Source: an uncultured bacterium | GTDB taxonomy: Bacteria > Oederibacteriota > JAAXVQ01 > JAUVAV01 | Direction of reading: 5' to 3' | Assembly (NCBI GenBank): GCA_963710755.1 | Contig: CAVQBK010000003.1 | Coordinates: 1,184,001-1,248,000, forward strand | DNA length: 64,000 nt | Part shown: positions 1 through 64,000 of the stretch, in pieces | Layout of the letters: each line of letters starts with the position of its first letter | Position numbering within the stretch: the stretch's first letter is position 1 | Notes under the pieces: model-generated | Database searches by the model: none | What the model saw: the letters and a program-made list of their open reading frames with translations, nothing else | Told to the model about the DNA's origin: nothing | Position numbers and translations under genes: made by a program

Positions 1-1
1 C

Positions 2-946
2 TACGTCGAGTATGATTTGGGTGGCAACCGTTATCTGAAAACCGGAGAACTGGTACCACCAGCGGTATTGGAAGAACTGGCCCAGGTGGATAGTATTTTT
101 CTGGGTGCGATCGGCCATCCTGATGTCAAACCAGGCCCCTTGGAAACCGGTATCCTCTTGAAAATCCGTTTTCATTTTGATCAATATATCAACCTCCGGC
201 CGGTTAAGTTGTATCCCAACGTGGCGACACCCTTAAAGGACAAAAAACCAGAAGATATAAATTTTGAAATAATCCGCGAGAATTGCGGAGGTATTTATAC
301 AGGCGTCGGCGGGTCGGCGCATAAGGGTAAACCGCATGAGTATGCCACACAGGTGATGACTTATTCACGAACGGAAGTAGATCGTTGTCTGCGCTATGCC
401 TTTGAACGGGCTAGGGCCAAAGACAAGAAAGCCTTGACTTTGGTACATAAAATGAACGTCTTGACCAATGTGGGGGACCTTTGGTTCCGTGCGTTTCATG
501 AAATGGGTGAAAAGGAATTTCCGGAAGTCGCCCGTGATTATGCCCATGTGGATGCCACCACTATGTGGATGATTAAAAATCCGGAATGGTTTGAAACCAT
601 GGTTACGGCCAATCTCTTTGGAGACATTATTACCGATCTGGGCGCCATGATTCAAGGCGGCATGGGTATTGCCGCCGGCGGCAATATTAATCCCCAGGGC
701 GTAAGCATGTTCGAACCCATCGGAGGTTCGGCACCTAAATATACTGGCCAGAAAAAAATCAATCCTATGGCTGCCATTTGCGCCGCCGGCATGATGCTGG
801 ATCATTTAGGCGAGAAGCAGGCCGGTCAAGCAGTGGAGCAGGCGGTTATTAAAGCGCTGGAATCAGGAAAAATTGTTTCTCTGGCAGCCGGACGCATGGG
901 TATGAACACGGAAGAAGTAGGAGATTTTATTGCCGGGTTGATTTAA
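2..946 (+). CDS. leuB: 3-isopropylmalate dehydrogenase (5'-truncated by window edge)
   Basis: Frame is open from position 2 (YVEYDLGGNRY...). Motifs INLRPVKLY, RENCGGIY, HKMNV, NLFGDIITD and FEPIGGSAP are typical of beta-decarboxylating dehydrogenases (IPMDH subfamily). Confidence 0.85.
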   Translation, partial: YVEYDLGGNRYLKTGELVPPAVLEELAQVDSIFLGAIGHPDVKPGPLETGILLKIRFHFDQYINLRPVKLYPNVATPLKDKKPEDINFEIIRENCGGIYTGVGGSAHKGKPHEYATQVMTYSRTEVDRCLRYAFERARAKDKKALTLVHKMNVLTNVGDLWFRAFHEMGEKEFPEVARDYAHVDATTMWMIKNPEWFETMVTANLFGDIITDLGAMIQGGMGIAAGGNINPQGVSMFEPIGGSAPKYTGQKKINPMAAICAAGMMLDHLGEKQAGQAVEQAVIKALESGKIVSLAAGRMGMNTEEVGDFIAGLI

Positions 947-1079
947 CAGCGACGCCTCCTGGGCGCTTTTTGAAAGCATCCCGGGGGCATTATCAATAAT
1001 TTGTTTCGCAGCAAGCTGCGAAACATTAAGGGATCCCTTGCCCCTATCGTTCTGTCTAAAGGGCAAGGGGAAGCTGAAT

Positions 1080-1100
1080 CCCCGGGGCAAGTCGCGGGGT
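1080..1100. repeat. Short REP-like palindrome (CCCCG.GGCAAG.CGCGGGG family)
   Basis: CCCCGGGGCAAGTCGCGGGGT; related copies at 17096-17116 and 59100-59117. Confidence 0.45.
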
Positions 1101-1121
1101 AGCGTTGACTTAATGAAATGA

Positions 1122-1667
1122 TTAGAAAGTCCAGCTTACCAGCCAACGCCAGGCATGGGGGTCTTTATCCTCATGAATGACCTGGCAGGATTTAACGCCC
1201 ACCAACTCTGTGATTTTAAGTATGTGGCCACAAACCACGTAGCGCGTAGCCGCAGGCAATACCGGAAGGTCTTCCACCGTGAATTCAATATGGCCCTCAC
1301 GGTAATTTTGGTAGGAGGGTTTTCCGGTATCATGGTGGACTTGCCATATAACCGGCCAGCGTTTAATCACAAATTCCATTTTGGGAATACGGAGAAAAAT
1401 TTTATACACGCCGCTATAGGTGGCTTCGGCAATTAATTTACCCAGCAGGATGTAGCGCTCCGGGTGGCCGGGAAAAATAACATCCGCGCAGGCCTCATAA
1501 AACTGTCCCTGCAATTGTTCCGGTGTCCACGTCGTGGTGACGGCAGTTAAATAAATTTTTTGCAACTCTGGCGTGAGCCGTTCCAGCAGCAGGCGTTCTT
1601 TTTCCGGAGGCTGCTTTTTAAAATAATTCCTTAAATTAACAATGCTGGTTCCTTTAATATTGGGCAT
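1122..1667 (-). CDS. Hypothetical protein, resembling DUF2378/TIGR02265 (V4R/H-NOX-like ligand-binding fold)
   Basis: GGAG precedes the ATG at 1667 (ORF track starts at 1697). N-terminal IKGT, WxP, LGK..A, YKIFLR..P and W...HDTG pattern recalled from that family. Confidence 0.55.
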   Translation of the reverse strand: MPNIKGTSIVNLRNYFKKQPPEKERLLLERLTPELQKIYLTAVTTTWTPEQLQGQFYEACADVIFPGHPERYILLGKLIAEATYSGVYKIFLRIPKMEFVIKRWPVIWQVHHDTGKPSYQNYREGHIEFTVEDLPVLPAATRYVVCGHILKITELVGVKSCQVIHEDKDPHAWRWLVSWTF

Positions 1668-1765
1668 GGTCTCATCTCCAGATGGGATTATAGGCATTAT
1701 CGGAAGGGCGAAAAAAAACCTTAGCGGTCATCGGGCTAGACGATGGCTCTGATTGGCAAAGGAGA

Positions 1766-2557
1766 ATGGCAGTGGAGTCTTTTCGAACTTACGGGCATGC
1801 ACCTTTTCAGGTGGCGGTTGTTCATGGCGGACCGGGCGCGCCCGGCTCCATGGCGCCGGTGGCCCGGAGACTGTCGGGCAGGATGGGGGTAATGGAACCA
1901 TTTCAAACCGCCATGACACTGAAAGGACAAATGGCAGAATTGGCGCAACAGCTCAGCGATCATTTGGCTGGCCCGGCCATTCTGGTTGGCCACTCCTGGG
2001 GGGCTATGCTGAGCTACCTGGTCAGCGCCCGCTATCCCCGCTTGGTGAAAAAACTGATTATGATCAGCAGTGGTATGATGGACGAAGCCAGCGCTGATCA
2101 GTTGCTGTCAACGCGTTTGAGCCGCCTTGCCCAAGCAGACCGGAATGCTTTTTTAGATCTGGTGGAACAACTGCACCGTCCCACGGGGACGGTTAAAGAC
2201 CATCTTATGGGTCAACTTGGAGCCTTGTGCGTGAAGGCTGATTCGTTGGCGCCCCTGAGCCTGGATACAGGTGGATTAAAATGTGATTATGAGCAATTTA
2301 GCCGGGTGTGGCCGGAAATGGAAAAAATCCGGCATTCCGGGGAATTGTTAAGTATTGGAAGTCACATTCAGTGCCCGGTAGTGGCCCTGCACGGGGATTA
2401 TGATCCTCATCCCGCTCAAAAGGTAAAGGAGCCCCTCGGTTCGGTGATTCGTGATTTTGAATTTATTCTGCTGAGTCAGTGTGGTCATTGGCCCTGGCTG
2501 GAAAAGGAAGCCCAGGAAGGCTTCTTTAAACACTTGGAGATGGCGCTTAAAACCTGA
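1766..2557 (+). CDS. Alpha/beta fold hydrolase
   Basis: HGGPG oxyanion motif, GHSWG nucleophile elbow, HGDYD acid and CGHWPW His; GGAG RBS. Confidence 0.85.
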   Translation: MAVESFRTYGHAPFQVAVVHGGPGAPGSMAPVARRLSGRMGVMEPFQTAMTLKGQMAELAQQLSDHLAGPAILVGHSWGAMLSYLVSARYPRLVKKLIMISSGMMDEASADQLLSTRLSRLAQADRNAFLDLVEQLHRPTGTVKDHLMGQLGALCVKADSLAPLSLDTGGLKCDYEQFSRVWPEMEKIRHSGELLSIGSHIQCPVVALHGDYDPHPAQKVKEPLGSVIRDFEFILLSQCGHWPWLEKEAQEGFFKHLEMALKT

Positions 2558-2671
2558 TGTCCTGGCCAGCATAGACCTAGGGGACCAGGAATTGGTTACG
2601 GCCATGCCAAACTCCTGTAATTGGGGTCTGAAAAGAGGCTGAAAAAAAGTTGATAAAAAGAATAAGTTTGT

Positions 2672-2700
2672 TTGACAAGAAGTTGAAGAAATGCTATCTT
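2672..2700 (+). promoter_or_regulatory. Sigma70-type promoter of cold-shock gene
   Basis: TTGACA (2672-2677), 17 bp spacer, TATCTT (2695-2700) with an extended -10 TG. Confidence 0.65.
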
Positions 2701-2766
2701 TTTATATCAACTTAGGTTTGTAATAACCAAGTGATTTTATGAAAAAGATTAGGAGAACAAAAATTA

Positions 2767-2973
2767 ATGGCAATTCAAGGTAAAGTAAAATGGTTTAATG
2801 GTACTAAAGGATTCGGGTTCTTGGAACAAGAAAATGGCAAAGACGTTTTTGTGCATTTCTCGGCAATCCAAGGGGATGGCTTCCGCACGTTGGAAGAAGG
2901 CCAAGCAGTAGAATTCGACATCGTTGATGGACCAAAAGGACCGCAAGCCGCCAACGTTGTAAAAATCGGCTAA
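2767..2973 (+). CDS. cspA: Cold-shock protein (CspA family)
   Basis: GKVKWFN, KGFGF (RNP1), VFVHF (RNP2), GPQAANV; AGGAG RBS. Confidence 0.95.
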
Positions 2974-3007
2974 TTCGACAATTTTCTGACCATAACTCAA
3001 AAATAGC

Positions 3008-3037
3008 AAACGGCCCCTTCGGGGGCCGTTTTTTTTT
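3008..3037 (+). terminator. Rho-independent terminator
   Basis: AAACGGCCCC-TTCG-GGGGCCGTTT followed by a T run. Confidence 0.9.
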
Positions 3038-3269
3038 GACTAAAAAATAATTGTATTTAAAATCAAAATTGTGTAGATTAGCCAGCTAATCATGCTTTTA
3101 AAGGTTGGAAACAAAAGCGACAAAACTTTAAAATTTAAATTATTCGGCGGCAAAGGGATGCGCAATTGATAGGAGAGAAAGAAACGGTCAAGATCCCTTT
3201 CATCGCTTAGGGGAAAGGGTCGGCGGCAAGCGCCGGGGAATTCTGAGAATTGATTAAGGAGTTGGCATT

Positions 3270-4289
3270 ATGGCAAAGAAATATCGGGTTGGCATTATGG
3301 GGGCGACCGGTGCTGTGGGATCAGTCATGCTCAAAGTATTGGAGGAAAGGAAATTTCCCATTGCGGAGTTACGTCCTTTGGCCTCGGTACGTTCGGCCGG
3401 AAAAAAACTGATTTTTAACGGACAGGAACATGAGGTCTTGGAAATGACGGCTCAGTCATTTCAGGGCTTGGATATCGTGCTGGCCTCTGCCGGGGGTGCG
3501 GTATCCAAACAATATGCACCGGCAGTCACAGCGGCCGGGGCGGTAATGATTGACAACACCAGTGCTTTTCGTATGGATCCCCAGGTGCCCTTGGTCGTGC
3601 CGGAGGTCAATCCGGAGGACGCCTATCAGCACCAAGGGTTGATTGCCAATCCCAATTGTACCACGATCATTATGCTGACCGCCCTCAAACCCCTACATGA
3701 CGCGGCCAAAATCAAACGTATTATCTGCAGTTCCTACCAGGCTGTATCGGGCAGTGGCGTGGCGGCCATGAAGGAATTGGAACGCCAAGTCAAACAATTT
3801 GCAGCCGGTGAATCCATAACGGTGGAGACTTATCCCTATCAAATTGCCTTTAATGTCTTGCCGCAAGTGGATGTTTTCCAAGACAATGGTTATACGCGGG
3901 AAGAAATGAAAATGGTCAATGAAACCAGAAAGATGCTCCACGACGACACCATCATGGTCTCAGCTACCTGTGTGCGGGTGCCTGTGTTCACTTCCCATGC
4001 GGAAAGCCTGCAAATCGAAACGGAGAAGAAATTAACCGCTGATGAGGCTCGTGCCTTGTTGGCTCAGGCACCGGGCGTCAAGGTGGTGGATGACCCCTTG
4101 CAATTGAAATATCCCATGCCTCTGGAGACTTCCAATCAGGATGATGTTTGGGTGGGCCGTATCCGGGAGGATCTCTCCCATCCCCATGGGCTGGCCTTAT
4201 GGGTAGCTGGTGACCAGTTACGTAAAGGCGCAGCCACCAATGCCGTTCAAATCGCGGAATTATTGATTAAAAAAGGCGCTTTGGCTTAG
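3270..4289 (+). CDS. asd: Aspartate-semialdehyde dehydrogenase
   Basis: GATGAVG, IDNTSAFRM, VPEVN, ANPNCTT catalytic Cys, YQAVSG, WVAGDQLRKGAATNAVQIAE. Confidence 0.97.
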   Translation: MAKKYRVGIMGATGAVGSVMLKVLEERKFPIAELRPLASVRSAGKKLIFNGQEHEVLEMTAQSFQGLDIVLASAGGAVSKQYAPAVTAAGAVMIDNTSAFRMDPQVPLVVPEVNPEDAYQHQGLIANPNCTTIIMLTALKPLHDAAKIKRIICSSYQAVSGSGVAAMKELERQVKQFAAGESITVETYPYQIAFNVLPQVDVFQDNGYTREEMKMVNETRKMLHDDTIMVSATCVRVPVFTSHAESLQIETEKKLTADEARALLAQAPGVKVVDDPLQLKYPMPLETSNQDDVWVGRIREDLSHPHGLALWVAGDQLRKGAATNAVQIAELLIKKGALA

Positions 4290-4292
4290 GCC

Positions 4293-4390
4293 GGCAAAGC
4301 CGCCCAGAAAGCAAAAGAAACTGATACTGAATAAGGGGTTGACCTTCAATGGTTTAAATCTTTCCTAACGTCTTTGCGGCTTGGCGTGAG
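4293..4390. repeat. ~100 bp intergenic inverted-repeat element, family A
   Basis: Left arm GCAAAGCCGCCCAG, right arm CTTTGCGGCTTGGCGTGAG; the same arms recur at 30444-30534, 35261-35363 and 39196-39302. Confidence 0.6.
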
Positions 4391-4417
4391 GAAATTATTT
4401 TAATAGAGACACAGAAT

Positions 4418-5344
4418 CTAAGCGAGGGAAGACTTGATCATCACCACTTGCACAGTGGTGCCTTGCTCGGGGCTGCTTTGGATTGAAAATTGGCCCCGAT
4501 TGCGGGCGACAAACTCCTTGGTGATCTGCAGCCCGATGCCGGCGCCTGATTCCTTGGCAGTGCCAGGCCGGCTGGAAAAATGGCTGGTGGCCAAGAGGGT
4601 TTTTAAATGATGGGGATGAACGCCCACGCCGTGATCGATGATGGACAGGATTACCGTGTTTTTGTTTTCCTGCGCCCGGATTTGGATGGACGCCTTGGGG
4701 TGGGAATATTTAACGGCATTAAACAACAAATTTCGGATAACCGATTTAAGCATGGTGGTATCGAAAGATACCACGAAATTACGGTTAATATCCACTTCAC
4801 AGGTCACGCCTTTCTGACGCATTTGATCCTGCAGCAGGAGGACATTTTCCTCCACCACTTCACTTAATACCAAGGGTACAGGATGGAAAGCGATATTGTT
4901 CATTTGGGACTGAGCCCAATTAAGCAAGTTGTCAATAATATGGTAACATTGCTTGCTGGAATAATATATGGTACAGGCCAGTTCATATTTATCTTCCTGG
5001 GATAAATTATCAAAAGCGGTCTGCAGCACATTGGAATTGGCCACTATGGTACTAAAGAGTTTTTTTAAATCATGGGATATAATGGAGAATAGTTTCGCTT
5101 TCTCCCAGTTGGCGATTTCAATCTTGATAACGTTTTTATGAACAATCCTGGCCACAATTCCTGCCAGCAATAGGACAAAAAAGGATTCCAACAGGGCTTC
5201 GGCAAATCCGGGAGAAGTGGCAGGTGCATGAAATAAGATCCGGGGAAGGTCGATAAATTCATCTAACCAAATGACCAGGATAACAACGGCGAAGCCCATA
5301 AGTATGGTTACAAATACATGGTGATGGGAACCCCTGGAAGCCAT
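4418..5344 (-). CDS. Membrane sensor histidine kinase (2 TM, HisKA, HATPase_c), no adjacent response regulator
   Basis: H-box ISHDL, N-box RNLLFNAVKY, G1 DHGVGV, G2 GAGIGL; AAGGAGG upstream of the ATG at 5344 (ORF track starts at 5368). Confidence 0.88.
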   Translation of the reverse strand: MASRGSHHHVFVTILMGFAVVILVIWLDEFIDLPRILFHAPATSPGFAEALLESFFVLLLAGIVARIVHKNVIKIEIANWEKAKLFSIISHDLKKLFSTIVANSNVLQTAFDNLSQEDKYELACTIYYSSKQCYHIIDNLLNWAQSQMNNIAFHPVPLVLSEVVEENVLLLQDQMRQKGVTCEVDINRNFVVSFDTTMLKSVIRNLLFNAVKYSHPKASIQIRAQENKNTVILSIIDHGVGVHPHHLKTLLATSHFSSRPGTAKESGAGIGLQITKEFVARNRGQFSIQSSPEQGTTVQVVMIKSSLA

Positions 5345-5469
5345 GACGTGATCCTCCTTGAATAGCACGCTGACAATATAAACAGCACTTATTATATAAA
5401 GTTTCCGTTCTTTGAGCCAATTTAATTATGCAATAGAGGATTAAAGAAAGAAGGAAGGAAGCGTGGCAA

Positions 5470-6264
5470 ATGACAGTGAATGAAACCAAGGTCAATCGCT
5501 ATGCATTGACACTGGAATATAATGGCCTGGCTTTCGCCGGTTTTCAACTCCAGCCCAATGCTTATACGGTTCAGCAAGCCCTGGAAGAAGTAGTGCTGGA
5601 ACGGTTTCGGGAAGAACGCCGGGTGGCTTGCGCCAGCCGTACGGATGCCGGCGTGCATGCCCGTGGTCAGGTGGCTATCGTAGACCTGGCCCGTCCGCTG
5701 GCTCCGCAGCGGCTCATGGGGGCGCTCAATGACACCTTGCCCAAGACGGTCAGGGTGGTGAACTGCCGCCGTGTGTCTCTGGATTGGGTTCCCCGCTACC
5801 GGGCTAAATATAAAATCTATAGCTATCTTATTTTTAACCGTCCGGTGACTTCTTTTTTTTGGGAAGGCAGGGCCTTCCAAGTCATGCAACCTTTGGATGT
5901 AGATAAGATGCGAAAAGCCATGGGCTATTTAATTGGGCGCCATGATTTTGCTTGTTTTCAATCATCGGGCTGCCAAGCCAAGCATACGGTCAGGGAACTC
6001 CACGCCATTACCATCAGCCGGAAAGGCCCGCTCATTACCTTTCGCTTACAAGGTAATGCTTTCTTATATCATATGGTGCGCAATATCGTAGGTTCCGCCG
6101 TTCAAGTGGGTAAAGGTAAGTGGCCCTATACCCATATGAAGCAGGTTTTAAAAAGTCGTGACCGCACCCAGGCGGGTCCAACAGCCCCGGCCTATGGTCT
6201 TTACCTTGAGAAAATCGTTTTTGGGAGAAAAAACAGCAAACCAGTGCTTCAGAATGGGGCCTGA
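5470..6264 (+). CDS. truA: tRNA pseudouridine(38-40) synthase
   Basis: YNG..F.GFQ.Q, SRTDAGVHA, G.HDF..F, GNAFLYHMVRNIVG, TAPAYGLYL. Confidence 0.96.
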   Translation: MTVNETKVNRYALTLEYNGLAFAGFQLQPNAYTVQQALEEVVLERFREERRVACASRTDAGVHARGQVAIVDLARPLAPQRLMGALNDTLPKTVRVVNCRRVSLDWVPRYRAKYKIYSYLIFNRPVTSFFWEGRAFQVMQPLDVDKMRKAMGYLIGRHDFACFQSSGCQAKHTVRELHAITISRKGPLITFRLQGNAFLYHMVRNIVGSAVQVGKGKWPYTHMKQVLKSRDRTQAGPTAPAYGLYLEKIVFGRKNSKPVLQNGA

Positions 6265-6282
6265 CGATTCGATAATCAAAGC

Positions 6283-7401
6283 ATGATACAAGTGGCCATG
6301 TCTTCATATCTATCATCGCCGCCATCCTCAGGGAGGGGATTGGACAGTGATATCGCCAAAACCCTGATCCGTAAGCATCTGGCCCTGAATTTAGGGCATC
6401 AAGGCGTGATGAATGCCAAATTGAATTTGGCGGTCTTGATCAATGCCTTGCTCCAGGTCTCGCGGGAAAATGGGTTTATAAAATATGATGCCTTTGATAA
6501 AACCATCCAGGTCAAAGCTTTTGACCATTCCCCGGTGATCTATCAATACAATCCTTATCGCGATCCTGCTAATCGTCGGGCTGAGGGTCAGCCGGTCTCT
6601 AAAAAGCCAGGACGCAAAACTGATTTTTTGGCTTGGGAAACATTTCCGGAAAATGAACACTATCTTATCTGGCAGGCGCCCAGCCGCATGCACTACGGCA
6701 TTTTAGTGCAGCCAGCGCCTATCGTGCCGGGTCATCTGATTATTGCCTCGCTTACCAGAAATCATGATACCCAACAGCATTTTCCCCAACAAATGCCGCT
6801 TAATTTGTTTAAGGATATGCATGTGCTTCGATCAGAATTGGCCAAAATTGGATATGTTATGGGCTACAATCCTTGGGGGGGCGGCGCCTCGGTTGATCAC
6901 TTTCATGTCCAGGCAGTGCCGGCGATGTATTTGCCGCTGGTTGGCCTATTGGATCAAAACAAAATAAGCGGCAGTTATCAAGGGCATGATCAGCAGGGTG
7001 TTTCCATTGAGGTTATTGACAATGAAGATGATGGTTCGGAAAACCGCTATCCTGCCAATGCGCTGGTGATGCGTTCCAATTTTAAAGAATTGCTTTATGA
7101 ACGCAAAAAACAACTGCTTGATTATTTAAACCGCGAAAAAATATTGTGTAATATATTGAGTTGGCAGCAAACCTCCGGAATGGCCGTGGATGTATTTCTT
7201 CCCCGGGGAGAGGAGTCGGTGATGGATCATGCTTTTAATGCCGGCTATGTGGAAATGGCCGGCATGTTGGTTATCCCTTATAAAGCTTTGTTTGACAGTA
7301 TTAATGATCCCAAGAGCGGAGAAGAGGCCTTGCGTCAGGCTTCCTATCCAAAAAAAGATTTTTCCAAATTAGTCAAAATTATTAAGATGTTTTTCCGGTG
7401 A
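6283..7401 (+). CDS. HIT-superfamily nucleotide-sugar phosphorylase-like protein (DUF4922 / GDP-hexose phosphorylase-like)
   Basis: QYNPYR, P.PI.PGHL, YNPWGGGASVDHFHVQ (HxHxQ motif) and EMAG.L motifs. Confidence 0.65.
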   Translation: MIQVAMSSYLSSPPSSGRGLDSDIAKTLIRKHLALNLGHQGVMNAKLNLAVLINALLQVSRENGFIKYDAFDKTIQVKAFDHSPVIYQYNPYRDPANRRAEGQPVSKKPGRKTDFLAWETFPENEHYLIWQAPSRMHYGILVQPAPIVPGHLIIASLTRNHDTQQHFPQQMPLNLFKDMHVLRSELAKIGYVMGYNPWGGGASVDHFHVQAVPAMYLPLVGLLDQNKISGSYQGHDQQGVSIEVIDNEDDGSENRYPANALVMRSNFKELLYERKKQLLDYLNREKILCNILSWQQTSGMAVDVFLPRGEESVMDHAFNAGYVEMAGMLVIPYKALFDSINDPKSGEEALRQASYPKKDFSKLVKIIKMFFR

Positions 7402-7809
7402 CCTATTCTTTCGACATTAACAGCCAATTACCTGTCCGATCAATACAACTGCTGATCGCAATGCACCATATATTGTGCCGCGCCCATTAAGGACCTGCAA
7501 ACATAAGAATACTTAAAAATAACCTTGTTTTTTACTGGCGACCAATATCCTCAAGATTTTTAAAAAGAAGGATATCCTGGTTTTTGGTCAAAAAAGTTAT
7601 TGCTCAGTTTTTTCCTAATCCAATCAAAACATATAATTAATGGCCACCTCATTTTAACTTAATTGGCAAACCGCATAATTCGCTCGTTTTTAAAAAATAA
7701 TCAAGTTTTACCAATCATGGTTTAAACAACCTGTCCGCTCGCCTTCTACTGCAAGCACGGCGTTCACCATAATCATGCAGCAGCTGTTTGAAAAGGAGCA
7801 AAAGCATCA

Positions 7810-10800
7810 ATGCTAAAACCACGGTGGGATAACCTTGGCCACATGGGAAAGCTTGTATCAAGTCGCCCGACAAGACCGGCCGAGCGCCTGCAGGTCATGC
7901 TGAAGCGCAGTGTAACCCTATTGTTGTCAGTATTTATGTTTTTGCCTCATGTGACGTGGGCCTTTTCTTCTTTGCCAAGATATGGTGATCCCATTGTCAT
8001 CAACGATCGTCCCTTGGCAGTGCCATCTTATTTGGGAAAAATCAGAGCTTTGAAAAAAGGTAAAAACAAACTGGTCATTCATATTCAGGATTTCCATTGT
8101 CACGACCAAATTCAAGAAACCATTGCGCAGTTGATCAAGTACCTTCATTATTCTTATGGGGTCAACCTGGTGGCGATCGAAGGTGCCCGTGGTCCTTTGG
8201 ATATTTCAAAACTGTCTACTTTCCCATTGGAAGAAATTAAGCAGCAGGTAGGCCACTATTTTATTAGACAAGGAAAATTGTCGGGCGCGGAATTGGCGGT
8301 GGCCCTTGATCCCAAGGGCCTGCGATTGGTGGGCATAGAAGATGAGGTGCTCTATCAACAAAGTTACGCTTTGGTGCAAAACTTTTATTCGCGGGAGGTG
8401 GAGGGGGTCCTACTTGATTTGCGCCAAGCTTTCGAGGACCTCAAACCCGCCATCTACTCCCCTGAACTTCGGAAATGGGATAGCCTTAAAGTAGCCCTGC
8501 ATAACGGTAAAATCTCCTTTTATCATTATTGTGAATTGCTAATCAAAGCAGCCCGAACACAACATCTAAATCCGGCACCTTACGGCCATGTCATGACCTA
8601 TCTGGCCACCAAACAGGCCAGTTTCAGCAACACCATAGATGTGAAGGTGCTCTTTCAGCAGGTGAGGGCTTTGGACCAGGCGGGGCGGGAACTTTTCTAT
8701 CAGCAAGACAAGCAACGGACTTTTGACCAATTGCTCGATTATTTGGAAATGATTCAGAATTTACTGGGCATTTCCATTACTGATGACGAATTGGAGATGA
8801 TCCGGCACCATCGGGAAGCGTTCCGCTTAAAACGTTTTCTTGATTTTTATAAAACTTATGGCAACGAAGGCATGCTGCTGCTCGATGATCAAGTGGTGCG
8901 TTTGGACCAATGGGTGGATGACGGCTTGCACTTTTACCAGTTGGCAGATGAGCGGAGCAACCAATTTGTACGCCATACCTTGGAGGCCATGGCAAACCAG
9001 CAACAATCGGTTGCGGTTTTGATCACCGGGGGGTATCACAGCCAGCATATTGAGGAAGCGCTTAAACAAGCCGGCGTGAGTTATATCGGGGTTGATCCCC
9101 AAATGCGTCAATTTGATTTGCAGAACCCTTATACTGAACTCATCCGCGGTTATAAAACCCCTTTGGAAAAAATCCTGGCGCTCAATAATGATTTAATGGC
9201 CTTAAAACCTTTTGCAGTTCCTTTGCAGCGCGGACAATTGCCGGTGGGTGAAAATCTGCCGCAAGATAAACGTAGTGATTATGCATTGATGGACCTCATG
9301 TTGGAAACCGCGACCACGGGGGCTGTGATTAATCGTGAGAAGGCGCGCTTTGTCAAAAAGAAAGTGACGGCAGCGGTAAAGGCTGTCCTGGACAATTATC
9401 CGGCTGATAATCCAAAGGTAGGTTTGGCTCTGGACGACCTGGCGGGCGACAGCCACGTATGCCATGTGCCTCTGAAGCATTCAGCCTTTGAAGCGGTTTT
9501 TTACCATCCACAAGATGATGCTATGGTCGATAAGGTAGCCGCTACCACGGTGCCTTTGGCCGGGGGTCAAAAAGCAGCGTTTTATAAGCGTAGCTTGTGG
9601 CCAACCATTCAAAAGGCGCTGACCAAGGTCAATCGCAAAACCGTCACCACCGTAGCCTTCTCTCTTCGGCAATGGCGTACGCAAGCCAAACAAATTTTGG
9701 GCATCTGGTTTCGCCAGCTGCTGCCAACGGGGGAAAGCCGGGGGTTGATTTGGCGTACGGCCAAAAGCATGGCCATGGCAGCGGCACTGTTTATGGCCGG
9801 TGGGTTTTTAAACATGGCCCAAGCTGCCACCACGCTTATCCATTATACAGTAGCCAAGTATGACCGTTTATCCGCTGTTGCCCGGCGTTTGGGCGTTGAT
9901 GTGTCGAGTTTTCATCTGGCCAATCCTGATCTCATTCATCCCGGCGATCAGGTGTCTGCCGTGGTGGCGGATGCGGATAAAATCAGACAGGCCGGTCATC
10001 ATGCCCGGGGCGTGGTAGACGTGTTCCCCCTTTCGGACAGGGATTTTGATATACCCAGCCCCTCCCCAAAGTTTGATATGCCGCTGCCTTCCCGCGATTT
10101 TGATATACCAGATGGCAGTTTTGCCAATCCATTATCTATGGCGCACACAGCCCATGCCACTTATGTGGAGTCAACCTGGCATGGCTTTTCCCATTGGACC
10201 GCTCAAAGTGTCGACGGTCTTTGGCAATCCCTTCACAGCTTGCCGGTTGATGTTCATTGGCTGGTGGGCGGCATTGCGCTTCTGGCCGTGGCTGGCGCTG
10301 TGGCCTTGGCCAAGCCCGTCATAAGCCAACGCACCGCCAGGGCCTCTATTTCCGATTCCTTGAAAAGAGCTTATGTCCAGCGGGAACGGTTGGAAAAAGA
10401 ACTGGCGATCACCTTTGAAAACACGAAAGGCACTTATCACGAGGTGTTCAGCGGCAATTACAGCTTGCTCAGAGCCAAAACCAAGTTCCTCCTTCGGCAT
10501 GATCTCATCCTGAATCCCTTTGTCCTCCGTTATAGCTTGGACCGCTTAAAAGTATTGGCCAAAGAGGTGGAACTCAAACGCCAGGAAGGATTGGAGGTTG
10601 GTTTTAAACAACTGAAAACCATGCTTGCCCATCCTGCGCTTGTGGTGCCCACTCCGGAAACCCTGGCCGATCTGCCCGGTGCCGCCAAAACGTTGCTGCA
10701 AGCGGCGCATCAAAACTATGCCGAGCCCTTGATGGTGCAAGTGGTGACCCGGCTTTTAAACCTGCGCTGGTTGCAACCCCTGGGCCAAGGACGGTCTTAC

Positions 10801-13800
10801 CCCCAAATCGCCCAAGCCGCAGCCCAAGGGGAAAAAAGCCTGGCCGTGGTTGTCTGGTATCGCGTGATGGTGCAAGGGCTCTCGCGGTTGTTTATCCCGT
10901 TTTTTATGCCAATCATATTAATTAAAAATAATTTGGCCCGCCCCTCCCTGATCACGACTTTGTTGATTATCCTGACCGTGGCTGCCAACGTGCAGCTGCC
11001 CTTGACTCCGCCCGGCTGGATCGTGACGGGCATCATCAGCATGGCGCTGGTGAACGAGGTCCTGATCATCCATTACCTGGATCAGCGACGGCAAGCAATT
11101 AAGGCCAACAACAAGCCGGCGTATGCTTCTGAAGAAGAAAGGAAGCAGGCCGAAGAGGTTGGCCAATTGGCCGTCCGGAAAAAAATTAAATTAGCCGTCA
11201 TGCCTATTTATATGGAAATGATGAGTGATTTGAAATTGGCCATTGGCTTGGTGCCTATTGTCACCCAGCTGTCGCCTGATCCCACTTCCTGGACCATGAC
11301 CTTTGTGTTGATGACGGTTTTGCTGGGCATGATGGGGGTTTTGGTTATGACGGCCAACATTGCCATGACCAGGAGCAGGGAAAAACGGTGGTTGAAACTA
11401 AGTGAACTATTTTGGACCCTCATTGATGAATGGAAAAAGATCTGGGCAGGCATGGTTCAGGACTTTCATGATTTTCTTAAAAACAAGGCCATGCAACCGC
11501 ACACGACGTTGCTGGCCGTCGGGCTGTTCATCATGGCCAGGATGTTCGATTACAGTTCCAAGTTTTTAGCCCTCGGTTCCCTGGCTGCCATTGGTCTTTA
11601 TGCCGGGACAGGGGTCGCCATGATCTTTGTGGCCATTATTCTTATTAAAAATTACACCAAGGACTCGGACTGGTTGGAAAAGTTGGCCACCAATACCATC
11701 AAAATTGTGGCGGCCGTGGTGCTTATTGAAGTCAGTAAATTTCCAGCGGCGTTTTTCATGGCTGTTTTTTTAGGCAATGCGCTGGGCGGGCAGGTGCAGG
11801 ACGTTAGCCTGAAAATGTTTAAGAAAGTAGCCGGCATTTTGTCCTTTGCACAATTTTTCCTCAACGTGGCCGACTTTATCCTACGCAAACAAAAATTATC
11901 GGCATTGCCAATGCAGCGAGCCGACAAAACCAAGAAACGCTCTTTACTCAATCGTATATGGGACAATTTCCAGCCAGGCCAGCCCATTCGGGACATTGCC
12001 ATGTTTTTTGCTTTTGCTTCTTTGCTATTCATTACTTATCATATCAGTCCGGCCGTGCCGTTGTTGCTCAGCCTGCAACTATTCAGCTTGATCGGCCTGA
12101 TTACCAAGTGGCTGACCATGTCCAAAAATTTCAAAGTTAATCAAACCGTTAAAATCACCACTTTGGCCTCCTTGATACCTGCTTCATTGCTGATTTTTTC
12201 CATGGTATTTACAGGCGGCTTGGCTTGGATTGGCCAAACCTGGCCGGCCTTGCTGCCCGAAGCCCTGGCGACCCCCATGGTGCAGTTTGGCACCATGTTT
12301 CATTTTCTGAACGGTACGCTGGTGGATCTTTCCGTTTTTGTGGTATTTATGTACAGCCTGCTTGGTTTCTCCAGCGTGCTCAAGGATCAGGATAAGATCA
12401 GCAAAGTATCGGAAGTGGCCTATTCCAGGACCAAGACGCTGCAGCAAATTATTGATCATTATATTGAAGGTGTGGTGCTCTATATTTATCAACATCCCGG
12501 CGTGACACCGGACATGGCCAGGCTCAGGCAACTTTGCAAAACCGGTCATCTGCTTTTGGTGCCCAAAAAAGCGGCCCCCAGTTGGATGGGCGATCTGATC
12601 AAAAGCGGGATATTTTCCTTTGGCAATGAAATTTATATCCGCCGCCGGGTTTTTAACCTGGTCAGCGACCGTACCGTGGCCGGGTTGGTAATCCGTGAAG
12701 GCCTGCTGCAAGCCGGGCTGCCCATAGGGGAAGTCCGGGCCATTGTGGAACATCTGACCCACCGTTCGGCCGTGGATCTGGCCTTATTGCCAAAAAAAAT
12801 TCTGGAGAGCAAGGAAATGGAAATGGACACGGTCCTGGCTTTTGAAAGGACCGGCAAGCCATTAAGCGAGAAGAAAAGAGCCAAGCGGCAATATCATGCT
12901 CTGCAATGGCGTTACAACCTTACTTTTGAAACACCATTCCAGGACGATATCCAAACCTTTTGCGGTAACTGGGGGGACCTGAATAATAAAATTCAGATCC
13001 TTCTGCTTCATGGCATTACGCCTCATCCCTTTTTCTTGAAGTATGAACAGAACCAAATTGAGGCAGCAGCCAAGATCCTGGAGCAACAAAAAAAACCAGG
13101 CCGCCGTCTGAGCTTGGGAGATTACAAATGGGCCATGGAGCAGGTCATTGAAAGGGAAGCGGCGCACGAAGGGACATCTATTTTGGAAGTCCAGGAAAAT
13201 GCCCACCTGGATGAGGACAGTTATTTCCAAACCGCAGGTAGTGACATTAAAAGCCTGGAGCGCCGTGGGGAACAACAGACTGACAAGGCGGTGGTCAACT
13301 TGGAAGGTTGGGCTTTGATTAAACAAAGCGCCATTAATTTTTTCTACCGTCATGATGAGCGGGAACCAAAGAGACGGGTGTTGCGGCTGCCCTGGCTCAT
13401 TTTGGTCGTCATCCTCCTTGGGCCCGTGGCCATGATCAAAGAAGCAGCCGTTTCCGTGAGCCATGCGGTGGTGGCCATCAACCGCAAGCTTTTTATGCAA
13501 CGCCACAAGGAACTCAAAACGGCGGAGGTGGCGCCAGAAACTTGGGAGGATAAGAAGGGGTTATTAAGACAATACGGCCTACCCTTGGATCCCTTCTTTG
13601 ACTTATTCAGCTTGGCCAGATTAACTATTGCGCTACCCAAAATTAAACAAAAAATAGAGGAAGGAAACCGCCCCGATACCAGCCTCTATGTGCAAGTACT
13701 CCAAGAAAGCCAGCGTTCCAAGGGGCCTGGAAAAGGCCATCATTCCCAAAAGCATGCCGCCATCTTCTCGCCGGCTCTCGATGGTCAAGAATTAGGATAT

Positions 13801-16014
13801 CTGACAGAGCAAGCCGCTGCGGGCGCCATGCCCGTCAAAGAGGAATTGGGATTCTGGGGCAAGGTTCTGGAAAAGATATTAATGGTCATTATATTTGAAG
13901 AAAATAATGATGGGATCGATCAGCGACAGCTGCGCTGGCCCTGGTCCAAGCTGGGTCCGATGGTAAGAGGGGCGCTTGCTTACAGCCGGTTGTTGCTGGC
14001 CTCCTGGCTAACCGCGCCGGCCCACACAAAGGAAGTGACGGTGGACGAAACCCAGCCAGCCGTCAGGCGTCTGCTCTTGGAGGCCGGCTTGCCAGATGTG
14101 ATGACCACCAGCTTTTTAGCCAACCGTGCCGGCTTTGAAATTAAACCAGTCCACTTGGCGGGGATTAAGGTGGAAGGCCGCTTGCCGTGGTTGAAGCCAG
14201 CCTATTGGCAGGGATATTACCAAGAGGAAGGCCGTCATAGGGAGCCCACCATTTATGTTCCCAATGCTTTGCTTGATATAGTGTTAAACCGCCAAAGCAA
14301 TAGCCAAGCTGGATGGCAGGCTTGGATTGCTGGTCTGAAATACCGAGCGCTGCGATGGTATTTTAAACTGGTGCTGCAGCATCATCGCGATAACTATTAT
14401 GCCCAAAAGGGACAGGACCTGAGTGACCTGATTATTAGCCAACGGCGACAAGCCTTGACATCGGAGTACACTCTTGCACCCTTGCCTGCAAGCAGCCAGA
14501 CCACGAAAGTGAAAGAACAGTACCGATCGTGGTTCCTGGAACAAGCCGGTTGGCTTCATGCAGCTGCTGCCAAAAGTCAAACCGATCCTTTGACCGTTGA
14601 GGCTTATCGCCATCCGCAAGAGCATATGGTTTTGGGTCTGTATGATTTGGTAAGTATTGTCGAGCAGGAATTGGCGCCTTTAAAGCACTGGCTGAATGCA
14701 GGCTCGGAACCAAACACTTTAGATGTAGAAGCCTTGCTGCAACAACAAGCCAAACGTGGTGCTGACATCAGTCCGGTGACGTTGTTACACCAGATCCCTG
14801 AACTGCAACAGACCATGCTCAGTGAAGGCTTGCAGGTTATTCAAACCGCACTGCAGGAGGCGCAGACAACCGCATTGCCGCAAGCCCTGATACGGCAAGA
14901 CAGCTTGGCCTACCTGGTGCAGCATCAGGCCAGCAGATCGAATCATCTGCGCCTGGTTCAGCAGGTTACTGACTATCCGCAGCAGGTTTCCTTACTGTCC
15001 ATGCCCCAGACCGCCCGGCTGTTAATTACTATGATCGATCAATGGATGACCAAAGTCCTGGTCCAAGGGGGGGTGCCGCCACAGGTGCTGGAGCAAGTAC
15101 AGTATCTCACCCAATTGAAGATAGCCTTGCAGGAGATGACGGCGGCGAGGCCAGGGACATTGATTCCTTTGGCACCGTCTTTGGGTCATCGGGTTTGGGA
15201 TTCGGCTGCAGAAGTGGCCCAGGAGGAACAACCTGAGCTCATGAGTCTGGGCCAGGATTTGAACAACTACCAGTATGCTTTTACCAATGGCCGTGTAAAC
15301 GTCATGGAAATCGGAGAAGATGCCATGCTGGTCAGTAGGCAGGTTGTCAATATCACCAGCCTGGATAAATTGGATTCTTCCATCCAGGCCTTAAGCCTCA
15401 TGGAGTCGGGTGCAGTAATTTCTGAAATTTATCAAGGCCGGGAAAACAACGCTGAATCCCCTGAGCCGGACTCATTCTGGCTGGACCCTCTTAAGAAAAC
15501 AGGGCTGCATTTGGTATTGCTGCTCCCGGGAGCTTGGCAACAACCTTATCTGCGCTTTTGGCTAAGCCAGGATCCAGCCTTGGTGGCAGAAGTCCAATTG
15601 TCCAGCACCCCCTCGCCATTGGCCGGGTTATTGCGCGATCATCGGACACCTTTGAGGCAATTATATGAACGCTGGGCCAGGACCCGAACTGAGGACCAGC
15701 TAACCGCTTTGGTTCGTGCCATGATTCGTGTCATTGCCCACTTGGACAAGAAACAGGACATTCAGGCCAGTTTGGAGACCCTGTCGGGGATAAGTCGTCT
15801 GCCGGGTATGCATGCCGAAATGATCGGTAAATGGCTTGACAAGGAAAGTAAGCATTATCAAGTGTTCGTACCGGGGGTGCTCCTACAGCCTGGCCAAGGG
15901 GGCGCGCTGGGAGCGCTTATTGATGTACTCAATCCCCTGCCGGTCCAGCTGGAAAAACAAATAGGCGAACACTATAAACGCCGGCTCTTCCGCGACGCGG
16001 CTCAGGCTGCTTAA
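7810..16014 (+). CDS. Giant (2734 aa) signal-peptide-bearing multi-TM protein, paralog 1; conserved N-terminal domain, LysM domain, internal repeats
   Basis: 8.2 kb uninterrupted ORF with AAGGAG RBS. N-terminus homologous to the ORFs at 41037 and 63289. LysM-like YTVAKYDRLSAVARRLGV...NPDLIHPGDQV; many hydrophobic segments. Confidence 0.85.
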   Translation: MLKPRWDNLGHMGKLVSSRPTRPAERLQVMLKRSVTLLLSVFMFLPHVTWAFSSLPRYGDPIVINDRPLAVPSYLGKIRALKKGKNKLVIHIQDFHCHDQIQETIAQLIKYLHYSYGVNLVAIEGARGPLDISKLSTFPLEEIKQQVGHYFIRQGKLSGAELAVALDPKGLRLVGIEDEVLYQQSYALVQNFYSREVEGVLLDLRQAFEDLKPAIYSPELRKWDSLKVALHNGKISFYHYCELLIKAARTQHLNPAPYGHVMTYLATKQASFSNTIDVKVLFQQVRALDQAGRELFYQQDKQRTFDQLLDYLEMIQNLLGISITDDELEMIRHHREAFRLKRFLDFYKTYGNEGMLLLDDQVVRLDQWVDDGLHFYQLADERSNQFVRHTLEAMANQQQSVAVLITGGYHSQHIEEALKQAGVSYIGVDPQMRQFDLQNPYTELIRGYKTPLEKILALNNDLMALKPFAVPLQRGQLPVGENLPQDKRSDYALMDLMLETATTGAVINREKARFVKKKVTAAVKAVLDNYPADNPKVGLALDDLAGDSHVCHVPLKHSAFEAVFYHPQDDAMVDKVAATTVPLAGGQKAAFYKRSLWPTIQKALTKVNRKTVTTVAFSLRQWRTQAKQILGIWFRQLLPTGESRGLIWRTAKSMAMAAALFMAGGFLNMAQAATTLIHYTVAKYDRLSAVARRLGVDVSSFHLANPDLIHPGDQVSAVVADADKIRQAGHHARGVVDVFPLSDRDFDIPSPSPKFDMPLPSRDFDIPDGSFANPLSMAHTAHATYVESTWHGFSHWTAQSVDGLWQSLHSLPVDVHWLVGGIALLAVAGAVALAKPVISQRTARASISDSLKRAYVQRERLEKELAITFENTKGTYHEVFSGNYSLLRAKTKFLLRHDLILNPFVLRYSLDRLKVLAKEVELKRQEGLEVGFKQLKTMLAHPALVVPTPETLADLPGAAKTLLQAAHQNYAEPLMVQVVTRLLNLRWLQPLGQGRSYPQIAQAAAQGEKSLAVVVWYRVMVQGLSRLFIPFFMPIILIKNNLARPSLITTLLIILTVAANVQLPLTPPGWIVTGIISMALVNEVLIIHYLDQRRQAIKANNKPAYASEEERKQAEEVGQLAVRKKIKLAVMPIYMEMMSDLKLAIGLVPIVTQLSPDPTSWTMTFVLMTVLLGMMGVLVMTANIAMTRSREKRWLKLSELFWTLIDEWKKIWAGMVQDFHDFLKNKAMQPHTTLLAVGLFIMARMFDYSSKFLALGSLAAIGLYAGTGVAMIFVAIILIKNYTKDSDWLEKLATNTIKIVAAVVLIEVSKFPAAFFMAVFLGNALGGQVQDVSLKMFKKVAGILSFAQFFLNVADFILRKQKLSALPMQRADKTKKRSLLNRIWDNFQPGQPIRDIAMFFAFASLLFITYHISPAVPLLLSLQLFSLIGLITKWLTMSKNFKVNQTVKITTLASLIPASLLIFSMVFTGGLAWIGQTWPALLPEALATPMVQFGTMFHFLNGTLVDLSVFVVFMYSLLGFSSVLKDQDKISKVSEVAYSRTKTLQQIIDHYIEGVVLYIYQHPGVTPDMARLRQLCKTGHLLLVPKKAAPSWMGDLIKSGIFSFGNEIYIRRRVFNLVSDRTVAGLVIREGLLQAGLPIGEVRAIVEHLTHRSAVDLALLPKKILESKEMEMDTVLAFERTGKPLSEKKRAKRQYHALQWRYNLTFETPFQDDIQTFCGNWGDLNNKIQILLLHGITPHPFFLKYEQNQIEAAAKILEQQKKPGRRLSLGDYKWAMEQVIEREAAHEGTSILEVQENAHLDEDSYFQTAGSDIKSLERRGEQQTDKAVVNLEGWALIKQSAINFFYRHDEREPKRRVLRLPWLILVVILLGPVAMIKEAAVSVSHAVVAINRKLFMQRHKELKTAEVAPETWEDKKGLLRQYGLPLDPFFDLFSLARLTIALPKIKQKIEEGNRPDTSLYVQVLQESQRSKGPGKGHHSQKHAAIFSPALDGQELGYLTEQAAAGAMPVKEELGFWGKVLEKILMVIIFEENNDGIDQRQLRWPWSKLGPMVRGALAYSRLLLASWLTAPAHTKEVTVDETQPAVRRLLLEAGLPDVMTTSFLANRAGFEIKPVHLAGIKVEGRLPWLKPAYWQGYYQEEGRHREPTIYVPNALLDIVLNRQSNSQAGWQAWIAGLKYRALRWYFKLVLQHHRDNYYAQKGQDLSDLIISQRRQALTSEYTLAPLPASSQTTKVKEQYRSWFLEQAGWLHAAAAKSQTDPLTVEAYRHPQEHMVLGLYDLVSIVEQELAPLKHWLNAGSEPNTLDVEALLQQQAKRGADISPVTLLHQIPELQQTMLSEGLQVIQTALQEAQTTALPQALIRQDSLAYLVQHQASRSNHLRLVQQVTDYPQQVSLLSMPQTARLLITMIDQWMTKVLVQGGVPPQVLEQVQYLTQLKIALQEMTAARPGTLIPLAPSLGHRVWDSAAEVAQEEQPELMSLGQDLNNYQYAFTNGRVNVMEIGEDAMLVSRQVVNITSLDKLDSSIQALSLMESGAVISEIYQGRENNAESPEPDSFWLDPLKKTGLHLVLLLPGAWQQPYLRFWLSQDPALVAEVQLSSTPSPLAGLLRDHRTPLRQLYERWARTRTEDQLTALVRAMIRVIAHLDKKQDIQASLETLSGISRLPGMHAEMIGKWLDKESKHYQVFVPGVLLQPGQGGALGALIDVLNPLPVQLEKQIGEHYKRRLFRDAAQAA

Positions 16015-16048
16015 AAGTCATTAAGTCGCTAAAAAAAGCATTTTTATC

Positions 16049-16077
16049 TTGACAAAAGGCCATTAAATTCATAAATT
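16049..16077 (+). promoter_or_regulatory. Sigma70-type promoter of rplM-rpsI
   Basis: TTGACA, 17 bp spacer, TAAATT. Confidence 0.6.
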
Positions 16078-16181
16078 GTTCACTCTGTTCTTGGCCCTTT
16101 AGGGAAGCACCTGTCCTTTTCAAATCGCAGGTCCCTTTCCCGGGTATTTTAGGTAGATGAATGATGCAGGAGGAATAGCAT

Positions 16182-16610
16182 ATGTCCACGCCTTTTCCCA
16201 AAGGTGGTAATGTAGATCGCAAATGGTTCCTGGTTGACTTGGATGGTGTTGTCCTAGGTCGTGCCGCCAGTAAAATAGCCAGTATCCTTAAAGGAAAACA
16301 CAAACCCATCTATACCCCCCATGCGGATACCGGGGATTTTGTGGTGGTCGTCAATGCGGAAAAAGTTCGTTTGACCGGGAAGAAACTCGACCAAAAAATA
16401 GATTTCACCCATTCCGGATGGCCGGGCGGAGCCAAATACACGCCCTATAAAGAATTGATTGCCAAACATCCGGAACGGTTGTTCCAACTGGCTGTGAAGG
16501 GCATGCTGCCAAAAAACAGCCTCGGCCAAGCGATGATTAAAAAACTTAAAATCTATAAGGGTGCAGAGCATCAACAGCAAGCTCAACATCCGGAAAAATT
16601 GGAGATTTAA
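16182..16610 (+). CDS. rplM: 50S ribosomal protein L13
   Basis: [41 protein letters not shown]. Confidence 0.98.
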
Positions 16611-16613
16611 GGC

Positions 16614-17024
16614 ATGGAAAACAGTGCTCAAGCAACCCCGTTAGAATTTATTGGCGCCGGACGGCGCAAAACCTCGGTGGCCCGGGTACGGTTAAGGCCA
16701 GGGCAAGGACAGATCACCATTAATCGTTTGCCGGCGGAACAATATTTCCACAGCCGTACCCATCAGCAATTGATCCGCAAACCCCTGGAGGCTACGGCTA
16801 CGGCCAACAAATTTGATGTCTGGATTAATGTCAAAGGCGGGGGCTTTACCGGTCAGAGCGGTGCTATTATTCATGGTTTGGCCAGAGCCTTAGTACAGGC
16901 GGATATGGATTTGAAATCCACCCTTTCCAAAGCTGGTTATCTCACCCGCGATTCCCGTATGGTCGAACGTAAAAAATACGGCCAACCGGGCGCCAGAAAA
17001 AGATTCCAATTCTCAAAACGTTAA
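16614..17024 (+). CDS. rpsI: 30S ribosomal protein S9
   Basis: GRRKTSVARV, GGG.TGQ.GAI, LTRD.RMVERKKYG...ARKRFQFSKR. Confidence 0.98.
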   Translation: MENSAQATPLEFIGAGRRKTSVARVRLRPGQGQITINRLPAEQYFHSRTHQQLIRKPLEATATANKFDVWINVKGGGFTGQSGAIIHGLARALVQADMDLKSTLSKAGYLTRDSRMVERKKYGQPGARKRFQFSKR

Positions 17025-17039
17025 TATAAATTTTTATCC

Positions 17040-17076
17040 AAAAGCGCTGTCCATAGATATGGGCAGCGCTTTTTTT
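17040..17076 (+). terminator. Rho-independent terminator after rpsI
   Basis: AAAGCGCTGTCCAT-AGAT-ATGGGCAGCGCTTT plus a T run. Confidence 0.88.
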
Positions 17077-17243
17077 ATTACGTTATCGCGAATAGCCCAC
17101 AGCTTGCTGCGCGGTATTTGATGACTCCTCCTTTTATTTTTCCTGATATTCCACAACCCCTATTTATTTGATTGCCCCTAAGACAATGGCTCTTACCATT
17201 ATTTATATTTCCAAGCCGGCGGCGCTGCAACTGAAACTATCCA

Positions 17244-17421
17244 GTTCTTGTTGCGGAAACAGATTTTTTCGATCTTAATAAAAAATCCCTCTCCTCTTGG
17301 GAGAGGTAAGGTGAGGGATTATATTTAGAATCAAAGGCTTTTACCCCCTCACCCTTCCCCTCTCCCCCAAATTCGGGGGAGAGGGGATATGAAAATGTCC
17401 TTTCCGCAACAGAAACGAGCT
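17244..17421. mobile_element. MITE-like element, family B (TIR GTT..TGTTGCGGAAA), with BoxC-like internal palindromes
   Basis: Left GTTCTTGTTGCGGAAA and right TTTCCGCAACAGAAAC are complementary at 14/16 positions. Interior has CCCTCTCC..GGGAGAGG and CCCTCACCCTTCCCCTCTCCCCC..GGGGGAGAGGGG. Confidence 0.55.
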
Positions 17422-17452
17422 GTAAAAAAAGTGGGGACCTGTCTTTTATTTA

Positions 17453-17481
17453 TTGACAAAGTGGCATGTGGGGGGTAAATT
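17453..17481 (+). promoter_or_regulatory. dcw cluster (mraZ) promoter
   Basis: TTGACA, 17 bp spacer, TAAATT, flanked by GTGG boxes. Confidence 0.65.
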
Positions 17482-17490
17482 ATCCCAAGA

Positions 17491-17520
17491 AGTGGGGAAA
17501 AGTGGTGGAAAGTGGGGATA
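17491..17520 (+). promoter_or_regulatory. MraZ-binding direct repeats
   Basis: AGTGGGGAAA AGTGGTGGAA AGTGGGGATA: three 10 bp-phased GTGG(G) repeats directly upstream of mraZ, as in known MraZ operators. Confidence 0.8.
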
Positions 17521-17524
17521 ACTC

Positions 17525-17962
17525 TTGTTCCTAGGAACCTATGAACATAATTTGGACGAAAAAGGCCGGCTCTCCATTCCCTCCCGTTTTCGCGAGGTCA
17601 TGGCAGAAAAACAAGTTCCTGAACGGTTGATTATAACCCAGGGGCTTGATGCCTGCCTTTTTGGTTATACATTGGACGAGTGGAAGGCTTTTGAAACCAA
17701 GGTTATCAATCGTCCCCTCAATCGTGGAGATGATCGTTATTTTGTGCGCCGCATGTTTGCAGGCGCCGTGGACTGCAGCTTGGATAAACAAGGCAGAATT
17801 ATGCTGCCTTCCAATTTAAGAACTTATGCCGCCCTGTCCAAGGAAGCCGTGGTGGTGGGTGTTTCCAACCGCATTGAAATATGGTCGCCCGAAAGGTGGG
17901 AGCAGTACCTTTCCTCCGGGAAATCTTTAGAGGATATTGCGGAACAGTTGCAGGACCTTTAA
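17525..17962 (+). CDS. mraZ: Division/cell wall cluster transcriptional repressor MraZ
   Basis: MFLGTYEHNLDEKGRLSIP, second DKQGRI repeat, GV.NRIEIW; TTG start. Confidence 0.96.
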   Translation: MFLGTYEHNLDEKGRLSIPSRFREVMAEKQVPERLIITQGLDACLFGYTLDEWKAFETKVINRPLNRGDDRYFVRRMFAGAVDCSLDKQGRIMLPSNLRTYAALSKEAVVVGVSNRIEIWSPERWEQYLSSGKSLEDIAEQLQDL

Positions 17963-17995
17963 TACGGGCCGCCGGCCCAAACCGAGAAAGGGGGT

Positions 17996-18361
17996 GTGCA
18001 GCAAGTGGCCATGAAATTCAAACATAACGGTGATGTCACCATTATCAATATTTTGGGTGATGTTGACATGGAAGAAGTTGTTCAGCTTCGCAATGCTATC
18101 TCCACCATGGTGCATGAGGAGCATTATCAACTGGTGCTTGACCTATCCAAGGTCCAACACATCAATGCCACAGGCTTGGGTATCATGGCGGAAAGTTTAA
18201 AAAAACTGCGCGCTGTGCACGGAGATCTTCGCCTCGCCCATCTTAACCCTTATATACAACAAGTATTCAACTTGACCGACATGACGCGACATTTTCGCAT
18301 TTATGCCCGACGCCAGGATGCCATCCAAAGCTACCATGCCTTGACTTACGCTGCCGCGTGA
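17996..18361 (+). CDS. STAS-domain anti-sigma-factor antagonist-like protein
   Basis: GDVDM, LVLDLSKVQHINATGLG, GDLRL, I.QVF.LT; stop overlaps the rsmH start (GTGA). Confidence 0.8.
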   Translation: MQQVAMKFKHNGDVTIINILGDVDMEEVVQLRNAISTMVHEEHYQLVLDLSKVQHINATGLGIMAESLKKLRAVHGDLRLAHLNPYIQQVFNLTDMTRHFRIYARRQDAIQSYHALTYAAA

Positions 18362-19248
18362 GGTTGATGCGACACCAACCGGTTTTATTAAAAGAGACCA
18401 TCCAATTATTGGCACCGGAAAGCCAAGGCTGGTGGATCGATGCCACTGTGGGTGGTGGTGGCCACACCGAAGCGCTGCTCCAAGCCACCGCCCCAGCAGG
18501 CAAGGTTCTGGGTATTGACCGGGACAAAGGTGTGTTGACTCAAACCGCGAAACGTCTGGCTTCGTATGGATCGCGGCTGATTTTGGCTCACGGCAATTAC
18601 TGTGATATGGAAAAAATAGCTTATGACCATGGCGTATCTTCGGTCAAAGGCATTTTGATGGATTTGGGGGTTTCATCTTTTCAACTGGAGGAGCAGACGC
18701 GGGGATTTTCGTTTCAACACAACGGGCCGTTGGATATGCGCATGGACCAGTCCCAGCCCATTACAGCGGAGAGCATCATTAATCATGCTGATGAAAAAAC
18801 CCTGGCCGATCTATTTTATACCTACGGCGAGGAGCGACGTTCCCGGCAATTGGCGCATCTGATTGTGCGCCACCGGCCGCTCAACGATACAGCCGAGCTG
18901 GCCGCCCTGGCCAAAAGAGCTGTAGGTCCAAGCGGCAAAATACATCCGGCTACCAGAGCGTTCCAAGCCTTGCGTATAGCCGTTAACGATGAATTGGGCT
19001 CCCTGGAAAAGGGGCTGGTCGCGGCGGAAAAGATGATCACAGTGGGTGGACATTTGGTAGTGATTTCCTTTCACTCGCTGGAGGATAGAATCGTCAAGCA
19101 ATGGTTGCGCCGTCCGGCATGGGAAAGAACCATTAAAAAAATAGTCCTGCCCAGCGATGAAGAACTTATGCAAAATCCGCGTGCCCGCAGTGCCAAATGC
19201 CGGGCCGCTAAACGAATCGAAATGGTGGAACACACCAAGGGCAGGTAA
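18358..19248 (+). CDS. rsmH: 16S rRNA (cytosine1402-N4)-methyltransferase
   Basis: H.PVLL.E, DAT.G.GGH, DLGVSS.QL, RGFSF..GPLDMRM, HPATR.FQALRI.VN.EL, ISFHSLEDRIVK, NPRARSAK. Confidence 0.97.
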   Translation: MRLMRHQPVLLKETIQLLAPESQGWWIDATVGGGGHTEALLQATAPAGKVLGIDRDKGVLTQTAKRLASYGSRLILAHGNYCDMEKIAYDHGVSSVKGILMDLGVSSFQLEEQTRGFSFQHNGPLDMRMDQSQPITAESIINHADEKTLADLFYTYGEERRSRQLAHLIVRHRPLNDTAELAALAKRAVGPSGKIHPATRAFQALRIAVNDELGSLEKGLVAAEKMITVGGHLVVISFHSLEDRIVKQWLRRPAWERTIKKIVLPSDEELMQNPRARSAKCRAAKRIEMVEHTKGR

Positions 19249-19302
19249 TACCGGCACCTATTAGGAACAGCAAGTCAGCATGTCAGACTAAAGAAGGTCA
19301 GC

Positions 19303-19746
19303 ATGGCGGGGAACAGCTTAACCGGGAAATTGGACAAGGATTTTGTCACCATCTATTTTATGGCAGGACAAAAAACGGACCGGAAAATTGCCGTGCGCCG
19401 GCTCCCCCTGATTCTGGGTATTTTGGGTATGCTCTTTGCCGTGATTTTTTTAAGGGTCTGGCAGGAAATGCAGGTGGTTAAATTAGGTTACCACCTTAAT
19501 CAGATCAAGGTGCAGGTCAATCAAGCCTTGGACGAACAACGCATTTTACTCAGTCAACGCAATAGCCTTGCCAGTTTGGAAAGAATCGAATATATTGCGC
19601 GCCAAGAAATGGGATTGATAACACCAGTGGGGGAACAACTTATATTTTTAAGCGATCCGGCCATGGACGAAAAGCATCATCCTTGGGATCTGTGGCAATG
19701 GCTGAGCCGGTTGTTGCCGGAAACGACCATGAGCAGGGGCAAATAA
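19303..19746 (+). CDS. ftsL: Cell division protein FtsL
   Basis: Single TM, coiled coil, L.RIE.IAR..MG; position between rsmH and ftsI. Confidence 0.8.
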   Translation: MAGNSLTGKLDKDFVTIYFMAGQKTDRKIAVRRLPLILGILGMLFAVIFLRVWQEMQVVKLGYHLNQIKVQVNQALDEQRILLSQRNSLASLERIEYIARQEMGLITPVGEQLIFLSDPAMDEKHHPWDLWQWLSRLLPETTMSRGK

Positions 19747-19808
19747 TAATTTGCCCCTGCAGGGGAACAGTGTCGTCGGCGACCAGGCAGGGTATTGAAA
19801 AAAACGTT

Positions 19809-19839
19809 GCAGGGAACAGTCCCGACCGTTGTTCCCTGC
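19809..19839. repeat. REP-like palindrome (G[CT]AGGG...CCCT[GA]C family)
   Basis: GCAGGGAACA-N11-TGTTCCCTGC; similar palindromes at 51827-51854 and 62809-62836. Confidence 0.5.
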
Positions 19840-19864
19840 CGGCGTCGTAAAAGGAGGCTGGTGG

Positions 19865-22027
19865 GTGAAAGGCGCCAAGCGGGAACCACAAGCGAATATC
19901 ATTGATCGCCGCATGCCTTTGCTGCTGACGGGTATGGTGGTGCTTTTTGTGGTTTTGACCTTCCGGCTTTTTTTTATTCAAATTATACAGCACCAGCACT
20001 TGACGACCTTGGCTTTGAAACAGCAGGAAAGGACCGTCCAGATTCAGCCGGCGCGGGGCAATATCTATGACCGCCATGGCCAGCCCTTGGCCCTCAATCG
20101 TCATGTCACCAGTTTTTTTGCCGTGCCGGCTGAGGTGAGCCGGCCGGTGCAAACCGCCAGGCAACTGGGCGCCTTATTGGGGATTTCTCCGCAACGATTG
20201 TCAAGACGGTTTAAGAGTAAAAAAGCTTTTGTTTGGATTAAACGCAAGGTCTCTGATGATGTGGCCGCACGGGTGGAAAAATTAAATTGTCCGGGCATTA
20301 AAAGCCTGCAAGAAACCAAACGGGTTTATCCGGAAGGTTCCCTGGCCAGTCATGTATTGGGTTTTGTAGGTCTCGATAACCAGGGCTTGGCGGGCATTGA
20401 GCTGACCTATGACCGCATGATCCGTGGAGAACAGGGATGGGTACGGATCAACCGGGATGCCAAAGGCCGTCAAGTACCGGCCTCGGCGCGTATCTACAAG
20501 GCCCCGGAACCGGGTAAGGATATCTATTTAACCATCGACAAGGTGGTACAGCATATTGCTGAAGAAGCCCTGGCGCAGGGGATGGAAAAATGCCAGGCCC
20601 AACACGGGTCGGTGGTGGTGATCAATCCCACGACCGGCGAAATACTGGCCATGGCCAATAAACCGGATTTTGATCCCAACCGGTTCAATCAATTTTCTGC
20701 GGCCGCGCGCCGCAACCGGGCCATCACGGATGTTTATGAACCGGGTTCCACGTTTAAGATCGTGACGGCTTCCGCTGCTTTGGAAGAAGGGGTGCTGCGG
20801 GAGAATTCCATTATCGATTGCGGTGAAGGCAAGGGTGTTTTTCATGGCACCATAATCCGTGACCATGAACCTCACGGCAAACTGACTTTCCGTGATGTCA
20901 TTGTTTTTTCCAGCAATGTGGGAGCGGTTAAAATCGGCATGCGCTTAGGCGGAGATAAGCTATTTAGTTACACCCGCCATTTTGGGTTCGGCAAGCCTAC
21001 TGGTGTTGAATTGCCCGGTGAGGCGCAAGGCTTGCTGCAACCGCTCAAAGCTTGGAAAACCTGGAAAGCTATTTCCACACCTTTTGGCCAGGGCGTGGCG
21101 GTCACGACGCTGCAGATGGCCATGGCTGTGGCCGCGGTGGCCAACAATGGCCGGTTAATGCGGCCGCGGTTGGTGGAAGAAATCCGGAACGGCGATGGGT
21201 TGGTGGTGTTGAAGTCCAAACCCGAAGCTAGACGTCAGGTGATTTCGGCGGCCACGGCCCGGAAAGTACGCAGCTTTTTATACGACGTGGTGCAGCGGGG
21301 CACAGGTGAGGATGCAGCCATACCCCTTTATCAGGTAGCCGGTAAAACCGGTACGGCCCAGAAGCCCAGAAAAAATGGCCGCGGTTATGATCCGGTTTAT
21401 CATGTGGGCTCTTTTATTGGTTTTTTTCCGGCGGACCATCCCCAGGTATTGGTTTCGGTGGTGATCGATTCACCTAAAACCGTGCAATGGGGCGGGTTGG
21501 TGGCGGGTCCCATCTTTAAGCATGTGGGAGAGCAGGTGTTGGCCTATTTAGGCATTCCGCCGGGACCTGAAAAAGTGGTAACACTGGCCGCCACCCATGC
21601 ACCTTTAGCGGGGGAGAAAGTGGCGGGCTTAAAGGCCGTGCCGGACTGCAGGTTTCAATCCCTTAGTGCCTCGAAGAGAAAATTGACCGGCCAAGGATTT
21701 AAGGTGATTGCTTTGGGCCAAGGTCAACAAGTGGCACGACAACGGCCAGGCGCAGGGGCTTTAATCAATCCCCATTCACCGGTCATTTTATACCTGACCA
21801 AAGATGAGCAAACTGTGGCACCGCCCACGGCGTTTAAGCAAGTGGTCATGCCTAATTTAAATGGACAAAGCATGCGCGATGCCATTCAGATCATGGCCGC
21901 CTATGGCCTGAAAGCCCGGATAACCGGCAGTGGTGTAGTGGAATCGCAAAAACCACTGGCCTATGCCAAGGTCAGTCTGGGCGAGGCTTGTATTATCAAT
22001 TGTCAAGATCCAGAAAAGGTGGAATAA
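19865..22027 (+). CDS. ftsI: Class B penicillin-binding protein FtsI with C-terminal PASTA domains
   Basis: RG.IYDR.G, YEPGSTFK (SxxK), SSNVG (SxN), KTGTAQ (KTG), two PASTA-like repeats (VPD.., VMPNL.G); AAGGAGG RBS before the GTG at 19865. Confidence 0.92.
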   Translation: MKGAKREPQANIIDRRMPLLLTGMVVLFVVLTFRLFFIQIIQHQHLTTLALKQQERTVQIQPARGNIYDRHGQPLALNRHVTSFFAVPAEVSRPVQTARQLGALLGISPQRLSRRFKSKKAFVWIKRKVSDDVAARVEKLNCPGIKSLQETKRVYPEGSLASHVLGFVGLDNQGLAGIELTYDRMIRGEQGWVRINRDAKGRQVPASARIYKAPEPGKDIYLTIDKVVQHIAEEALAQGMEKCQAQHGSVVVINPTTGEILAMANKPDFDPNRFNQFSAAARRNRAITDVYEPGSTFKIVTASAALEEGVLRENSIIDCGEGKGVFHGTIIRDHEPHGKLTFRDVIVFSSNVGAVKIGMRLGGDKLFSYTRHFGFGKPTGVELPGEAQGLLQPLKAWKTWKAISTPFGQGVAVTTLQMAMAVAAVANNGRLMRPRLVEEIRNGDGLVVLKSKPEARRQVISAATARKVRSFLYDVVQRGTGEDAAIPLYQVAGKTGTAQKPRKNGRGYDPVYHVGSFIGFFPADHPQVLVSVVIDSPKTVQWGGLVAGPIFKHVGEQVLAYLGIPPGPEKVVTLAATHAPLAGEKVAGLKAVPDCRFQSLSASKRKLTGQGFKVIALGQGQQVARQRPGAGALINPHSPVILYLTKDEQTVAPPTAFKQVVMPNLNGQSMRDAIQIMAAYGLKARITGSGVVESQKPLAYAKVSLGEACIINCQDPEKVE

Positions 22028-23565
22028 TGCAAATTCCCGTATCCCTGATAGCGGCCAGCATTGAGGGCGCCCTGTTGCAAGGCAAACGGCCTATGTTAAT
22101 TAGGCGTTTAATTGCCGACTCCCGTCAAATAAAATCCGGTGATCTTTTTGTATGTCTGCACGGCCAGCATCATGATGGTCATCAATATATTGACGAGGCC
22201 ATCCGCAGGGGGGCCTCGGCCATTTTGTTGGAACGACCCATCACCCATCCCAATCTGGATAACCTGGCCGTTATCAAGGTGGGCGACGTAAACCAAGTTA
22301 TTAAAAAACTGGCGCCCCGTTTCTATAATTATCCTTCTCAGCAGCTTCGCTTGGTCGGGGTGACCGGCACCAATGGCAAAACCAGCATTACCCACATGGT
22401 GCGCGCCATCTGGGAAAGCCATCTCAAAGGCAAACGTAAAATTAGCCGGGTGGGCATTATCGGTACCATCCAACATGACATTGCCGGTGTTATCGTACCG
22501 GCTGCCAATACCACACCCATGGCCTGGGATATTCAGCGTCTTTTGGGTGATATGGTGGAACGCAAATGCCAGCTGGCGGTTATGGAAGTATCTTCCCACG
22601 CCTTGATGGAGAATCGGGTGCAGGACTGTGATTTTGATATTGCTGTTTTTACCAACTTGACCCGTGAACATCTCGATTACCACGGTACCATGGACCACTA
22701 TGCTGCCGCCAAACGGCGTCTGTTTACTCACTTGGTCGAACCGGGACAATCTAAAAAAGATAAACTGGCCGTGGTCAACGGCGACGATCCCTATGGACCG
22801 CGCATGGCCAAAGCCGCCAAGGGTGCCCGCATCGTTACCTATGGATTTGATCCGGGGTGCGATCTGACGGCCCAAAAGGCAGTGGTCAGTATGAAGGGGA
22901 CGTCTTTTGAGCTGCAAGCAGGCAAGGACAAAGTACCTGTACAGTTGAAACTCATTGGCCGGCACAATATTTACAATGCCTTGGCCGCGGCGGCGGTGGG
23001 CCTGGGGTTGGGCGTCAAACTACCGGCCATTAAAAAAGGTCTGGAAAGCGTAACCGTTATTCCGGGTCGCATGGAACCTATTACCACTACCCAACGGTTT
23101 TTAGTGCTCGTTGATTATGCTCACACACCGGATGCCTTGAAACAAGTGCTGACGACTTGCCGGGAACTAACCAATAAAAAATTGACCGTGGTCTTTGGTT
23201 GTGGTGGTGACCGCGATGCCAGTAAACGCGGCCCCATGGGCGCCATTGCTGCCGGACTGGCGGATCGGATCACGATCACCAACGACAATCCCCGCCAGGA
23301 AGACCCGGAAGTTATCATCAAGCAGATTCTGGACGGTATCCCCAGGGACAGGGTCGCGGAGCTGAAAGCTGTGCAGGCTTTGGTCGTGGAACCTGACCGG
23401 GCTAAAGCCATTGCCCGGGCGGTAAAGAGCGCCCAATCGGGAGATGTGGTCCTTATCGCCGGCAAAGGTCACGAGTCCTACCAACTATTAAAGGACAAGG
23501 TTATAGAGATGGATGATCGCAAGCTTGCTAAAAAAGCCTTGGGCACCAGACGGCGTTCCCAATGA
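22027..23565 (+). CDS. murE: UDP-MurNAc-tripeptide synthetase (meso-DAP type)
   Basis: GVTGTNGKTS, MEVSSH, TNLTREHLDYH, DYAHTPDA, DNPR motif, AGKGHE; ATG overlaps the ftsI stop. Confidence 0.96.
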   Translation: MQIPVSLIAASIEGALLQGKRPMLIRRLIADSRQIKSGDLFVCLHGQHHDGHQYIDEAIRRGASAILLERPITHPNLDNLAVIKVGDVNQVIKKLAPRFYNYPSQQLRLVGVTGTNGKTSITHMVRAIWESHLKGKRKISRVGIIGTIQHDIAGVIVPAANTTPMAWDIQRLLGDMVERKCQLAVMEVSSHALMENRVQDCDFDIAVFTNLTREHLDYHGTMDHYAAAKRRLFTHLVEPGQSKKDKLAVVNGDDPYGPRMAKAAKGARIVTYGFDPGCDLTAQKAVVSMKGTSFELQAGKDKVPVQLKLIGRHNIYNALAAAAVGLGLGVKLPAIKKGLESVTVIPGRMEPITTTQRFLVLVDYAHTPDALKQVLTTCRELTNKKLTVVFGCGGDRDASKRGPMGAIAAGLADRITITNDNPRQEDPEVIIKQILDGIPRDRVAELKAVQALVVEPDRAKAIARAVKSAQSGDVVLIAGKGHESYQLLKDKVIEMDDRKLAKKALGTRRRSQ

Positions 23566-24935
23566 ATCCTCTACGTCTTGACGCCATTGCCACCGTTGTC
23601 AGCGGCCGCCTGGTCCAGGCCAATGGCCAAACCAGGGTCGAGGATGTGGTGATTGATTCCAGGATGGCCGGTGCGGGATCTTTGTTTGTGGCCCTGCCAG
23701 GCAAACGAGTATCAGGCCGTGATTTTGCCCTTCGCGCTGTGGCGCAGGGGGCAGTCGCCGTCATGGTGGATCAGGTGATAGCCGGGTGTCCCTGCCTGGT
23801 GGTGAAAGATCCCAGGGTTGCACTGGGGCAGTTGGCCAAACACTATCGCAGTCTGCTGAAACGCGTAAAGGTAACAGCCGTCACCGGCAGCAGCGGCAAG
23901 ACGACCGTAAAGGAAATGATCGCCCGGATTTTAAGCAGCCGCACGTCCGTGATGATGAGCCAGGGTAATTACAATAATGATTTGGGCCTGCCCCTGAGCG
24001 TGTTAACCCTGGGGGCCCAACACCGGCGGGCAGTACTGGAGTTGGGGATGAATGCGCCGGGGGAAATTACGGCTCTGGCCAAAATCGCTCAACCGCAAGT
24101 AGCCGTGATTACCAATATTGGTGAAGCTCATATCGGTGGTTTTAAGAATCAACGGGCTTTGGCCAGAGCCAAATTGGAATTGCTGCAGGCGCTGCCATCG
24201 GGCGGTACGGCCGTGCTCAATGCTGATGATCCCTATTTGCGGCCTTGGCTGAAAAAAAGGCCGGTCCTCAGTTTTGGCATGACCTCTGACGCAGACGTGG
24301 TCATTCTCAAAGCCGGCGTGCATTGGAGCGGTACGACGGTGGTTTTAAGGCATGGAAAAAAGCAAGCCACCCTCAAACTTAAAACGTTGGGAGTCCATCA
24401 TGCCTGGAATGCCGCCGCTGCCGTAGCTGCAGCCATGGCCAATGGGGTGGGATTTTTGCCGGCGGCGCAGGCGCTGCATGGGTTTCGACCACAAGCCCGG
24501 ATGCGAACCCAATTAATAAGCTGTGGCCGCATTCAGTTGATCAACGATGCTTATAATTGCAATCCCCAGTCAGCAGCCGCAGCAGTGAATTTGTTGGCGG
24601 AATTGCCGGCCAAGGGACGTAAGATGATCATTCTGGGCGATATGCTGGAATTGGGCGATCAGAGCAGGTCCAGTCATGACCAGTTGGGCAAACTCATCGC
24701 CGCAGCCAAGGGGGACATTTTTATAGGTATCGGCCGGGCGGTTAGAGACGCCGTCGTGGCCGCCAAGAAAGCCGGGCAAAAAGAATGTCACCATTTTAAA
24801 ACAGTGCCGGAAGGCGAAGCTTATTTAAAAACCCTGCCGGCCCAGGATCTGGTGGTCTTGTTAAAAGGATCACGGGCCATGGGGCTGGAAGCCCTGGTGC
24901 CCGGCCTTAAACGGCTGGGCCAAAAGTGGAGGTGA
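23562..24935 (+). CDS. murF: UDP-MurNAc-tripeptide--D-Ala-D-Ala ligase
   Basis: TGSSGKTTVKEM, GNYNNDLGLP, ELGMN..GEI, NDAYNCNP, LGDMLELG, LLKGSR. Confidence 0.95.
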   Translation: MNPLRLDAIATVVSGRLVQANGQTRVEDVVIDSRMAGAGSLFVALPGKRVSGRDFALRAVAQGAVAVMVDQVIAGCPCLVVKDPRVALGQLAKHYRSLLKRVKVTAVTGSSGKTTVKEMIARILSSRTSVMMSQGNYNNDLGLPLSVLTLGAQHRRAVLELGMNAPGEITALAKIAQPQVAVITNIGEAHIGGFKNQRALARAKLELLQALPSGGTAVLNADDPYLRPWLKKRPVLSFGMTSDADVVILKAGVHWSGTTVVLRHGKKQATLKLKTLGVHHAWNAAAAVAAAMANGVGFLPAAQALHGFRPQARMRTQLISCGRIQLINDAYNCNPQSAAAAVNLLAELPAKGRKMIILGDMLELGDQSRSSHDQLGKLIAAAKGDIFIGIGRAVRDAVVAAKKAGQKECHHFKTVPEGEAYLKTLPAQDLVVLLKGSRAMGLEALVPGLKRLGQKWR

Positions 24936-24937
24936 GA

Positions 24938-25147
24938 CCTGTTAAGTATTGAATGTTGAATGGGGGGATATCGACGACAAGGCCTACTAACATTAACAAC
25001 GACTAACGTTAGCTTTAGACATCCACACCTTCGTTACCTACGACCTTTAACCGCGATACCGACAACGCCCGCGACCTTACTCTCGCTGCTTGCCATTCCC
25101 ACGACTCCACCAATATCGATACTGTTCAACATTCAATAGTTAACAGG
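24938..25147. mobile_element. 210 bp MITE-like insertion with 23 bp terminal inverted repeats
   Basis: CCTGTTAAGTATTGAATGTTGAA (24938-24960) and TTCAACATTCAATAGTTAACAGG (25125-25147) match at 22/23 positions; the interior is a C/A-rich degenerate hexamer array. Confidence 0.65.
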
Positions 25148-25346
25148 ACCACAGCGGCCGGGCATTTGGATGCCGTCATGCAAGGCTGAGCAAATGAAGT
25201 AAATGGGCCGCTACGCAGCGACCCATGTTTACAAAATTTATTCCATTTGGGCGATTGAGCATTTAGCGGCTTTATTTACTCAATGTGCTCAATTTGTCTG
25301 AAACTCGAGCAACTCATGGCTCAAGTTTCAAAGGGGGACAAGGCTT

Positions 25347-26432
25347 GTGCTTTATTATTTGTTTTATCCCTGGGCGGATCACTGGACCGTGTTCAATGTT
25401 TTCCGTTACATCACCTTTCGCTCGGTCTATGCGGCCCTGACGGCGTTTTTATTGTGTCTTTTTATTGGCCCTAAGCTAATCGCCATGCTGCGGCGCTATA
25501 AAATTGGCCAGACCATTCGCAGCGACGGGCCTGATGGACACCATAAAAAAGCCGGCACGCCTACTATGGGCGGTCTGATCATCCTGAGTGCTATTTTGAT
25601 CAGCGTTGGGCTTTGGGCCAGGTGGGATCAACCGGCACTGTGGATCGCCTCGGTGTCGCTGCTATGGTTCGGGTTGGTAGGGTTTTGGGATGATTATCTC
25701 AAATTGGTGCGCAAACAATCGGAGGGGCTGATTGCCAGAACGAAATTTTTACTACAGGTTATCGGGAGTATGGTCATCATGCTTTGGATTCTGCAAGCCG
25801 GCAGCGGTTGGGATCAGTTGGCGGCCATAAATATTCCCTTCTTAAAAGGCCCGCTGCAAATGCCGCTGTGGTTGTATATCCCCCTGGGCATGGTGGTGAT
25901 TGTGGGTGCCAGCAATGGGGTCAATCTTACGGACGGTCTGGACGGCTTGGCCATCGGCTCTTTGGCCATGGTGGGGGCTACTTTTGTACTGGTGTGTTAT
26001 GTGGTAACCAATGTCAACTTTGCCAATTACCTGAAAATCATTTTTATTCCAGGCGGCGGGGAGCTGACGGTTTTTTGCAGCGCCATGGTGGGCAGTGCTC
26101 TTGGTTTTTTATGGTTCAATTCCCATCCGGCGGAAATTTTTATGGGCGATACCGGTTCGTTGGCCTTGGGCGGCGTCCTGGGCACCATTGCCGTCCTGAT
26201 CAAACACGAAGTGCTGCTGTTTGTGGTAGGCGGTGTGTTCGTGGCGGAAGTGGTTTCGGTGATTCTTCAGGTCGGCAGTTTTAAATTGACGGGCAAACGT
26301 GTTTTTTTGATGGCCCCGCTGCATCATCATTTTGAACTCAAGGGTTGGTCGGAACAAAAAGTGGTGATACGTTTCTGGATTATTGCCATCATGTTGGCGG
26401 TCATCAGTTTGAGTACCTTGAAGTTGCGTTAG
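25347..26432 (+). CDS. mraY: Phospho-N-acetylmuramoyl-pentapeptide transferase
   Basis: YITFR, GTPTMGG, GF.DDY, N.VNLTDGLDGL, FMGDTGSL, MAPLHHHFE. Confidence 0.97.
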   Translation: MLYYLFYPWADHWTVFNVFRYITFRSVYAALTAFLLCLFIGPKLIAMLRRYKIGQTIRSDGPDGHHKKAGTPTMGGLIILSAILISVGLWARWDQPALWIASVSLLWFGLVGFWDDYLKLVRKQSEGLIARTKFLLQVIGSMVIMLWILQAGSGWDQLAAINIPFLKGPLQMPLWLYIPLGMVVIVGASNGVNLTDGLDGLAIGSLAMVGATFVLVCYVVTNVNFANYLKIIFIPGGGELTVFCSAMVGSALGFLWFNSHPAEIFMGDTGSLALGGVLGTIAVLIKHEVLLFVVGGVFVAEVVSVILQVGSFKLTGKRVFLMAPLHHHFELKGWSEQKVVIRFWIIAIMLAVISLSTLKLR

Positions 26433-26771
26433 AGTATTTAAAAGCTAGATCTGTCCATATTATGTAGATAAAGTTCTTGATTTGTTCCCCCTGGGGAAGG
26501 GGTTGGGGGATTTTCGAAGTGGTCCATGTGGCCTATCCAAGCGATGCTAGTTAATAGCATCAGATGGTGCCATCATCCGAAAATTCTTCTCTAATCCTCC
26601 TTTCCAAGCAGGACGAGCGGTGATTGTCCGTTACAGGAGTGTATCAATCATAAGGCCGCTGTTGTTTAATCCGGCTTGGCCGGGTTAGCAAAATGCGGCA
26701 GGGTTCCCCAGGCGGAACCTTTACAGAAAAATGGATCCATTTCCGGCAAGTCCGGTTTAAGAAAGGCAGTC

Positions 26772-28148
26772 ATGGACGAGAAGACCAACTTAAGGGACAA
26801 ACAAGTGGTGGTGGTGGGATTGGCCCGCAGCGGTGCGGCGGCCTGCCGTCTGGCTGTGAAGCATGGAGCCCACGTCACGGCCATAGACCAAAAAGCAGCG
26901 GACCAGCTGGGCGAGACGATCGCGGCCATGGAAGCGCTGGGGGTTAAAGTGCTTTGTGGCGGCTTGCCAAAGGACGCTTTAACCAGTGCGGATCTGGTGG
27001 TCGTCTCGCCCGGGGTGCCCCTGAATCTGCCGGCACTGCTGGCGGCTAAAGAGGCTCAGGTGCCCATTATTTCCGAATTGGAATTGGGTGCGCGTTTTTG
27101 CAAGGCCACCATTGCGGCAGTTACTGGCACCAATGGTAAAACCACTACCGTGCATTTGTTGTACGAAATTTTAAAGGAGGCCGGACGACCCTGTGCGCTG
27201 GCCGGCAATGTGGGCCTGGCCTTCTGTGATGTGGCGGAGTCTCTGCCGGAAGACGGCATTGCCGTATTGGAAGTTTCCAGTTTTCAATTGGAAGCCATCG
27301 AAAGTTTTCGTCCTCAGGTGGCTGCTATTTTAAATATTACGCCCGACCATCTGGATCGCTATGAAAACATGCAGGCCTATGTAGAAGCCAAAGCTGCGAT
27401 TATGCGTTATCAAAAGCCCAAGGATGTGCTGGTGCTTAATGGTGAAGACAAATACACACCTTTGCTTTCCAACCAGGCCCCGGGCCGGGTGCTGACCTTT
27501 TCTTCCAAGCGTCCGCCGGAAATCGAAGGCTGCTGGGCCCAGGATGGCCGCATTTACTACCGTTATTTTGGACTGGGACAGAATGTCATGATGCTGGCTG
27601 ATGAACTGATTATCCCTGGTCAGCACAATCTGGAAAACGCCCTGGCGGCCACGGCCATGGCCCTGGCTCTGGCGGTGGAGCCTAAAATCATCGTTCAAGC
27701 GCTCAAACATTTTCGCAGTGTCCCTCACCGGTTGGAAATGGTCGGGAAGATTGGCGGTGTGGCCTATATCAACGACTCCAAGGCCACTAATGTGGACGCG
27801 GTCAGCAAAGCCTTGGAGAGTTTTCGCAAACCTATTATCCTCATCCTGGGCGGCCGTGATAAGCAAGGGGATTTCGCCATGCTCAATCCTCTTATCAACC
27901 GTTACTGCCGCGCCGTGGTGCTCATGGGTGAGGCCGCAGGTACTATTGAAGCCCAATTGCGTGTCTCCTGTCCGGTCAAGAAAGTCAAAAGCATGCAGGA
28001 GGCAGTACTTGAAGCCAGCCAAGTGGCTCAGCCGCAGGATGTTGTTCTTTTGTCTCCGGGCTGCGCCAGCTTTGATCAGTTTAAAAATTATGAACACCGG
28101 GGCGAAGAATTCGCCCGTCTGGTAAACGCTATGGAAGGGAACGGGTGA
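26772..28148 (+). CDS. murD: UDP-MurNAc-L-Ala--D-Glu ligase
   Basis: VGLARSG, VVSPG, TGTNGKTTT, EVSSFQLE, PDHLDRY, NDSKATN, SPGCASFDQF.NYE.RG; likely ATG at 26772 (ORF track starts at 26676). Confidence 0.95.
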   Translation: MDEKTNLRDKQVVVVGLARSGAAACRLAVKHGAHVTAIDQKAADQLGETIAAMEALGVKVLCGGLPKDALTSADLVVVSPGVPLNLPALLAAKEAQVPIISELELGARFCKATIAAVTGTNGKTTTVHLLYEILKEAGRPCALAGNVGLAFCDVAESLPEDGIAVLEVSSFQLEAIESFRPQVAAILNITPDHLDRYENMQAYVEAKAAIMRYQKPKDVLVLNGEDKYTPLLSNQAPGRVLTFSSKRPPEIEGCWAQDGRIYYRYFGLGQNVMMLADELIIPGQHNLENALAATAMALALAVEPKIIVQALKHFRSVPHRLEMVGKIGGVAYINDSKATNVDAVSKALESFRKPIILILGGRDKQGDFAMLNPLINRYCRAVVLMGEAAGTIEAQLRVSCPVKKVKSMQEAVLEASQVAQPQDVVLLSPGCASFDQFKNYEHRGEEFARLVNAMEGNG

Positions 28149-28155
28149 CCAGCCT

Positions 28156-29280
28156 ATGACTTTGCCGGCTGCCAGCAAGGATGGCAACATTGATATCGGC
28201 CTGTTAACGCTCACCTTAATATTGGTGGCCGTGGGGCTGATCATGGTCTATTCCTCTTCCACCATTCTGGCCATGAATGTTTACGGCGATTCCTATATTT
28301 TTATCAAGCGCCAATTGCTGTGGGCGCTTCTGGGTTTCGGCGCGCTTATGGTGGCCGCCCAAACGCCTTATGAAATTTATCGACGTTATGCCAAGGTGGC
28401 CTTGATCGTCACCGTGGCTTTGCTCATGGCCGTGCTGGTGCTCTCGATTGGTAAAACCGCAGGCGGCGCCCGGCGCTGGCTGGTGCTGGGGTCCTTTTCC
28501 TTTCAGCCTTCGGAACTGCTCAAAGTGGTGCTGGTATTGTATATGGCGGATGTGCTGGTTAAACGGCAAAAAGTATTAGGTTCCTTTGTGGAAGGCCTGC
28601 TGCCGCAGCTGGCGGTTATGGCGGGGTTGGCCGGCTTGCTCCTGGTGCAGCCGGATTTGGGGGCTGCCGTGATACTGATCGTGGTGGGTTGTATCATGCT
28701 ATATATGGCCGGCGCCAAATTTCAGCACTTGGCGGCTCTGGCTTTGTCGGCGTTACCGCTCTTTTTTTTCCTGGTGCTGCAGGTGGATTACCGCCGCCGC
28801 CGTTGGGATGCCTTTCTTAATCCCTGGCAGGAACCTTTGGGCAAGGGGTTTCAAATCGTGCAATCCTATCTGGCGCTGGGCAGCGGTGGACTTTGGGGCC
28901 GGGGACTCTGCGACAGTCAGCAAAAATTATTTTATTTGCCGGCGCCGCATACGGATTTTATCTTTAGCATTTTGGGTGAGGAGTTGGGCTTTGCGGGCAC
29001 TTTTATTTTACTGCTGCTCTTCGGCCTGTTATGCTGGCGCGGTCTGATGATTGCCAGGCGCTGTCCTGATTTGTTCGGTAAACTGCTGGCGCTGGGCCTG
29101 TCCCTGCTCATTGGCGTGCAAGCCTTGATCAATATGGGCGTGGTCACCGGGCTGATGCCTACCAAAGGCACGACCCTGCCGTTCATCAGCGCCGGAGGGT
29201 CGTCTTTGTTTTTTTCGCTGGTGGCGGTGGGGATGTTGCTCTCCGTGTCCAGAGTTCAAGTTAAGGCGGAGAGTAGATGA
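28156..29280 (+). CDS. ftsW: Septal peptidoglycan polymerase FtsW
   Basis: GA.RW, FQPSE..K, QPDLG, LPAPHTDFIFS..GEE.G, P.KG.TLPF.S.GGSS. Confidence 0.95.
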   Translation: MTLPAASKDGNIDIGLLTLTLILVAVGLIMVYSSSTILAMNVYGDSYIFIKRQLLWALLGFGALMVAAQTPYEIYRRYAKVALIVTVALLMAVLVLSIGKTAGGARRWLVLGSFSFQPSELLKVVLVLYMADVLVKRQKVLGSFVEGLLPQLAVMAGLAGLLLVQPDLGAAVILIVVGCIMLYMAGAKFQHLAALALSALPLFFFLVLQVDYRRRRWDAFLNPWQEPLGKGFQIVQSYLALGSGGLWGRGLCDSQQKLFYLPAPHTDFIFSILGEELGFAGTFILLLLFGLLCWRGLMIARRCPDLFGKLLALGLSLLIGVQALINMGVVTGLMPTKGTTLPFISAGGSSLFFSLVAVGMLLSVSRVQVKAESR

Positions 29281-30383
29281 CCGCGGCATTTGGTTTTTGC
29301 GGCGGCGGCACAGGCGGCCATATTTTCCCGGCCTTGGCTGTTGTGCGGGCGTTGCAAAAGCTGCAGCCTGAGGCGGCTATTGCTTATTTTGGAAAAAGCA
29401 CGGGCATGGAATCGCGTATTGTGCCCCAGCAGGGATTGGCTTTCTACGGATTGGAAGTGACCGGGTTGTCACGCAGTCTGTCGGTAGGGAATTTAAAAAC
29501 CCTGTGGCAAGCCGGCATGGCCTATGGCACGGCCAGGAAGATTCTGAAGCAATTAAGAATCAATGCGGTTTTGGGCACGGGTGGTTTTGTTTGTGGCCCG
29601 GTGATTACTGCGGCCGCCAGCCTGCGCATACCCAGTGTTATTCATGAAAGTAATGCGGTTCCGGGATTGACCAATCGCCTTTTGGGATCACTGGCCAGTA
29701 AAGTGGCGGTAAGCCATACCATTACAGCCCGTTATTTTGATGAGAACAAGATCGTCCATACCGGATTTCCTTTGCGCGAAGGCTTGAGTGCCACCCGGAC
29801 GGAGGCGTTGTACAGTCAATTTGGTCTGACGCCCGATAAAATCACGGTGTTTATATTTCCAGGCAGCCTGGCAGCCAGAAAGATCAACAAGACTATTATT
29901 GATCTGGTGCCTCAGCTGAAAAACAGCCTGCCCCAGGTTCAATTTCTATGGATGACGGGTAAAGCTGATTTTGCTTGGGTGAACAAAGCCTGCGAAACTC
30001 AAGGGCTGGCGGCTTCGGTGCATGAGTTTATTGATGATGTACCCGCAGCCCTGGCTATTACGGATTTGGTGATCGCCCGGGCCGGAGCGGGCACGGTAGC
30101 GGAAATTTCCGCTACCGGAAAACCGGCCATCCTGGTGCCTTATCCTTATGCTACCGGAGACCACCAAACCAAGAATGCCATGATTCTGCAAAAAGCGGGC
30201 ATGGCCCGTATGGTGAAAGACGGTCAACTTCACGGTAAATTGCTTTTTTCCGAGCTCCGGCGCATGTTGGATCATTTGGATGCCTTGACCGAATGTGCTG
30301 AGGTGTGGAAGCACCATTATCCCAAAGATGCAGCCCACCAATTGGCACAATTAATGGTGGAGCTGGGGGAACGCAAGAAGTAG
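29277..30383 (+). CDS. murG: Undecaprenyl-PP-MurNAc-pentapeptide GlcNAc transferase
   Basis: GGGTGGHIFPA, GTGGFV, HESN..PG..N, RAGAGT..E, VPYP, HQ..NA. Confidence 0.95.
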   Translation: MTAAFGFCGGGTGGHIFPALAVVRALQKLQPEAAIAYFGKSTGMESRIVPQQGLAFYGLEVTGLSRSLSVGNLKTLWQAGMAYGTARKILKQLRINAVLGTGGFVCGPVITAAASLRIPSVIHESNAVPGLTNRLLGSLASKVAVSHTITARYFDENKIVHTGFPLREGLSATRTEALYSQFGLTPDKITVFIFPGSLAARKINKTIIDLVPQLKNSLPQVQFLWMTGKADFAWVNKACETQGLAASVHEFIDDVPAALAITDLVIARAGAGTVAEISATGKPAILVPYPYATGDHQTKNAMILQKAGMARMVKDGQLHGKLLFSELRRMLDHLDALTECAEVWKHHYPKDAAHQLAQLMVELGERKK

Positions 30384-30443
30384 CCCGCGGCCAAGGGGGG
30401 GGAGGGTGTGGTCCTCCGGGCCAGGACGATCAGGATGGTGAAA

Positions 30444-30534
30444 GGCGAAAGAACGCCAAGGCGCCAAGGAAAGTAAAAAACGTTAATCTTTGGCGGGTTT
30501 AGTCTTTCTTTGCGGAATAGCGGCTTGGCGTGAG
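30444..30534. repeat. Inverted-repeat element, family A
   Basis: ACGCCAAGGCGCCAAG ... CTTTGCGG..GCGGCTTGGCGTGAG between murG and murC. Confidence 0.6.
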
Positions 30535-30588
30535 ATGAATTTTAGTCCAATTAGACAAGATTAGACTATAGCGGTTACGAGGTTGGAT

Positions 30589-31971
30589 ATGAAACATCAG
30601 CAAAAAATTCATTTTGTGGGTATTGGCGGTTCAGGCATGAGCGGCATTGCCGAAGTCCTGCTTAATCTGGGCTACCGCGTCACCGGCTCTGATTTGAAAC
30701 CCTCGGATATCACGCAGCGCCTAAAGCGACAGGGGGCCAAAGTGATGATCGGTCATCGCTCCGATCAATTGCCGGAAGGCACGGACATTGTCGTGGTCTC
30801 CAACGCGGTGCCTGATACCAATCCGGAGATTATCGAAGCCAGGGAACGGGGTGTTCCCGTGATTCCGCGGGCACTTATTCTCAATGACCTTATGCGTCTC
30901 AAACAGGGGGTGGCGATTGCCGGCACCCATGGCAAAACCACGACAACGTCCATGGTGGCCTGGATTCTTTCCAAAGCCGGTCTTGATCCCACGATGGTTA
31001 TTGGCGGCATTCTGAATAATTTTGCCCAAGGGGCCCGTATGGGCAAAGGCGACTACTTTGTAGTGGAGGCCTGTGAAGCTTATTCTTCATTCTTGCATTT
31101 AACGCCCAATGCCGTGGCGGTGACCAATGTGGATGACGACCACCTGGAGAATTACGGTTCCCGCGCGGCCTTGGATGAAGCCTTTGTCAATTTCATTAAT
31201 CGCGTTCCCTTTTGGGGTGTGGCGGTTATCAATGCCGATGATCCTGGCTTACAGGCACTGCTGCCGCGCCTGGTGGGCCGGGTGGTAACCTATGGGTTTG
31301 CTGCAGAGGCCGAGCTCCGGGGGCGCGATGTGGTGGTCTCCGCCATGAACCAACATTTCATGGTGGTCAGGAAAAACCGCCGGCTGGGCCGGATCAAGCT
31401 TAATCTGCCGGGCCGCTTCAATGTGCAAAATGCCCTGGCGGCCATCGGCCTGAGCCTGGAACTAAATGTGCCTTTCGCGGTGATCCAGGAAGCCTTGGCG
31501 GAATTTACAGGTGTCCAGCGGCGCTTTGAACGCAAGGGGGACTACCATGGCGCCCAGATTGTGGATGATTACGCCCATCATCCCACAGAACTGGAAGCCA
31601 CCTTGCAGGCTGCCCGATCTTTGGAACCGGCGCGGTTAATCGCTGTTTTTCAGCCCCATCTTTTCAGCCGTACCCAGCGTTTATACAAAGCTTTTGCGCG
31701 GGCTTTGAACCTGGCCGACCTGGTCTTTTTGGCGGACATTTATCCTGCCCGGGAGCAGCCTATTCCCGCAGTTTCGGCCCAACTGGTGGCAGACCAGTTG
31801 GCGCTGGATGGACATACAGTGCAAGCCGGACCCATGCCCTGGGCCGAGTTGGTGGATCCTATAAAAAAAATCTTACAACCTGGGGACATGCTGATTACCC
31901 TAGGTGCCGGTGATATCTGGAAATTAGGCAGAGAGCTTCTGAAAAATAAACGAAAAAAATCCAGTACATAA
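30589..31971 (+). CDS. murC: UDP-N-acetylmuramate--L-alanine ligase
   Basis: IHFVGIGGSGMSGIA, AGTHGKTTTT, F.GV.RRFE, DDYAHHPTE, FQPH.FSRT, GAGDI. Confidence 0.97.
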   Translation: MKHQQKIHFVGIGGSGMSGIAEVLLNLGYRVTGSDLKPSDITQRLKRQGAKVMIGHRSDQLPEGTDIVVVSNAVPDTNPEIIEARERGVPVIPRALILNDLMRLKQGVAIAGTHGKTTTTSMVAWILSKAGLDPTMVIGGILNNFAQGARMGKGDYFVVEACEAYSSFLHLTPNAVAVTNVDDDHLENYGSRAALDEAFVNFINRVPFWGVAVINADDPGLQALLPRLVGRVVTYGFAAEAELRGRDVVVSAMNQHFMVVRKNRRLGRIKLNLPGRFNVQNALAAIGLSLELNVPFAVIQEALAEFTGVQRRFERKGDYHGAQIVDDYAHHPTELEATLQAARSLEPARLIAVFQPHLFSRTQRLYKAFARALNLADLVFLADIYPAREQPIPAVSAQLVADQLALDGHTVQAGPMPWAELVDPIKKILQPGDMLITLGAGDIWKLGRELLKNKRKKSST

Positions 31972-31981
31972 GGAGAAGCCA

Positions 31982-32170
31982 ATGGAACGATCATCAAAAA
32001 AACCATTGCAGGCCAGTCTGGAACCGCAGAAGGTCAGCCAAGGCGCGCAAATCAGACATGACAAGCCGGCCGGCCATGGCCGGGTAAAATCGTGTCTGGT
32101 GTTTTCACTGAAACCCAGAAACAGCATGGGCATGCGCCGGCTGCGGATAAATGCTGAGTTAGAGGACTAA
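31982..32170 (+). pseudogene. Short ORF at the usual murB position; possible murB remnant or small hypothetical protein
   Basis: 62 aa ORF with AAGGAG RBS between murC and ddl; only weak by-eye resemblance to MurB termini. Confidence 0.25.
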
Positions 32171-32176
32171 ACACCA

Positions 32177-33118
32177 ATGAAGGACATGAGCGCCATGCTC
32201 AAACAACTTAAAAACAAACACCTGGTGGTGGTCATGGGCGGCACAGCTGCGGAGCGGGAAATTTCCCTGCTTACCGGTCAAGCCATACTCAAAGCCCTGC
32301 GCAATCTGCACCTCAAGGTTACGGGGCTGGATATCAGGACTCCCCAGGCTCTAATGAAAATAGTGGCGCTCAAACCCAAGGTGGTAATCAATGCGCTCCA
32401 CGGCCCGGGCGGGGAAGACGGCCGGCTGCAGGGATTTCTGGAATGGTTCGGGATTCCTTATACCGGCTCAGGCGTGTTGGCTTCGGCCCTGGCCATGGAC
32501 AAGCACCGGGCCAAGACTATGATGCAGGCTGCCGGACTGCCTACAGCACCGTGGTTGTTTATGGAAAAAACGCTAGGGGCCTGGCCGAAGTCGTTGACTT
32601 GGCCGGTGGTGGTTAAACCCAATAGCCAAGGTTCCGCCATCGGGGTGAGCCTGGTGGGCAAACGCAGCCAGCTCCAAGCAGCGTTGAATCAGGCACTGCG
32701 TTTTGGTCAGAGCGTGGTGGTGGAAAAATACATCAAGGGCAAAGAGATCTCTATCGGCGTGGTGCAGGGTCAGGCCCTGCCGGTGATCGAGATTGTGCCT
32801 AAAAAAGCTTTTTATGACTATGAGGCAAAATATGTAGCCGGCATGTCGGATCATATCATTCCCGCCCGTTTGTCAGCAGCCAAAACCAAAGAGGTTCAGG
32901 CTCTGGCCGAGCGGACGGTCCAAGTGTTTGGTTGCCAAGGCACGCCGCGTATTGATATGATTGTGGCGCCAACAGGTAAAGTCTTTATTTTGGAAATCAA
33001 TACCCTGCCGGGAATGACGGCCACCAGTCTCTTGCCCGAGTCCGCCGCTCAGGCTGGGTACAGCTTTGAGGCGCTGGTACTCCATCTGGTTGTGGATGCG
33101 CTTGGGCAGGCACGATGA
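32177..33118 (+). CDS. ddl: D-alanine--D-alanine ligase
   Basis: GG...EREISL.TG, LHG..GEDG.LQG, PYTGSG, KPN.QGSAIG, FYDYEAKY, EINTLPGMT..SL.P. Confidence 0.96.
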   Translation: MKDMSAMLKQLKNKHLVVVMGGTAAEREISLLTGQAILKALRNLHLKVTGLDIRTPQALMKIVALKPKVVINALHGPGGEDGRLQGFLEWFGIPYTGSGVLASALAMDKHRAKTMMQAAGLPTAPWLFMEKTLGAWPKSLTWPVVVKPNSQGSAIGVSLVGKRSQLQAALNQALRFGQSVVVEKYIKGKEISIGVVQGQALPVIEIVPKKAFYDYEAKYVAGMSDHIIPARLSAAKTKEVQALAERTVQVFGCQGTPRIDMIVAPTGKVFILEINTLPGMTATSLLPESAAQAGYSFEALVLHLVVDALGQAR

Positions 33119-33978
33119 GCAGGGTTTATGGATGGCGCTATGCCCATGACACCCAGGGCCAGGGCAGCGTCAAAAGAAAAAAGAACGTTCGGAAAAACAG
33201 CTATGTCCGCTCTGAGCGCAAGCCCTCCAGCCGACCGCCGGCCGGACAGGTACGCCAGTATTATAAAGCTCAGAAGATGGCGCCGCCCAGCATGGGGGTG
33301 TTGAATAAAAGCGGACGTTACGTGGTGGCCTTAATGCTAGTGCTGATTAGCCTGACGGTGGTGAGTAAGGAGCCGCTTTTAAAGGGCCTGATCTGGAATC
33401 AAGTGGGCAACTGGGGTGCTCAACTCCGGACTGCGATCAAGCCCGATCACAGGAACAAAGCTGTGTCCAAGAGGCCGGCTCCCAACGCTGTGGCTGCACC
33501 GCAACCTGTGGCCGGGTCGTTGTCTGAAACGCCGGCTGTGGCCAGGGAAAGAGCCAAGCCGCTGGCTTTGATTGCGGACCAGGGTTTGTTTCTGCTCGAT
33601 AGCAATGGCCAAATATGGCCTTTGGGCCATGATCAGGCAGTGGACGTATTGCCTGTGGTAACAGGCGTACGCCTTAAGGAAATGCCTGGTGCAATGGGTG
33701 TGGTGCTCACCGGGGAGGTGGACACGGCGGTGGTGAAGACCATTCTGGCCCAACCATTTAGCGATCAATTATCAGAGTTGCATTTTAACAATCACGACCT
33801 GATTTTATACACACGGGACGGCATTAAAATTAAAATGAATCCGGCCCGGCATCTGTACAAGGATTTGGTACGACTACAGGCGGTGTTGGGCGATCTACGG
33901 GCGAAAGCCCGGCAAATTGCATCCATTGATATGCGTTATGACCAACAACTGGTGGTACGGCCGGTTGGCCGGAGGTGA
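33115..33978 (+). CDS. ftsQ: FtsQ/DivIB-like cell division protein (divergent)
   Basis: Basic N-tail, one TM, ER.KP.A, LD.NG, LPVVTG and C-terminal IDMRYDQQLVVRP; located between ddl and ftsA. Confidence 0.7.
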   Translation: MSRVYGWRYAHDTQGQGSVKRKKNVRKNSYVRSERKPSSRPPAGQVRQYYKAQKMAPPSMGVLNKSGRYVVALMLVLISLTVVSKEPLLKGLIWNQVGNWGAQLRTAIKPDHRNKAVSKRPAPNAVAAPQPVAGSLSETPAVARERAKPLALIADQGLFLLDSNGQIWPLGHDQAVDVLPVVTGVRLKEMPGAMGVVLTGEVDTAVVKTILAQPFSDQLSELHFNNHDLILYTRDGIKIKMNPARHLYKDLVRLQAVLGDLRAKARQIASIDMRYDQQLVVRPVGRR

Positions 33979-33983
33979 AGAGC

Positions 33984-35228
33984 ATGACAAAAGACCAGCA
34001 TGATAATTTGATTGTGGGACTGGACTTGGGCACCACCAAAATCTGTGCAGTGATTGCGGAAGTACTGGAGAGCGGTACCATCAATGTCATTGGTATGGGT
34101 CTGCAGCCTTCGCGGGGTCTGCGTAAAGGTGTGGTGGTTAATATAGAAAACACCATCGAGTCCGTTAAAAGTGCAGTGGCCGACGCCGAGCGCATGGCCG
34201 GGGTCAAGGTGGGCTCGGTCTTCACCGGCATTGCCGGGGGGCATATCCGCGGTATTAATTCCCACGGGGTCATTGCGGCCTCACGCAAGGACAAGGAGAT
34301 TACCCGGGAAGACGTGGACCGCGTCATCGATGCGGCCAAAGCCATTGCGCTGCCTCTGGACAGGGAAGTGATTCATGTCATTCCGCAGGAGTTCATCATC
34401 GACAACCAGGATGGCATTAAGGAGCCGATCGGCATGTCAGGGGTACGTTTGGAGGCGGAAGTGCATATTGTGACCGGCGCAGTCACCAGTGTGCAGAACA
34501 TCATCAAAAGTGTGGAACGGGCCGGGTATGCCGTGGAGGATATTGTGCTTCAGCCTCTGGCCAGTTCTGAGGCGGTTCTTACCCAGGATGAAAAGGATTT
34601 GGGCGTGGTGCTGGTGGACATTGGCGGGGGCACCACGGATTTGGCCATTTTTGTGGATGGGTCATTGTGGCATTCTTCAGTGATTACCATCGGGGGCAAT
34701 CAGTTGACCACCGATGTCGCCATCGGCCTGCGTACGCCCAATGATGAGGCCGAAGAGATCAAACGTCAATGGGGCTGCGCCAAACTTACCATGGTGGAGG
34801 AAGGCCAGGAAATTTTAGTGGCCGGTGTCGGCGGCCGGCCACCCAAAACCATGTCCCGGCGGGCTTTGGTGGAGATCATTCAGCCTCGCATGGAGGAGCT
34901 CTTGGAGCTTATTGATTTGGAAATCAAAAAGAACGGCTTTGAAGAAAAAGCCGCGGCCGGTGTGGTGCTGACCGGAGGTTCGTCCCTGCTGGAAGGCACC
35001 CAGGAATTGGCTGAGGAGATTCTGCAGGTGCCGGTGCGGATCGGAGCACCCCGCAACATTACGGGCATGATCGACACGGTCACGTCTCCCAAATTTGCGA
35101 CGGCCGTGGGACTGGTGGCCTACGGTGCCAAGAGCCGGCGCCTGGACGGGCCGCGCTTTACCAATGAACAGAATTTATTCGCTCGCACTTTGGAACGGAT
35201 GAAGGAATGGTTTTCCGATTATTTTTAG
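33984..35228 (+). CDS. ftsA: Cell division protein FtsA
   Basis: GLDLGTTKI, GLRKGVVVN, P.GMSGVRLE, DIGGGTTD, VLTGG.S; GGAGG RBS. Confidence 0.97.
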   Translation: MTKDQHDNLIVGLDLGTTKICAVIAEVLESGTINVIGMGLQPSRGLRKGVVVNIENTIESVKSAVADAERMAGVKVGSVFTGIAGGHIRGINSHGVIAASRKDKEITREDVDRVIDAAKAIALPLDREVIHVIPQEFIIDNQDGIKEPIGMSGVRLEAEVHIVTGAVTSVQNIIKSVERAGYAVEDIVLQPLASSEAVLTQDEKDLGVVLVDIGGGTTDLAIFVDGSLWHSSVITIGGNQLTTDVAIGLRTPNDEAEEIKRQWGCAKLTMVEEGQEILVAGVGGRPPKTMSRRALVEIIQPRMEELLELIDLEIKKNGFEEKAAAGVVLTGGSSLLEGTQELAEEILQVPVRIGAPRNITGMIDTVTSPKFATAVGLVAYGAKSRRLDGPRFTNEQNLFARTLERMKEWFSDYF

Positions 35229-35260
35229 ACTGATCCAACAGAGCCGGGAAAATGTTATAG

Positions 35261-35363
35261 CTCACGCATACCCTTCGGGCACAAACAGCCACGAAGTCCG
35301 CAAAGGTAAAGGTCTTGTGACCAGGGTTTGTCCTTCTTTGCGCCTTGGCGGACTTTGCGTGAG
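35261..35363. repeat. Inverted-repeat element, family A
   Basis: CTCACGCA ... CTTTGCGCCTTGGCGGACTTTGCGTGAG between ftsA and ftsZ. Confidence 0.65.
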
Positions 35364-35456
35364 TGGATGATCTACCCAAAAAAACGCCGATCTTGCTAAC
35401 GCAGGATCAAAGGCTTGCTGCACCACTGTGGTCAGCGGCCAAAAGGAGGTAACGCC

Positions 35457-36611
35457 ATGCGGTTTGAAATGATGGATGACGATGTCACGGCATTATCAGC
35501 AAAAATAAAAGTGGTCGGCGTGGGCGGCGCCGGTAACAACGCGGTCAATCGCATGATTGATATCGGTATCCGCGGCGTGGAGTATGTGGCTGTTAACACC
35601 GATTATCAGGATCTGCTCAGTTCCAACGCACCCGTGAAAATCCAAATCGGCAAACAGCTCACCAGTGGTCTGGGTGCAGGCGCCCAGCCGGAAGCAGGAC
35701 GCAAAGCTGCCCTGGAAAGCGAGAACGAGATTGCCACGGCTATTGCGGGCGCACACATGGTATTTATCACGGCCGGTCTGGGCGGCGGCACGGGCACAGG
35801 CGCAGCCCCGGTCATTGCCGAGATTGCCAGGAAGCAAGGATCACTGACGGTGGCCGTGGTCACCAGGCCTTTTGTTTTTGAAGGCCGCACCCGCAAGGAA
35901 CAGGCGGATCAGGGCCTGAACGCCTTGAAAGACGTGGTGGACACGGTGATCACGGTGCCCAATGAACGTTTGCTGCAGGTGGTGAATAAACAAACCTCCC
36001 TAGTGGATTCCTTTAAATATGCTGATGACATTTTACGCCAGGCCGTACAGAGCATTGCGGAACTAATCACCGTACCGGGTACTATTAACCTGGATTTTGC
36101 CGATATCCGCACCATCATGGCCGGTATGGGCGCTGCGTTGATGGGCACCGGTGTGGGCACCGGCGAACAGCGAGCTTTAAAAGCAGCCACCGAGGCTATG
36201 AGCAGTCCGCTGCTGGAAGACACGGCCATTGGCGGTGCCAAAGGCCTGCTTATCAATATTACCGGCGGCAAGACGCTGACCCTGCACGAAGTCAGCGAAG
36301 CCTCCACTGCCATTTATGAAGCTGCCGGCAAAAACGCCAATGTCATTTTTGGTACGGTGATTGACGAGAATCTCAATGACGAAGTTAAAGTTACGGTGAT
36401 TGCCACGGGCTTTGAACAAAGCGACTTTAAATCGGAATCATCGGGCCTGCGTTACAAAAAAAACAAGGATATCGATTTGAGCCTCTTTCTGAAAAACAAG
36501 GATTTTCAGAAAAAAGTAAGTGCTGCTGAAGGAGGTTATGGGGAACCCCAATGGGATGAATCCGATTTGGATATCCCGACTTTTCTAAGAAGAAAATTAG
36601 AGGTGAAATAA
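35457..36611 (+). CDS. ftsZ: Cell division protein FtsZ
   Basis: [20 protein letters not shown] tubulin signature, INLDFAD, C-terminal DIPTFLRR; AAGGAGG RBS before the ATG at 35457. Confidence 0.98.
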
Positions 36612-37829
36612 ATGACCAGAGCCAACGGCAAGGTAATCCTGGCCTTGGCCGCAGGTCTGCTGGGCCTGTGGTCCGGTAGCGGCATGGCCGCCGCTGTTAA
36701 CGCCGCCACTGTAAATCCCGGTCAAGCCGTTCAATTAAATTTGGACGGGCAAGAGGTTAAGGTGACCCTTCCGACCAAGGATTGGCAGGGGAGACGCTGG
36801 GTGGCCCTTAATGATGCGGTGAACCGTTTGGGCGGTTCTACCGTCTGGTACTTGGTTACCAAAAAAGTGGTTATTAAAAGCCGGGAAGGCCGGCAAGCCG
36901 TGATTACAGCAGGCCTGCCCAAAATGGTGGTCGACCGGACTCAAATGGTGCGCCTGCCTGAGGTGCCCCGGCTTCTGGATGGTACCCTGTGGGTTTCCCT
37001 GGAGAGCTTGGACGTCATCTGGGGCAATGTCAGTGAACAACCCCAGCCACTTGAAGCCGATCCCAAAGCCAGCTGCCCAAAACCCTCCGGAGTACAATCT
37101 GCCAAAGCGGCTCCTGCGCAAGCCTCTGTTGCCCCCATGCCTGTCCGTACGCGAAAAAAGCTTCTGGTGGTGGTCGATGCCGGCCATGGGGGCAAGGATC
37201 CCGGGGCCATCGGGCCGACCAAATTAAGGGAAAAAACCGTGACCTTGGAAATTGCCAAACAATTGGCTCGTTTCTTAAAACGCCGGGGGGTCAAGGTGGT
37301 TATGACCAGGTCGAACGACCGCTATATTTCCCTAAAAGAAAGATCAGACTTGGCCAACCGCCTCAAGGCGGATTTGTTTGTCTCTATTCATGCCAATGCT
37401 TCCCGTAACCGCAAGGCTAATGGCAGTCAGGTGTTTATCTATAACCGGGAAGCCTCTTCCCGTCATGCAGCGGAAGCTGCCCAATTGGAAAACCAGGATG
37501 CCAACTACCTGGAAATCATCAAGGACGATTTGCGCCAATCGGTCCATGAACTGGCCAGTGTTAATGCCGCGGGATTTGTTAGTCAGCAAATCGGCAAGCT
37601 GGGCATGGATGTTAAACGGATTGAACGGGCCCCTTTTTACGTATTGGCTAAATCGCATATGCCCTCCATCCTGGTGGAAACGGCTTTTATCAGCAATTAT
37701 AAGGAAGAACGGCAACTGCGCAGCCGCGGCTTTTGCAAGAAACTGGCTCAAGGGATATTTGACGGCGTGACCTCCTATTATCAGGCGGCCGCCGACCATG
37801 GGCGTCAAACCATGGCCAACTTAAAGTGA
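36612..37829 (+). CDS. N-acetylmuramoyl-L-alanine amidase (Amidase_3) with signal peptide and N-terminal stalk-like domain
   Basis: VVDAGHGGKDPGA, EK..TL, SIHANA, PSILVETAFISN; starts immediately after the ftsZ stop. Confidence 0.9.
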   Translation: MTRANGKVILALAAGLLGLWSGSGMAAAVNAATVNPGQAVQLNLDGQEVKVTLPTKDWQGRRWVALNDAVNRLGGSTVWYLVTKKVVIKSREGRQAVITAGLPKMVVDRTQMVRLPEVPRLLDGTLWVSLESLDVIWGNVSEQPQPLEADPKASCPKPSGVQSAKAAPAQASVAPMPVRTRKKLLVVVDAGHGGKDPGAIGPTKLREKTVTLEIAKQLARFLKRRGVKVVMTRSNDRYISLKERSDLANRLKADLFVSIHANASRNRKANGSQVFIYNREASSRHAAEAAQLENQDANYLEIIKDDLRQSVHELASVNAAGFVSQQIGKLGMDVKRIERAPFYVLAKSHMPSILVETAFISNYKEERQLRSRGFCKKLAQGIFDGVTSYYQAAADHGRQTMANLK

Positions 37830-38046
37830 AAGTCCTTGCAGGAGTGGCAGTTCAGTCTGTGAAAGAGCAGGTTCAACAGAAAGCGGGAAGAACGAAAAGA
37901 AGATCAAATAGGACCGCCTTCCAGCGATAAGGTATTTGGATCTTATAGGAATGGTTCCGAAATCCTTAAGGCGGAATTAATTATGAGCTACCTGAAAAAA
38001 CATAAATACTACAGACACAGCATCTGTCACAAGGAAGGAGCAGGAC

Positions 38047-39126
38047 GTGAAAAGTCATTTTAAAATGATCGGCTTGGTGATGGGGATGAGTATGGTGTTG
38101 TCCGGGTGCATGTCCCAGGAACTTAAATCCGTGGATATCGGTCAGGAGACAGAACCTCATATTATAAAAAAAATACGAGTGGGATTTAATCCTATTGGCG
38201 TGGCCCTGACCCATGACGGGCGCTTTGTCTATACCGCCAACAGCACCAGCAATACGGTCTCCAAAATTGATACCCAAACCTATCAAGTGGTCAGTACAGT
38301 CGAAGTGCAAAAAAATCCGGTGGCTATCGCGCTCAATAACCGGGACGAGCTCGCTTGCATCACCAACCGTGGTTCCAAGTCCCTCTCTATTCTGGATGTG
38401 GCCGGTAATTATCTGGTGGAGACCATTTTGCTTAATCATTCACCGGAGCAGGTGGCGTTGTTGCCTCGGCAACCGCTGGCATTGGTCACCAACGATAATA
38501 CGGATAATGTCACCGTAGTGGATGTGAAACAGGGTAAGGTGCTGACCAATATTCCTGTCCAGGGCAACTCCTTTGGGGTGGCCCTCACGCCTGACGGCCG
38601 TTGGGCATATGTGACCACCAATGATGACAACTACAACATTATGATTATTGATTGTGCCGCGCTGTCCGTGGTGCAGCGCACCAATGCCGGGTCCAACCCC
38701 AGTGCGGTGATCATGGATCCCCAGGGGCAGTATGCCTATGTGGCCAACAAAAGCTCCAATGATGTAACCATGATTTACATTCCCGAACATCATCCCACCT
38801 CCACCATACCCGTAGGACAACTGCCCATTGCTTTGGCCATAGCGCCAAGCGGTAAGTATGTGTATGTGGCTTGCCAGCAGGATTATGCCATTGATATAAT
38901 TGAGACGGCCAGCAATCAAGTGGTCAAGGAATTTAAACTCGATGTAGTGCCCTGGGGCCTGGTTTGCGCGCCAGACGGATCGGTACTGTATATAGCCAAT
39001 TATGACGACCAGAACCTTTATCAAACCACCGGCCTTTCGCCGGAGCAAACTTCTATCGGCACAGGAAATGCAACCCGGCTGAACAACAATAATCTATTAG
39101 TGGTCACTACCGGGAAGTACCATTAG
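38047..39126 (+). CDS. YVTN/YncE-type beta-propeller lipoprotein
   Basis: Lipobox LSGC; about seven repeats such as P.GVALT.DGR..YTAN...VS.ID; AAGGAG RBS. Confidence 0.85.
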   Translation: MKSHFKMIGLVMGMSMVLSGCMSQELKSVDIGQETEPHIIKKIRVGFNPIGVALTHDGRFVYTANSTSNTVSKIDTQTYQVVSTVEVQKNPVAIALNNRDELACITNRGSKSLSILDVAGNYLVETILLNHSPEQVALLPRQPLALVTNDNTDNVTVVDVKQGKVLTNIPVQGNSFGVALTPDGRWAYVTTNDDNYNIMIIDCAALSVVQRTNAGSNPSAVIMDPQGQYAYVANKSSNDVTMIYIPEHHPTSTIPVGQLPIALAIAPSGKYVYVACQQDYAIDIIETASNQVVKEFKLDVVPWGLVCAPDGSVLYIANYDDQNLYQTTGLSPEQTSIGTGNATRLNNNNLLVVTTGKYH

Positions 39127-39195
39127 TTTGTATCAGCAAGACCTAGATAGGTTGTGTGGATATCGTTCATTAGGATGGGTCCTAGAATAAGTTGA

Positions 39196-39302
39196 CTCAC
39201 ATAAAGCCGCCAAGACGCAAAGGAAAGATGAGAATTTGTGCAGGTTAAAACCTGTAATAATGCTTTGTTTTTTTCTGTGCGTGTTTTGCGGTTTAGTGTG
39301 AA
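39196..39302. repeat. Inverted-repeat element, family A (degenerate)
   Basis: CTCACATAAAGCCGCCAAGACGCAAAG ... TTTTGCGGTTTAGTGTGA. Confidence 0.55.
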
Positions 39303-39358
39303 AAAGATATTTATTCCGGCTTGGCCGGCAACGTCGGGCAAGCTATGAAAGGATTACA

Positions 39359-40828
39359 ATGAATATTTTGTTTCCTGTCTCCGAGTGCGTCCCTTTTGCC
39401 AAAACCGGCGGTTTAGCGGATGTGGCCGGCGCGCTTCCCAATGCTCTGCGCGCCCTGGGCCATGATGTGACCGTGGTGATGCCCTTGTACCGTCAGGTGA
39501 AAAAAGTAGTGCCGCATCTGGAACCTACGGGCTTGGTGGTGGAGGCCCAGGTGGGCAGGGAAACCATTATGGGCAAGGTTCTTAAAAACACCATGGGGCC
39601 GGAGGGATGCCCGATTTATTTCATTCAACAGGACAACTATTTTGACCGGCCTGAATTGTACCAAACCAGGGAAGGCGATTATCCCGACAATGATAAACGC
39701 TTTATTTTCTTTGATCAGGCGGTTTTGGCTTTGGGAAGAAAACTCTCAGCACACTGGGATATTGTTCATTGTCACGATTGGCATACGGGCCTCATTCCGG
39801 TTTATCTGAAAACACTTTATAGACAAGATCCTGTGTACCGAGACTGCAAGAGTTTGATGACCATTCACAATCTGGCTTATCAAGGTGTCTTTACTAAAAA
39901 TAGTTTTGAGTTGACCCGATTGCCGCCGGCTTTGTTTGCGCCTTCCGGTGTGGAGTTTTGGGGAAATTTGAATTTTTTAAAGGCCGGCTTAATGGCGGCC
40001 GACAAGATCAACACAGTATCCAAGACCTACGCCCAGGAGATCCAACGGGCCGATTATGGCTGTGGCCTGGAGGGGGTGCTCAAATTCCGGCAAAAGGATT
40101 TGTCGGGCATCATCAACGGCATTGACCTTGGGGCCTGGAATCCGGAGACCGATCGTCATTTACCTGTAAAATTTGGGTACAGCCAGTGGGAAAAAAAAGC
40201 CCTGATGAAAGCTGCGCTGCTTGAGGAAATGCATTTGTTTCCCAAGCCGCATGTGCCGGTGCTGGGATTAATTACCCGGCTCGACGATCAGAAGGGACTG
40301 GATATCCTGGCCTCGGTCATGGAAAAGCTTATGAACATGCAGGTGCAGCTGGTGATGCTGGGTACGGGCGCGCAAAAATACCACGACCTGTTTTGGGCGC
40401 TGAAGGGCAAGTATCCGGCGCACATTGCCGTTAATTTGACTTTTGACAATGCCATGGCCCATCGTATCTATGCAGGCAGTGATATGTTCCTCATGCCCAG
40501 TAAGTTCGAGCCCTGCGGCCTGGGTCAAATGATCAGCATGCGCTACGCTACAGTACCGGTTGTGCGCCGTACCGGTGGCCTGGCAGACACAGTAATCAAT
40601 TTTAACGGCCACGAAGGCAACGGCTTTACCTTTGAACCTTACCAAGGGGAAGCCCTGCTGGCTTTGATAAAATTTGCTGTTCAATTTTATCAGGATAAAG
40701 TGGCCTGGCAGCGTCTGATGCGCAATTGCATGGAATGCGATTTTTCCTGGAGTCGATCAGCCGAACAATATGAAACCTTGTACCGGCAGATGTTGGAAGG
40801 ACCAGGTACTGTGGAATTGCCCTTATAA
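39359..40828 (+). CDS. glgA: Glycogen synthase (GT5)
   Basis: SEC.PFAKTGGLADV, HCHDWHTG, TIHNLAYQG, GIINGID, PSKFEPCGL.QM, RTGGLADTV. Confidence 0.95.
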   Translation: MNILFPVSECVPFAKTGGLADVAGALPNALRALGHDVTVVMPLYRQVKKVVPHLEPTGLVVEAQVGRETIMGKVLKNTMGPEGCPIYFIQQDNYFDRPELYQTREGDYPDNDKRFIFFDQAVLALGRKLSAHWDIVHCHDWHTGLIPVYLKTLYRQDPVYRDCKSLMTIHNLAYQGVFTKNSFELTRLPPALFAPSGVEFWGNLNFLKAGLMAADKINTVSKTYAQEIQRADYGCGLEGVLKFRQKDLSGIINGIDLGAWNPETDRHLPVKFGYSQWEKKALMKAALLEEMHLFPKPHVPVLGLITRLDDQKGLDILASVMEKLMNMQVQLVMLGTGAQKYHDLFWALKGKYPAHIAVNLTFDNAMAHRIYAGSDMFLMPSKFEPCGLGQMISMRYATVPVVRRTGGLADTVINFNGHEGNGFTFEPYQGEALLALIKFAVQFYQDKVAWQRLMRNCMECDFSWSRSAEQYETLYRQMLEGPGTVELPL

Positions 40829-40888
40829 TACCTGTTTTTTTTCGCTAGCCTAGTCTCTTGCTGAAATCAAAAGAAAATCACAAATACA

Positions 40889-40905
40889 TGTTTCATCCCG
40901 AAACA
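40889..40905. promoter_or_regulatory. Palindromic operator-like site TGTTTC-N5-GAAACA upstream of giant paralog 2
   Basis: TGTTTCATCCCGAAACA; the same arms and spacing occur at 63108-63124 upstream of paralog 3. Confidence 0.45.
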
Positions 40906-41036
40906 CATTCTGATTTATAAAATAAAATTAGTCTTTTTATATCCAAGTCAAATTTGACCTCACCTCATTTTTATGTTATCCCTTTACATAACTAAAAATT
41001 TATTTCCCAAACAACAACATTAATGAGGTGACAAGC

Positions 41037-44000
41037 ATGCCCTGGTGGAACAAGTCCAAACGAAAAATGCTAACCAAAATCATTGCCTTAATGGTTAGTC
41101 TTACCTTTATTCAACCTTTGGTAACCTTTGCTTTTAATCCCCTTACTTATCCCCAACCGGGTCTTCCATTTTCCACCATCAACTATATGGGCAAAACCGT
41201 CAAGCTGCCCGTTAAAAAAGCCGCGGTAGTGGGCACATACCAGGGCAGCCCCAAGACCGTGATTTGCATTCAGGATTTACATTGCAATTATGAAGTCCAG
41301 AAGAACATTGCTTCCACCCTGGATTATCTGGTCAAACGATTGGGCTTACGCCTTATTGGCGAAGAAGGGGCCTTTGGTGATTTGCCCACAGGCGTAATCA
41401 AAGATTTTCCCAACCGGAAAATCAAAGAGGAAGTGGCTGATCATTTTGTACGCCAGGGCAAATTAACAGGTGCTGAATATTTTACAGTTACCACTTCCGC
41501 GCCAGTCCAACTGATAGGTATTGAAGACAAGTCCCTTTATAACGATAGTTTAGCGCGGGTGCACCATTTCTTAAATGCCGAGAGCCAGGGATTTATTTAC
41601 GATATCCGCGATCAGCTCGATATACTTAAAAATAAGATCTACAACCACGGCTTAAAGAAGCTGGACCAAAAGGCCATGGCCTACCGTATGGGGGATCTGG
41701 GGCTTTTAAATTATGCCGCTTATCTAAGTCAGTTGGCCCGTTCGCTTAAAGTGGATCTTAAGCCTTACGCACTCTTTAACCGTTTTGTCATGCTCCATCA
41801 AGATTTCTTTGCACCTGAAATGGAAGCAGACGCTCTCTACCGCCAGGTGGACCAAGTGGAAGCTGCGTTACGCCAAGTCTCATATGATAATGAAGCTCAG
41901 AAGACCTTAGATAATCTTTACCACCGGCTTTATATTATGGAACGGTTGCTCAACATTTCGGTCTCGCAGGACGAATTGGCTGATTTTCGTCAGCACCGCA
42001 CTCAGTTTAAAACCAACGTCTATGATGCGTTTTTACAGGCCCAAGGCACCTTAGGCCTGGACAGCTCTTTTGACACGCTCGACCGCTACCTGCAGGAGGC
42101 CGGTGAATTTTATAATCTGGCCGATCAGCGCAGCCAGGCTTTTGTTAACAATCTAAGCCGGGCAATGGATAAAGGTAAGCAGTCACTGGCCGTGATGATC
42201 AATGGCGGCTTTCATTCGGAAAAAGTGCTGGCCTACCTGGAGCAGAAAAATATATCCTACCTTTCAGTAAGGCCGCAGCTAACCAAGCTGGATATCATCA
42301 ATCCTTATTTCGAACTGCTGCAGGGCAAGAAAACACCATTAGAAAAATTGTTGGCCAAAAACCAGAATATTCTGGCAGTTAAATCAGCATTACTGGATCC
42401 CGTGTTCCGACATTTGACGGAGTTAATGGTCAAGGTTATGGCCAAAACTGAAGGCGTGGAATCCGGTGCTTATAGCGAGCTTTATAAAAGTGTATCGTTG
42501 AGTCACCTGCAGCCAACGGCTCATTGGAGTCGGGTTACCACTTCACTTGATGATCTGGTCGGTGTTCTGGTATTTAAAGCCAACAAGAAACTGACTAAGC
42601 TAAGCAAACAGCTGAACGCCATTGAGGTTACCACCATCGGGAATAGAATCATTGCCTTTTTTAGCAATGCCAATCAGACCCAGCAAGCTGCAACTTTGGT
42701 GGATAAAGCAATCGCCCCGACCTGGCAGTCCACTCTCCTTGGGATAGTGGAGACAGTGCTTGGGGCCAAGGCGCCAGGATGGAAACATGCCGGGTTTATC
42801 AATTTTAACCTCCTTACTTCGTCTCGATGGGCTTTGGGATTTTTGGCCACCACTACAGCTATTATCATGTTTGCAACCCATCAGGAATTGTCGGTGGCTA
42901 ACCTAGCCCTCTTCAGCTTGGGGTTAACCACCATGATGCCGGAGGGAGTGATAAGCCTTATTCAAGCTGGCTTTGAACAAGCCTATGCCCGCAAGCTGTC
43001 TCGATCGCGATTATATTATCCGCACCATCAAGTTACATTAAAACCGTCGGGTGACATCGAAGAAGAAAATGATCCTACTCTGCGGCAATTGATTCAGCAA
43101 AAAACGACCTTTTTACTTGAAAGTCAACGGGGTGAAGAGATCAAAAGAATTACAGGCGATGCGCTTAAAATAGAAGGGAAATGGTATCTACGTCTCGGTG
43201 ATCGCTGGGTGGGCGTTGAAAATGAAGACTTTGCGGACAGCATGATCAGATACGGGGACTTGTTCACCAGCCATTTTCTTTTAGGCAACAAACAATTGCA
43301 AATGCTTTTAGGGCTGGATAGCAATTCTTTACCAACGCTTGCGCCTATCCCGGAAGAATTCGAAACGGCTACGGAGATTCAGGGCCTGTTTCTTAACGAA
43401 TATACCGGCAACCAGCGCCTGCAGGCGATCAATTTCATTCAATCGACCAATATCATTAATCTGGCGAAAAAAGGTGAGTTGAATCGTACCACCCTTATGC
43501 ATTATCTGGACGCTTTTATAGTCGTGTCCCACAAGCGGGTGGCGGCTTATGATGAATTCATTGAAGCCAGGCAGAATCTCTTACTGCTGCTTAATCTCAA
43601 TGAAGTTCTACCGGGGAAGCACCTTACGTCAACACAGGAAACGATGATCAAAGAAAACCTGGTTTTCGGTGAAAAGAGAAAATTGGGTTTTCCGCAATTG
43701 CTGCTGGATATGATTGTGCGTAATCCCAGTATAAAAAAACTGATCAAAACCAAGGCCGATGGCCGCGTATCTTTTTTGGCTCAAGATGGACGAATTAGGG
43801 AAATTGATCTGGCCAATGAGACTTATTGGGGAACGCCGTTGGATCAGGATGAAATGATGGCCCAAATAAAAAAGCAAGCTGATCAAGCCGGTTACCACTG
43901 GCAAAAATATATGACCGATAAATTTCCTTATGCCCCGCTGGTTCCCACCGGGGGTATGGCCACGCGCATTGCCAAGGTGCATTTCAATCAGAATAAACTT

Positions 44001-47000
44001 TTTGGTCTCATGCTACGCATTAAAATGGGCCAAGAACAGAAGGCTTTGGAATATTTTAAGACAAAGGGATTTGACCAGTTTGAATTGGAGTATTTCGGAG
44101 ATTATGCATATATCGCCATCACACCATTGGTGCTGTCAATGAATCCGCAGGCTACTATTGTCATGGGCGGGTTGGCAACCATTGTACCTTTGGAAAGTTG
44201 GTTTGGCGGGTATGCCGCCCGGACAAGTTTACTTGAAACGCAGGATACGTTGCACCCCCTGACTACTGAGGGCGAGATAATGACCGATACCCTGATTAAT
44301 GGCGGACATGGCCGAATTATCACCGGTTTTTTTAGTAATAAAGATAAAATTGCCGAGCTCCTGGATGAGGGTTACGTACTCCGTTACAATCAAGCCGATG
44401 ACAAGGGCGACCGCACTCTGGGTCATTTGATGAGCCGGTTGTTGAAATTAGGACAGGCTGCCATGGCCGTCATCAGCACTCCTCAAGCCGTAAGTATCAA
44501 GTTTAATATCAAGGAAATTCAAGACGCTTTAAAACAAGGTGAAAAAATAACCTATAAAGGTCACGCCGTCAAAGCGGTTTCAGATGAAGCGCTGGAGTTG
44601 GTTAATGGTGACAAGGTCGCTCTTCAACCCATAAAGGCAGGACTTCAACAGGCTTTAGATAGAACCAATGCTTTAAAAGCAGAAGCGGAGCAACTGACAG
44701 GCCCGGCACAACGGGACAAACGCATTGATGCTATGAAATACTATAAAGAACATATTTATGACAAATTGTCGGAGTATCTTTTGAAAAATAGTAAGGATAA
44801 AGCCGTCATATTGATTGAAGCCAAGTTCAATCAGGGCGGAGAAATTGTTGATGTTGACAACCAAAGTAACTTTTACGAGAAAAGTGAATATATTCAAGAA
44901 GACGGAGACAATATTTACCGGGACAGCCACGGCCAAAAACATGCTTTCCCTTTGCCAGTAGTGCTGGCTGTGGATTTTAAAGATTTTAACAGTAACAATC
45001 TCTCCCTAGATCTGCTGGCCTTCATGGCAGTCATGGATCATAAAGCCAAGGATGCATATTTTGATTTTCTCAGAGCTTCTGCACAAGTGTTGAGTGAAAG
45101 CGAGCTTCTTGCAAGACGCCAGCAGGCTGAGAAAGAAGTAGCTGCGATTGCGAAAAATATGGATACCGATGTCTGGGAGGCCAGATTACAAGTATTTGAG
45201 AGGCTCATGTTTGCTTTGGCCGCACCGCCGATTGAAATCAAAGAAGGTAATGTCAATTTAAATATGATGGCCCAGAATGTGAGCCGTCTGGCAGCCCAAA
45301 TAGGGTTGAGTGATATCACCATGGAAAATATCGATATTCGCAATGTTGAACAGGTCCTGAATGCGGCTGCTAGCCGTGAAACCTTTACCGCACAGGCTGC
45401 CTATAAAAATGGCCAATTTAAAAACCTTGAAGGCCAGACGCTTAGTTTTGCCCGTTCTTCCCGGTTAGATGGTGTTCCAGTTAAGACCCTGGCTCAAATC
45501 AGAGGCCGCAACGATCAAGCCAGTCAAGTTAAGGGCAGCACTGATTTTGATCCATTTGCGCATCAGATTAATGAGAGCCTCATGGCCATGGGCGAAAGCC
45601 CGTTTCTGGCTGAAACCGAGATCGGCGAGGGCCGTGTGGTTAATATGGAATTGAATCAACGGCAGGCCGTCAACCTGTGGGAATGGATGCATAAGGAAGG
45701 CAAGGATATCGTTACCCCTAATGTCAAACGCGTGCTGGAACGGATGCTGGGATTGATTGCCCGCCATGGCGGTTCCCTGCCTGAAGGCGCATTTCCTAAA
45801 TCAGTTAAAAATTATAGCCGGATGCTTCATTTCATGCACTATTTATTGCCCTTGGTCATAGAAAAAGATCCTGTCAAGAAGCGCCTCGCCGAACAAAGCC
45901 TTTCCAAAGGATTCCAGGAAGCCGAAAAAGAGGGTGGGTTGATGACTACCCAGACATTGATCAGCCGTTTTCAAGCCGGCCAACAGCAACTTGACGCAAC
46001 CATTCAAATAGGCGGTCTCATTGGTGGTTTCTTGCTATTGGCTGGAGTAGTGACTGTGGCCAGTGGCCTGTTCATCTCCGGTTGGGTCGTTTTATTGCCT
46101 GTGGGGTTGGCGGTGTTGGGAAGTCTTTTAGCAAAACCTTATCTGGTGGCTGTATGGCAAACCGGCGAATTGGCCAGATGGCGGCTTGATCTTCAGTATC
46201 GAATTAAACGCTTGCTCCATTATTTAAGCCATCAACCACTGGCGGCAAAATTGACTTTTTGGCTGGCCATCGGTATTTCACACTTGTGGCAACCCCTTCG
46301 AGACAAAATAATCATTCATATACCAATGATCAACACACTCTTATTGATTGATCCGGTTTATCAAATGCTGGCGGCTGATCACTCCGTCATGACTATGCAA
46401 CAAGCTAAGGATGAGATTAGTCACCAATATCGAATGGAAATGTTTAATGATAAGAACTTAAATGCCCAAGAACAGACAAAACGAATTGCACGATTCAATA
46501 CTGCTGTTGCTCAAGCCTCCGAAATATTTGAAAATCAAGTCATGAATAACCCCCAGATTCGGGTGCTGGCTGACCTGGAAGATGACTTTAGCCCGGAAGT
46601 GAAAAAAGTGCTGGAACATTTTTTTGCCAAGCATCGCTTATTGGTTACTTATCCCCAGGAATTGACGGAAACTAACGTAGCGATGCAGCTTGGTGTAAGT
46701 GAACATGCCGCCCAGCTGGCCTTGGAATTGCTTAACGGCATACCGGCGCAAAAGACCAAATGGAAAAATATCACCAAGAAACTCAGCAAAGGTAATCAAA
46801 TGGTCTATTACCAGTTGAAGGAAAAACCGGTTGATCTGAAAAATGTTCATGTGGTGCTCATGCTGGGAGGCGGCATGGAATCCCTTTTGCCCGTAAATAC
46901 CAGGCAATGGAAGAGCAATGTTCCCACCTTGTTACAAAAACAACTAGGGCTTTTAGCTGAGTTGAAAATACCGCTTGCGCATACCCATATCATCTGTAAT

Positions 47001-50000
47001 GACTCTCAGGAAAAGGATATTCGCACCAACCTACCTGAAGATTTCCCGCGGGGAAACCTGCTGTCCCAGCCGTTGATGGGCGGATCTGCGGCTACCTATG
47101 GGTTAATGCTGGAAAAAATTCGACTAGAGGCCGGTGAGGATGGGGTGGTTATGTTTATGCCGGCAAAGAATTTGATTGGAGATTATAACCAATTCAAAAA
47201 AACCTTGGACGATGCACTGAAGTCAGCTGTCGATCAGGACAGAGTAACGGCTATTGGCTTACCCAGCCAAGAGGTTATAGACAATGTCGGCTATATGCAG
47301 GAAGGGGTGAAGCTAAAAGGAAGCGGTGGCTTGTATCAAGTAAACGCCTTGTTTGAAAAACCGGATACAACAGCTGCCAGGCAACTTGTCCGTCAGGGGG
47401 CCTTGGTAAACACTGGGATATATCTTATGCGGGTTGAACATGGACTACGTCTCTATAGGGAGGCTTCGCCCATTCTCTATGATTGGATGAAAAGAGTGAT
47501 TAGAAAAGGTTTTGAAGAAGGTAGCATGAGGGCACAAATAGGTTCTTATTTTGCGCTCTTATCGGATAAAGCCCGGGTGGAGGCAGCACGGTTATTTGCC
47601 ACGATTATACCTGAAAATCGGGCCGGCTTTGCCATGCTTGCGGTGGATCCTAAAATTTCATGGACTCCTGAACCCATCATGAGTGAAGCCAAGGATTTTA
47701 ACGGCAATATTAAAATCGGGTTGGGAGAATTCAATCAGCAGGATTCACATAATAACGTTGTATTTGCCGATGAAAATATTAACCTTACACTACATGAAGT
47801 CAATGGTTACTATGTTATGGCACCTGCCAACAGAGGTATTTTATTGGTGGTTCCCGTAGCAGCGCGCCAGAAAATTGGCGAAATATTTAGCCAGTTAGGC
47901 CAAAATCCTGACCTTGAACCTTATCTGAAGGGGGGGGCTGTTCCAGATGAAGTCATAGCACGTCATAAAGGCGAAATAAAATATGATAACTCCAATACCA
48001 TTAGGGGGTTAGGAACAGTAATTAGCTCGACCAATGTGCATCTCGATTCGGGCAAAGGAATGGTGGTCACGATCTCGGCGGAAAATCTTAGCATTACCCG
48101 GAAGGGTGATGACATCACCATTACTCACCTTGCTCCTCATACGGTTGCTGCCGGCGGTACTATGAGTTGGCTGGAAGCGCCGCTTATGAAGTTGTTTGGC
48201 ATTCAATCATCAACCTTTGTCAAATACCTTGCACCTGCCCTGGAATTGTTCCCCCTGGCCATTTCCTATATTCTATACGGTTTGGTGACAGGCGACTGGA
48301 CCATGGCTGCTGCTCCGCTAAGTGCCATGTTTGCGGCTTTTGGCCTGTATTCCCTACCCAGGGTGGGGATGTTCACACGTTTGCACGATTTTAGGGACAT
48401 GAGCGAGATGCCTGCTGATGTGTTTGAAGCCCGCAAAGCGCAGGCTGAAAAGTTATCGACCATCAATACTATGGCTCTGGCGCTGCTTTTCACAGCTAGC
48501 CAATTATTGGCCGTAAGTGCCACCACAGCCACAGCCGTGCTGCTGGCCATGTGGCTGGTATCGCATTATGTGGCTAATAACCTTAACTCAACTACCGCGT
48601 CGTCCGCGAAGAAAAGTAAGTCCTTGGGAGAATTCTTAGGGCTGGTCGAGGACCCCAATGTGGAACAGCTTCGGGACAAGCCCCTCGGCGAAATTATTTA
48701 CCAGGCTGTTTATGGAGTGAACCAGGCATTGGGGAATCTGGTGCTGGGAGAAAAATTTAATTGGGCTAAAAATATTATGGTCGCGCGCGGTGCGGGGTTT
48801 GCAGTGACTGATAAAATCATTGATAAACAGGCTCGTCGCCAGGCGGGGCAACCCTTGAAAGCAGATCAAAAGATGGTGGAGTTGACCGTACCGGCCTGGT
48901 TTTACGACCTGCAAATGAAGGGCCAGCCTCTGAATCTATTGCAGAAAATGGAAATTCGTCTGCGCTTCAAAGCGGCGATGAATCATTATCGCCGTACTAT
49001 CCTTTCGGAACAACGAAGTGTTAGCAACGAAACAGCAGAGATTTATGGCCGACAGCCGCTGTGGACTTTAGCCATGAACCTTAAAAACACGATCCAGACC
49101 TATGCCCGTGCCCATGGCTTGAGTTCGGAAAAAGAAGTCTATGGCAGCCTGGGCACAGGCAAGACCATGGCCATGGTGGGTACCCAATTGGCCCTGGTGC
49201 TTGATCATCTTATGCGTCTGCAAGGCAGCCAAGGGGTATGGCAAGGTGCGAAACTGGCCGATAAGGTGGAAGCTGTGTTGGGTGCAGGATTTGCCAATCT
49301 TGATCCTGCTTATGCGGCTGAAGCCATCCTGGCCATGGATGATCATGCCATTGCAGCCATTAACGATGAAGCGGTTCAAGGCTTGCTGGCCAGTACAAAA
49401 GCCATGATTGCCGAGGCCGGTGACAACAGCTTGCTGCGTGAGGCGGTGGTGCAGCATTTGAAAGCCCTCTTTGTTCATGAGGCCCAGCTGTCTACAGTGA
49501 CCTTGAAATTAGCTTCTGTTGATGAAGGGCAGTTAGCACAAAATCCGGACACAGCCCGGATCATGTTGGCCCATAACTCGCAGGCGAGAGAAATCCTGAG
49601 CAGTATGGTAGCGCAGATGCAGGAACAAGCGCCTACGGATACACAAGAGGTGCTCCAATTCCTGAAGACCATTCTTGCCAAAGAATCGCTGAATGCAGCG
49701 GAGACTTATCAATTGAAGGACCTGTTGGGCCAGATTAGTCTGGATGGGGAAAACCAGGTGCTCCTGAACATGGGTCAGGACGCCCAAGAGTATCATGTGA
49801 GTACCACCATGACCGGATTAGAGACCCAGCAACAAGACGGCTTGACCTTGTTTGTGCCGCAATTTGCCAATGTGCTGGCCAAACAGGAAGCCTTGACCAC
49901 AGAAGGGACCAAGGCGTCGGATCAGGCGGTGATGGTGATTCCCAGTGCCTTAACCTTACCCCGCTATCTTAAGGTTTCCGATCAAGTCAAGGGGGCGTTT

Positions 50001-50453
50001 GCGCAGCAATTCACCGAGGTATTTAAAGATACCGCGTTGTTCCAAAACGGGCTGGGGGAACACGGAGCCTTGATGCAGGGATTGGCTGAATTAAGGGCAG
50101 CCGGAAACACGAACGAAAAAACCAGAGCACTGCGTCAAATAGCCAGGGCTTTTATGGCCATGGGTAAATATGCCATTCATAACCATGTGGAGGCCCGGGT
50201 AATGGCGCCTGACATGCAGGCTTTGGATGCGTTTTTTGCCCGCAACGAGATCTTTAAAAACCACCTTAAGTCCATTGGGAACTTAGATGAAAAGGAAGTG
50301 CGTGTACCTGCCCAGCTAAGAACCGGCGGGATCATGCATTACATTTACCTTTATACCTATGTTTTTGGGGAACAGTTTGAAATGGAGCCCGGTATTCAAC
50401 TGTTCATCGATCAGCGTCGTACGGCTGAATTCAGCTTCGCCGGCGCAGCCTAA
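41037..50453 (+). CDS. Giant (~3140 aa) signal-peptide-bearing multi-TM protein, paralog 2; conserved N-terminal domain plus UDP-sugar and GDP-mannose pyrophosphorylase-like domains
   Basis: 9.4 kb ORF; GAGGTG RBS before the ATG at 41037 (ORF track starts at 41028). N-terminus homologous to the ORFs at 7810 and 63289. Motifs PTGGMATR/GGHG/FNSNN and VLMLGGG/GY/FEKPD/NTGIY. Confidence 0.85.
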   Translation: MPWWNKSKRKMLTKIIALMVSLTFIQPLVTFAFNPLTYPQPGLPFSTINYMGKTVKLPVKKAAVVGTYQGSPKTVICIQDLHCNYEVQKNIASTLDYLVKRLGLRLIGEEGAFGDLPTGVIKDFPNRKIKEEVADHFVRQGKLTGAEYFTVTTSAPVQLIGIEDKSLYNDSLARVHHFLNAESQGFIYDIRDQLDILKNKIYNHGLKKLDQKAMAYRMGDLGLLNYAAYLSQLARSLKVDLKPYALFNRFVMLHQDFFAPEMEADALYRQVDQVEAALRQVSYDNEAQKTLDNLYHRLYIMERLLNISVSQDELADFRQHRTQFKTNVYDAFLQAQGTLGLDSSFDTLDRYLQEAGEFYNLADQRSQAFVNNLSRAMDKGKQSLAVMINGGFHSEKVLAYLEQKNISYLSVRPQLTKLDIINPYFELLQGKKTPLEKLLAKNQNILAVKSALLDPVFRHLTELMVKVMAKTEGVESGAYSELYKSVSLSHLQPTAHWSRVTTSLDDLVGVLVFKANKKLTKLSKQLNAIEVTTIGNRIIAFFSNANQTQQAATLVDKAIAPTWQSTLLGIVETVLGAKAPGWKHAGFINFNLLTSSRWALGFLATTTAIIMFATHQELSVANLALFSLGLTTMMPEGVISLIQAGFEQAYARKLSRSRLYYPHHQVTLKPSGDIEEENDPTLRQLIQQKTTFLLESQRGEEIKRITGDALKIEGKWYLRLGDRWVGVENEDFADSMIRYGDLFTSHFLLGNKQLQMLLGLDSNSLPTLAPIPEEFETATEIQGLFLNEYTGNQRLQAINFIQSTNIINLAKKGELNRTTLMHYLDAFIVVSHKRVAAYDEFIEARQNLLLLLNLNEVLPGKHLTSTQETMIKENLVFGEKRKLGFPQLLLDMIVRNPSIKKLIKTKADGRVSFLAQDGRIREIDLANETYWGTPLDQDEMMAQIKKQADQAGYHWQKYMTDKFPYAPLVPTGGMATRIAKVHFNQNKLFGLMLRIKMGQEQKALEYFKTKGFDQFELEYFGDYAYIAITPLVLSMNPQATIVMGGLATIVPLESWFGGYAARTSLLETQDTLHPLTTEGEIMTDTLINGGHGRIITGFFSNKDKIAELLDEGYVLRYNQADDKGDRTLGHLMSRLLKLGQAAMAVISTPQAVSIKFNIKEIQDALKQGEKITYKGHAVKAVSDEALELVNGDKVALQPIKAGLQQALDRTNALKAEAEQLTGPAQRDKRIDAMKYYKEHIYDKLSEYLLKNSKDKAVILIEAKFNQGGEIVDVDNQSNFYEKSEYIQEDGDNIYRDSHGQKHAFPLPVVLAVDFKDFNSNNLSLDLLAFMAVMDHKAKDAYFDFLRASAQVLSESELLARRQQAEKEVAAIAKNMDTDVWEARLQVFERLMFALAAPPIEIKEGNVNLNMMAQNVSRLAAQIGLSDITMENIDIRNVEQVLNAAASRETFTAQAAYKNGQFKNLEGQTLSFARSSRLDGVPVKTLAQIRGRNDQASQVKGSTDFDPFAHQINESLMAMGESPFLAETEIGEGRVVNMELNQRQAVNLWEWMHKEGKDIVTPNVKRVLERMLGLIARHGGSLPEGAFPKSVKNYSRMLHFMHYLLPLVIEKDPVKKRLAEQSLSKGFQEAEKEGGLMTTQTLISRFQAGQQQLDATIQIGGLIGGFLLLAGVVTVASGLFISGWVVLLPVGLAVLGSLLAKPYLVAVWQTGELARWRLDLQYRIKRLLHYLSHQPLAAKLTFWLAIGISHLWQPLRDKIIIHIPMINTLLLIDPVYQMLAADHSVMTMQQAKDEISHQYRMEMFNDKNLNAQEQTKRIARFNTAVAQASEIFENQVMNNPQIRVLADLEDDFSPEVKKVLEHFFAKHRLLVTYPQELTETNVAMQLGVSEHAAQLALELLNGIPAQKTKWKNITKKLSKGNQMVYYQLKEKPVDLKNVHVVLMLGGGMESLLPVNTRQWKSNVPTLLQKQLGLLAELKIPLAHTHIICNDSQEKDIRTNLPEDFPRGNLLSQPLMGGSAATYGLMLEKIRLEAGEDGVVMFMPAKNLIGDYNQFKKTLDDALKSAVDQDRVTAIGLPSQEVIDNVGYMQEGVKLKGSGGLYQVNALFEKPDTTAARQLVRQGALVNTGIYLMRVEHGLRLYREASPILYDWMKRVIRKGFEEGSMRAQIGSYFALLSDKARVEAARLFATIIPENRAGFAMLAVDPKISWTPEPIMSEAKDFNGNIKIGLGEFNQQDSHNNVVFADENINLTLHEVNGYYVMAPANRGILLVVPVAARQKIGEIFSQLGQNPDLEPYLKGGAVPDEVIARHKGEIKYDNSNTIRGLGTVISSTNVHLDSGKGMVVTISAENLSITRKGDDITITHLAPHTVAAGGTMSWLEAPLMKLFGIQSSTFVKYLAPALELFPLAISYILYGLVTGDWTMAAAPLSAMFAAFGLYSLPRVGMFTRLHDFRDMSEMPADVFEARKAQAEKLSTINTMALALLFTASQLLAVSATTATAVLLAMWLVSHYVANNLNSTTASSAKKSKSLGEFLGLVEDPNVEQLRDKPLGEIIYQAVYGVNQALGNLVLGEKFNWAKNIMVARGAGFAVTDKIIDKQARRQAGQPLKADQKMVELTVPAWFYDLQMKGQPLNLLQKMEIRLRFKAAMNHYRRTILSEQRSVSNETAEIYGRQPLWTLAMNLKNTIQTYARAHGLSSEKEVYGSLGTGKTMAMVGTQLALVLDHLMRLQGSQGVWQGAKLADKVEAVLGAGFANLDPAYAAEAILAMDDHAIAAINDEAVQGLLASTKAMIAEAGDNSLLREAVVQHLKALFVHEAQLSTVTLKLASVDEGQLAQNPDTARIMLAHNSQAREILSSMVAQMQEQAPTDTQEVLQFLKTILAKESLNAAETYQLKDLLGQISLDGENQVLLNMGQDAQEYHVSTTMTGLETQQQDGLTLFVPQFANVLAKQEALTTEGTKASDQAVMVIPSALTLPRYLKVSDQVKGAFAQQFTEVFKDTALFQNGLGEHGALMQGLAELRAAGNTNEKTRALRQIARAFMAMGKYAIHNHVEARVMAPDMQALDAFFARNEIFKNHLKSIGNLDEKEVRVPAQLRTGGIMHYIYLYTYVFGEQFEMEPGIQLFIDQRRTAEFSFAGAA

Positions 50454-50482
50454 GCCGGGGCTGGGGGCGAGGCAATCTTAAT

Positions 50483-50523
50483 TTAACCCCTTCATCCCCA
50501 ACCCTTGGAGATGAAGGGGTTAA
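50483..50523. terminator. Hairpin downstream of giant paralog 2
   Basis: TTAACCCCTTCATC ... GATGAAGGGGTTAA perfect 14 bp stem; no long U tail. Confidence 0.55.
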
Positions 50524-50561
50524 GACCCTGCAAATGCTCTTATATCTTCATTAAAAAATGC

Positions 50562-50590
50562 TTGCATTACCCATGCGATTAAGCTATATT
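50562..50590 (+). promoter_or_regulatory. Sigma70-type promoter of tRNA-Glu
   Basis: TTGCAT, 17 bp spacer, TATATT with an upstream A tract. Confidence 0.55.
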
Positions 50591-50611
50591 GTCTCTCCGT
50601 CAACATTTTGT

Positions 50612-50687
50612 GTCCCCATCGTCTAGCGGCCTAGGACATCGCCCTTTCACGGCGATGACAGGGGTTCAAATCCCCTTGGGGATGCCA
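50612..50687 (+). tRNA. tRNA-Glu (anticodon TTC)
   Basis: 76 nt cloverleaf: acceptor GTCCCCA/TGGGGAT, anticodon arm TCGCC-CTTTCAC-GGCGA, T-loop GTTCAAATC, encoded CCA. Confidence 0.97.
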
Positions 50688-50806
50688 ACTTTTCACCTTT
50701 GGTAAAAAGTTGGCCGAACAATCGAAAATTGAAAATCGCCCCCCCAATTCCGGTCGATTACTTATGCCGTCGGTGTTGGCGAAAGCGCTTTTGGATTTTC
50801 GAAACG

Positions 50807-50837
50807 AAAAAAGCCCGCCCAAGAGGCGGGCTTTTTT
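50807..50837 (+). terminator. Rho-independent terminator (likely bidirectional)
   Basis: AAAAAAGCCCGCC-CAAGA-GGCGGGCTTTTTT. Confidence 0.85.
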
Positions 50838-51022
50838 ATTGAGAGCACAGAAGGGGAGTTGACGTCATTTTAATTTAAATAATTCATTTTGAAACTCGCC
50901 TTTTAACCCGGTGTCTGTTAAAATAACGCCCATTAAAATCACATTTATCACCGTCCTCTTGAGTTCGAATTTTCCCGAACATGATTTTCTACGACTGTGT
51001 TAAATCATCCATTGGAGGTCTC

Positions 51023-51694
51023 ATGAAATTTTGGCTGGCAGAACATGCGGATTTCATTTTTTATACTATTTTTATTGCCCTTGGTGTGGGAGAAGTGCTC
51101 CTGCGCTATATTCTGCAGGTGACCAAGGACAATAAAGTATTGGAATGGGTTGACTCGGCCTTTATTGCCATTGTGCTGGCCACGGTGATCCGTTTCTTTT
51201 TAATCCAGACTTTTATCATTCCTTCCAGTTCCATGGAAAATACCCTGCTTATTGGCGACCAATTGATTGTCAATAAATTCACCTATGGGCTGAAAGTGCC
51301 CTTTACCAACAAGTTTTTCATTCGATTCAAGGATCCTCAGCGTGGGGATATTATTGTTTTTAACGCTGTTGATCGCAAAGGCATGAAGCTGATCAAACGA
51401 TGCATTGCCATCCCCGGCGACGTGGTTGAAATGAAAGACAAAATAGTGTACATTAACGGCGAAAAGCAAAATGAACCCTATGTGATTTACCGCGACCAAA
51501 CCATTGAACCTCGACCCTACCCACGGGATAATTTCGGCCCCATCACCATTCCCAAGGATCATTATTTGATGCTTGGCGACAACCGGGACCGGTCCGCGGA
51601 TTCGCGCTACTGGGGCTTGTTGCCAAGGAACATGATCGAAGGCAAGGCCTGGGTCATTTATTGGCCCATGCACCGGTGGCGGGTGATTAAATAA
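51023..51694 (+). CDS. lepB: Signal peptidase I
   Basis: IPSSSMENTL.IGD (catalytic Ser), RGDIIVF, IKR (catalytic Lys), GDNR..S.DSRYWG; GGAGG RBS before the ATG at 51023. Confidence 0.95.
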   Translation: MKFWLAEHADFIFYTIFIALGVGEVLLRYILQVTKDNKVLEWVDSAFIAIVLATVIRFFLIQTFIIPSSSMENTLLIGDQLIVNKFTYGLKVPFTNKFFIRFKDPQRGDIIVFNAVDRKGMKLIKRCIAIPGDVVEMKDKIVYINGEKQNEPYVIYRDQTIEPRPYPRDNFGPITIPKDHYLMLGDNRDRSADSRYWGLLPRNMIEGKAWVIYWPMHRWRVIK

Positions 51695-51750
51695 TCTTCC
51701 TTTGTTGGATTGCAAGAACTCAATACCCCAGGCGAGCCTAAGGCACTTAA

Positions 51751-51900
51751 CTATATCGCGGAAAAGACCTTCTGTTAAACACCTCCATGGTGTTGTCACG
51801 ACCGCTGGCTTTGAAAAAACATTTCGGCAGGGCACAGGCAGGCCTGTACCCTGCACTGCGTTAACCAAGGACTGGCATGACGGCTTTTCTGCAATAGAAA
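51751..51900. mobile_element. MITE-like element, family B (degenerate), with REP-like internal palindrome
   Basis: Left TATATCGCGGAAAAG, right CTTTTCTGCAATAGA; interior GCAGGGCACAGGCAGGCCTGTACCCTGC and ACCTCCATGGTG, the latter shared with 62763. Confidence 0.4.
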
Positions 51901-51931
51901 ATATGCCCATGTCCACCCGGAAGGTGCTGAT

Positions 51932-53416
51932 ATGAAACCAACAACCGTGATGGCCGCCAGTCTAGTTCTTGTCATGACATGGGCATGGACTGCCTTATTG
52001 GAGGTCCAGGCCGAAACACCCTCACCCTCCACTTCCCAAAAAGTAATCTATATTCCCGTTAACACTGAAGTTCAATACGGCCTGTCGGGGTTTATCAAAC
52101 GGGCCATGTCCGAGGCCAAGGAAAAACAGGTCAACGCCATTATTCTGGGCATTGATACTTTTGGCGGCCGGGTGGACTCGGCCTTGGACATTGTCAATGA
52201 AATCGATGCCAGCGACGGTATTCCAGTGGTGGCCTACGTGCTGGACAAGGCCTGGTCCGCCGGTGCGCTGATTGCCCTGGGGTGCAATGCTATCTACATG
52301 AAGCCCGGCAGTTCCATTGGCTCAGCCACCCCCGTGGCCAGCGGGGGCCCTACGGGCAAGACCGAAGCTCTTAGCGAAAAATATGTTTCCGCCATTCGCG
52401 CCAAATTTCGTTCCATTGCTGAAAAAAACGGCTACCCGGCCAACCTGGCTGCAGCCATGGTGGACAAGGATCTGGAAGTCAAGGAAGTTGTGGTGGACAA
52501 GCAAAAACGCTATTTGACGGACGCTGAAATTAACCTACTCAAAACTCAGGGTAAGAAAATAAAAATTGGACCGGTGATTACGGAAAAAGGCAAACTCCTC
52601 AATTTGACCGCCGAGCAGGCCGTGGACGTGCTTCTGGCCAAAGGCCTGGAACCGAGCATGTCCGATTTATTAAAGGCCATGGGCATGCCTGGGGCTAAAG
52701 TGATCAATGTAAAAAGAAACTGGGCGGAACATTTTGCCAGCTTTATCACCAGCAGCATGATCAGCGGGTTGCTTTTACTGGTGGGCTTGGTAGCCCTGTA
52801 TACAGAATTGACCCATCCTGGTTTCGGTTGGGCTGGGGTGATTGGTCTGCTTTGTCTGGGCTTGCTCTTCTGGGGGAAATACGTGGTTAACCTGGCGCAA
52901 ATGACGGATCTGGTTTTGTTTCTTATTGGGGTGGTGCTGTTGCTGGTGGAGATTTTTGTCATTCCCGGGTTTGGGATCACTGGTATTGCCGGGCTGCTTT
53001 TTATGGCCGCCGGCCTTTACCTGGCCTTTGTGCCCTTTGTGGTGCCTAAAATGCCCTGGGATTTTAATATTTTCTACGCCACGGTGACTATTCTGCTGCT
53101 GGCAGGACTAGGCAGTGTGGCTGGATTTTTGACCTTGATGCACTTTTTGCCGGAACTGCCGGGACTAAAGCGGCTGGTATTGACCACAGCCCTCAAACCG
53201 GGACTGGCCAAAGGGGAAAAAGGACCGCTTCATTCCCTCAAAGTGGGCCAGGAAGGGGAAGTGCTTTCTGATTTACGTCCCGTGGGCAAAGCCCGCTTCG
53301 CGATGGTGATTGTAGATGCCGTGGCGGAAACAGGTTATCTGGGAAAAGGTACGGCGGTTAAAATTATTAAGATCGAAGGCAACCGCATCATGGTACGGGA
53401 AGTCACGGGCGCCTAA
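51932..53416 (+). CDS. nfeD: NfeD/YqeZ-family membrane-bound ClpP-like serine protease
   Basis: IDTFGGRVDSA, A.SAGALIA, GSATPV, EK, AMVD, TM bundle, C-terminal OB fold LRPVGKA; upstream of floA. Confidence 0.88.
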   Translation: MKPTTVMAASLVLVMTWAWTALLEVQAETPSPSTSQKVIYIPVNTEVQYGLSGFIKRAMSEAKEKQVNAIILGIDTFGGRVDSALDIVNEIDASDGIPVVAYVLDKAWSAGALIALGCNAIYMKPGSSIGSATPVASGGPTGKTEALSEKYVSAIRAKFRSIAEKNGYPANLAAAMVDKDLEVKEVVVDKQKRYLTDAEINLLKTQGKKIKIGPVITEKGKLLNLTAEQAVDVLLAKGLEPSMSDLLKAMGMPGAKVINVKRNWAEHFASFITSSMISGLLLLVGLVALYTELTHPGFGWAGVIGLLCLGLLFWGKYVVNLAQMTDLVLFLIGVVLLLVEIFVIPGFGITGIAGLLFMAAGLYLAFVPFVVPKMPWDFNIFYATVTILLLAGLGSVAGFLTLMHFLPELPGLKRLVLTTALKPGLAKGEKGPLHSLKVGQEGEVLSDLRPVGKARFAMVIVDAVAETGYLGKGTAVKIIKIEGNRIMVREVTGA

Positions 53417-53478
53417 AGACCATCCCTTCCCGGTGCGCTTGGGGTTGCCAACATCATATCACATAAGGAGACTTGATT

Positions 53479-54477
53479 ATGCCTGCTATTATGATGCCCT
53501 TGGTGTTTTTGATTGTCGGCCTGCTGTTGTTTGTGGCCATTATCATTATCTTATCTTTTTTCGGACTCTGGCTGCGGGCCCGTTTGTCCGGGGTCAGGGT
53601 GACTTATTCCAATCTGATTGGTATGTCCTTGCGCAAGGTTTCTTCCAACACCATTGTGCAAGCCATGATCATGTCCACCAAAGCGGGCTTACAGCTCTCC
53701 ATTGCCGAATTGGAAGCCCATTATCTGGCAGGCGGTAATGTGACCCGCGTGGTCGCGGCCCTGATCGCGGCCAACAAGGCGGATATTGAACTCAGCTTTC
53801 ACCGGGCTGCAGCCATTGACCTGGCCGGACGGGATGTGCTCGATGCGGTCAAGACCAGCGTCAATCCCAAGGTCATTGACTGCCCCAGTCAGGATAGCGG
53901 TAAAATGTCCATTGAAGCCGTGGCCGGCGACGGCATCCAGCTCAGGGCCAAGGCCAGGGTCACGGTGCGGGCCAATATCGAGCGCCTCATCGGCGGGGCC
54001 ACGGAAGAGACTATCATTGCCCGCGTGGGCGAGGGCATTGTCACCACCATCGGGTCCGCCAAAACCCACAAAGAAGTTCTGGAAAACCCTGATTTGATTT
54101 CCAAACGGGTTCTGGATAAAGGACTGGATTCAGGCACGGCGTTTGAAATCCTGTCTATTGATATTGCCGATGTGGACGTGGGCAGGAACATCGGCGCCGC
54201 GTTGCAGACCGACCAGGCGGAAGCGGACAAGAAGGTTGCCCAGGCCCGGGCGGAGCAGCGCCGCGCCATGGCTATTGCCCAGGAACAGGAAATGAAAGCC
54301 AAGACCCAGGAAAACCGCGCCAAGGTCGTGGCCGCCGAAGCGGAGATCCCCCAGGCTATTGCCGATGCGTTTCGTTCCGGCCATTTGGGCATCATGGATT
54401 ATTACCGTATGCGTAACATCCAGGCGGATACGGAAATGCGCGATGCCATCTCCAAGGGCGAGCCGGAAAAGAAATAA
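53479..54477 (+). CDS. floA: Flotillin-like protein FloA (YqfA family)
   Basis: [65 protein letters not shown]...NIQADT.MR. Confidence 0.95.
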
Positions 54478-54504
54478 ATACCGTCACAATGCCGCAGGAA
54501 GCAG

Positions 54505-54918
54505 GTGTGCCTAATGGCCAGCAACAGCACTAAAGAAATTATGGATTTGTTAACCACCTTGGGCTTTGTCCTGCTTATGGTACTGCCGTTTTTAAGGAGA
54601 AAAAAAAAGACGACCTCAACGCCCGGGCAGGATGGAAATCCGCCTGTTCCGGACGCAGGCAACACGCCGCCAAAGCCATCGCCGGCTGAGCGCCTCGAGG
54701 CCAAGCCTGTCCATCAAAGCACGTTGACCTCAGGGCCTGGGCTGCAACGCAGATCAAAGCCGGCCTCGCCCTTGGTGGTGGAAGAGGTGGTGATCATGGA
54801 ACCATCGGAAGTCTCATCAACCAGGCCGGCCAGAACCTGGCCGGGTATGCGTAAGCCGCGGGCTTTACGGCGGGCAGTAATTATGAAAGAAATTCTGGAC
54901 AAGCCCAAAGGATGGTAG
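54505..54918 (+). CDS. Hypothetical membrane-anchored Pro-rich protein (YqfB-like position)
   Basis: One TM, low-complexity linker, C-terminal LRRAVIMKEILDKPK typical of genes following floA. Confidence 0.6.
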   Translation: MCLMASNSTKEIMDLLTTLGFVLLMVLPFLRRKKKTTSTPGQDGNPPVPDAGNTPPKPSPAERLEAKPVHQSTLTSGPGLQRRSKPASPLVVEEVVIMEPSEVSSTRPARTWPGMRKPRALRRAVIMKEILDKPKGW

Positions 54919-54936
54919 ACCCCTGCGCAAGACTAA

Positions 54937-55113
54937 TTCTTGTTGCAGAAAACAATGGTGGTCATTTCAAGTTCCCGTCACCCGGGCTAAAACCATGCCG
55001 GGCTTTAGAATAGAGCTTCAAAAATGACTGGATTCCCGCTAAGATCATGCAGGAATGACGACTACGGCCGGATGTCATTTTTTGAAAAAGACTTTCCGCA
55101 ATGTAAACGAGCT
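54937..55113. mobile_element. MITE-like element, family B, with RPE-like interior
   Basis: Left TTCTTGTTGCAGAAA, right TTTCCGCAATGTAAACGAGCT (compare TTTCCGCAACAGAAACGAGCT at 17401); interior CTGGATTCCCGC..GCAGGAATGAC. Confidence 0.55.
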
Positions 55114-55136
55114 ACAATCGGTTGAAGTTTAACCCG

Positions 55137-55165
55137 TTGACATGGTTGCAGGCATTTTGTATGAT
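55137..55165 (+). promoter_or_regulatory. Sigma70-type promoter of sugar-phosphate operon
   Basis: TTGACA, 17 bp spacer, TATGAT. Confidence 0.7.
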
Positions 55166-55338
55166 GACCTCTTTCCCGTAGAGTAAAGTCTTACCGAAGT
55201 GCTGATTGCCGTAACCCGCAATGGCTATGCCCGGCCAGAGGACTCTCAGAGAGGGCTTGTCCTGCTTGGTGAGCATCCGAAGCTCATCCGCTATAAACAC
55301 GCACTCGCGGAAAGTAAAAAATGGAAGAAGGTGATGAC

Positions 55339-55983
55339 ATGGCGCAAGCAGTTATATTTGATTTGGACGGTGTAATTGTGGATACGGCCAAATTTCATTA
55401 TGAGGGTTGGAAAAAATTGGCCGACGAGCTGGGTGTGCCTTTTGACGAGAAAGCCAATGAAAAATTACGGGGTATCCCCCGCCGGGAATCATTAATCGCC
55501 ATGCTGGGCTATACTCCGGACGAAGATAAAATTAAAGATTATACAGACAGGAAGAACAATTATTATTTGGAAAAAGTCAAGACGCTGAAACCAAAAGACA
55601 CCCTGCCCGGGGCCAGAGCATTGATCGACAATCTCAAAGCTGCCGGCTTTAAAGTGGCCGTGGCTTCTTCTTCCAAGAATGCACGGCTGGTGCTTGATTT
55701 GCTGGAGATGACGTCCATCTTTGATGCTATCGTGGACGGCAACGAAATAAGCCAAGGCAAGCCGGATCCGGAATTGTTTCTCAAGGCTGCGGCCATGCTC
55801 CAAGTGGAGCCCGCTCACTGTCTGGTGGTGGAAGACGCAGCCTCCGGCGTGGACGCTGCCCTGGCCGGCGGCATGAAAGCGCTGGGGTTGGGCCAGCCTG
55901 ACACTTTGGGTAAAGCCCAGCGGGTAGTGGATAGCCTGGAAAAAATTGATGTTACAGCAGTAAAAGCCTTGATCGCCGGCTGA
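55339..55983 (+). CDS. pgmB: Beta-phosphoglucomutase (HAD family)
   Basis: IFDLDGVIVDTA..HY..W, NE.LRG..R.ESL, ASSSKNA, KPDPE.F, VEDA..G. Confidence 0.88.
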   Translation: MAQAVIFDLDGVIVDTAKFHYEGWKKLADELGVPFDEKANEKLRGIPRRESLIAMLGYTPDEDKIKDYTDRKNNYYLEKVKTLKPKDTLPGARALIDNLKAAGFKVAVASSSKNARLVLDLLEMTSIFDAIVDGNEISQGKPDPELFLKAAAMLQVEPAHCLVVEDAASGVDAALAGGMKALGLGQPDTLGKAQRVVDSLEKIDVTAVKALIAG

Positions 55984-55984
55984 C

Positions 55985-57271
55985 TTGGTCACGCCCCGGC
56001 ATGAGGACAACACTTTTGATTTTGAGATGCTCATGACCAGATCCTTTAAAGATGCGCCCAGACCATTAAAGATAATACCTCAACTGCAATCCTATGTCTG
56101 GGGACAGCCGGCAATCCATTCCTCCATTTTAAAATTCCTCGATCAACCAGTGGCCAAGGGCAGGGTGCAAGGCCCAATTGCCGAACTCTGGGTGGGCACC
56201 CATGCCCAGAATCCGGCTTTGGTGGAGAACGATGGTCAAGTCATGACCTTACAGCAACTGATAGAGGAAGAAGCTACGGCTATTCTCGGACCTGACCAGC
56301 AAGACATGCCTTATATGTTTAAAATCCTTGATGCCGGGGCGGCCCTCTCCTGGCAGCTGCATGAACAGGGGGAAGCGTTTGCCAAACCGGAGACTTGGAC
56401 TTTTCTGCTGACACCGGCCCTACTGGCAACAGGCTACGATGGAGTAGTGCTTGAATTGTACATCGGCTTCCGCCGGCCCGAGGACATGGATCAAGGGCAA
56501 TTGGCGGCTTTTATTAAGGCCAGTCGGGATCACCAGGATCTGGCCGGTCACTACCAGCAGCACTATCATCAAGTGCTGAAGGGCAGTATTAATGATCCCC
56601 AAGGGGAGCAGGTCAAGGCATTCAGCAATCATATTCAGGTAAAATTGGAAGCGGGTCAGGCGGAATTATATCTTAACGGTATTAAACAACCGCTGGAGGT
56701 AAAGGCCCATGTGGGGCTGCTGGACGGTCATCTCACGGTCAATATCCCCGCAGGCACAGTGCACGCTTTGATCAAGGGAATGGTCTTTGAAGTACAAAAA
56801 GCTGTGGACAAGACCCTTCGCCTCTATGATCATGGCCGCTGCCATCCGGAGCGGCCGTTGCATATCGACGAAGCGCAAACGCAAATGGATTTTCAACCAC
56901 GGGCAGCCTTGGACTTCATTTCCCGACCTATACGCCAGCAAGCAGGCGGGGTCAATTTGGTGCTCACCTCGGTCTATACGGTGGACCTTTTTATTCTGGG
57001 CCGCAAGCAGGAACAAAAATCGCTGACCTGTGACCTTCATGAGCGTGGTCAGCTGCTGGTGGTTGTGCAGGGGCAAGGTACCCTGACCAGCACTGCCGGC
57101 GTCCAAACCATGAAGGCAGGGGACATTCTTCTTATACCGGCGGCACTGGGGCATTACACCTTGGCCAGTGAAAACCATCTGGACGTTCTTAAAATCGCGG
57201 TGCGTCACCACTCTAACCCCGGGGAAGAAGAAGTTGTGCGTCAGCGCGGTCATGAGTTCTGGGAGAAATAA
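55985..57271 (+). CDS. manA: Type I mannose-6-phosphate isomerase-like cupin (divergent, with insertion)
   Basis: YVWG, AELWVGTH, KILDA...LSWQLH, KPETW, IPAGTVHAL, EVQ...D.TLRLYD.GR...RPLH; true start may be 56027 or 56033. Confidence 0.7.
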   Translation: MVTPRHEDNTFDFEMLMTRSFKDAPRPLKIIPQLQSYVWGQPAIHSSILKFLDQPVAKGRVQGPIAELWVGTHAQNPALVENDGQVMTLQQLIEEEATAILGPDQQDMPYMFKILDAGAALSWQLHEQGEAFAKPETWTFLLTPALLATGYDGVVLELYIGFRRPEDMDQGQLAAFIKASRDHQDLAGHYQQHYHQVLKGSINDPQGEQVKAFSNHIQVKLEAGQAELYLNGIKQPLEVKAHVGLLDGHLTVNIPAGTVHALIKGMVFEVQKAVDKTLRLYDHGRCHPERPLHIDEAQTQMDFQPRAALDFISRPIRQQAGGVNLVLTSVYTVDLFILGRKQEQKSLTCDLHERGQLLVVVQGQGTLTSTAGVQTMKAGDILLIPAALGHYTLASENHLDVLKIAVRHHSNPGEEEVVRQRGHEFWEK

Positions 57272-57285
57272 TCAAAGGAAAAAGC

Positions 57286-58941
57286 ATGCTTAAATTCGGT
57301 ACCAGCGGTCTTAGAGGCCTGGTCACGGAGATGACCGACAAGGAAGTTTTTATTAATACACGGGGCTTCATGGCCTATCTTATTCAGCATGGCCTGATCA
57401 CAGCCGGCGATGAGGTGTTCCTGGCCGGTGACTTGCGTCAAAGTACAGCTCAGATCTTGCTGGCGGTGGCCGCCGCGGTAAAGGATAGTGGCCACAAGAG
57501 CCGCTATGCCGGCCGGTGCCCAACACCGGCGCTCATGGCCTTCGGGCTGCACCAGCACCGGGCCAGCATTATGGTCACAGGCAGCCATATTCCAGGAGAC
57601 CGCAATGGCATTAAATTTAATAAACCGGATGGTGAAATTTTAAAAGCCGATGAACCGGCTATTTTAGATGCAGTGCACCAGTGGCGCGAACAAGTGGGAC
57701 AAGACCCGTATGCGGACTGGTTCGACCAAGGGGGGAAGTTTCGAGTGCCTCCCCAGGAGTTGCCGCAGCCCGATGCTGCGGCGATGGCTTTTTATGAGCG
57801 CCGCTATCTTGAGTTTTTTCCGGCCGGGATGCTGGCGGGCAAGAAAATCGTGGTGGATCAACATTCCGCCGTAGGCAGGGATTTCCTGCCCAAACTGCTG
57901 ACGGCCTTGGGCGCCCAGGTGGTGACCGACGGCCGCACTGATTATTTTGTGGCCATTGACACTGAAAATGTCACCGCCGAAGCACAGGCGCGCTTCCGGG
58001 CCCTGGCTCAAAAGCACCGGCCCTTTGCCATTGTGTCCACTGATGGGGATAGCGACCGGCCATTTATCCTGGATGACCAGGGACGGTTTTATCGCGGCGA
58101 CCTGGTGGGCGCCATGGTCGCCTCCTATTTACAGGCCCGTTTTGCCGCCTTGCCCATAAGCACCAACGACGCGGTGCTGCGTTTTTTGGAACAAAAGGGC
58201 ATTGCTTATCAATTGACCAAAATTGGTTCGCCCTATGTGATTGCCGCTATGAACGGGGCAGCCCAAGAGGGTGAGGAGCAGGTCGTGGGCTGGGAAGTTA
58301 ACGGCGGATTTATGACCGCCACGGCTTGCCAAAGAGAAGGGCGGTTTTTGGAATCTTTACCCACGCGCGATGCCCTGTTGCCGATCCTGGTGGTGCTCTA
58401 TCTGGCCGTGCAAGCAGGCGGCCTGGACAAGGTTTTTGACCACCTGCCGCAACGGTTTACCCAAGCCGGGCTGCTTGACCATTTTTCTGTGACCGTGGCC
58501 AAAACCATCATCACCACTTTATCTTCTCCAGAACAGGCCGCCCAGGAAGTTTGCTTTGAACAGGCACAGCAAGCGTTCCTTAATCCGCCCCATGCACCCC
58601 GGCAAGCGCCTTTTCAGCCGGCCTCAGCCTTGAGCCCACAGGCTTTTTGGAGCACCGGGCCCCATGAGCCGGCGATTATCAAAGCTACTTTGGAAGCACA
58701 TTATTTTACGCCTGAGCTTGGCTTTGACAATATTAAGGCGATTAATTGGCTTGATGGCGTGCGGCTTTATTTCCATAACCATGACATTGTGCATATCCGG
58801 CCATCGGGCAATGCACCTCAATTAAGACTCTATGCCAACTGCGATCACCAAGAGCGCGCCGATGCTATTGTGACCCAAGGCTTGGCCTCCGGGGGTATAC
58901 TGCGCCAGATGGAACGGGATATCGCCGAAGCCAAGGCGTGA
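57286..58941 (+). CDS. manB: Phosphomannomutase/phosphoglucomutase
   Basis: FGTSGLRG, TGSHIP (phospho-Ser), NGIKF, DGDSDRP (metal loop), GWEVNGG, RPSGNAP. Confidence 0.88.
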   Translation: MLKFGTSGLRGLVTEMTDKEVFINTRGFMAYLIQHGLITAGDEVFLAGDLRQSTAQILLAVAAAVKDSGHKSRYAGRCPTPALMAFGLHQHRASIMVTGSHIPGDRNGIKFNKPDGEILKADEPAILDAVHQWREQVGQDPYADWFDQGGKFRVPPQELPQPDAAAMAFYERRYLEFFPAGMLAGKKIVVDQHSAVGRDFLPKLLTALGAQVVTDGRTDYFVAIDTENVTAEAQARFRALAQKHRPFAIVSTDGDSDRPFILDDQGRFYRGDLVGAMVASYLQARFAALPISTNDAVLRFLEQKGIAYQLTKIGSPYVIAAMNGAAQEGEEQVVGWEVNGGFMTATACQREGRFLESLPTRDALLPILVVLYLAVQAGGLDKVFDHLPQRFTQAGLLDHFSVTVAKTIITTLSSPEQAAQEVCFEQAQQAFLNPPHAPRQAPFQPASALSPQAFWSTGPHEPAIIKATLEAHYFTPELGFDNIKAINWLDGVRLYFHNHDIVHIRPSGNAPQLRLYANCDHQERADAIVTQGLASGGILRQMERDIAEAKA

Positions 58942-59147
58942 AGGTGCACGTATTAAAGGCCGATTTAAAAAAAGCTTGTGATTAGAGAAAAATTGCTTTA
59001 AACTCTTCGCTCAGAATCACTACGGTGCCGCCTGCTAAAGGATATTTAGCAGGCTTTTTAATAAGTTAATAATAAATAAAATTCCATTCGACTCGAATTC
59101 CCTGCGGCTTGCCGCGGCTTCATTTTTTCAATTGAAGGAGTGTTTCC

Positions 59148-62100
59148 ATGCTGACTCTGAAAGACAGTAATGCGCTCAAGAAGATTAGCTTAAGCAACAA
59201 ACAGGGCCTGACCTTTGAATACCTGGAAAATGGATCGCTCTATGCCATGAAGCATGAGGACATCCTGATCAATCAGCTTTTGGGAACACCCTTGGAGAGC
59301 AGTGTTCAGAACATTTACCTTCGTCTTCAGCAAGGGTCGGGTTATGTGACGACACCCCTCCTAGGCCCGCAGTCACCGAGTACCTTTTATCATTCCGATC
59401 AGCAGTTGCGTTGGACAGGCAGTTTTAAAGGGGTGACCTACAGTTGTGCACTAACGCTCGCGTCCAAAGACAAGGCCTGGTTTTGGTCGGTGGAATTGGA
59501 GAACACGAACGCTCGGTCCATGACGGCGGATCTAATGCTCGTCCAGGACCTGGCCTTGGCCAATGCCGGTGCCGTGCGTTTGAATGAAGCCTATGTGAGC
59601 CAGTACATTGATCATACGGTGTTAAAACACGCCCAGCGGGGCTTTGTCCTCAATGCCCGGCAGAACCAGGCTCAGGGCAAATGTTTTCCGGCCGTAGCCC
59701 ACGGCTGCTTGGGCAAAGGCATTGGGTTTGCCACCGATGGTTTTCAGTTTTACGGTCTTGATTATAAAGAGACCAATAAGCCCCAAGCCTTGAAAGAAAA
59801 AAAACTACCCAATCAAGTTCTGCAATATGAGTTTGCCATGGCGGTGCTTCAATGCGCGCCCTTGACCTTGACCAAAGCCAAGCCGCGCCACACCGGCTTT
59901 TTCGGATATTACAACAACCATCAACCGCAAGCCACGTCCGGCCAACTGCTGGCGCAGATTGACCGTGTACTAAGTCAGGCGTCCCGGGGAACAGCAGCTA
60001 AGCATCGGGAAACGCAAATTACCCAATCGCGATCGCTCTTTGACCAAAGCCCGCTGTTTCAAAGCCAGGAGCTTACACCGCGGGAGATAGAGCGCTTTTT
60101 TCCGGGAGCTAAAAGGCATATTGAAAAAAAGGGTAATAAAACTCATTCCTTTTTCTATAGTGATCACTATTATGTGGCGTTTAAAGCCAAGGAACGCTTA
60201 AGCGAGCGTCCCCACGGTCATATTCTGCGTTCCGGCCGTGACCTGACCCCCAGTGATCACATTTTGTCCACCACCGCCTTTATGACCGGACTGTTTAATG
60301 CCCAGGTCACGGTGGGCAATACTTCCTTTAACAAGTTGATCGGGGTGACACGCAACCATCTCAATGTGCTTAAAAGCAGCGGTCAACGCTTGTTCATTAA
60401 GACCAAAAACGGCTATGAACTGCTGGGAATGCCCTCGGCTTTTGAAATGGGGCTTAATCATTGCCGTTGGATTTATAAAAGTCGTAACCTTACGGTGATC
60501 GTGAAAACCTGGACGTCTATGGACCTTCCCGCCTGCTTTACCGAAGTCAGTTTTGAAGGCAAGGTCAAAGCCGAAGTATTGTTAACCTATCAAATGGTCA
60601 TGGGCAACAATGAATGGGATGCAGCCGGTCGCCTCAACATTGACAATAAAACCAAGCGGGTCGAATGCCTGAGCGCCCAATCGGAATTGATGGCACGTCA
60701 ATATCCACAAGCGGCCTTTTATGTTTTACCGGCTGCCAAGAGCAGCATTGCAGCGGTCGGTGGTGATGAGTTGTTGTTTCAAGACGGCCAACGCCGGGCT
60801 TATCCCTATCTGGTATTTAAAAGCAATCCGGTTAAGTCCATCACCATGATCATGACCGGTAATGTGGTCAACCGTAAAGAAGCGCAAGCCCAGGCTCAAA
60901 CCATGGCCAAGGCTGTGATGCCCTATGCCAAAACATTGGCCCTGGCCCACGAGTATTGGAGCAGCTTCTGCAATCAAGCCGTCCTGGCTATCCCCAAAAA
61001 GGGGACGGGGTTGGAACGGCTCGATGATATTCTCTATTGGTATTTCCACAATGCCATGATTCACTACCTTACACCCCATGGATTGGAACAATATAGCGGT
61101 GCAGCCTGGGGCCTGCGCGACGTCTGCCAAGGTCCGGTGGAAATGCTGGTGGCCACCAGAAATTACGGCACCTTGAAACAGGTGCTCAAGATGATCTTTA
61201 GTCATCAATTTGCAGAAACCGGTGATTGGCCGCAATGGTTTATGTTTGACCGGTATCAGGAAATCCAGGCACCTGACAGCCATGGCGACATCATAGTCTG
61301 GCCCATCAAAGCAGTATGCGATTATATTGAACACAGCAATGACACCGCTATCCTGAAAGAAAAAATCCCCTATACTTCGGAAAAAACGAAGCGCATGCTC
61401 AAGGAGAAGGTATCTTTACTAGCCCATATCCAAAAAGAGATTGCCAAGATCAAAGCCAACTGCGTTCCTGGCACGGCGCTGATTAGCTATGGCCATGGCG
61501 ATTGGGAAGACACCCTGCAGCCGGCTGATCCGGAAATGCGTAAAAAAATGATCAGCAGCTGGACTGTGGAGTTGACCTACCAGACCCTCCGCCGTTTCAG
61601 CCGCATTTGCCGCAAGCTCAATGAGGCTAAGCTGGCGGATGACCTCGATGCTTTTACTGAAAAAATGAAGGTGGATTTCAACACCTATCTGGTCAAAAAC
61701 AAGGTGGCTGCGGGGTTGGTATTTTTTCACAGTAAAAAAGATATTGAATACATCCTTCATCCTGATGATCAACGCACAGGCATTAAGTATCGGCTGCTGC
61801 CCATGACCAGGGGCATGATCAGTGAGCTGTTGAGCAAGCCTCAGATGGAGCACCATTACCGGCTGATTAACCGGCATTTGTTGTTTCCCGACGGCGTGCG
61901 GCTTATGGAAAAGCCCATTCCCTACCGCGGTGGCATTGAAAAACACTTCAAACGGGCGGAAACAGCCTCTTGCTTCGGACGGGAAATCAGTCTGCAATAT
62001 GTGCATGCCCATATTCGCTATATCGAAGCCTTGGCCAAAATCGGCCAGCCGGAAGCCATTTATAAGGCCTTACTTGCCATCAACCCCATTGATATCCGGC

Positions 62101-62576
62101 AATCGGTAGCCATGGCCACTGCCCGTCAGAGTAATGCTTATTTCAGCAGTTCCGACGCTGATTTCAAAGACCGCTATCAAGCCCAAAAGGAATTTTGGAA
62201 AATCAAGAAAGGCCAAATTGGCATCAGGGGCGGTTGGCGGATTTATTCCAGTGGCCCTGGCATCTATCTTCACCAGCTCATTGCCAACTTTCTGGGCCTG
62301 CGGGAATGGTTTGACAAGGTTGTCATCGACCCGGTAATGCCAAAGACAATGGACCGCTTAACCTTTGCCTTTAATTTTGGGACCAAGAAAGTCACCTATT
62401 GCTATCATGTCAAAGGTCAGGGCTACAGTCCGTCCCAGGTCATGATTAACGGGAAAGCAGTAAAGGAATTCAACTATTTGGATAATCCCTACCGTACTGG
62501 TGGTATGGCCATTGATAAGCAGTTGTTTGATCGCATGTTAAATGCCAAGTCCAACCGGGTTGATGTTTTTATCTAG
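59148..62576 (+). CDS. GH94 glycoside phosphorylase, most like 1,2-beta-oligoglucan phosphorylase
   Basis: 1142 aa; NEAYVSQYIDH, ERPHGHILRSG, HYLTPHGLEQYSGAAWGLRDVCQGP, WPQWFMF, SHGDI, YGHGDWEDTLQP, FGREISLQYVHAH, GGWRIYSSGPG. Confidence 0.85.
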   Translation: MLTLKDSNALKKISLSNKQGLTFEYLENGSLYAMKHEDILINQLLGTPLESSVQNIYLRLQQGSGYVTTPLLGPQSPSTFYHSDQQLRWTGSFKGVTYSCALTLASKDKAWFWSVELENTNARSMTADLMLVQDLALANAGAVRLNEAYVSQYIDHTVLKHAQRGFVLNARQNQAQGKCFPAVAHGCLGKGIGFATDGFQFYGLDYKETNKPQALKEKKLPNQVLQYEFAMAVLQCAPLTLTKAKPRHTGFFGYYNNHQPQATSGQLLAQIDRVLSQASRGTAAKHRETQITQSRSLFDQSPLFQSQELTPREIERFFPGAKRHIEKKGNKTHSFFYSDHYYVAFKAKERLSERPHGHILRSGRDLTPSDHILSTTAFMTGLFNAQVTVGNTSFNKLIGVTRNHLNVLKSSGQRLFIKTKNGYELLGMPSAFEMGLNHCRWIYKSRNLTVIVKTWTSMDLPACFTEVSFEGKVKAEVLLTYQMVMGNNEWDAAGRLNIDNKTKRVECLSAQSELMARQYPQAAFYVLPAAKSSIAAVGGDELLFQDGQRRAYPYLVFKSNPVKSITMIMTGNVVNRKEAQAQAQTMAKAVMPYAKTLALAHEYWSSFCNQAVLAIPKKGTGLERLDDILYWYFHNAMIHYLTPHGLEQYSGAAWGLRDVCQGPVEMLVATRNYGTLKQVLKMIFSHQFAETGDWPQWFMFDRYQEIQAPDSHGDIIVWPIKAVCDYIEHSNDTAILKEKIPYTSEKTKRMLKEKVSLLAHIQKEIAKIKANCVPGTALISYGHGDWEDTLQPADPEMRKKMISSWTVELTYQTLRRFSRICRKLNEAKLADDLDAFTEKMKVDFNTYLVKNKVAAGLVFFHSKKDIEYILHPDDQRTGIKYRLLPMTRGMISELLSKPQMEHHYRLINRHLLFPDGVRLMEKPIPYRGGIEKHFKRAETASCFGREISLQYVHAHIRYIEALAKIGQPEAIYKALLAINPIDIRQSVAMATARQSNAYFSSSDADFKDRYQAQKEFWKIKKGQIGIRGGWRIYSSGPGIYLHQLIANFLGLREWFDKVVIDPVMPKTMDRLTFAFNFGTKKVTYCYHVKGQGYSPSQVMINGKAVKEFNYLDNPYRTGGMAIDKQLFDRMLNAKSNRVDVFI

Positions 62577-62607
62577 CGTTGTGTCTCATATTAATGCAGG
62601 AATATTG

Positions 62608-62701
62608 GTCATTGCGATCAAAGCCAAGCAGTCTCGGTGTTTATAAACGGTTTTGGTTCAAACCGGATTGCTTTGTCGCTCAAAACCTTCCTCGCCATGA
62701 C
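62608..62701. repeat. Palindromic intergenic repeat (GTCATTGCGA...GATTGCT...TCGC.ATGAC type)
   Basis: Ends GTCATTGCGA / TCGCCATGAC are complementary except at one position; inner AAGCAGTC / GATTGCTT arms. Confidence 0.55.
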
Positions 62702-63107
62702 TTTAACAAGCTACCAATAGCGTTAGATACTACGCTAGATCGTTATGATTTCGGGAAAGTAAACCTCCATGGTGCTGTATCATCTATGCGGCATTAAAAT
62801 GCGCTTTTGTAGGGTACTGACATGTCTGCACCCTACGTTTCAATATTCCGTTTGCCTTATAGCTGGACATTCCTCTTTGCATAACAGTAACCAGTCAAGC
62901 ACCTTCTGATGACCAAGGTGGCGAAAGGATCGCTTGCTCTCCTGAGCCATCACTTGCCTGATCAATGCTGGCTTTTAAAATAATTTACATAAAAAATACT
63001 TTTAAAAATAACAAAATAATTATAATTTAATCGTCATTTGCCTACTTTTTATGATAACATGATTAAAGTAACCACATTTTTTTAAAAGGGAAAATGCACC
63101 TTGTTTT

Positions 63108-63124
63108 TGTTTCGAAACGAAACA
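63108..63124. promoter_or_regulatory. Palindromic operator-like site TGTTTC-N5-GAAACA upstream of paralog 3
   Basis: TGTTTCGAAACGAAACA; matches the arms and spacing of 40889-40905. Confidence 0.45.
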
Positions 63125-63288
63125 AGCGCTGGATTTAATTTCTAATTAAAGAAAAAATTCGGCCAATATATTTGACGGCCTATTTTTTTGGTGATATTTT
63201 TTATTATGAAAAATAGCTTGGGAAATCATTAGGACATCATTAAGTCAAAAACACATTCTGCGGTCCAGAGTTGTGGAGGGGAATAAAT

Positions 63289-64000
63289 ATGACAAAAGAT
63301 GTAACAACACCCAAAAATCCCATGGAAAATCAGGATGATTTACTTTCCATGCAGGCGTGGCACCATCCAAAACGCAACCTGTTAACCAAGATAATCACCT
63401 TAATGATCACCGTGACCTTCGTGTTTCCCCTCGTCACCTGGGCTTTTGATAAAACCAATTACCAACCTCAAGATTATATTCCCCTTAAATACAATGCCAA
63501 AGACCTGATTGTACCCGATCAATACGCGAAAATTCATGATTCCCACCAGGCCGGTCAACAAGTGGTGGTGCTGGTACAAAATCTGCATTGTAACTATGAC
63601 GTGCAGATGAACATTGCCCATATTATTGATTATTTATCAGGCCACTATCGCTTGAAATTGGTGGGCGTAGAAGGCGCCAGCACAGCCCTTAATACCACCA
63701 AGCTGGGGACTTTCCCAGTGAAAGAAGTCAAGGAAGATGTGGGCAAGAGTTTGGTGCGCCAGGGACAAATGACAGGCGCTGAATATTATGCTGCCACGGG
63801 TGCCCATAAAATTTTGCTGGAGGGCATCGAAGATCAAGCGCTGTATGAACACAACCTGGACACAGTGCATGAGTTTTTAAATGCCGAGAGCCAGGGCTAT
63901 TGTTATGATCTGCGTGAATTGCTCGATGGTCTCAAGTCCAACATTTACAATCCCGCTTTGCTTCGTTTTGACGAACAACAAGCTTCCTACCGTGAAGGCC
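63289..64000 (+). CDS. Paralog 3 of the giant-protein family (N-terminal ~237 aa, runs off window; not in ORF track)
   Basis: GGAGG RBS. Manual translation MTKDV...WHHPKRNLLTKIITLMITVTFVFPLVTWAF...VQNLHCNYDVQMNIA...VGVEGA...VRQGQMTGAEY...GIEDQALY...FLNAESQG has no stop before 64000. Confidence 0.9.
   Translation, partial: MTKDVTTPKNPMENQDDLLSMQAWHHPKRNLLTKIITLMITVTFVFPLVTWAFDKTNYQPQDYIPLKYNAKDLIVPDQYAKIHDSHQAGQQVVVLVQNLHCNYDVQMNIAHIIDYLSGHYRLKLVGVEGASTALNTTKLGTFPVKEVKEDVGKSLVRQGQMTGAEYYAATGAHKILLEGIEDQALYEHNLDTVHEFLNAESQGYCYDLRELLDGLKSNIYNPALLRFDEQQASYREG

Follow-up and report, generated by a model that had tools for sequence, protein, structure and literature searches.

Three large open reading frames (ORFs) within the window, by which the whole stretch of 64,000 nucleotides analysed is meant, opened with the same N-terminal domain, hereafter the head domain. 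ORFs A (2,734 aa) and B (3,141 aa) were complete, while the third copy, C, was truncated (Table 1). The true start of A may lie at 7810, 7840 or 7897, a Pfam search with this ORF gave no match, and its hydrophobic segments were counted by a simple hydropathy scan. A and B were 35.5% identical over 442 aa (E 4e-78), and no further significant common block was found between them beyond the head domain. The last 600-800 aa were common to window ORFs and relatives, and two alanines closed the C-terminus in 108 of the 271 long relatives (background AA frequency, 1.1%). Regarding the motifs, E113 of B lay within GEEGA and H396 within GGFH, and in C an asparagine (N104) replaced the aspartate of D-x-H. 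The rest of the window was ordinary chromosome with cell-division and wall genes, ribosomal proteins and sugar metabolism; ribosomal proteins L13/S9 followed A and signal peptidase I followed B. No promoter or terminator-like site was found upstream of A, and the variable C-terminal tip with an adjacent immunity gene that marks a classical polymorphic toxin locus was found at neither A nor B. In another genome, the sole locus from a genome scan run with one protein (L001) had the same gene order up to the orthologue of A, which was 85% identical.

Table 1. Features of the window carrying the head domain and of the proteins that it opens (all positions refer to the window).
Feature	Position	Strand	Basis or remark
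Large ORF A, 2,734 aa	7810..16014	+	Signal peptide, Tiki-like domain, ~12 hydrophobic segments, unannotated cargo, basic and AA C-terminus
Sec signal peptide predicted for A, last residues T-W-A51	7810..7962	+	Sequence
Tiki/EreA-ChaN-fold domain of A, residues ~72-446	8023..9147	+	AlphaFold model and fold search
Q-D94-F-H96-C97 of A, after first core strand	8086..8100	+	D and H are candidate catalytic residues; C varies
E124-G125 of A (AIEGA), end of second core strand	8179..8184	+	Predicted catalytic Glu, H96 + 28
G175-x-E177 of A, conserved acid	8332..8340	+	Candidate extra catalytic or metal-binding residue
All-helical insert of A, residues ~195-355, splitting the catalytic core halves	8392..8874	+	Secondary structure of the model
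R382 of A, long helix after F375-Y376	8953..8955	+	Alignment
G-G-Y-H410 of A	9028..9039	+	Predicted catalytic His, R382 + 28
Tail L462-M-A464-L-K-P-F-A of A	9193..9216	+	Conservation; candidate self-cleavage site, low confidence in model A
Basic patch then Ala-Ala, C-terminus of A	15970..16011	+	AA ending common in relatives
Large ORF B, 3,141 aa	41028..50453	+	Head as in A, cargo different
Tiki-like domain of B	41136..42329	+	D83 (41274), H85 (41280), E113 (41364), E166 (41523), R368 (42129), H396 (42213)
Tail I448-L-A450-V-K-S-A-L of B	42369..42392	+	Modelled across the active site, A450 touching E113
Nucleotidyltransferase-like cargo domain of B	46854..47510	+	PF00483 E 4e-6; TIGR01479 partial, below cut-off
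G-G-x-M-S-W-L of B, start of membrane module recurring in relatives	48153..48173	+	
Copy C, ending with the window	63271..64000	+	N104-x-H106-C107, E134 (GVEGA), E187

A total of 7,402 clusters at 50% identity matched the head domain (E<=0.001) among 1.84 billion representatives searched. The best 150 of these 7,402 matches and three further searches provided a working set of 329 proteins, which is a small and query-biased share of the family; its members reached 7,768 aa, with one search covering 3,241-5,000 aa, and the large carriers seen spanned 2,000-7,768 aa. Among the matches listed, the closest named relatives belonged to FCPU426 and Firestonebacteria, and the other named ones to Omnitrophota, Elusimicrobiota and Auribacterota, with one labelled Desulfobulbaceae. 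The domain started within the first 200 residues in all 329 proteins, none of which had a second copy, and a hydrophobic segment preceded the D-x-H motif in 286 of 294 relatives (simple hydropathy). Moreover, the cargoes varied widely, including kinases, methyltransferases, phosphomutases, PPDK, glycosyltransferases and parts of SecA. Searches for the head domain in a phage collection gave no match, the ESM Atlas yielded Omnitrophota clusters only, neither the single domain nor a 41-row profile matched any PDB sequence at E<=10, and Pfam and NCBIfam gave no convincing match for the ~400-aa domain in the window copies. The matches to UvrD_C (E 0.014), peptidase M19 (E 0.16) and plasmid UvrD (E 4-9) were set aside as short chance matches.

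Conservation was counted over 330 aligned rows of the working set, with a median core identity of 35%. In the numbering of A, H96 was kept in all 324 rows, D94 in 322 of 325, E124 in 327 of 328, and R382 and H410 each in 328 of 329, the sole exception for E, R and H being P0070, a misaligned, N-truncated fragment. The spacing from H to E was 28 in 311 rows (next commonest value, 3 rows) and that from R to H was 28 in 286 (next, 8), while the distance from E to R was mostly 240-360 aa across the family. Thus, the motifs that the earlier note had read in A and B were found in both, chance being excluded by their near-invariance over 330 rows, and the order of strands and helices that it described agreed with the models of A and B. 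From the alignment, D94, which the note overlooked, is likely a catalytic residue. As for its D.RS..FV pattern, the arginine held and its neighbours did not, since position 380 was D in 161 of 205 rows and the residue following R was S in 169 and D in 138 of 329. Likewise, the cysteine described as invariant proved variable: C97 appeared in 266 of 324 rows, in 50 of the 83 representatives below 50% core identity and in all 58 rows nearest B. No second conserved cysteine was found in the alignment, and Cys97 was consequently ruled out both as an invariant ligand and as one half of a disulfide. Position 177 was acidic in 328 of 329 rows (E 311, D 17) and G175 was present in all 329; the G-x-E177 motif resembles an acid motif of TraB/Tiki, and E177 could be an extra metal ligand. 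This G-x-[ED]177 motif and the conserved tail of A, which straddles the end of the interval described by the note, had also been missed there.

The AlphaFold model of residues 50-480 of A (70 rows) had a pLDDT of 91.4 and a pTM of 0.89, and that of residues 37-500 of B (70 rows) a pLDDT of 89.0. When model A was compared with 48,161 chains, only five reached Z>=8, all of them members of the Tiki/EreA-ChaN superfamily: HopBA1 (5T09; Z 10.6, rmsd 3.6, 164 aligned), ChaN (2G5G; Z 9.5, rmsd 5.3, 186 aligned), BcR136 (Z 9.1, rmsd 4.7, 169 aligned), EreC (Z 9.1, rmsd 4.7, 179 aligned) and BcR135 (Z 8.6, rmsd 4.8, 165 aligned). PMT (Z 6.6) and RRSP (Z 6.5) were interspersed among unrelated alpha/beta folds. 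For model B, the top four were the same, and five of the seven chains at Z>=8 belonged to the superfamily, the other two being unrelated. The top five Foldseek rows were EreC and BcR135, with weak E-values (0.01-0.03); taken together, Z values of 8-11 and these E-values count as moderate and weak support, respectively. No solved TraB or Tiki structure was present in the fold-search lists.

Profile matches pointed in the same direction for distant relatives, in which PF04187 (ChaN) matched the half running from R to GGxH in 3 of 5 and 6 of 19 cases, one of them above the cut-off. In particular, P0078 had an E-value of 1.9e-6 (above the curated cut-off), P0213 of 4e-5 and P0082 of 7e-4, all with partial coverage of the profile, and the matches ended at the second-His motif. 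No PF04187 match was found for the window copies, and neither the TraB nor the Ere profile was among the Pfam matches listed for them; the insert splits the core, lowering profile scores, and the structural alignments (165-196 residues) covered mainly the core. TraB was also absent from the Pfam matches listed for the distant relatives. The features of the superfamily were present, namely a parallel beta-sheet core with flanking helices that is superposable on ChaN, HopBA1, Ere, PMT-C2 and RRSP-C2, an acid and a His after the first strand, with a Glu that closes a strand ~28 residues further on (D94, H96 and E124), and a basic residue with a second His ~28 later (R382 and H410). Furthermore, covariation linked the two halves, the pair H91-T406 ranking fifth of 68,265, together with F386-I414, I176-L404, L378-Y409 and A122-T390. 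In a complex model of B with its own tail (see below), the D/H, E and GGxH segments all contacted one 13-residue stretch of the tail. Judged indirectly, from covariation and this interface, the catalytic residues cluster in space, the Arg being placed by covariation only. The Foldseek comparison that the earlier note had proposed was headed by EreC and BcR135. Since the fold search, the ChaN matches of distant relatives, the residue spacing and the covariation agreed, the head domain almost certainly belongs to the Tiki/TraB/EreA/ChaN superfamily to which the note had assigned it, and on the models it forms a new family of the Tiki/EreA-ChaN kind, set apart from the solved members by a large helical insert.

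Among characterised members, the closest in catalytic spacing were RRSP and EreC. RRSP, the Ras/Rap1-specific endopeptidase of MARTX toxins (a MARTX effector; 5W6L), shares the order acid-x-His, Glu at +28, Arg and His 28-29 later, with E3900-x-H3902/E3930 and R4001/H4030 (spacings of 28 and 29) reported for it (PMC6254334), and its fold match (rmsd 5.2, 166 aligned, residues 3865-4058) spanned all the catalytic residues. However, the acid two residues before the His is Glu in RRSP and Asp in the head domain, in which the stretch from E to R is ~190 residues longer. Moreover, the N-terminal membrane-targeting lobe of RRSP and PMT was not found, as the head domain begins ~20 residues past the signal segment, and RRSP is a released effector, whereas the head domain sits N-terminally behind a signal peptide. 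The esterases EreC, BcR135 and BcR136 (6XCQ, 2RAD and 2QGM) share a core plus helical lobe (Z 8.6-9.1) and, for EreC, the spacings of 28 and 28 in H50/E78 and R261/H289 (PMC7979712). In contrast, identity to them was ~10%, no Ere Pfam match was seen for the window copies, the Ere acid lies at H-3 instead of H-2, and the head domain is fused to 2,000-7,000 aa of cargo. ChaN and HopBA1 gave the top structural scores but are small single-domain proteins, and the window copies lack PF04187. The Tiki and TraB-PrgY metalloproteases belong to the same superfamily (PMC6254334, PMC12329661) and share an extracytoplasmic location, although no TraB Pfam match was seen for the window copies. Finally, the C39/S8 peptidases of Omnitrophota giant proteins, the MARTX CPD and HINT also combine a conserved protease with a long, variable multi-enzyme precursor, but their folds are unrelated to the head domain.

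RRSP and EreC are reported to be metal-independent and Tiki to be metal-dependent (PMC6254334, PMC7979712). Since the two enzymes with matching catalytic sets are of the former kind, the label 'metal-dependent' given in the earlier note is unsupported, and metal dependence of the head domain is judged possible rather than probable. A module for export, folding or anchoring that does not cleave, with the conserved residues as a binding site for the tail or a partner, would fit the constant position behind a signal segment and has precedents in PMT, which shares the fold without the catalytic set (PMC6254334), and in ChaN and HopBA1, for which hydrolase activity has not been demonstrated (PMC7979712). 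Nevertheless, D, H, E, R and H hardly varied although the median core identity was 35%, and they kept an enzyme-like spacing, which makes such a module improbable, and the head domain is very probably an active hydrolase.

Approximately 50 residues past the last His, a tail of the form hydrophobic-hydrophobic-Ala-hydrophobic-x-[S/T/P]-x-[F/L] was found, beyond which sequence similarity dropped. This tail was ordered, extended and non-helical in model B (pLDDT ~82), and had a pLDDT <50 in model A. With the domain and the tail of B modelled as separate chains, the complex scored 0.69 (best control, 0.01). Of 157 solved complexes 116 attained this mark, as did 2 of 215 mismatched pairs, rates that apply roughly, as the complex had its own alignment. 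At least 88% of contacts were common to the runs, and the partner pLDDT was at least 74; as both chains are pieces of one protein, a pass was expected and only the docking site is informative. Docking was modelled for B only (residue number = model number + 36), where tail residues 444-456 contacted residues 82-87, 112-116, 361-362, 365 and 392-396. The stretch overlies the loop carrying D-x-H-C, the E113-G-A and GGFH396 segments and the conserved F361-Y362/A365; its A450 faces E113 and its L449 faces F361/A365. R368 and E166 were absent from the listed contacts between domain and tail. Among 56 representatives from outside the window clade, a tail profile trained on that clade had its best match 49-53 residues past the His in 17 (P 1e-5), an offset window picked after the data had been seen, and the match was individually significant in 8 of the 56. 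These outside rows were the 70 minus 14 rows that were assigned to the window clade by their close match to the tail and by the search that had yielded them. Moreover, a universal cleavage motif sought de novo in the tails was weak (information 6.3-6.9 vs. 5.5-5.8 shuffled). The docked tail may be read equally well as a substrate for self-cleavage at or beside the Ala or as an uncleaved autoinhibitory plug.

The same pocket bears on a ChaN-like domain binding haem or another cofactor, for which ChaN as second-best fold match and the PF04187 matches to the R-to-GGxH half of some relatives would speak. However, those matches cover part of the profile and are missing from the window copies, the tail fills the pocket in the complex model of B, and no haem-uptake annotation was found among the neighbouring genes in the window, so a domain of this kind is very improbable. 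Nothing was found in support of the cofactor-binding module that the earlier note had offered as an alternative.

For the hydrolase, the reading favoured here, with somewhat better than even confidence, is a cis-acting processing protease. Export and removal of the signal peptide would come first, and the hydrophobic-Ala tail would then bind across the active site. The His/Glu set would activate water and the Arg would stabilise the intermediate, a mechanism proposed for EreC (PMC7979712), and the cut would fall at or beside the Ala (L449-A450-V451 in B, M463-A464-L465 in A), freeing the head from the cargo. That the domain comes right after a signal-like segment, a single time in each protein and before very different cargoes, speaks for the cis model. 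Alternatively, the hydrolase may act in trans on a prey, host or envelope protein or on an ester, the tail being a reversible autoinhibitory plug, with which the docking in B is compatible as well as with a substrate. The known enzymes offer parallels, as RRSP and Tiki cut other proteins (PMC6254334, PMC12329661) and EreC, with the same catalytic set, hydrolyses an ester (PMC7979712). Furthermore, P0211, a protein of 532 aa that may be a stand-alone form, stops 42 residues past the His and has neither tail nor cargo, which, if it is complete, points to activity in trans, and the nearest ESM Atlas clusters are Omnitrophota proteins of 501-559 aa, either stand-alone forms or fragments. Against this, the head domain is fixed at the N-terminus, and the active site was kept in each paralogue (A, B and P0033), as a cis-acting role would require; it was intact in essentially every paralogue despite unrelated cargo and showed no decay of the kind that redundancy would permit. 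Activity in trans is therefore considered unlikely.

More speculatively, in some lineages the enzyme might also read a motif repeated between domains and cut the protein into modules. In an unbiased scan, a recurring motif exceeded all 271 shuffles in 11 of 271 long relatives, the other 260 being below that level. The repeats, whose copies had unrelated flanks, were RSE-x-R (19 copies in P0326 and 16 in P0091), GARL[AS] (9 in P0312), [AS]SS[AS]G (9 in P0310) and GASLG (5 in P0288), with at least three RSExR copies in 6 of 329 proteins and in none of 20 shuffles. The first copy usually lay 55-220 residues past the catalytic His. In the domain-border test, which covered 10 of 12 scanned carriers (P0324 and P0325, having no Pfam domain, were excluded), 1 of 92 sites fell inside Pfam domains vs. 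6.3 expected (P 0.012), and domain edges lay within 60 residues of the site in 12 of 44 cases vs. 6.1 expected (P 0.016). The motif classes tracked the clades in a FastTree phylogeny of 105 domains, residues 95-98 beside the first His differed among these classes, and 12 of 13 tested members of motif-bearing clades had no significant hydrophobic-Ala tail. As related proteins have domain sequence and motif in common, the match between motifs and clades does not amount to co-evolution. Two other candidates were rejected: a DGG linker motif occurred less often than in shuffled sequences (8 vs. 21), and a low number of membrane segments as a sign of multi-site cleavage (median of 1 in carriers, 5 in the window clade and 0 in motif-free relatives) was a lineage effect, motif-free relatives being segment-poor as well.

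Judged by sequence, the repeats resemble cut sites of a polyprotein that differ from lineage to lineage, while descent explains their co-occurrence equally well. They could instead be unrelated to the head domain, either scars of module insertion at the DNA level or sites of another protease, and this origin is given slightly less than an even chance. Motif sites at module borders are predicted by either origin, the repeats are restricted to a few clades, and other Omnitrophota giant proteins bear C39 or S8 peptidases (10.1101/2023.11.21.568195). On the opposite side stand the closeness of the first copy to the catalytic His, the missing tail in motif-bearing clades, as if the motif had replaced it, and the residues beside the first His that vary by motif class, all of which were noted after the fact and are open to confounding by shared descent. 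Neither A nor B had a recurring motif above the shuffle level, and internal copies of the tail and C-terminal profiles were not clearly enriched in the window clade (53 vs. 38, 33 vs. 35; 93 vs. 86). For this reason, nothing supports a release of cargo domains one by one from the window proteins, for which the models favour only a single cut behind the head. The earlier suggestion of an autoprocessing protease is supported, as a prediction, by the order in the tail, the docking in B and the repeats of relatives. Tentatively, and with the repeats in view, the family may act as the maturation protease of secreted multi-enzyme polyproteins in Omnitrophota, Elusimicrobiota, FCPU426/Firestonebacteria and Auribacterota, combining self-release with, in some lineages, cuts at a lineage-specific five-residue motif.

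In the parts of West-Roberts 2023 that were accessible (10.1101/2023.11.21.568195), the N-terminal regions of giant proteins are described as generally without identifiable domains except C39 and S8 peptidases, autocatalytic cleavage is proposed with C39/S8 as cutters, and missing information on cleavage points is said to have blocked a domain-wise analysis; whether the very large proteins of Omnitrophota and nearby phyla stay intact or are cut is stated there as an open question. The same text contains no mention of Tiki, TraB, EreA or esterase, though its structure files could contain the fold. Likewise, Tiki, TraB, EreA, 'cleav' and 'motif' do not occur in the accessible part of a 2026 survey of Omnitrophota (10.64898/2026.06.07.730766), and the head domain is unnamed in the corresponding parts of PMC10066038, PMC12419801, PMC11573180, PMC12057145, PMC12329661 and 10.64898/2026.06.04.730025. 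In the literature searched, outside which most subscription papers fell, no work was found linking the Tiki fold to these large proteins, nor any Tiki-fold enzyme serving as the autoprocessing domain of large precursors. A large class of such proteins (2,000-7,768 aa) thereby gains a head enzyme with predicted catalytic residues and a candidate cut site, which falls within an expressible construct of ~480 residues. If the proposed self-cleavage is true, the processing sites of huge proteins would be revealed and self-processing would be an added role of the Tiki fold; if the polyprotein reading also holds, these proteins would be cleaved as viral polyproteins are, and their cleavage maps would be readable from sequence.

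The C-terminal ends of the two complete proteins, A and B, were conserved among relatives carrying the same N-terminal head domain. Their last 600-800 residues were common to seven relatives for A and nine for B, at 21-33% identity, while the comparison of these regions between A and B revealed no C-terminal region common to the two. A membrane module headed by G-G-x-M-P-W-L recurred in the window's clade, where 15 proteins had 18 such sites. A His and a RAPP motif often came after it, and RAPP/RGPP was counted 72 times vs. 15.8 in shuffles. Moreover, the final two residues of the 271 long relatives were AA in 108, SL in 38, SA in 30 and SV in 18, with A or S being penultimate in 219. The ending of the A/B type resembles the small-residue C-terminal tags for degradation or export.

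Features considered in the window, with their positions
Feature	Position	Strand	Basis or remark
Nucleotidyltransferase-like cargo domain of B	46854-47510	+	score far under curated cut-off
LysM-type-looking short stretch in A (residues ~681-725)	~9850-9980	+	by eye
Asn replacing conserved Asp in copy C	63577-63591	+	sequence
C-terminal basic patch and Ala-Ala	A 15970-16011; B 50412-50450	+	both full proteins
Conserved C-terminal modules without annotation	A ~13800-16011; B ~48140-50450	+	similarity to relatives
Membrane module start in B	48153-48173	+	recurs in relatives P0148, P0124, P0143
Signal peptidase I, NfeD and FloA genes, downstream of B	50981-54477		annotation
191-aa gene without annotation, upstream of A	1122-1697	-	
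DUF4922 gene, upstream of A	6283-7401	+	

Regarding the remaining cargo, the glycine-rich motif of the nucleotidyltransferase-like domain appeared degenerate by eye, and this domain may be inactive. The LysM-type-looking stretch had no match in the Pfam search. Furthermore, relatives P0216 and P0217 harboured an intein/HINT-like splicing domain within their cargo, alongside the Tiki-like head.

The 532-aa relative P0211 (longest contig of 14,994 bases) had the complete catalytic set, lacking both the hydrophobic-Ala tail and cargo, and may be a stand-alone form. The Asp to Asn replacement appeared in only 2 of 325 rows, namely the truncated copy C and P0326, the latter being the strongest carrier of the RSExR motif.

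Both genes upstream of A were also present in L001, a locus of another genome. The placement of the three annotated genes behind B is probably incidental. Finally, a Tetrahymena respiratory complex IV subunit (PDB 8BQS chain DQ and 8B6H chain DQ) reached Z values of 7.4-8.4 against the AlphaFold model of the head domain, and it may be a further member of the Tiki/EreA-ChaN fold.
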